DNA of 25,599 nt. Origin: a virus. The stretch lies in the IMG/VR virus record IMGVR_UViG_3300017739_000094; one strand, given 5' to 3'. The translations under genes and the position numbers were made by a program. Shown here piece after piece: positions 1 through 25,599 of the stretch; the first letter of the stretch is position 1, and each line of letters opens with the position of its first letter. The notes beneath the pieces were generated by a model, which was not told where the DNA came from, did not search any database, and was given only the letters and a program-made list of their open reading frames with translations.

Positions 1-123
1 CAAGCTAGTACAGTAGATGGAATAAGATTTACTTCAATTTCAGGTACAATGACAGGCACTATAAAACTTTTTGGAGTGAAACAAATTTAGTATGAGTAAC
101 TTAAGATTAATTAATGAAACTAC
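1..123. repeat. Terminal direct repeat, copy 1 (identical to 25477..25599); circular-assembly overlap or short terminal redundancy
   Basis: By-eye comparison: caagctagtacagtagatgg...ttaattaatgaaactac is present at both ends of the window. It spans the 3' end of the 24964..25566 gene and the 5' end of the 92..628 gene. Confidence 0.95.
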
Positions 124-628
124 AACAACAGCAGGTGTTCAAACAGTAAATATTACTGATGTGTTTTCTAGTGATTTTGATATATATAAAATTGTAGGTG
201 CTGTTAATCTAGCTAACAATTCAACAGCAACAGGTTTTAATTTAAGGTTTATTAATTCTAGTGGAAGTGTTATTAGTGCAAGTGATTATGATTATGCACA
301 ACAAGCTATGAAAGCAGAAGCAAGTTTTAGTGAAAACAGAAGTACAAGTGAAGCTAGATTGTGGAATGTATTTGGCTCTTTAGATGATAGTGGACAATCA
401 GCAGGAAATGTAGCTTATGTATTTAATCCTTATAGTTCAAGTTCTTATACTTTTTGTTTGTGGCAATCATCAACAAAACCTAGTGGAAATTATAGAATGT
501 ATAAAGGAATTGGTGTCTTACATCAATTAAATAGTATTACAGGTTTTCAAGCAGAACTTAATGAAAGTGCAGGGGAGTTTGCAAGTGGTGGAAAGATTAG
601 CACTTATGGATTGAGAGTTGATAGCTAA
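92..628 (+). CDS. Paralog-array protein, subtype A (A1), 178 aa; function unknown, putative tail-tip/receptor-binding component by position
   Basis: Long ORF whose stop overlaps the next start (TAATG 626..630). Clear paralog of 1796..2326 (shared YKIVG, SG(G)SVIS, (D/E)YD, MKAE.SF, YVFNP..SSSYTF). Confidence refers to coding status; the function is inference only. Confidence 0.85.
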   Translation: MSNLRLINETTTTAGVQTVNITDVFSSDFDIYKIVGAVNLANNSTATGFNLRFINSSGSVISASDYDYAQQAMKAEASFSENRSTSEARLWNVFGSLDDSGQSAGNVAYVFNPYSSSSYTFCLWQSSTKPSGNYRMYKGIGVLHQLNSITGFQAELNESAGEFASGGKISTYGLRVDS

Positions 629-1149
629 TGGCAGGACAACTAGTACAAGTAGCAACAAATACAGTATCAAGTGCAGTAGCTAGTGTTACTTTAACAGGCA
701 TAGATAGTGATGATGTTTATATGGTTGCAGTTATGGGTTATATACCTGCAACAGATGATAAAGATTTATTTGCAAGGGTAACAAAAGCTAGTGATAGTTC
801 AGCAGACAGTACTGCTAATTATGATAGAGCAAGTAAATTACTTAGAACTGATACAACTTTTAGTAACTCATCTGCTACTAATGAAACAGAAATGAGATTA
901 GCAAATGGAACAGGTAATGCAACAGGGGAAACTGCACATTGTATATTATATTTATATAATTTTAATAATAGTAGTGAATTTTCATTTATTACTGTTGAGC
1001 AGACAGGTTTAAATGCAAGTTCTACCCATATGGGAAAACAAGGTGGAGAAGTACATACAGTTGCACAATCTTGTAATGGAATAAATTTTTTTGTTGAAAG
1101 TGGTGGAAACATAGCAAGTGGAACTTTTACATTGTACAGGGTGGTTTAA
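628..1149 (+). CDS. Paralog-array protein, subtype B (B1), 173 aa; function unknown
   Basis: Paralog of 2330..2848, about half of positions identical by eye (MAG.L, TVSSAV.SVTLTGIDS, VYMV, TANYDRASKLLR, SATNET, ATGE, NNSSE, FTLY). Confidence 0.85.
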   Translation: MAGQLVQVATNTVSSAVASVTLTGIDSDDVYMVAVMGYIPATDDKDLFARVTKASDSSADSTANYDRASKLLRTDTTFSNSSATNETEMRLANGTGNATGETAHCILYLYNFNNSSEFSFITVEQTGLNASSTHMGKQGGEVHTVAQSCNGINFFVESGGNIASGTFTLYRVV

Positions 1150-1151
1150 TT

Positions 1152-1796
1152 ATGAGTAGTGAATTTGGATATATACCTGAATCTCCTGAACAGAGTTTTG
1201 GAAATAATAAAGGTATCTTTACACCTACTGATATTTATGATTTAACAAGAGCAGATAAATATACTAACTATGGACAATTAGAATTAATACAAACACAAGA
1301 AGTTACAAGTTCAACATCAGCATTAGACTTTACAAGCATAGAAGAAAACAAATTCAATACTCATTTAATGACTTTTACAAAATTTAAACCAATAGTAGAT
1401 GGAAATATTTTACAGCTACAATTTAGCACCAATGGTGGAAGTTCTTTTAGTTCAAGTGGTTATCATTATGCTTTTGAAAGTGGTAGAAGTACAGGCTCTT
1501 TTTTTGAGAACAGGAGTACAAGTTATGCAGGAATAAGAGTAAATGGTAATCAGGGAACTGCAAGTAATGAAAATTCTAATGGCTACATATACTTTTATAA
1601 TTTAGGGGATAGTTCTAAATATAGTTTTGTAACATCACACAATATGTCTTGGACTAGAACACCTGAAGCAGAATTTTGGTTTGGTAGTGGTGCTCAACCA
1701 ACTGCACAAACTGTAAATGCAATTAGATTAGTTGGTAACACAGGAAATATAGATACAGTAATTGCAAGTCTATATGGCATAAAGGAATATTCATAA
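1152..1796 (+). CDS. Paralog-array protein, subtype C (C1), 214 aa; function unknown
   Basis: Paralog of 24964..25566 (G(I/L)(F/Y)TP, LELI, FYNLGDSSK(Y/F)SF, TV(N/D)(A/G)IR, (Y/F)G(I/V)K). Compared with subtypes A and B it has an N-terminal extension of about 40 aa. Its stop overlaps the next start (TAATG 1794..1798). Confidence 0.85.
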   Translation: MSSEFGYIPESPEQSFGNNKGIFTPTDIYDLTRADKYTNYGQLELIQTQEVTSSTSALDFTSIEENKFNTHLMTFTKFKPIVDGNILQLQFSTNGGSSFSSSGYHYAFESGRSTGSFFENRSTSYAGIRVNGNQGTASNENSNGYIYFYNLGDSSKYSFVTSHNMSWTRTPEAEFWFGSGAQPTAQTVNAIRLVGNTGNIDTVIASLYGIKEYS

Positions 1797-2326
1797 TGAG
1801 TACTAATTTACAATTTATAAAATCTGCTACAGGAAGTGATGTTAATACTTTAAGTATTACAAATTGTTTTAGTGATAAATATCATGTTTATAAAATTGTT
1901 GGACATACTGCTGATTACAGAACAACAGGGGCAGGTGTTATTTCTTTAAGACATAGATTGATAGATAGTGGGGGAAGTGTTATTAGTGATAATGAGTATG
2001 ATAGTGCAAGATTATTAATGAAAGCTGAAACAAGTTTTGATAATGATAGATTTACAAGTTTAAGTTATATGTATGACACAATGCAATTAGGAAATTATGA
2101 AAATGCAGGAAGTGTTGTTTATGTCTTTAATCCTAATGACAGTTCAAGTTATACATTTATGCTTGGACAGGGTGCAGGTGGATATGATACTTCAAATAAT
2201 AGATTTAGAGGTGTAAAGCAAATTGGTGTACATAAAGTAACAGAACAAATTACAGGTTTGAATATTTTTAGTAGTAATGCAAGTATTAATTTTGATGTAA
2301 CAATATCAGTATATGGAGTGAAATAA
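1796..2326 (+). CDS. Paralog-array protein, subtype A (A2), 176 aa; function unknown
   Basis: Paralog of 92..628 (see that entry). Confidence 0.85.
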   Translation: MSTNLQFIKSATGSDVNTLSITNCFSDKYHVYKIVGHTADYRTTGAGVISLRHRLIDSGGSVISDNEYDSARLLMKAETSFDNDRFTSLSYMYDTMQLGNYENAGSVVYVFNPNDSSSYTFMLGQGAGGYDTSNNRFRGVKQIGVHKVTEQITGLNIFSSNASINFDVTISVYGVK

Positions 2327-2329
2327 AAA

Positions 2330-2848
2330 ATGGCAGGTAGCTTAATAAAAATAGCAGAAACAACAGTTAGTTCAGCAGTAAGTTCTGTAACTTTAACAGG
2401 TATTGATAGCACTTATGATGTGTATATGGTTACAGTAAGTAATTTACAATGTGATACAGACACAGAAGATGTTAAATGTAGAGTTACTGAAAGTGATACA
2501 CCAAATACAACTGCAAATTATGACAGAGCAAGTAAATTATTAAGAGCAGGTAATGCTTTTGCTAACCAATCTGCAACTAATGAAACAAGTTGGGATATGG
2601 GAACTAATATAGGAACAGCAACAGGGGAAAGTTCTAATTTTGTTATTTATGTTTTTAATGCTAACAACAGTTCAGAATATACTTTTATGACAAAAGAAGT
2701 TGCTGAGTTAAACTCTACACCAGAATTAGTAGGACAACAAGGTGGAGGAGTTTTTACTTCTACAAGTACAGTAAATGGACTGCAATATTTTATGGATAGT
2801 GGAAACATAGACAATGGTGTATTCACTTTATATGGTTTAAAGAAGTAA
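2330..2848 (+). CDS. Paralog-array protein, subtype B (B2), 172 aa; function unknown
   Basis: Paralog of 628..1149 (see that entry). Confidence 0.85.
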   Translation: MAGSLIKIAETTVSSAVSSVTLTGIDSTYDVYMVTVSNLQCDTDTEDVKCRVTESDTPNTTANYDRASKLLRAGNAFANQSATNETSWDMGTNIGTATGESSNFVIYVFNANNSSEYTFMTKEVAELNSTPELVGQQGGGVFTSTSTVNGLQYFMDSGNIDNGVFTLYGLKK

Positions 2849-2880
2849 GTATAAGAAATATATAGTAAGATAGGAGAGAT

Positions 2881-3180
2881 ATGACAGAGGAACAAGCACT
2901 AGAACAAGCTACTGCAGAGGTAGAAGCTGCAAAGCCTATGAAAGCTCAAGTAAATAATGAAGTTAGAGAGTTTACTGATGCAGAATATAATCAAGCAATA
3001 GAGGACAGAAAAAACTCTATTCTTAATGATTATAACTTTGGCTATATTGAAGCTAGACAAGAAGCCTATGGATCAATACAAGATCAACTAGATATGCAAT
3101 ATTGGGATGGTGTTAATGACACTACTACATGGGCAGATCATATAGCACAAGTTAAAGCAGATAATCCTAAACCTGAATAA
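2881..3180 (+). CDS. Acidic 99 aa hypothetical protein (possibly fibre-associated, by position only)
   Basis: ORF preceded by aggagag 5-6 nt upstream of the ATG. Glu/Asp/Gln-rich. No motif I can assign. Confidence 0.7.
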   Translation: MTEEQALEQATAEVEAAKPMKAQVNNEVREFTDAEYNQAIEDRKNSILNDYNFGYIEARQEAYGSIQDQLDMQYWDGVNDTTTWADHIAQVKADNPKPE

Positions 3181-3227
3181 AATATGTCTTAGTAATTAAC
3201 TATCCTAGACTTATAGGAGGTTGAATA

Positions 3228-3479
3228 ATGACTTTATTACAATACTCTGAACAGCAGGGAAAGAAGCCTACAGGGCAGTTTGCAGCTACTAGATTTATAT
3301 TAGATAATCCAGAAGCTAAGAAAATCTTTCTTAAAGTGGCTAAAGAAGCTGAAACAGAATATATATCAGATACAACAGCAGCTCAATATTTAGTAGATCA
3401 ATATGAGCAATTTGCACATCTCAATTACAACACAGTAAGGAGATACTTTAGGGATTATAGAGATGGCAGAATCAAGTAA
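3228..3479 (+). CDS. Hypothetical 83 aa protein, possible small DNA-binding protein
   Basis: Strong RBS (taggagg) upstream. Basic C-terminal helix-rich segment (NYNTVRRYFRDYRDGRIK). The function call is weak. Confidence 0.6.
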   Translation: MTLLQYSEQQGKKPTGQFAATRFILDNPEAKKIFLKVAKEAETEYISDTTAAQYLVDQYEQFAHLNYNTVRRYFRDYRDGRIK

Positions 3480-4680
3480 TCTTAAAAAGTTTGCAAAAAC
3501 TGTAAAAGATAGAGATCCTAGACAAACTAAAAAGAAAATACAGCATCCCAAAGGCTTTGAGCCATCAGCATCTTTTAGCCAAGCTACAAGATCAGGAGAA
3601 ATAGTATCTAGCCCACAAAAGCAAAATGATGTGGATTGGAAAGAACAATTAGAGTCATATTTTGGTAAAGATGCCCATAAATACAAAGTTATAGAAAATC
3701 AAGCAGAAATAAGATTTTGGGATTCTAACATAGGAAATGGCAATATAGAGAGGCTTTATTACTTCAAAGCAAAGATTGTTTCTAGTGAGCAATATATGCC
3801 AGATCAGGACTTTAAAAAGCTTTTATCCTCTGCAGGTAAGCTAAAGAAAAAAACAAATAAAAATCCTGTAAAAGATACAAAAACATTCTGTATTGCACTA
3901 GCAGATTTTCAAATAGGTAAAGAGGGTACTGAGGAAGCAATAGAGAGGTTTATAGACTATATTCCTAAGATTAAGGCACAGATTAAGCAGATCCAGAAAG
4001 TAGAGTCATTAGAGCAGGTATTGTTTGCAGGATTAGGGGATTTAGTTGAATCCTGTTCAAATCATTACAATATGCAAGAATTTACTACAATAATGGATGA
4101 AAGATCTCAACAAAAGGTAGCTAGGAGGATGATATACACCTTAATAAAAGAAATTATGCCATTGTTTAGTAAAGGTTTAGTTTGTTTTATAGGTGGTAAT
4201 CATGGAGAAAACAGAAAGAATGGTAGAGCCTATACAACTTTTGCAGATAATAAAGATGTTATGTTGGCAGAGGAACTACAAGAGATATTTCAAGAATCAG
4301 CAGATTATAAAAAATCATTAGATTTTATTATTCCAGATAGTGAATTATTTATGACTATAGAGGTTTCTGATACTGTTTTACTGTTACTTCATGGGCATCA
4401 GATGAGAGGTGCAGGTAATTCACAAGCTAAAGCAAGAAAATGGCTATCAGATCAAGCTTTTTCTAGGAATGCAACAGCTGATGCAGATATAGTTCTACAT
4501 GGGCATTATCACTACTTTTCTGCTTATGAAAGCTCAGATAGGCTCATATTACAAGCTCCTACATTAGATTCAGGCTCAGAATGGTTTGAAAATACAAAAG
4601 GGGACAGATCTAGGGCAGGAATGCTTACTTTTGTAATTGGAGGAGAGGCTAAGTGGGACTATATTAAGGTTATAAGGTAA
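3463..4680 (+). CDS. Calcineurin-like metallophosphoesterase (Mre11/SbcD-type fold) with a basic N-terminal extension of about 130 aa
   Basis: Ordered metallophosphoesterase motifs: ALADFQIG, GLGDLVE (GD), GGNHGEN (GNHE), LLLHGHQ (GH), VLHGHYHY (GHxH). Confidence 0.75.
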   Translation: MAESSNLKKFAKTVKDRDPRQTKKKIQHPKGFEPSASFSQATRSGEIVSSPQKQNDVDWKEQLESYFGKDAHKYKVIENQAEIRFWDSNIGNGNIERLYYFKAKIVSSEQYMPDQDFKKLLSSAGKLKKKTNKNPVKDTKTFCIALADFQIGKEGTEEAIERFIDYIPKIKAQIKQIQKVESLEQVLFAGLGDLVESCSNHYNMQEFTTIMDERSQQKVARRMIYTLIKEIMPLFSKGLVCFIGGNHGENRKNGRAYTTFADNKDVMLAEELQEIFQESADYKKSLDFIIPDSELFMTIEVSDTVLLLLHGHQMRGAGNSQAKARKWLSDQAFSRNATADADIVLHGHYHYFSAYESSDRLILQAPTLDSGSEWFENTKGDRSRAGMLTFVIGGEAKWDYIKVIR

Positions 4681-4683
4681 ATA

Positions 4684-5301
4684 ATGAAACTTGAAGTATT
4701 AAGATTTAATAGTGGTAAAGATTTCACTTCTGGATTGCTATTTGATGTAACAGATAATGTAAGATCCTTTTTAGCATACACCATAGAGGATCAATATAAT
4801 CCAACTAAAATTCATGGCTCTACAAGAATTCCTGCAGGTACATATAAACTTGAATTAAGAGCTGATGGTGGTTTTCACAATAGATATTTAAAAAGGTATG
4901 GTGCTGAATGGCATAAAGGTATGATTTGGGTAAGAAATGTTCCTAATTATAAGTGGATATTATGGCATGTAGGCAATAGCCCAATAGACACTAAAGGATG
5001 TCTCTTGCTAACAAAAACTCAGAAAGATGGGTTTGGAGGAGCATCAAGAGCTGCTTATGAGCAAGTTTATCCTATTGTGAAAGATGCAATTCTTTCTGGA
5101 GAGGAAGTAACTGTAACTTATAAAAACTTTGATGGAAATATAGTATCTAATAAATCAACAGATGATGTTGTAAATATATCTCAAGTTTCTAAGAATCAGG
5201 AGGATATAATGGATATATTATCTACAGAAATAAAACATTTAAAAGCAGAAGTTAAAGCTCTTAGACAAGCAATCATACTTAAAGGGATGCAAGTTAAGTA
5301 A
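4684..5301 (+). CDS. DUF5675-like protein (YkuD/L,D-transpeptidase-like catalytic signature) with a C-terminal coiled coil; candidate cell-wall-acting enzyme
   Basis: Motifs T.G.L, TIED, TRIPAGTYKLELR, NVP....ILWHVGNSPIDTKGCLLL. These match my recollection of the DUF5675 family and resemble the H...G-C active-site stretch of YkuD enzymes. Sits next to a holin-like gene. Confidence 0.5.
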   Translation: MKLEVLRFNSGKDFTSGLLFDVTDNVRSFLAYTIEDQYNPTKIHGSTRIPAGTYKLELRADGGFHNRYLKRYGAEWHKGMIWVRNVPNYKWILWHVGNSPIDTKGCLLLTKTQKDGFGGASRAAYEQVYPIVKDAILSGEEVTVTYKNFDGNIVSNKSTDDVVNISQVSKNQEDIMDILSTEIKHLKAEVKALRQAIILKGMQVK

Positions 5302-5319
5302 TTTAACTCATCAACAATT

Positions 5320-5442
5320 ATGAATATAATATGTAATTCCTGTAAGGAAAAATTAGAATTAATTAACCATGCTTTTGTATGTATAAAAAAAAGATGTGTT
5401 CAATTTAAAAAAATACAAACAAGAATGAAAGAGGAGGAGTGA
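5320..5442 (+). CDS. Possible 40 aa mini zinc-ribbon ORF (MNIICNSCKEKLELINHAFVCIKKRCVQFKKIQTRMKEEE)
   Basis: Hand translation of the 5302..5445 gap shows CxxC-N13-CxxxxC. No Shine-Dalgarno sequence is visible upstream, so it may not be expressed. Confidence 0.25.
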   Translation: MNIICNSCKEKLELINHAFVCIKKRCVQFKKIQTRMKEEE

Positions 5443-5445
5443 GTT

Positions 5446-5631
5446 ATGTCAGATGATATGAAAGATATGCTTGAGAGAGCTATTTGGACTTTTGTTGAAG
5501 CATTTATTGGTGCTTTAACCATATCTCCACTTGTAGGAGTAGATGCTAATGCTTTACAGTTAGCTGCTATTTCTGGTGGTGGTGCAGCTTTAGCTGTAAT
5601 AAAGACTTATGCAAAGAAAAAAGTAAGTTAG
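5446..5631 (+). CDS. Holin-like small membrane protein (r1t-type holin resemblance), 61 aa
   Basis: Strong RBS (gaggaggag). Two hydrophobic segments (AIWTFVEAFIGALTISPLV and LQLAAISGGGAALAVI) followed by a basic C-terminus (KKKVS). Last gene before the terminator. Confidence 0.6.
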   Translation: MSDDMKDMLERAIWTFVEAFIGALTISPLVGVDANALQLAAISGGGAALAVIKTYAKKKVS

Positions 5632-5690
5632 AATAAGAGGGGACAATAGGAGGACTAGCAATAGCTTTCCTTTATGTAACTGAAACAAGA

Positions 5691-5720
5691 AAGAGGAGAT
5701 TTGTATCTCCTCTTTTTTGT
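5691..5720 (+). terminator. Rho-independent terminator ending the late transcription unit
   Basis: Perfect 10 bp stem aagaggagat (5691..5700) / atctcctctt (5705..5714), 4 nt loop ttgt, then a T tract (ttttgt). Confidence 0.85.
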
Positions 5721-5733
5721 TAAGCAGGTGGAG

Positions 5734-5743
5734 GTTGATTAGG
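5734..5743 (+). repeat. Copy 1 of direct-repeat motif GTTGATTAGG
   Basis: ggttgattaggg, immediately 3' of the 5' arm of a long-range stem (5724..5733 pairs with 5781..5790). Confidence 0.8.
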
Positions 5744-5819
5744 GCTAAAATGAACATACACAAAGGGAGTATATGTAAATCTCTACCTGCTCTTAATAAT
5801 ATTACCATTGATCTGGAAC

Positions 5820-5835
5820 AATTTATCAATTTATC
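5820..5835 (+). repeat. Perfect tandem 8-mer AATTTATC x2 in an AT-rich stretch
   Basis: caatttatcaatttatct, read directly from the sequence. Confidence 0.8.
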
Positions 5836-5905
5836 TCTTTTTGTCTTAAGTGTTCTCTATAGTGTTAAACACAAGTAAATTATTTCTGTAGCTTACAGAA
5901 AGAGA

Positions 5906-5918
5906 TAGTTGATTAGGA
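5906..5918 (+). repeat. Copy 2 of the motif (13 bp TAGTTGATTAGGA, identical to copy 3)
   Basis: atagttgattaggatc, read directly from the sequence. Confidence 0.85.
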
Positions 5919-5972
5919 TCTAACACCAGAGGATTAGCTGCACCTCATTAAACTAGGGTTATAGCCTATTAC

Positions 5973-5981
5973 TCCACATAT
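5973..5981 (+). promoter_or_regulatory. TCCACATAT box 1 (core resembles a DnaA box; tactccaca matches TTATCCACA at 7 of 9)
   Basis: Direct reading. The same 9-mer recurs at 6039..6047. Confidence 0.35.
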
Positions 5982-5989
5982 TTAAATGC

Positions 5990-6003
5990 TACTAAATTTA
6001 GTA
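5990..6003. promoter_or_regulatory. Perfect 14 bp palindrome TACTAAATTTAGTA (candidate dimeric protein-binding site)
   Basis: The sequence equals its own reverse complement. It lies between the two TCCACATAT boxes. Confidence 0.6.
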
Positions 6004-6038
6004 TTCTGGTTTTTGGGAGGGAGTGGCACAGGGTTAGT

Positions 6039-6047
6039 TCCACATAT
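6039..6047 (+). promoter_or_regulatory. TCCACATAT box 2
   Basis: Direct reading: tagttccacatataac. Confidence 0.35.
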
Positions 6048-6075
6048 AACAAAAACAACAACACTTGTTAAATAT

Positions 6076-6104
6076 AGCTCAAGCCTAGTAACAGGGCTTG
6101 AGCT
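6076..6104 (+). terminator. Stem-loop (10 bp stem) followed by a U-rich tail; possible second terminator or RNA 3' end
   Basis: agctcaagcc (6076..6085) pairs with ggcttgagct (6095..6104). The loop is 9 nt and is followed by tattatcttt. Confidence 0.45.
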
Positions 6105-6124
6105 TATTATCTTTAATTTGGTCA

Positions 6125-6153
6125 TTGACTTTATGACAAATACATGAGACAAT
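6125..6153 (+). promoter_or_regulatory. Candidate sigma70-type promoter for the early operon
   Basis: TTGACT (6125..6130), 17 nt spacer, GACAAT (6148..6153), about 30 nt upstream of the first early gene. The -10 element is imperfect. Confidence 0.35.
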
Positions 6154-6163
6154 AATTATTAAT

Positions 6164-6176
6164 TAGTTGATTAGGA
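6164..6176 (+). repeat. Copy 3 of the motif (TAGTTGATTAGGA), overlapping the Shine-Dalgarno of the first early gene
   Basis: attagttgattaggaggtaactatATG. The motif's 3' end forms part of the taggagg RBS. Confidence 0.85.
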
Positions 6177-6185
6177 GGTAACTAT

Positions 6186-6329
6186 ATGATGATTCAAGAA
6201 TGGATCTATCTAGGACTAGCAGCTTATGGGTTGCTATCAATAATAATGACTTTAGCTTATTTAAGCTTATGGATAGAGGAGAAACTTCTACATAATAAGT
6301 TTAACTTTGAGCAAAGACTACACAGAGTA
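6186..6329 (+). CDS. Small 47 aa membrane protein (MMIQEWIYLGLAAYGLLSIIMTLAYLSLWIEEKLLHNKLTLSKDYTE)
   Basis: Hand translation. Strong RBS (taggagg) 7 nt upstream and one clear hydrophobic helix. Too short for the supplied ORF track. Confidence 0.6.
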
Positions 6330-6358
6330 GAGATCCTTAGTAAAAATAATATATTCTA

Positions 6359-6577
6359 ATGTACCCACTTAAAAGAAAAAATAAGTATAAGTGGGAATAT
6401 AGATTTTTATATTGGAACATAGATAAGCCTGAAATTAATTTATATACTTATAAAACAGATGAGGGCTTTCAAGTTGCAGAATCTGCAGCATGGGGCAATG
6501 CAACTTGGGATAATTGTAAAAATATGAAATATATTGGTAAAACTAAAATGGAGGTTGAAAATGGCACAAATGCCTAA
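6359..6577 (+). CDS. Hypothetical protein, 72 aa
   Basis: ORF in a coding-dense region with no obvious RBS. Trp/Tyr/Lys-rich. Confidence 0.45.
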   Translation: MYPLKRKNKYKWEYRFLYWNIDKPEINLYTYKTDEGFQVAESAAWGNATWDNCKNMKYIGKTKMEVENGTNA

Positions 6578-7169
6578 GTTCTTAGAGGACTATACAACTG
6601 TTGATGAACTCATCAGCAAAATGAATAAACAATATCCAGAATGCAGATTAATTGCAGAAATGATTGGATATGGAGATGATTGGGTAATATTTAAAAGCTC
6701 ATTCTATGAAACAAAAGATGATACAGAGCCAAAAGCTGTAGCCTATGCAAAGCAAACAAGTAAAGACCATAATTCTTGGTTTGAGATGGCTAATACAAAA
6801 GCTAATGGTAGATGCTTAAGAATTGTATTCTCTGAATCTACTTTAGCTGAGGAAATGATTGGGATAGCTCCTAGTAAAGAAGCTGCACCAAAAGAGAAAA
6901 CTTTAGATCAAAAAGTTAAAGAGCTAGAAGCTGAGGGATTGGTTGAGGATATAACTGATAAAACACAAGCAATAATGGATAATATAAAAGATTTTGCTTT
7001 GAATATAGCAAAACAGGATCTTGATCTAGCTAGAAACTATACTGCTCAAGCTTTAGGAGCTATGAACATGAGTAAGACAGATGTATCTATTAATAACTTG
7101 CAATCTGTTAAAAACAAAATACAAGATATAGCAACTATGGCAATAAGTGATGCAGATAAAGGGGAATAA
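6561..7169 (+). CDS. Hypothetical protein, about 202 aa; weak resemblance to Rad52-like single-strand annealing proteins
   Basis: I prefer the ATG at 6561 (ggaggttgaaaATG) to the 6534 start in the track. The segment AVAYAKQTSKDHNSWFEMANTKANGRCLRIVF loosely recalls the conserved Rad52/Sak helix. The C-terminal half is acidic and coiled-coil. The function is speculative. Confidence 0.6.
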   Translation: MAQMPKFLEDYTTVDELISKMNKQYPECRLIAEMIGYGDDWVIFKSSFYETKDDTEPKAVAYAKQTSKDHNSWFEMANTKANGRCLRIVFSESTLAEEMIGIAPSKEAAPKEKTLDQKVKELEAEGLVEDITDKTQAIMDNIKDFALNIAKQDLDLARNYTAQALGAMNMSKTDVSINNLQSVKNKIQDIATMAISDADKGE

Positions 7170-7472
7170 ATGCTTAAAATGTTTGGCAGGAGTAAGCCTT
7201 TACCTAATATACAGATTATTGCTCAAGAAAAGAATTTATCAGAATTTAGAAAAATTAGATATATTTTAGAACTTGAGGGATTTATTTGTACTTTAGATTC
7301 TGAGTTTGCTAAAAGTGGCAATCTAAGAAAAGCTATAAATAGGCTAAAAGCTGATTATAATTCTACAATTTATCTTATGGATTGTGATTGTAACAATAAG
7401 CAGAAAGCTAAGTTAAATGCTAATGGGACACCTAGAAAGCATAAAGCTTATATCTTAGAATGGGCTAGATGA
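7170..7472 (+). CDS. Hypothetical basic protein, 100 aa
   Basis: ORF abutting the previous stop (TAAATG). No recognisable motif. Confidence 0.6.
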   Translation: MLKMFGRSKPLPNIQIIAQEKNLSEFRKIRYILELEGFICTLDSEFAKSGNLRKAINRLKADYNSTIYLMDCDCNNKQKAKLNANGTPRKHKAYILEWAR

Positions 7473-7894
7473 TAGAACTTTTATTAACTTGTTCATTGTT
7501 AGGTAAGGTAGATTTTGATATTGATACCTATCAAGATCTATACAGAGTTCCTTATCAATGTAAGTTAATAGAGCAGGTGCAGGAGTGGATTCCATTAGTT
7601 AATATCCACTTTAAAGAGGATGAAGCTCTTGCATTAACTGTTATTTATTGTGAAAGCTCTGGATATTATAAAGCTACAGGATATAACAGAGATGGATCTT
7701 TTGATCAGGGTTTATTTCAATTTAATAATAGAACTGAGAAATGGCTTGAGGATGATATATATAATAAAGACTTAGATATGTATGATCCAGAAACTAATGT
7801 AAAAGCTGCTAGGTGGCTTTCTTATTATGATGGATGGCATCATTGGAATAGCAGTAAGCATTGTTGGGGTAGATATGCCAAATCAGAACAATAG
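7469..7894 (+). CDS. Lysozyme-like / lytic transglycosylase (GH23, SLT/Rpf-like)
   Basis: Catalytic-type signature VIYCESSGY ... DQGLFQFNNRTEKW ... NVKAARWL. ATGA overlap with the upstream gene. Confidence 0.75.
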   Translation: MIELLLTCSLLGKVDFDIDTYQDLYRVPYQCKLIEQVQEWIPLVNIHFKEDEALALTVIYCESSGYYKATGYNRDGSFDQGLFQFNNRTEKWLEDDIYNKDLDMYDPETNVKAARWLSYYDGWHHWNSSKHCWGRYAKSEQ

Positions 7895-8429
7895 GAGAGT
7901 TTTTATACCAGATGAGTATGATTTTTATGATAAATACAAAGCTAGACCATATTGGCAAGAAATATGTAATGCTAATAATTGGGAAATAATTAAAGATGAG
8001 GAGGATTTTGCAGAGGACTTTGTTTGCAAAATATCTGATACATTGTATTTTATGGAGCTACAGGTTATTGGTTATTGGCATAATTTTGATGTATCTTATC
8101 TAAGTACTGCATATATTTCTAAAAGCAAAATAGATAGTTTAAAACAAAAAGGAGAAAAAGCAGGATTAATATTTCTTAACTGTGTTCCTAATAGGTTTTT
8201 CGGTTTAAACATTGACTTGATTGAAAGTGATTGGTTAGTAACAAATATTGCAGAGAAATCATACAGAATACCATTAAAAAAGATACAATTTAATCAAAGA
8301 GTTTTATTAGATCAGAATTTATGTGATTGTTTAGAAAAACATTATAACATTATGGAAAGACAAAAAGGCAGAATAGGAATGGCTAGTAAAGAATTTAATA
8401 TAAGAGGTAGAAATGGAATATGCTGCTGA
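7875..8429 (+). CDS. Hypothetical protein, about 184 aa (possible nuclease-like fold, very weak)
   Basis: The ORF is open from 7827. The ATG at 7875 (MPNQNN...) minimises overlap with the lysozyme gene. D...ELQ-type acidic cluster (EDFVCKISDTLYFMELQV), but no clean PD-(D/E)xK motif. Confidence 0.55.
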   Translation: MPNQNNRRVFIPDEYDFYDKYKARPYWQEICNANNWEIIKDEEDFAEDFVCKISDTLYFMELQVIGYWHNFDVSYLSTAYISKSKIDSLKQKGEKAGLIFLNCVPNRFFGLNIDLIESDWLVTNIAEKSYRIPLKKIQFNQRVLLDQNLCDCLEKHYNIMERQKGRIGMASKEFNIRGRNGICC

Positions 8430-8844
8430 TGATATAAACATAGGCTATATGTCTATAATTTTATTGCTTAATAATGAAAGAACTCTTATTGATAAGTTAG
8501 ATAAGGTACAGGAAATATATCCACAATATGAACATCCTATCTATGGATCACATAAAGGAGGAGTAAAATTTACCTGTGTTTTAAAAAGTATGCCTACAGT
8601 TGTAGAAGTAACAATGAATCTTGATGGAAATTTTGCCATACATACTCTTACTAAAAAAGGATCAACAACATTTCATGATGAGCCTGTAGAAACATTAATT
8701 AATTACTTTCATGTATTCTATGTAAATCTGCAAGATGATGAGGATAAACTTCTTATGAATGCTTTAGATAAATCTAGTTACAGAAAAATTGCTAAAAGAA
8801 TGCACTACAGGGAAAACTTTGGAAATGATTTATCAGGGGATTGA
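8413..8844 (+). CDS. Hypothetical protein, 143 aa
   Basis: ORF in coding-dense context. No recognisable motif. Confidence 0.6.
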   Translation: MEYAADDINIGYMSIILLLNNERTLIDKLDKVQEIYPQYEHPIYGSHKGGVKFTCVLKSMPTVVEVTMNLDGNFAIHTLTKKGSTTFHDEPVETLINYFHVFYVNLQDDEDKLLMNALDKSSYRKIAKRMHYRENFGNDLSGD

Positions 8845-9040
8845 ATATAAAAAGAGTCAAAAAGTTAAATTTGTTATACCTACTGATGAAAGAATAATAG
8901 ATCCTAAAACAAAAAGTATTAGATGGAGATATGGCACAATAGAGTTTTTTCCTAAGAATTTAAAAGCTGCTTGGATCTTAGAAAAGGGAGCAAAAGAAAA
9001 CATTAGAATTTCATTATTTTGTGTTTTACCTCTAAATTAG
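8825..9040 (+). CDS. Hypothetical protein, about 71 aa
   Basis: The ORF is open from 8789. The internal ATG at 8825 reduces overlap with the upstream gene. The start is uncertain. Confidence 0.45.
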   Translation: MIYQGIEYKKSQKVKFVIPTDERIIDPKTKSIRWRYGTIEFFPKNLKAAWILEKGAKENIRISLFCVLPLN

Positions 9041-9044
9041 TTAT

Positions 9045-9227
9045 ATGGCAGATAATGGCATGAGCAACAAAGAGCTGCTTATTTTAATACTTTCTAATCA
9101 AGAAAAGATTAATGTAAGAATAGATCAAGTGCATGAGAAAGTTAATCAAAAGATTTCAAGATCAGAGCTTTCAGGTTGGATTGTAGCTGTATCTGCTTTA
9201 GTAGTATTAGTTAACAATGTGATGTAA
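9045..9227 (+). CDS. Small membrane protein, 60 aa (C-terminal transmembrane helix)
   Basis: The hydrophobic segment GWIVAVSALVVLV follows a helical polar N-terminus. TAATG overlap with the next gene. Confidence 0.65.
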   Translation: MADNGMSNKELLILILSNQEKINVRIDQVHEKVNQKISRSELSGWIVAVSALVVLVNNVM

Positions 9228-9439
9228 TGAAAGCAACAGTAAATTTAAGTCAGATTTTACAGGGTGGTTTAGCTGCTTTAGTTGGATGGTTATTTAAAAC
9301 AGTAAATGATATGCAACAAGAAGTAGCAACTCTAAAAGCACAAGTTAGTGCCTATCAAGAATCAATAGTTGGGTTTAATCAAAACCTAATTATTATTGAG
9401 GAAGTTATTAGAGAAATCTTGTTTAAAGTTGGTGGCTAA
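9227..9439 (+). CDS. Small membrane/coiled-coil protein, 70 aa (N-terminal transmembrane helix)
   Basis: LQGGLAALVGWLF followed by a heptad-like QQEVATLKAQVSAYQ. TAATG overlaps at both ends. Confidence 0.65.
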   Translation: MKATVNLSQILQGGLAALVGWLFKTVNDMQQEVATLKAQVSAYQESIVGFNQNLIIIEEVIREILFKVGG

Positions 9440-9960
9440 TGTTAAATAAAATAAAAGATAATTTAGCTATTGTAGTTACTGCTATAACTCTTATGGGATC
9501 TATTGGTGCAGGTGTGCAAAGCTTAGGAGCTGTAATAAATACACTTACAAACATAGATGACAGAATGAATGATATAGAATATGATTTTGAGCAACTTAAA
9601 TCAGAGACAATGGTATCTAATGATATTGCAATATTATATGAAAAGATATATCAATTAGAGCAAGTTGCTTACAATGCTGAGTATTTAGAAACAGAATTAA
9701 CAACACTTAGAGCAAACTACCAGAACTTAGAAACAGAAGTAAGAGATCTTGAATGGAAAGTTGAGGACTTTCAGGCTAGGTATATTTCTGATTTAAATAA
9801 TCCATCTCAAGATTCACAATCTTATGAGCTAATGAAGTGGGAATGGCAAGATTTGCTTAAGAAAGTAACAATTTTAGAAACAAATCAGCTTGAAACTTGG
9901 CAAATAGATGATCTTAAAAATAGAATTGCTTATGTAGAAGCTATGATGCATGGACACTAA
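9439..9960 (+). CDS. Membrane-anchored coiled-coil protein, 173 aa
   Basis: N-terminal helix LAIVVTAITLMGSIGAGV, then a long Glu/Leu-rich coiled coil (LETELTTLRANYQNLETEVRDLEWKVEDFQ). Confidence 0.7.
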   Translation: MLNKIKDNLAIVVTAITLMGSIGAGVQSLGAVINTLTNIDDRMNDIEYDFEQLKSETMVSNDIAILYEKIYQLEQVAYNAEYLETELTTLRANYQNLETEVRDLEWKVEDFQARYISDLNNPSQDSQSYELMKWEWQDLLKKVTILETNQLETWQIDDLKNRIAYVEAMMHGH

Positions 9961-10036
9961 TGAAGTGTAATTGTACTTATCTTTGCTGTGGTTGTAGTTT
10001 GCATTGTAATAATAGAAGTTAGGTTATACTAAATCT

Positions 10037-10537
10037 ATGGATTACATAGATGATATGTCTTTAGCTTTACCAAATCAACAACAAGTAGGAGAATCTAATG
10101 TTGATTTTAAAAGATTTCAATACTATTTAGCTTTAGGTGCAGGTAGAACTTTACTAAAAGTTTCAGAAAACTTCAGTTTGACAGAGAGGAGAATCTATCA
10201 AATATCCTCTAAGAATCAATGGCAAGATAGAGTAAAAGCTATTAATAAAATGCTAAATGAACAGATAATTGGGGAAGTTTTTGCACAAGTAGGAGAAACT
10301 GCAAGAGATCTAGCTGATGAGCTTAAACCTGTAATATTTAGAATTATTAATGAAATAAATGAAAGGGATTTAGCTTCTATGAATCCTACAGAATTAAAAG
10401 GATTATTAGATATTTGCTATAAGATGATTAGTCAGATCTATGGTTTAGGAACACCTCAAGTAACAGTAAATCACATAGAACAACCACAGATTAAGTTTAA
10501 GTGGGATTGGGAGCAGGATGATGAGCCAGATTATTGA
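10037..10537 (+). CDS. terS: Terminase small subunit (putative)
   Basis: Lies immediately upstream of, and overlapping, the large terminase. Helix-turn-helix-like segment GRTLLKVSENFSLTERRIYQISSKNQWQDR, with size typical of TerS. Confidence 0.6.
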   Translation: MDYIDDMSLALPNQQQVGESNVDFKRFQYYLALGAGRTLLKVSENFSLTERRIYQISSKNQWQDRVKAINKMLNEQIIGEVFAQVGETARDLADELKPVIFRIINEINERDLASMNPTELKGLLDICYKMISQIYGLGTPQVTVNHIEQPQIKFKWDWEQDDEPDY

Positions 10538-11750
10538 GGCTACTCCACCTGATCTACATTCTGGACAATTAGAAGTTATAAAAGCATTAGATGAACATAG
10601 GTTTATTATTGCTGTATGTGGCAGGAGATGGGGTAAAACTACACTTAGTTTAGTTAGTGCAGTAGATCAAGCATTAAAAGGTTTAAAAGTTTGGATTATC
10701 TTTCCTGTATATCCACAGGCTTTAGAGTCTTGGCTTAATCTTAAAAGTTTAGTAAGACAGTTACCAGAGGACTATGCAGAAACTAGAGAAGTAGAGAAAA
10801 GAATAGTATTAGCTAATGGTGGATCTATACAGATAAAATCAGCTAACAAACCAGAAACTCTTAGAGGTGCAGGTGGTATATCTCTTATAATCTTTGATGA
10901 GGTTGCTTATCAAGATAAAGAAACATGGGACACAGTAAGACCAATCTTATCTGATAGCTTAGGCAAAGCTTTATTTATATCTACACCAAATGGCATGAAT
11001 TGGTTTTATGAGTTGTTTGACAATGCTAAAAGGAGAGCTGATTGGAAAGTATTTCATTATCCAACAGAGCAATCTCCTAGAATTAACAAAGATGAGTTAG
11101 CACAAGCCAGAGAGGAGCTAGGCTCTATGGTGTATGCACAGGAGTTCTTAGCAGAATTTACAGAAGTAGGACACATGTTTAAAAGAGAATGGTTTAAGTA
11201 CTATGACACTATTGAAGCAGATGATCCAGAGTATGTGTTAGGAGATGAAGTAGTAAAGCATAGTGAGCTAAGTATATTTGGCACTATGGACACAGCACTA
11301 AGTATTAAAGAGACTGCTGATTATTCAGTAATAATAACAGTTGGATCTACTCCTAGTGGTAAGCTATTAGTAATGGATGTATTCAGAGCTAGACTAGAAG
11401 CTCCAGAGTTACTTCCACAGATAGAATCAAAGATTGTAGAATACAATATGTCTTGGTTGGGAGTGGAGGATTCTAGTTTTGGTCTTGGTATTATTCAGAT
11501 GGCTAGGAGGCAGGGTTTGCCAATAAGGAACTTAAAGGCAGATAAGTCAAAAACTGCTAGAGCTGTACCTGCTGCTGCAGGAGTAGAAAATGGCACAATA
11601 TGGTTTTTGAAAAATGCTAAATGGCTTGTAGAATTTGAAAGAGAATTAACTAGCTTTCCATCTAGTGGATCTCATGATGATATGGTAGATGCCTTAGCTT
11701 ATGCAGCTAGGTTTGGGATAGTTAGAAAGACAAATTGGAGTGTAAACTAA
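10518..11750 (+). CDS. terL: Terminase large subunit
   Basis: Walker A AVCGRRWGKTT, Walker B LIIFDEVAY, and a C-terminal RNaseH-like nuclease signature (SVIITVG ... GSHDDMVDALAYA). Confidence 0.95.
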   Translation: MMSQIIEATPPDLHSGQLEVIKALDEHRFIIAVCGRRWGKTTLSLVSAVDQALKGLKVWIIFPVYPQALESWLNLKSLVRQLPEDYAETREVEKRIVLANGGSIQIKSANKPETLRGAGGISLIIFDEVAYQDKETWDTVRPILSDSLGKALFISTPNGMNWFYELFDNAKRRADWKVFHYPTEQSPRINKDELAQAREELGSMVYAQEFLAEFTEVGHMFKREWFKYYDTIEADDPEYVLGDEVVKHSELSIFGTMDTALSIKETADYSVIITVGSTPSGKLLVMDVFRARLEAPELLPQIESKIVEYNMSWLGVEDSSFGLGIIQMARRQGLPIRNLKADKSKTARAVPAAAGVENGTIWFLKNAKWLVEFERELTSFPSSGSHDDMVDALAYAARFGIVRKTNWSVN

Positions 11751-14741
11751 TTGGGAATTAGAGATAATATTAGAGGCTTCTTTGCTCAGGAAGTACAAAC
11801 AGAAAAGAAATCTGGGCAATATCCAACATCACAAGTAGTCTTTCCATTTAATACAGATGCAGGTTACTTTAGTGGAGTCAATCAAATGTCTCCAGAGGGT
11901 AATTCAGCAGCTCTTGCTTGTTTAAATGTACTTGGTACAGCTTTTAGTGAGCCACCATTAAAGGTATATTTAAAGAATCAAGAGGGGGATGAATACATAG
12001 ATAAGCATCCTGCTGCAATACTTTTAGAGAATCCTAATCCTAATATGACAGCATCACTACTAAATAACTATATTGTTACTTCTGTTGCTGTATCTGGAGA
12101 TGCTTTCTTACTTAAACTTAGAAATGAATCAGGAGCAGTAATACAACTTATACCTTTACTACCAGAGATGGTTGAAGTAAAAGGAAACACAGAACAGTTA
12201 ATAACTAAGTATGAATATAAGCAAAAAGGCAACACAATGACAATATTGCCAGAGGATATGATACATCTTAGAGAGAGAATAGATCCTAGAAATCACAGGA
12301 GAGGGTTAGCACCTCTTAGATCTGTAATGGTAGAAGTATTAGGAGATGCTGCAGCTTCACAGATGGGAGCAGCATTAGTAAAGAATACAGGTGTTCCTAG
12401 TGTTGTTATATCTCCAAAGAATGATTTAAGTATGACAAGTGATGAAGCAGAGAACATAGCTGAGGTATTTGGTAGGAGATTTGGAGGAGAGAATAGAGGG
12501 AGACCATTAGTTATATCTGGTGGAGAAGTAGATATAAAAACTCTTTCCTTTAGCCCAAAAGATTTAGAGATAGGCAAACTTAGATACATTAATGAGGAAA
12601 GAATATCTGCTGTATTAGGTGTTCCTGCAATATTAGCAGGACTAGGATCTGGATTAGAGAGAGCAACATACTCTAATGCAAAAGAACTTAGAGAGTTCTT
12701 TACAGAACAAAAGCTTATTCCTATGTGGAATCACTTTGCTAATGAATTTACAAAACAATTATTAATACAAGATTTTGAGGATAATACAGATTACTGCTTT
12801 AAATATGATCTTTCAGATGTTAGAGCCTTATCACAAGATGAGGATGCAACTATGCAAAGAATAGTAACAGGATTTAATGCAGGGTTTGTAACAGTCAATG
12901 AAGCAAGACAAGCTAATCAGTTATCTGCTCTTGATGATGGAGATTACTTCATAAGAAATATGATGGTAGCTGAAGTTCCTGTTGAGGGAGATGATGTAGT
13001 TATGTATCATGCTGAAACTTCTGAGGAGATAGAGGTTAAAGCAGTTTCTAAGAGGATAGAGGGGATTTTAAGAGATAAAGTTACAGAGCATAATGACAAA
13101 GATCCAAAGTATAGAGCAACTTATTCAATGCTTAAACAAGTATTTGAAAGAGGAGTAGGTGCATATAATACCAATCCACAATCAGTAAGACCAAATGTTA
13201 CTAGTTCAGATCAATGGGCATTAGCAAGAGTTAATACTTTTATTAGAGCATTAAGTTCAGGCAGATTTAGAAATAGAGCTTTTGATACAGATCTACTACC
13301 TGAGAATCATCCTAAAAGCACAAAGAAAGAAATAAATTTAGAAGTAGAAACAAAAGTAGATAAAGTTCCTAGTTATATACAAAAGAATGCACAAAGAGGA
13401 TTAGATTTACTTGAATATGCAGGATCAGGTTTAACAGATAAAACAAAAAGAGAAGCTAGAGAAATGGCTAATGGAAAGATTAGTGATAACAAAGTTGTAA
13501 GAATGGCAGCTTGGTTTGCTAGGCATGAGGCAGACTTAGACTCAGATAAAGCTAATGATTATCTTAATGGAAATAGTGATAGACCAACAGCAGGGCAAGT
13601 AGCTTGGTTGTTATGGGGTGGAGACATATCTAAATCTAACAAGATGAGAGCTTCTAATTGGGCAACTAAAGAAGCTGAGAAAGTTAAAGAAAACAAAAGT
13701 ATTGACTTTCCACTATATGGATGGCAAGAGCCTACAGTAAAAATCTTAGGATTACCTACAGTAAAGCATTACAGATCAGAGATAGAAAAGAAAGAACTCT
13801 GGGAAGCTATTAATGGTTTAGAAAACTCATGGAGTGAGTATATGGCTAATATCTATGCAAAAGAACTTAATAGGCAAAAAAGAGCTTTATCTAATGTTGC
13901 TAAAGCTAGTCATGACTTAGCTGCACTAGAAACTAATGTAGATATATTCCTAAATGAATCTAAGTTTGATAAAGAGTTACTACCATTGTTTTATTCTCTT
14001 GGGGATGATATGTCAGTTAGAACTTGGGATAATCTTTTTCCTGCACAAGAAAACTTTAAAGCTGCAGATCCTGTAGATCTAGGAGTGCAAGTAGATGAGG
14101 AACAAGCAATAAGAACAGTATTTGGTACTTTATCAGGATTACTACCAGAGGGCAGAACACTTAAAAAAATTGTAGATAATGGCTTTTATAGAGGACAAAG
14201 AGAAGTTCCTGCAGAAGTAAGATCATTGTTTCAAGATTCACAAGCAGCAGGGTTTGTGCAAGATAATGCTAAGAAAGTTATGAATGACTTAAATGCAACT
14301 ACAAAGAAAAGAATTGCTACACAGATAACAAAGACAATAAAAGAGTTTGAGGATCTAGGAATAGTAAATCCTGTAGCAGGAACACCAGATGGAGATAGAT
14401 TCTTTAATGAGTTATCTAAAAAGATAAATGTAGTTTTAGGAGGACAGAACTTAGGTAGAGCTAAGAATATAGCTAGAACAGAGGTTGGTAAGATAAGTTC
14501 TTGGAGTCAGCAAAGAGCTGCAAAAGCTACAGGCAAAACTTTAGAAAAAGAGTGGGTATCTAGGAGAGATGGAGTTGTTAGAGAAGCACATTTTGAGTTA
14601 GACAATCAAAGAGTTCCTCTGAATAGTTTTTATCTGTATAATGGTATTAAGTTGGATGCTCCTAGAGATCCTAATGCTCCAATTAGCTTGATTGCTAATT
14701 GTAGATGTACAGAAGCTTATATTGAGGTAATAGATGAATGA
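11751..14741 (+). CDS. Portal protein (HK97-family type) fused to a C-terminal MuF / SPP1 gp7-like head-morphogenesis domain, 996 aa
   Basis: TTG start directly after the terL stop, with ggag about 10 nt upstream. The N-terminal ~420 aa are portal-like and sit next to terL. The C-terminus carries the MuF signature ARTEVGKISSW ... WVSRRDGVVREAHFELDNQ ... LIANCRCT. Confidence 0.85.
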   Translation: MGIRDNIRGFFAQEVQTEKKSGQYPTSQVVFPFNTDAGYFSGVNQMSPEGNSAALACLNVLGTAFSEPPLKVYLKNQEGDEYIDKHPAAILLENPNPNMTASLLNNYIVTSVAVSGDAFLLKLRNESGAVIQLIPLLPEMVEVKGNTEQLITKYEYKQKGNTMTILPEDMIHLRERIDPRNHRRGLAPLRSVMVEVLGDAAASQMGAALVKNTGVPSVVISPKNDLSMTSDEAENIAEVFGRRFGGENRGRPLVISGGEVDIKTLSFSPKDLEIGKLRYINEERISAVLGVPAILAGLGSGLERATYSNAKELREFFTEQKLIPMWNHFANEFTKQLLIQDFEDNTDYCFKYDLSDVRALSQDEDATMQRIVTGFNAGFVTVNEARQANQLSALDDGDYFIRNMMVAEVPVEGDDVVMYHAETSEEIEVKAVSKRIEGILRDKVTEHNDKDPKYRATYSMLKQVFERGVGAYNTNPQSVRPNVTSSDQWALARVNTFIRALSSGRFRNRAFDTDLLPENHPKSTKKEINLEVETKVDKVPSYIQKNAQRGLDLLEYAGSGLTDKTKREAREMANGKISDNKVVRMAAWFARHEADLDSDKANDYLNGNSDRPTAGQVAWLLWGGDISKSNKMRASNWATKEAEKVKENKSIDFPLYGWQEPTVKILGLPTVKHYRSEIEKKELWEAINGLENSWSEYMANIYAKELNRQKRALSNVAKASHDLAALETNVDIFLNESKFDKELLPLFYSLGDDMSVRTWDNLFPAQENFKAADPVDLGVQVDEEQAIRTVFGTLSGLLPEGRTLKKIVDNGFYRGQREVPAEVRSLFQDSQAAGFVQDNAKKVMNDLNATTKKRIATQITKTIKEFEDLGIVNPVAGTPDGDRFFNELSKKINVVLGGQNLGRAKNIARTEVGKISSWSQQRAAKATGKTLEKEWVSRRDGVVREAHFELDNQRVPLNSFYLYNGIKLDAPRDPNAPISLIANCRCTEAYIEVIDE

Positions 14742-15696
14742 AATAGAAAGACCAGAGAATCTATCTTATAAAAATGCTCCTATAGAGCTAAAAGAGGATG
14801 GAGATACAAGATACATAGAGGCAGTTTTTTCATTATTTGAGACTATTGATAGTGATAATGATGTAACTAAAGCTAATGCTTTAAGATCAGGATATTCAGG
14901 CAATAAAGTGCCATTAGTATGGAATCATGATTGGAGTAAAGTAATTGGTAGAGGAATCATAGAAACAGATAATCAAAAAGCTGTGTTTAAAGGATATTTT
15001 TTAGAAACAGAAGCAGGTAAAGAAGCTTATGAAACTGTAAAGGCTATGCAAGATATGCAGCAATTCAGTTATGGATTTCAAGTAATGAAATCTGAAAAGG
15101 GATCACATATTGATTCTAAAGGAGAGGAAGTACCTGTAAGAGTGCTACAAGATGTAAAAGTCTGGGAAGTATCTCCTGTTTTAGTAGGATCACAACAGAA
15201 TAGCTTTGTACAAGCTCTTAAATCAGGCTTAGAGTCTTATGATGATCCAGATGAAAAAATAGATGAAATAGATACAGAGTTTGAGGAAGTAAAAGATGAT
15301 GAGTGCATAGATGAGAAATATGGCAAGAAAAAATGTACTTATGGTAAAGATGGCAAATGTGCCAAAGATATGAATAAAGATTTAGAGATTTCAAGTGAAT
15401 CTGATACAGGTATCAGTAAATCATCCCAACAGGGTATGAGACTTGGAGAACATGCTGTAGCTTCTCTTGAGGAGTTAAAGGCATTCACAGAGAGGATTGA
15501 GGATCTTGCTTCCTTAAGAAACTCTGAAAAAAAGACACTTAGCCAGAAATCTACAGAGATGGTATCTACATACATAGCAGGACTTAATGCAATTTATTCT
15601 AAATTGGATGATGTTGTTGCTCAGTATGGATATGATCCTGTTAAAGATAATGAGCTATTCATTGATGTTCAAAAGAACATTATGAAAAATAACTAA
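14734..15696 (+). CDS. Prohead (capsid maturation) protease, HK97/S78 type, with an acidic/coiled-coil C-terminal extension of about 140 aa
   Basis: N-terminal domain has the motifs ETIDSDNDV, VPLVWNHDWSKVIGRG and VWEVSPVL. Located between portal and capsid genes. The C-terminal part is rich in D/E/K and includes a CX9CX7C cluster. Confidence 0.8.
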   Translation: MNEIERPENLSYKNAPIELKEDGDTRYIEAVFSLFETIDSDNDVTKANALRSGYSGNKVPLVWNHDWSKVIGRGIIETDNQKAVFKGYFLETEAGKEAYETVKAMQDMQQFSYGFQVMKSEKGSHIDSKGEEVPVRVLQDVKVWEVSPVLVGSQQNSFVQALKSGLESYDDPDEKIDEIDTEFEEVKDDECIDEKYGKKKCTYGKDGKCAKDMNKDLEISSESDTGISKSSQQGMRLGEHAVASLEELKAFTERIEDLASLRNSEKKTLSQKSTEMVSTYIAGLNAIYSKLDDVVAQYGYDPVKDNELFIDVQKNIMKNN

Positions 15697-15708
15697 TAGG
15701 AGAAAATA

Positions 15709-16938
15709 ATGGCAACATTAAAAGAAATAAGAGCTGAAAAGGCTCTTAAATCAGAGGAACTTGCTAGAATTTTTGATTCTGTTAAGGATATGTCTGAACT
15801 TTCATCAGATCAAAAAGAGGAAATCAAAAGTAGAAATGATGAATTAGCTTCTTTAGGAGACAAGATTACTGAATTACAGGATCTTGAATCTGTAAAGAAT
15901 GCTAACAATGATGATATGGAAGCTTCTAAAAAAGTTTCTGGAATGCCTGTATATGGAGAGCCAGAAGTTGAAGCTCCAAAATCACTTGGACAACAATTCT
16001 TAGATTCAAAAGCTTATAGTTCTTTTGTTGATCATGGTATAAAGAATGTGCCTTTTGAGGCAAAAACTACTATGACTACTTCTGTTTGGACTAGAGATAC
16101 TGTTTATAGTCAGGTTATACCTGCTATAGAGCCAGATCCTAATCCTGCATTAGATCTAGTAGATTCTATAAATACTGATCAAACAACCTATTACTTTTTG
16201 CAAGAATCAGCAACAAATAATGCTGCAGAAAAAGCAGAAGCTGCTGCAGCTCCAGAGGATGCTTTTACTTATAGTGCTGTTACAGCACCTGTAAGAAAAT
16301 TTATCACAACTTTGCCTATAACAGCAGAGTTGCTTGAGGATCAAGCAGGAGCTAGAGCATATTTTGATGGCAGATTAGCAAATCATGTAATGCAAAGGTT
16401 AGAAAAACAATTCCTAGTTGGTGGTGGTGTAGCTCCAGATATTAAAGGACTTACACAACAAACAGGAATTAATACAATCACTTACACAGCAGGAGCATAT
16501 CCTGCAAATGCAGGTGGTAAATTAAGAACAATCCTACAGGGTATTAAAGATATTGAAGTTAATGGAAAATTAGCTCCAGATGCTATCTTGATGTCTCCTG
16601 CTGCTTATGAAGCATTAGCAGGACAAGTTGATGGCAACAATAACTTTATGTTAGGTGTTTCTGCACAAGCAGGAAGCCCAACTATCTGGGGATTGCCTGT
16701 TGTTAAATCATCACAAATTGGTGGAGCTGTATCTACTACTATTGATGTAGTTGTAGGTAAGTTTGGTGGATCTTTAGCTGCTAACCATGTTTTCAGGAGA
16801 GGAATGGAATTACAAATTTCAGATTCTGCTGCAGATGGGGACTTTGGCAAAGATATATTAACTGTTAAAGCATCTTTAAGATATGCTTTAGCTGTGTATA
16901 AGCCACAAGCTTTCACAAGAATTAATGATATTGAATAA
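15709..16938 (+). CDS. Major capsid protein, HK97 fold, with an N-terminal delta/scaffold-like coiled coil
   Basis: 409 aa. The N-terminal ~100 aa are helical (MATLKEIRAEKALKSEELARIF...). Capsid-type core (TYYFLQE, PVRKFITTLPITAELLED, ILMSPAAYEAL, WGLPVV). Canonical gene order. Confidence 0.9.
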   Translation: MATLKEIRAEKALKSEELARIFDSVKDMSELSSDQKEEIKSRNDELASLGDKITELQDLESVKNANNDDMEASKKVSGMPVYGEPEVEAPKSLGQQFLDSKAYSSFVDHGIKNVPFEAKTTMTTSVWTRDTVYSQVIPAIEPDPNPALDLVDSINTDQTTYYFLQESATNNAAEKAEAAAAPEDAFTYSAVTAPVRKFITTLPITAELLEDQAGARAYFDGRLANHVMQRLEKQFLVGGGVAPDIKGLTQQTGINTITYTAGAYPANAGGKLRTILQGIKDIEVNGKLAPDAILMSPAAYEALAGQVDGNNNFMLGVSAQAGSPTIWGLPVVKSSQIGGAVSTTIDVVVGKFGGSLAANHVFRRGMELQISDSAADGDFGKDILTVKASLRYALAVYKPQAFTRINDIE

Positions 16939-16950
16939 TAGATAATTAAT

Positions 16951-17226
16951 ATGGAAAATAAACAGAGTCAATCTTTTATTATGAGTAATGAAGTGATTGG
17001 CTCTGCTTTCCATGAGGAGAATAAAAATATGAAGTTTATAGAAAAAGAATCAGATTTTGTTTGGCAAGATAGTGCCACAGGTAAGTTTGGTAAAGGCAAA
17101 AATTGCCCATTCCAAAGTGGAGTTCTAATAGCAAGTATGGGAGATCCTGTACCTGATGTTAAGATTGCACCTAAAAAAGCTGCTGCACCTAAAACAAAAG
17201 CTGTAAAACCATCAGAAAATAAGTAA
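16951..17226 (+). CDS. Hypothetical small protein with a Lys/Ala/Pro-rich tail (possible head-associated protein)
   Basis: ORF between the capsid and connector genes. The internal ATG at 17029 has a better RBS (gaggag 9 nt upstream), so the true start may be there. Confidence 0.5.
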   Translation: MENKQSQSFIMSNEVIGSAFHEENKNMKFIEKESDFVWQDSATGKFGKGKNCPFQSGVLIASMGDPVPDVKIAPKKAAAPKTKAVKPSENK

Positions 17227-17243
17227 TTAAAAGGAGTTAGATA

Positions 17244-17939
17244 TTGAGTCATCAATATGTAGATAAGAACACCTTAAAGACTTGGATGGGCTTATCAGGA
17301 TCAACACAAGATACAAATTTAGATTATGCACTAGATGCAGCTTCTGCTGCTATTGATGCTTACTGTGGTAGGCAATTTACTATATCTGCTGCAGTAGAAA
17401 CTAGATTGTATGATTGTGAATTCATGGATTATGCAGATATTGATGATATTGCAACAACTACAGGGCTTATAGTTAAAACACTTAATGCTGATGGCTCAGT
17501 TGCTGAAACATTAACTTTAAATACAGATTATTATTTAGCTCCTTATAATGCAGATAAATTAGATCCTATATTGCCATTTACTAAAATAATTATGGCTATA
17601 GAGAAATCAGGTAAAGTTTTACCTACAGAACATAGACAGGGTTTATCAATTACAGCTAAGTTTGGTAGCCCAATACAAGAGGGATCAAATGCTGTTCCTG
17701 CTGCAGTTGCACAAGCAACATTAATACAAGCCTCAAGATTCTTTCAGAGAAAAAATAGCCCAATGGGTTTTTCTGGTAATCCAGAAACAGGACAACCTGC
17801 TGTGGTATTTTTATCAGAATTAGATCCAGATGTTAAGAACTTAGTTAAAACATTTAAGAAAACAACAATAACTCTTGCATCAGGGAGACCATATGTTGGA
17901 CTTACTGCTATAAATACCAATAGACAGTATGATCTATGA
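17244..17939 (+). CDS. Head-tail connector/adaptor (gp6-like)
   Basis: TTG start with aaggag 7 nt upstream. N-terminal signature typical of gp6-like connectors (LKTWMGLSGSTQDTNLDYALDAASAAIDAYCGRQF). Confidence 0.65.
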   Translation: MSHQYVDKNTLKTWMGLSGSTQDTNLDYALDAASAAIDAYCGRQFTISAAVETRLYDCEFMDYADIDDIATTTGLIVKTLNADGSVAETLTLNTDYYLAPYNADKLDPILPFTKIIMAIEKSGKVLPTEHRQGLSITAKFGSPIQEGSNAVPAAVAQATLIQASRFFQRKNSPMGFSGNPETGQPAVVFLSELDPDVKNLVKTFKKTTITLASGRPYVGLTAINTNRQYDL

Positions 17940-18499
17940 AACTAACACTAAATGGAGCTTTAGATCTTAGTAGATCTATTAATTCACAATCTATTTGGAA
18001 TAAGAGAAGTAATGACTTCTTTAATGACTTAGCAAGAGAACTTAAACAAGATTCTTTAAATGCACTAGAAAACAAGCCATCTCCTAGATCACAAGCAGGT
18101 AGAGGAAACAAAAACACAGGTAAGACTAGGAGATCAGTATTTACAGCTAAACTAGGGAACACAAATAGACTTAGAATGTCTGAGGGCTTTAAATTAGCTA
18201 CAGATCTTAACTATGCACCTTTTATTCATGGTAAGCCAATATATAGAGGATTTAGCCCAATAAAAAGAACAAAGCCATTTTTTCCTCCATATCAAGAGGG
18301 ATCAAGCCTAGCTAAATGGGCTAAGAGAGGACAACCTAAGATGAATCCTTTTCTTGTTGCTAGAGCAATATCTAAGAGAGGTTTAAAGATGAAGCCATTC
18401 ATTGGTGGTGTTGTTTATGAGAAACAAAAAGAGATTAAAGAGGGTGCAGAGGATATGTTAAGATTAATAGCAAGAGATATAGCTAGGAGTGTTAAGTAA
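17936..18499 (+). CDS. Neck/tail-completion protein (HK97 gp10-like)
   Basis: ATGA overlap with the connector gene. LNYAPFIHGK resembles the YA..vE.G motif of the gp10 family. Position is consistent. Confidence 0.5.
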   Translation: MKLTLNGALDLSRSINSQSIWNKRSNDFFNDLARELKQDSLNALENKPSPRSQAGRGNKNTGKTRRSVFTAKLGNTNRLRMSEGFKLATDLNYAPFIHGKPIYRGFSPIKRTKPFFPPYQEGSSLAKWAKRGQPKMNPFLVARAISKRGLKMKPFIGGVVYEKQKEIKEGAEDMLRLIARDIARSVK

Positions 18500-18909
18500 T
18501 GGCTTTATTAACAAGTATTAGAGATGGCTTAAAAACAAGATTAGAAACAATATCTGGACTTACTGCAAGTGAGTTTGTGCCAGATTATATAGTACCTCCA
18601 ATAGCACTTGTAGCACCTTTAAACACTTTAAATTATGATTCAACAATGGGCAGAGGTGCAGATACTTATGAAATACCAATAGTTGTTTATATATCAAGAA
18701 TAGATGCTCAAACTTCACAGGATGAGGTAGATGCTTACTTAGCTTCATCAGGAGCAACATCAATAAAAGCTGCTATTGAGGGAGATCCAACTTTGGGAGG
18801 GGCAGCAATGTCTGTTAGAGTAATAAGTGCAACTGATTATGGAGAGTATGAAGTTACACAGGGTACAAGCTATCTTGGTGTAACATTCAATGTAGAGGTA
18901 ATAGCATGA
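18499..18909 (+). CDS. Tail terminator / tail-completion protein (putative)
   Basis: 136 aa, TAATG overlap, last neck gene before the tail-tube genes. The assignment is mostly positional. Confidence 0.45.
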   Translation: MALLTSIRDGLKTRLETISGLTASEFVPDYIVPPIALVAPLNTLNYDSTMGRGADTYEIPIVVYISRIDAQTSQDEVDAYLASSGATSIKAAIEGDPTLGGAAMSVRVISATDYGEYEVTQGTSYLGVTFNVEVIA

Positions 18910-19073
18910 AAGTAAAAATATTAATTGGAAGTGATTTTCCAATAAACAAAAAAGAAGTAAGAGCTGAAGCAGGAGAAGTCTTAGAATTGCCTGATAAAGT
19001 GGCTAAAGCATTAATTAAGAACAATGCAGCAATTAAGTTTGATAGTAAAATGATGAAAGAGGAGGAGGAGTAA
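18906..19073 (+). CDS. Small 55 aa protein (MKVKILIGSDFPINKKEVRAEAGEVLELPDKVAKALIKNNAAIKFDSKMMKEEEE)
   Basis: Hand translation. ATGA overlap with the upstream stop, and it ends TAA directly abutting the next ATG (19074). It fills the gap exactly. Too short for the supplied ORF track. Confidence 0.6.
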   Translation: MKVKILIGSDFPINKKEVRAEAGEVLELPDKVAKALIKNNAAIKFDSKMMKEEEE

Positions 19074-19784
19074 ATGCCTACATTTTCACATGGTAAAGAT
19101 GCAGTAATATTATTAGATAATACTAATCTTTCAACAACATTAACAGATGCCTCCTTATCACTTACAGCAGATGTAACAGAAACTTCTACATTTTCTAGCT
19201 CTAGTAAAAGCTATGTAGCAGGATTAAAAGATGGCACAGCTACTCTTTCTGGTTACTTTGAAACTTCATCTCCAGATTCAGATGCTGAGTATTTAGCTCA
19301 GTTGGGAGGATCTGGGGCAGCATTCTCTATTGCACCAATAGGATATACTAGAGGGAATGCTGTATCTTTTGGCACTACATTAGAAACATCTTATGATAGA
19401 TCAGCAGATGTAGGATCAATAGTTGCAGTAGCTGTAGCATTTCAATTTAGTGGAGATGCTTATAATGGTAAGTCTTTACTTACACCAACTGCTGTATCAA
19501 GTACAAGTAATCAAACATCAGTAGATTTTGCAGCTGCAGGTACAAATGGTGGTGCAGGAGTTCTGCATTGTACAGTAAGTAGTGGTAGCCCAACTTTAGA
19601 TGTTAAAATACAAACAAGTGCTGATAATGCTTCTTTTTCTGATTATATTACATTTACTCAGGCAACAGGAACAACATCAGAACTAAAAACAAGTGCAAGT
19701 AATCCTGCAAGATATGCAAGAGCAGTTCTTACCTTTGGTGGATCTGGTAGCATAACAGCAGCAGTAGGATTTGCACAAGGATAA
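19074..19784 (+). CDS. Major tail (tube) protein, long paralog with a C-terminal extra domain of about 100 aa
   Basis: Strong RBS (gaggaggaggag). Located upstream of the chaperone and tape-measure genes. The N-terminal ~135 aa are homologous to 19808..20218. The Ser/Thr/Ala-rich, beta-type C-terminal extension suggests an Ig-like decoration. Confidence 0.7.
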   Translation: MPTFSHGKDAVILLDNTNLSTTLTDASLSLTADVTETSTFSSSSKSYVAGLKDGTATLSGYFETSSPDSDAEYLAQLGGSGAAFSIAPIGYTRGNAVSFGTTLETSYDRSADVGSIVAVAVAFQFSGDAYNGKSLLTPTAVSSTSNQTSVDFAAAGTNGGAGVLHCTVSSGSPTLDVKIQTSADNASFSDYITFTQATGTTSELKTSASNPARYARAVLTFGGSGSITAAVGFAQG

Positions 19785-19807
19785 ATTAAGGAAAGAGGAG
19801 AGGATAA

Positions 19808-20218
19808 ATGCCAACATTTACACATGGAAAAAGTGCAGTATTTAAAATAGATGATTCTGGAGGAACATTAAGAGATATTTCTAATGTTTTAACAGATGTA
19901 TCTATATCTAAAACTGCTGATGTAGCTGAAGTTTCAGCATTTTCTAATAGTTCTAAAGCTTATGTAGCAGGACTAAAAGATGCTGTTATCACTATATCTG
20001 GATCTTTTGATGCAACTGTTGATGGTTATCTCAAAGCTATAGTTGGAACTGCAGCAGGATCTTTTGAGTTCTATCCAATAGGAACTACAGGAGGCAATCC
20101 AAAAGCATCAGGTAATGCTATTTGTACAAGTTATGATAGAACACCAGATGTTGGAGGAGCTGTATCATTTTCTGCAAGTTTTCAAGTTAGTGGAGATGTA
20201 ACTGAGGGAACTGCTTAG
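19808..20218 (+). CDS. Tail tube protein paralog, short form (136 aa)
   Basis: MPTFTHGKSAV... aligns with MPTFSHGKDAV... of the upstream gene (SK(A/S)YVAGLKD, SG.F, PIG, SYDR..DVG, FQ.SGD). Strong RBS (agaggagagg). Confidence 0.7.
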   Translation: MPTFTHGKSAVFKIDDSGGTLRDISNVLTDVSISKTADVAEVSAFSNSSKAYVAGLKDAVITISGSFDATVDGYLKAIVGTAAGSFEFYPIGTTGGNPKASGNAICTSYDRTPDVGGAVSFSASFQVSGDVTEGTA

Positions 20219-20256
20219 AATATAAATTAAGTAATTCACAACAGAAAGAGGTAATC

Positions 20257-20607
20257 ATGAAAAGACTTACTTTAGATGATATATCTAATGCACCATCTTT
20301 ACCTGAAAAAGAAGTTGAAATTCCTGAATGGAAAGCAACTGTATTAGTTACAGGTTTAACTAAAGCTGATACTGTTGAAATCAATGAACTTTCAGAGGTA
20401 GATGATGTTAGAGATGAAGTCTTATTTGAAAAACACCTTTTGCTCAAAGGCTTAAAAGAGCCACAACTAGATGATTTAGATCAAGTTGAGGAGTTCTATA
20501 GTAAAGCTACACCTGCAATAATAGACAAAATATTAATAGGCATTTATAGGTGTATGGCTTGGACTAAGGAGGATCAGGCTAATATAGCCTCTGAGTTTCC
20601 AGAATAG
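20257..20607 (+). CDS. Tail assembly chaperone (gpG-like)
   Basis: 116 aa acidic protein immediately upstream of the tape measure, which is the canonical position. Confidence 0.7.
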   Translation: MKRLTLDDISNAPSLPEKEVEIPEWKATVLVTGLTKADTVEINELSEVDDVRDEVLFEKHLLLKGLKEPQLDDLDQVEEFYSKATPAIIDKILIGIYRCMAWTKEDQANIASEFPE

Positions 20608-20785
20608 TACAGAGTTGGCTTTTGAATTTAGACTAGCTTTAGATTTAGGCATGACAGTTGATGTTCTAAGAAAGTCTATGAGTATGCAAGAATTTGAGTC
20701 TTGGAAGTTATACTACATAGATAGAAATAAAAAAGAGCATAAGGCTAGAACAGAAGCTAATGCTAGAGCAAAATTGAGGAGATAA
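20257..20785 (+). CDS. Frameshift-extended tail assembly chaperone (gpGT-like), requiring a +1 shift near 20596..20600
   Basis: A 65-codon open frame (20588..20785) fills the whole chaperone-to-tape-measure gap. It is in the +1 frame relative to 20257..20607 and ends in TAATG with the tape-measure start. Confidence 0.55.
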
Positions 20786-22887
20786 TGGCTAGAGCAACTT
20801 TAGAAATGTTTTTGAAGCTTTCTGGAGCTGATAAGACTTCCAGAGGCTTAGATAAAGTATCTAAATCATCAAAAAAATTAGATACTGATGTTAATAATAC
20901 ATCTAAATCAAATGCTCAATTTGCTGCAGGTATGTCTGGACTAGGTAAGGCAGCAGTAGCAGGTGCATCTATATTTGCTGCTAGAGCTTTAGCTGATTTT
21001 GCTAGAGATTCAGTTATGGCAGCAAGTTCTGCTCAAGAAGCTGCAGCAGCTTTTGGAACTACTTTTGGAGGTGCAGCTGCAGATTTAACAGAGCAATTAC
21101 AAAGAAATGCACAATTATTTGGATTAACTACATCAGAAGCACAACAATTAATAGGTGTATTTGGTGCTGTTGCACAGGGTATGGGTTTTACACAAAATGA
21201 AGCCTCAGATTTATCATCAAGATTATTTGGCTTGTCTGGAGATATAGCATCTTTTAATAACATTGCAGCAGGTGCTGAGCCTGTTCTAAGAGCATTTCAA
21301 TCAGCAATAGTTGGAGAAAGAGAGGCTCTTAAAACTTATGGTATAGCTATTTCAGAAGCAGAAGTACAAACAAAAGCTTTTGAGATGACAGGCAAGAAAT
21401 CAGCAGATGCACTTACTAGACAAGAAAAAGCATTAGCCACTACAGAATTATTATTTCAAAAAGCCTCTGTACAGATTGGTAATGCTGAAAGAGAAGCTGA
21501 TGGATTTGCTGCACAGATGTTACAAACAAGAGCTGCTACAGCAGAATTAAAAGAGCAAGTTGGTGCAGAACTTTTACCTGCAGCAGCAGAGTTGTTAGGT
21601 AATTTTAATAGTTTTGTAGATACTGTTGCTCCTGCTGTTATTAGTGCATTTGGTTTAGTTGGAGATGCAATTACTACTACAGCAGAGCTTACTGATAAAG
21701 GCACTGATGTATTTACAGATTTTATTAAAAGATATATTTTAGGACAAAGAGTTATTAAAGAGGAGGAGGGAGCTATTGAGGATTTTAATAAAGCAGTTAA
21801 AGAAAATAATGAAGTTTTAAATGAAAACTCTGTAAATATTTTTAATGCTGTTGGTTTTTCACAAGATTTTACAAATGTACTTAGAATGAAAGAAAAAGCA
21901 TACTCCTCTTTAAATAAAGAAATAACAGTTAATAGATCATTTCTTAATATAAATAGAGTTGCACAAGACAAATATCAAACTTTATTAAACAAAAAGACAT
22001 TACCAACACTTGAAAGATATCTTAAATTTATGAATCTTTTAAATGATGAAAATGAATTTACAGAGGACAAAGCTGCAGAACTTGCCTCTGCTCAAGATAG
22101 ATTAACAGAAGCACAAAGAAAAGAAGCTCTTTCTACTGCTGAGGAAGCCTTACAGAAAAAAGAACTAACAAAAGAAATAGCAGAATTATTATTTTTTCAG
22201 CAACAGGGTGCTAATGTCTCTGAGGAGTTAGCAGTAGCACAAGAAAAACTTAGATTAATAGAGTTTGAATTAACAAGAGAATCAGAGGAATTAAGAGATG
22301 CTAAAGCTGATTTAGCAGAAGTAGAAGCAGAGTTAGTTCCAAAAATTGATGAAACTACAGAGTCATTAGCTACACAAGCAGAAAAATTCATATTACTTAA
22401 TGAAAAAGTTGAAGAATTTAAAGAATTAGCTGCTGATGAGGAGTTCATGGCTATTGCAAATAAAGCAGATGCAGCAAATCCATTTTTAGCTATAGGACTT
22501 GGGTTAATGAGTGAATTAGCAGAATTGCAAGGATTAAATGACAGAGCAAAAGAGCTAGACAATTTTGCTAAAGCTGCTGAAAGATTAGCAGCAGCACAAG
22601 CAGGTTTGTTTGATGATGTTCCTACTACTAAATTTACACCTCCAACTTTAGATCCATCTAAACTTTTGCCACCTAATTTTATTGACAAAGGCTTATTAGA
22701 TGCTTTATCAGGTAATGGTAATGGAGCAGTAGTAGATGGAGATGTGTTAGGAGATCAATCTAATGTTAATAGCAATAACTCTGGTGGAGATACTAATCTT
22801 AATTTAACTTTAGAACTTGATGGAGAAGCAATACAAAAATTTAATACTAAATTGCAACAACAGGGTAAAACTTTTTTGGTTAATTAA
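20785..22887 (+). CDS. Tape measure protein, 700 aa
   Basis: Largest tail gene, Ala/Gly/Leu-rich N-terminal region and long coiled coils. Lies downstream of the chaperone pair. At about 1.5 Angstrom per residue this predicts a tail of roughly 100 nm. Confidence 0.9.
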   Translation: MARATLEMFLKLSGADKTSRGLDKVSKSSKKLDTDVNNTSKSNAQFAAGMSGLGKAAVAGASIFAARALADFARDSVMAASSAQEAAAAFGTTFGGAAADLTEQLQRNAQLFGLTTSEAQQLIGVFGAVAQGMGFTQNEASDLSSRLFGLSGDIASFNNIAAGAEPVLRAFQSAIVGEREALKTYGIAISEAEVQTKAFEMTGKKSADALTRQEKALATTELLFQKASVQIGNAEREADGFAAQMLQTRAATAELKEQVGAELLPAAAELLGNFNSFVDTVAPAVISAFGLVGDAITTTAELTDKGTDVFTDFIKRYILGQRVIKEEEGAIEDFNKAVKENNEVLNENSVNIFNAVGFSQDFTNVLRMKEKAYSSLNKEITVNRSFLNINRVAQDKYQTLLNKKTLPTLERYLKFMNLLNDENEFTEDKAAELASAQDRLTEAQRKEALSTAEEALQKKELTKEIAELLFFQQQGANVSEELAVAQEKLRLIEFELTRESEELRDAKADLAEVEAELVPKIDETTESLATQAEKFILLNEKVEEFKELAADEEFMAIANKADAANPFLAIGLGLMSELAELQGLNDRAKELDNFAKAAERLAAAQAGLFDDVPTTKFTPPTLDPSKLLPPNFIDKGLLDALSGNGNGAVVDGDVLGDQSNVNSNNSGGDTNLNLTLELDGEAIQKFNTKLQQQGKTFLVN

Positions 22888-24134
22888 TGTCTGTTAATTT
22901 TGATTCTAATGTATCTATAACTGTAGAAATAGCTTTTGATAGTAATCCTTTAGATAGTTCTCAAACATTTACTGATGTTTCACAGTACTTAAGAAGCTTT
23001 ACAACAACAAGAGGTAGAGTTAGCAACTTATCAGATTTTCAAACAGGTACAGCTATTGTAGAGCTTGATAATAGAGATAATAGGTTTTCTCCTAATCAAT
23101 CAACACATTACTTTGATTCATCAGCAGGGAGAACAAAAATACAACCATTAAAAAGATTAAGAATCAGGGCTACTCATAGTTCTACAACTTATGATCTTTT
23201 TCATGGTTTTGTTGAGAGTTTTCCTGTTCAGTATGCAGGGCAGGGTTATGATTCAAGTACAAAAATTAGAGTTGTAGATGCTTTTAAATTATTTTTTAAT
23301 GCTACTTTAGATGGTATTGGGTGGCAGTTAGGTATTTCTAAGCTAGGATCTACTACTAGGCTTACACTTACTCAAGCACAAGAATTAAGCTCTGTAAGAG
23401 TTAAAAACATACTTGATAGCTTTGGTTATTCAAATCAGGCAATATCTACAGGACAATTACAAGTTACTACACAATCTACAACAGATAATCTATTAAATGC
23501 ACTAAGAAAAGTGGAAACAGCTGAAAATGGTACATTTTTTATAGCTGCTAATGGTAATGCTACATTTAGAGATAGAAATTTTAGATTAACTAACACTACT
23601 ACACCTGCAGCTACTTTTGGGCAGGGTGGATCAGAGTTGCCATATGTAGATATTGTTTCATCTTATGATGATAATAAAATTGTTAATACAGTACAAAGGA
23701 CTAGAACAGGCAGTAGTAATACACAAATTGCTATAGATTCTGATTCAGTAGAGAGATTTGGTACTCATGTTTTAACTGAATCTGGAACATTAAACACACA
23801 AGATAGTGATGCTGCTTCTATTGCAGAACAAAAAGTAGTAGCTAACTCAATACCACAAACAACTGTTGAAAGTTTATCTTTTGCTCCACAACAAGACACA
23901 AACTTATGGGCTAAAGCACTAGGATTAGACATTGGTAGCTTTGTTGAGGCAAAAGTTACTACACCATCTAGCACCATAGAAACTTATGATTTGTTTATTG
24001 AAAGAATAAAGCATAAAGTAGATGCTAGAAACAAGACTTGGAATTGGCAAATAGGACTATCTCCTGCAGAAACAGGAGCTTGGATTCTAGGAGTTTCTAA
24101 GTTAGGAATAGACACAAACATAAGTTATACTTAA
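22887..24134 (+). CDS. Distal tail protein (Dit-like, siphovirus tail family), 415 aa
   Basis: TAATG overlap with the tape measure. The N-terminal signature VSITVEIAFDSNPLDSSQTFTDVSQYLRSFTTTRGRVSNLSDFQTGTAIVELDNRDNRFSP closely follows the pattern I recall for Dit/'phage tail protein' genes downstream of tape measures. Confidence 0.7.
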   Translation: MSVNFDSNVSITVEIAFDSNPLDSSQTFTDVSQYLRSFTTTRGRVSNLSDFQTGTAIVELDNRDNRFSPNQSTHYFDSSAGRTKIQPLKRLRIRATHSSTTYDLFHGFVESFPVQYAGQGYDSSTKIRVVDAFKLFFNATLDGIGWQLGISKLGSTTRLTLTQAQELSSVRVKNILDSFGYSNQAISTGQLQVTTQSTTDNLLNALRKVETAENGTFFIAANGNATFRDRNFRLTNTTTPAATFGQGGSELPYVDIVSSYDDNKIVNTVQRTRTGSSNTQIAIDSDSVERFGTHVLTESGTLNTQDSDAASIAEQKVVANSIPQTTVESLSFAPQQDTNLWAKALGLDIGSFVEAKVTTPSSTIETYDLFIERIKHKVDARNKTWNWQIGLSPAETGAWILGVSKLGIDTNISYT

Positions 24135-24157
24135 AAAAGAATTAAGGAGAAATATAT

Positions 24158-24610
24158 ATGGCAGCAGGAGCTTGGTTTGATTGGAGTACAGGAGATCTAG
24201 TAACAGAAGCTAGATTTCAAGACATTCAAGACTCAATAGTCTTTATTTATGCCTCAGAGTCAGCAGCTAACACAGCTTTAACTAATAAAGTTGAGGGGAC
24301 TGTGTTTGTAGATACTACAGATAATTTAATTAAAATGTGGAATGGGAGTAGTTGGCAAACAGCAGAAGCAGGAGATATTTTAGGAATTACCACAAGTTCT
24401 ACTTCTGGTATGGCAGGTGGTGCTACTTCAGGAACACCTAGCTTAAGTGTAAAGCCAAACTCTGCAACTTCAGGTACAGTAGCATCAGGAGATGAAATAC
24501 TGTTTGGAGATATTAATGACAGCAATAACCTTAAAAAGACAACAGCAGGAGATATTGCTGCACTTGCACCATCAGGAGTAACTTTAGGATTAGTATTAGC
24601 TCTATCTTAA
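24158..24610 (+). CDS. Small tail-fibre-like protein, 150 aa
   Basis: RBS aaggag. The motifs EGTVFVDTTDNLIKMWNGSSW and SGDEILFGDINDSNNLKKTT resemble short motifs recurrent in phage fibre proteins (from memory, not verified). Confidence 0.5.
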   Translation: MAAGAWFDWSTGDLVTEARFQDIQDSIVFIYASESAANTALTNKVEGTVFVDTTDNLIKMWNGSSWQTAEAGDILGITTSSTSGMAGGATSGTPSLSVKPNSATSGTVASGDEILFGDINDSNNLKKTTAGDIAALAPSGVTLGLVLALS

Positions 24611-24624
24611 GAAAGGAATAAATT

Positions 24625-24951
24625 ATGGCAGATACATTACATTCAGTTCAGGGAGTTCTTGGAACATCAGCAGGAGATATTGTTGATGCAGTTCCTAGCT
24701 CTACTACTGAAACAGTAATTGGGATTCTGGTATCTAATGTTAGTGGAAGTAGTGCTGATGTAACTATAGATCTATCAGTAACAAAATCTGGTGGAACATT
24801 AAGACACATTTTAAACAATGTTTCACTACCTTTTGGAACAACTATTGAAATACAAACAAAGGTAACACTAGAAACAGGAGACAAACTGCAAGGACTATGT
24901 TCTGCAGCTTCTAGTGCAGAATATAATGTTTCATTCTTAAGACAAACCTAA
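24625..24951 (+). CDS. Small beta-rich structural-region protein, 108 aa; function unknown
   Basis: ORF with RBS gaaagga, located between the fibre-like gene and the paralog array. Confidence 0.6.
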   Translation: MADTLHSVQGVLGTSAGDIVDAVPSSTTETVIGILVSNVSGSSADVTIDLSVTKSGGTLRHILNNVSLPFGTTIEIQTKVTLETGDKLQGLCSAASSAEYNVSFLRQT

Positions 24952-24963
24952 AGGAGCTAATGA

Positions 24964-25566
24964 ATGGCTTACTTTGGAACACAACCAAATGATGTAAAAA
25001 AGAATACAGGTTTATACACACCTAGTGAAATATTACAACTAACTAAAGATGGTAGTTGGGGTGGTAGCTTAGAACTTATTGCTAGTCAATCATTCACAAC
25101 AACAACAAATGTAGATTTTACTGCAATACAAGAAAGTATATTTGATGTTCATTATGCAACTATTTCAGTAGATAGACAAAGTACTTCAGGAGAAAGTATT
25201 GGTATTCAGTTTTATGAAAGTGGAGTTTTAGAAACTGCAAGTGTTTATCAATATGCTTATCAAAATGGAGATGCAGGGGGAACTTTTGGTGAAAGTAAAA
25301 GCACAGGAAATAATAGATTATTTGGAACTCAATTTGTTGATGCAGGTGATAATAAATTTTCTTACAATTACTTTTACAATTTAGGAGATAGTTCAAAATT
25401 TTCATTTCAATCTATGCAAAGTACTGCTATACAGGGAACTAATTTTAAAATGAGATTTGGTGGTGGTGTTTTACCACAAGCTAGTACAGTAGATGGAATA
25501 AGATTTACTTCAATTTCAGGTACAATGACAGGCACTATAAAACTTTTTGGAGTGAAACAAATTTAG
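24964..25566 (+). CDS. Paralog-array protein, subtype C (C2), 200 aa; first member of the array
   Basis: RBS aaggag. Paralog of 1152..1796. Its last 90 nt are duplicated at 1..91 because of the terminal overlap. Confidence 0.85.
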   Translation: MAYFGTQPNDVKKNTGLYTPSEILQLTKDGSWGGSLELIASQSFTTTTNVDFTAIQESIFDVHYATISVDRQSTSGESIGIQFYESGVLETASVYQYAYQNGDAGGTFGESKSTGNNRLFGTQFVDAGDNKFSYNYFYNLGDSSKFSFQSMQSTAIQGTNFKMRFGGGVLPQASTVDGIRFTSISGTMTGTIKLFGVKQI

Positions 25567-25599
25567 TATGAGTAACTTAAGATTAATTAATGAAACTAC
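25477..25599. repeat. Terminal direct repeat, copy 2 (identical to 1..123)
   Basis: See copy 1. The partial ORF starting at 25568 is the same gene as 92..628. Confidence 0.95.

Follow-up and report, generated by a model that had tools for sequence, protein, structure and literature searches.

A duplicated three-gene cassette in a small marine siphovirus as a candidate modular host-recognition kit

The tailspikes of T7-like and SP6/K1-5-like phages, together with the branched tailspikes of G7C and CBA120, join a conserved N-terminal adaptor to exchangeable distal receptor-binding parts. The lactococcal receptor-binding proteins (RBPs), which include p2 ORF18, TP901-1 BppL, and Tuc2009 BppL/BppA, are small all-beta heads encoded after Dit/Tal. 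The globular head of C1q is a heterotrimer of three paralogous chains (A, B, and C) encoded by tandem genes. In cultured SAR11 phages, free-standing trios of module genes are found in HTVC010P (gp30-32) and HTVC019P (gp45-47), and also in HTVC034P. HTVC010P and HTVC019P belong to unrelated groups and share one host, Pelagibacter HTCC1062, and the positional orthologues of their trios are 57 to 65% identical; these proteins are annotated only as hypothetical, and we found no functional study of them in the literature. Some of the ocean's most abundant viruses infect SAR11. To our knowledge, how the viruses of SAR11 and of other streamlined marine bacteria recognize their hosts is essentially uncharted.

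We analyzed the window, the whole stretch of 25,599 nucleotides in IMG/VR record IMGVR_UViG_3300017739_000094, which derives from a small marine siphovirus carrying six closely packed genes in the order C2-A1-B1-C1-A2-B2. We propose, with a probability of roughly 0.6, that these genes form a modular host-recognition cassette in which C would anchor the unit and A and B would ride on C, with two sets present in this phage.

Bases 25477 to 25599 of the window exactly repeat bases 1 to 123, a 123-bp assembly overlap; the circular siphovirus genome is therefore 25,476 bp, and the block spans its junction, as the original prediction had held. All six predicted open reading frames are present on the plus strand. 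The proximal trio comprises C2 (200 aa, 24964..25566), A1 (178 aa, 92..628), and B1 (173 aa, 628..1149), and the distal trio C1 (214 aa, 1152..1796), A2 (176 aa, 1796..2326), and B2 (172 aa, 2330..2848). The translational coupling claimed for them was also verified: the stop codon of C2 (25564-25566) is separated by 1 nt from the ATG of A1 at 25568 (equal to position 92), the starts of B1 and A2 overlap the stops of A1 and C1 (TAATG at 626-630 and 1794-1798), and the remaining spacers are 2 and 3 nt.

Two major tail protein genes and the TMP gene (20785-22887) are followed by genes for a 415-aa protein (22887..24134, plus strand), a fibre-like protein of 150 aa (24158..24610, plus strand), and w108, a conserved protein of 108 aa (24625..24951, plus strand), and then by the six modules, which lie at the distal end of the tail morphogenesis module, as expected of the tail-tip class. 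The 415-aa protein had been called a Dit; its place directly after the TMP gene is indeed the Dit/hub position, but its sole family match is phrog_5313 (function unassigned), and it has no match in Pfam or the PDB. The block had been placed directly after the fibre-like gene and before the lysis genes. The first of these borders was mistaken, since w108, specific to the two-trio form, intervenes. Lysis genes do lie downstream, where an exonuclease, a DUF5675 protein in the endolysin slot, and a holin are encoded, but three genes, for a 99-aa protein, an 83-aa protein, and the exonuclease, separate them from the block.

Alignment statistics, which the original prediction had named as the check on its claim of mutual homology, clearly indicate that all six proteins are related. 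By BLASTP, A1 and A2 are 37% identical (E 2e-23), B1 and B2 51% (E 4e-51), and C1 and C2 35% (E 4e-28), and most cross-type pairs align across most of the domain (E 1e-4 to 1e-14 at a nominal database size of 1e5 residues), the weak ones being C2/A2, A1/C1, and C1/A2. Smith-Waterman z-scores against 300 shuffles range from 27 to 54 within types and from 3.9 to 20 across types; C2/A2, the weakest pair, is the sole one that does not score above every shuffle. When each type is represented by a profile drawn from 41 loci, HHalign matches the three profiles to one another over ~170 columns with probabilities of 99.8 to 99.9% and E values of 1e-29 to 1e-34. The motifs quoted for each subtype are found in the translations, and position-class scores pair S1 with S4, S2 with S5, and S3 with S6, which bears out both the division into three subtypes and the duplication of the whole trio. 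No other open reading frame of the genome matches the family profile.

The six proteins are paralogous domains of ~170 aa with a predicted all-beta, beta-sandwich fold. The AF2 model of B2 (pLDDT 94, pTM 0.89) has 11 beta strands, and these match the 11 strands of the modeled C1 body (pLDDT 91 to 97), in keeping with the expectation that one fold is common to all six. Direct coupling analysis (mfDCA, 727 sequences) places the first strand antiparallel to the last (i+j about 176), which brings the conserved N- and C-terminal segments together at one end of the domain. We found no solved structure significantly related to this fold. A profile search of PDB sequences gave no match, and the best PDB matches by Foldseek were galectin-8 (E 0.011, TM 0.39) and a GH43 C-terminal sandwich (E 2e-4, TM 0.32), with the galectin/concanavalin-A-like sandwich reaching a probability of up to 0.96 at E ~0.01, TM 0.31 to 0.43, and an rmsd of 7 to 9 A. 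The anticipated likeness to TNF/C1q jelly rolls did not materialize, as neither chain appeared among the 50 PDB matches listed for the two AF2 models.

The modules belong to a large family of 10,745 clusters at 50% identity, with 1,387 homologues of B2 in marine metagenomes. PHROG 14820 (function unassigned) is its sole PHROG, matched over nearly the whole profile by C1 (E 8e-10) and B2 (E 2e-11); C2, A1, B1, and A2 do not match it at E 0.1, despite their homology to C1 and B2. Searches of Pfam, NCBIfam, and PADLOC gave no family match at E <= 0.01 for any of the six, and three natural three-domain fusions have none in Pfam. The sole curated-family listing, YqaJ for C2 (E 0.12), was below the cut-off.

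Judged by sequence, the module is usually the extreme C-terminal domain of long tail-fibre-like proteins. Among the long relatives examined (428 to 1,373 aa), 53 of 61 end no more than 3 residues past the domain, and their N-terminal architectures, scanned or precomputed, include Phage-tail_3 with Rcc01698_C, Mtd_N, collagen triple helix, DUF5907, TIG, and Laminin_G_3. A Foldseek search of BFVD returned 109 matches (TM 0.75 to 0.97), several of them to proteins named tail fiber, collagen, or lambda Stf repeat. Fused proteins carry one copy of the domain in 52 cases, two in 5, and three in 4, so three is not a favored number there, and their domains do not correspond to types C, A, and B. We consider it very improbable that the six are non-virion late proteins, whether agents of superinfection exclusion, decoys, or lectins modifying the host surface: their genes lie inside the tail module, the same domain is fused to fibre-like N termini in other phages, they lack signal peptides and membrane segments (hydropathy maximum <=1.15 in a 19-aa window), and neither PADLOC nor NCBIfam returned a match.

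A survey of cassette copy number, as the original prediction had suggested, found one or two trios among marine relatives: 24 non-redundant loci have six genes and 17 have one trio, and the order C-A-B, with one of each, holds in every complete array (41 non-redundant loci). The forms can be strikingly close. The backbone of phage L084/L087 is 86 to 90% identical to the window at the nucleotide level, and its 415-aa protein is 95% identical, but it encodes a 224-aa fibre-like protein and a single trio whose members are only 31 to 48% identical to those of the window; nucleotide homology to L084 is lost at window position 24390 and returns near 2304. One or two trios in near-identical phages points to a swappable host-recognition kit.

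Exchange also reaches single genes. Twenty-one pairs of loci share one distal-trio gene at 75% identity or more beside a neighboring gene at 45% or less, as in L039 and L045, where A is 97% identical, C 42%, and B 54%. A2 is 76% identical to the A gene of a single-trio locus (L023) whose C gene is only 38 to 39% identical, and B2 reaches 81% identity with the B gene of phage L003, which has another type of capsid (SU10_MCP) and whose C and A genes stand at 33 to 41%. These identity patterns argue that distal-trio genes are exchanged independently, one at a time.

The same data bear on the second hypothesis of the original prediction, in which the modules would be structural blocks of the baseplate: arranged in one or two rings or tiers, they would serve chiefly as architecture, and host recognition would fall to a different protein. 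Between the 415-aa protein and the lysis region there is no recognizable Tal/hub or baseplate protein, so something must build the tip, and six paralogues could suit three-fold or six-fold symmetry. Architectural parts, however, are normally conserved with the backbone, whereas here the backbone is 86 to 95% identical and the modules, which evolve and recombine faster, 31 to 48%; their number varies between six and three, the same genes move into a phage of different capsid type, and long relatives carry the domain at the far end of a fibre-like chain, not within a hub. We consider this explanation improbable.

In this lineage, only the C type has an N-terminal peptide, A and B being the bare domain. 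Residues 1 to 42 of C1 (nt 1152-1277) form the anchor peptide and residues 43 to 214 the beta-sandwich body; modeled alone, the anchor has a pLDDT of 50 to 70 and a short helix at residues 25 to 33. Across 100 homologues, the major-residue frequency of C1 is 0.91 in the anchor versus 0.58 in the body. The anchor of C2, a peptide of ~33 aa (MAYFGTQPNDVKKNTGLYTPSEILQLTKDGSWGG), is almost invariant in sequence between loci. The C1 body is 76 to 79% identical to proteins of 186 to 189 aa that bear another N terminus, and in L013 the C-type plug motif heads a 238-aa non-module protein (HMM). By eye, a 317-aa Gly-rich protein of L013 also begins with a plug-like sequence. A conserved anchor with a variable body, cassette swapping, and the C-terminal position of the domain in fibre-like proteins all agree with the tail-tip, host-recognition character first predicted for the block.

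Two upstream neighbors track the two-trio form. Every six-gene locus having upstream sequence carries w108 directly before its first C gene, and single-trio loci lack it at the same position; in most six-gene loci it is 78 to 95% identical, even where the 415-aa protein is at 25 to 48%, falling to 30 to 57% in three divergent ones. The fibre-like protein has a conserved backbone portion in its N-terminal ~78 aa and a cassette-specific C-terminal half ending in GVTLGLVLALS; its homologues end in G(V/I)SLGLVLALS in six-gene loci, and in single-trio loci they are 192 to 236 aa long with a different C-terminal domain. Weak PHROG matches link the 150-aa protein to the N termini of long uncharacterized proteins. 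On the other side, w99, an acidic 99-aa protein (2881..3180, plus strand), always adjoins the cassette, following the last B gene in related loci that reach beyond B. Its C-terminal motif also occurs in cyanomyoviruses and a methylophage.

The pelagiphage trios belong to the same domain family (BLASTP E 1e-5 to 3e-11 with B2/C1; E 5e-10 to 5e-13 against the six-paralogue profile) and, like those of the window, consist of three consecutive paralogues of ~200 aa in the tail-fibre region with w99-like and w108-like genes nearby. Homologues of w108 are HTVC010P gp24 (E 2e-18) and HTVC019P gp39 (E 2e-11), both labeled "virion structural protein" by database annotation only. The C-terminal ~42 aa of w99 are 50% identical to HTVC019P gp42, two genes before the trio, and 40% to HTVC010P gp29, immediately upstream of it. 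Unlike the window phage, however, the pelagiphages are podoviruses with one trio, whose members, at 47 to 58%, are much more alike and not assignable to types C, A, and B, whereas the window has two trios of three clearly diverged types with an anchor on one type only. All three trio members of HTVC010P and HTVC019P have N-terminal extensions, and anchoring through C alone is therefore not general.

These extensions are among the reasons to weigh a model in which the six proteins are independent adhesins, homo-oligomers (probably trimers) that each dock separately on the tail tip with up to six specificities and form no heteromer. Most long relatives have a single C-terminal copy, some behind collagen repeats, which are trimeric; three-domain fusions are joined by Gly/Ser-rich, flexible-looking linkers; and independent exchange of single genes, being easier without co-adapted interfaces, favors separate homo-oligomers. 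We nevertheless judge this model rather unlikely for the present lineage, where A and B are bare domains with no extension for docking, the genes are translationally coupled, and the C-A-B order with one of each persists in all 41 loci.

As in the tailspikes, a conserved N-terminal docking element appears to carry a distal body that evolves fast and is exchanged horizontally, with breakpoints immediately behind the adaptor, and more than one receptor-binding unit per virion may be possible; unlike them, the adaptor here is not a folded domain but a peptide of 20 to 45 aa, the distal part is one small beta-sandwich in place of a beta-helix or long shaft, and two of the three subunit types lack an adaptor. 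By analogy with the C1q head, three paralogues of one predicted beta-sandwich domain are encoded in tandem, the domain follows collagen repeats in module relatives, and its termini lie together at one pole (mfDCA), but Foldseek listed no C1q/TNF match and the phage modules themselves lack a collagen stalk. Lactococcal RBP genes likewise end the tail module and are exchanged, with the RBPs present in many copies per baseplate; these, however, form homotrimers and have shoulder and neck domains of their own, share no sequence match with the modules, and give a negligible structural match (Tuc2009 RBP head, probability 0.21, TM 0.23).

Under the modular host-recognition cassette that we favor, a ~170-aa beta-sandwich that forms the last domain of long tail-fibre proteins in thousands of phages would here have been split into free subunits of three diverged types. 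The conserved N-terminal peptide of C would be the plug tying the unit to the phage, its partner being w108 (a candidate socket), the conserved C-terminal tail of the 150-aa fibre-like protein, or both. A and B, lacking a plug, would be held through domain-domain contacts with C or each other, so that C, A, and B would make one unit; we argue for this assembly from the missing anchors on A and B and the conserved gene order. The distal set, C1-A2-B2, is orthologous to the single set of related phages, and the proximal set, C2-A1-B1, is an older, diverged copy with its own plug variant. The variable body parts would bind host surface structures, and two sets may provide more binding sites or a second specificity. 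A more specific version is possible but tentative: a hetero-oligomeric head of three paralogues, one tethered and each swapped independently, with two such heads on the 108-aa adaptor.

A family of more than 10,000 clusters that has neither a curated model nor a solved structure now appears, from sequence, to sit at the tips of tail fibres, and natural populations hold one-trio and two-trio forms of nearly the same phage. A genuine C-A-B heteromer would represent an uncommon design for an adhesin; if the tethered, gene-by-gene version holds, binding heads would be built combinatorially from a common pool of A, B, and C genes. The C-type anchor peptide, w108, and the Y-x-F-N-x3-SS motif offer markers for host-range modules in marine viromes, and the trio proteins of HTVC010P and HTVC019P, which can be grown, become candidate receptor-binding proteins. 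On the gene-by-gene version, the presence of this device in phages of both the HTVC010P and HTVC019P types means that SAR11 viruses could rely on it as their main means of recognizing hosts.

The six small paralogous genes of three types that the original prediction placed in the window, ordered C2-A1-B1 (the proximal trio) and C1-A2-B2 (the distal trio), are all present as described, as are the TAATG overlaps at 626-630 and 1794-1798; the other three junctions are spacers of 1, 2, and 3 nt. The proposed pairing within types is evident by BLASTP (A1/A2, 37% identity, E 2e-23; B1/B2, 51%, E 4e-51; C1/C2, 35%, E 4e-28), and most cross-type pairs also align over most of the domain (E 1e-4 to 1e-14), the weak pairs being C2/A2, A1/C1, and C1/A2. 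Against shuffled sequences, z-scores were 27-54 within types and 3.9-20 across them. That all three subtypes are kin, as had been suggested from a common skeleton, is borne out by type profiles from 41 loci, which match one another with HHalign probabilities of 99.8-99.9% and E values of 1e-29 to 1e-34. An alignment of all six proteins contains 12 invariant columns, among them those of a Y-x-x-N-x3-SS-x3-F strand-loop motif, and confines an N-terminal extension to type C. AlphaFold2 modeled B2 with a pLDDT of 94 and a pTM of 0.89 and the C1 body, its module without the extension, with a pLDDT of 91-97; the same set of eleven beta strands appears in both. Mean-field direct-coupling analysis of 727 sequences (Neff 537) pairs strand 1 (B2 residues 4-13) with strand 11 (163-172) in antiparallel register (i + j about 176), and the chain therefore enters and exits at one pole of the domain. 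The most conserved blocks of type B are its first 30 and last 10 residues (0.8-0.9), and thus the base is conserved and the other segments more variable.

Pfam, NCBIfam, and PADLOC hold no match for any of the six proteins; C1 and B2 match PHROG 14820, a family to which no function is assigned. The PDB yielded nothing to a sequence search with B2 or a profile search with the six-paralog profile, and only marginal matches to the 415-, 150-, and 108-aa proteins encoded upstream of the modules (two designed repeat proteins and, for the 108-aa protein, a CenC cellulose-binding domain at E 0.008). Foldseek searches of the PDB with the B2 and C1 models returned weak, generic beta sandwiches (galectin-8, E 0.011, TM 0.39; a GH43 C-terminal domain, E 2e-4, TM 0.32) and no convincing relative of either. 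The TNF/C1q-like heads earlier put forward for comparison were rejected as a fold assignment, TNF and C1q chains being absent among the PDB matches listed for both models. Among the predicted viral structures of BFVD, Foldseek found 109 matches at E <= 0.001, the top ones with TM scores of 0.75-0.97; in many, the fold makes up the C-terminal part of a longer protein bearing a name such as tail fiber, collagen triple helix, lambda Stf repeat, or fibronectin type III. We estimated family size by a profile search over 1.84 billion cluster representatives, which matched 10,745 proteins at E <= 1e-3, of which 2,681 reached E <= 1e-10. The domain lies at most 3 residues from the protein end in 53 of 61 long relatives (428-1,373 aa), which contain one copy (52 proteins), two (5), or three (4). 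Their N-terminal parts, where scanned or supplied with precomputed Pfam hits, include Phage-tail_3 plus Rcc01698_C, Mtd_N, collagen, DUF5907, TIG, and Laminin_G_3. Given its C-terminal placement behind fiber-like N termini and the size of the family, the domain is therefore an uncharacterized yet very common terminal domain of phage fiber proteins. The receptor-binding part of phage fibers is usually terminal.

The window represents one complete phage genome, circular and 25,476 bp long. An exact direct repeat of 123 bp (bases 1-123 and 25477-25599), which sits within the C2/A1 junction, arises where the assembly of a circular or terminally redundant genome overlaps itself and is not a biological repeat. 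The G+C content is ~33% overall (28-38% across 1-kb windows), and the plus strand carries every gene. The recognizable gene set is therefore that of a small siphovirus: large terminase (10518-11750), portal, S78 prohead protease, HK97-type capsid protein (15709-16938), major tail proteins (19074-19784 and 19808-20218), tape measure protein (20785-22887), exonuclease (3463-4680), DUF5675 protein (4684-5301), holin-like protein (5446-5631), and SLT-domain protein (7469-7894). Portal and Mu F-like head-morphogenesis domains are as a rule separate proteins; here they are fused in one 996-aa ORF (11751-14741, TTG start) at residues 53-388 and 886-987, respectively. The major tail proteins, 236 and 136 aa long, are paralogs encoded side by side; both begin with MPTF(S/T)HGK and match major-tail-protein PHROGs, the longer copy having an additional C-terminal ~100 aa; the relative L006 also has such a pair (239 and 135 aa). 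The region downstream of the tape measure gene (22887-24951) contains no recognizable Dit (Sipho_tail) or Tal/hub protein, and between that gene and the modules lie just the 415-aa protein (22887-24134), of a family without known function, the 150-aa fiber-like protein (24158-24610), and the 108-aa protein (24625-24951). The DUF5675 protein occupies the slot, after the exonuclease and before the holin-like gene, that in relatives holds peptidase or amidase genes (Peptidase_M15_4 plus PG_binding_1 in L008; Amidase_2 plus PG_binding_1, followed by an r1t-type holin, in L010), and it may therefore be an unrecognized endolysin. Megablast with the window DNA found no near-identical sequence among GenBank phages, and the capsid and terminase are <30% identical to those of any cultured GenBank phage, so the lineage is uncultured. 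The sole match in a scan of bacterial genomes for prophage copies, a 4.6-kb MAG contig labeled Maricaulis, carries little information on the host.

Relatives of this phage occur with one trio and with two, the two states that the original prediction had proposed to look for. Scanning 80 related IMG/VR loci, and nine more obtained through four contig look-ups, with the family profile, we found six-gene arrays at 28 (24 non-redundant; about 200/172/169/211/172/172 aa) and complete single trios at 22 (17 non-redundant; about 188/172/172 aa). When positional classes (S1-S6 in six-gene loci, T1-T3 in single-trio loci) are compared by mean BLAST score, the three types resolve as C (S1, S4, T1), A (S2, S5, T2), and B (S3, S6, T3). 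By the same scores the distal trio is orthologous to the single trio, the T3-S6 value of 153 bits equaling within-class values (155-157), and the proximal trio forms conserved classes of its own; the duplication is therefore old and has been maintained in the lineage. Members of the lineage differ in trio number as well. Two near-identical phages, L084 and L087, carry one trio on a backbone with 86-90% nucleotide identity to the window across the tape measure, 415-aa, exonuclease, DUF5675, and SLT genes (protein identities of 95%, 90%, 98%, and 94% for the last four). Homology stops at window position 24390, within the 150-aa gene, and returns near 2304; the intervening cassette in L084/L087 encodes a 224-aa fiber-like protein and trio members 31-48% identical to those of the window. 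A purely architectural role for the modules is unlikely, because their number and sequence change while the backbone stays almost constant.

Two other loci depart from these layouts. The expanded cassette of L013 (58-6106) includes two 108-aa-type genes, a 63-aa mini fiber-like gene, and a 317-aa glycine-rich gene inserted between its two trios. The single-trio locus L062 has, at 9042-9835, a second fiber-like gene (151 aa) and a 108-aa-type gene downstream of its trio and 99-aa gene, which suggests a further attachment set elsewhere in its genome. Between its 100-aa gene and its SLT gene, L087 carries a 250-aa ORF (6468-7220) that by eye resembles a DNA methyltransferase (DPPY motif) and is missing from the window (about 7170-7470); L006 and L007 have instead a Mom-family gene directly after the SLT gene. 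The region beside the SLT gene looks like a second variable spot of the lineage.

By TBLASTN, free-standing members of the family occur only in Pelagibacter phages (HTVC019P gp45-47, HTVC010P gp30-32, HTVC034P, and one copy in Lederberg) and in one uncultured record. HTVC010P and HTVC019P, although of different phage groups, infect one and the same strain; their trio members are positional orthologs at 57-65% identity. Upstream of both trios is a homolog of the window's 99-aa protein (2881-3180), namely gp29, immediately preceding gp30, and gp42, two genes ahead of gp45, and downstream of both is a 95-97-aa protein whose annotation reads 'tail fiber assembly' for HTVC010P and 'tail fiber protein' for HTVC019P. 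Homologs of the 108-aa protein are labeled 'virion structural protein' (HTVC010P gp24, E 2e-18; HTVC019P gp39, E 2e-11). These relatives, together with the low G+C content, make a host of the SAR11 type plausible. The C-terminal ~40 aa of the 99-aa protein (residues 55-98) follow a W...I.Q.K.DNPKPE motif also found in small proteins of pelagiphages, methylophage MEP301, and T4-like cyanophages (Syn9 gp40, P-TIM40, S-T4); the L087 homolog is almost the same over its first 62 aa and different in its C-terminal part. We found no description of the trio proteins in the literature on pelagiphage tail fibers, receptor-binding proteins, and cryo-EM. A reading of three-domain fusions and the HTVC019P trio as ordered C, A, B was rejected: no clear mapping emerged, so they look like independent expansions. 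In MAFFT alignments, all single-domain homologs fell on one of the three domains of a natural fusion (P0395 or P0283).

The most conserved parts of the cassette are the N-terminal extensions of the C proteins, which read Y-x-GTQPN-x-VKKNTGLYTPSEILQLTKDGSWGG at position 1 and EFGYIPESPEQSFGNNKGIFTPTDIYDLTRADKYTNYG at position 4; single-trio phages have a shorter, different peptide, MPLGAARFGLLGGVADLGK. Across 100 homologs of C1, the major-residue frequency is 0.91 over residues 1-42 and 0.58 in the body, and AlphaFold2 gave this anchor peptide, a short helix excepted, low confidence (pLDDT 50-70). High conservation with poor order in the modeled monomer fits the pattern expected if the segment folds on a partner. 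The C1 body also recurs at 76-79% identity in proteins of 186-189 aa without the long extension, and plug and body are therefore separable. In L013, a profile HMM of the plug detects its motif at the head of a 238-aa non-module protein, and the start of the 317-aa glycine-rich protein resembles it by eye. Wherever a six-gene locus includes upstream sequence, the 108-aa gene directly precedes the first C gene, and no 108-aa gene stands at that position in single-trio loci. Its product is 78-95% identical in most six-gene loci, even where the 415-aa protein is just 25-48% identical, and 30-57% identical in three divergent ones. The fiber-like proteins of six-gene loci share a C-terminal ...SLGLVLALS tail that single-trio versions lack. 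We infer that the 108-aa protein and this tail are candidate sockets for the two plug variants. Kinship of the 108-aa protein with the C-terminal domain of the single-trio 224-aa fiber-like protein was rejected (HHalign probability <=2%).

The cassette is mosaic at the level of single genes. In the distal or single trio, C, A, and B identities between locus pairs are weakly correlated (r = 0.18-0.45), and in 21 pairs one gene is >=75% identical and its neighbor <=45%: L039 and L045, for example, share A at 97%, C at 42%, and B at 54%, and L042 and L047 share B at 95%, C at 40%, and A at 42%. L003, a 31.7-kb contig whose capsid gene is of the SU10 type, has a B gene 81% identical to B2 and C and A genes 33-41% identical to those of the window. 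The unit of exchange is thus the single gene. Such free exchange speaks for the main rival explanation, in which every protein would homo-oligomerize and dock on its own, as do the domain's usual single-copy occurrence after trimeric collagen stalks and the pelagiphage podoviruses in which all three trio members bear extensions. We nevertheless favor a C-anchored unit that would carry A and B and would be present twice in the window phage, because C alone is tethered in this lineage and A and B are bare, because translational coupling links the genes, and because C-A-B order and composition are unbroken in every complete array surveyed.

Position, homology to fiber termini, and evolutionary behavior typical of receptor-binding modules support a putative role for the cassette in host recognition at the tail tip. 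What the analysis shows is that its domains are of the fiber-tip type and are swapped like receptor-binding modules. It is well known of phage adhesins in general that the adaptor is conserved, that the distal part can be exchanged, and that one virion may carry more than one adhesin; the cassette would follow the same logic. What had not been described before, as far as we found, is the domain family, its division into three paralogous, free-standing subunits of which only one is tethered, the natural one-trio/two-trio polymorphism, and the association with a dedicated 108-aa protein. The cassette is worthy of note for the ecological weight of its carrier phages.
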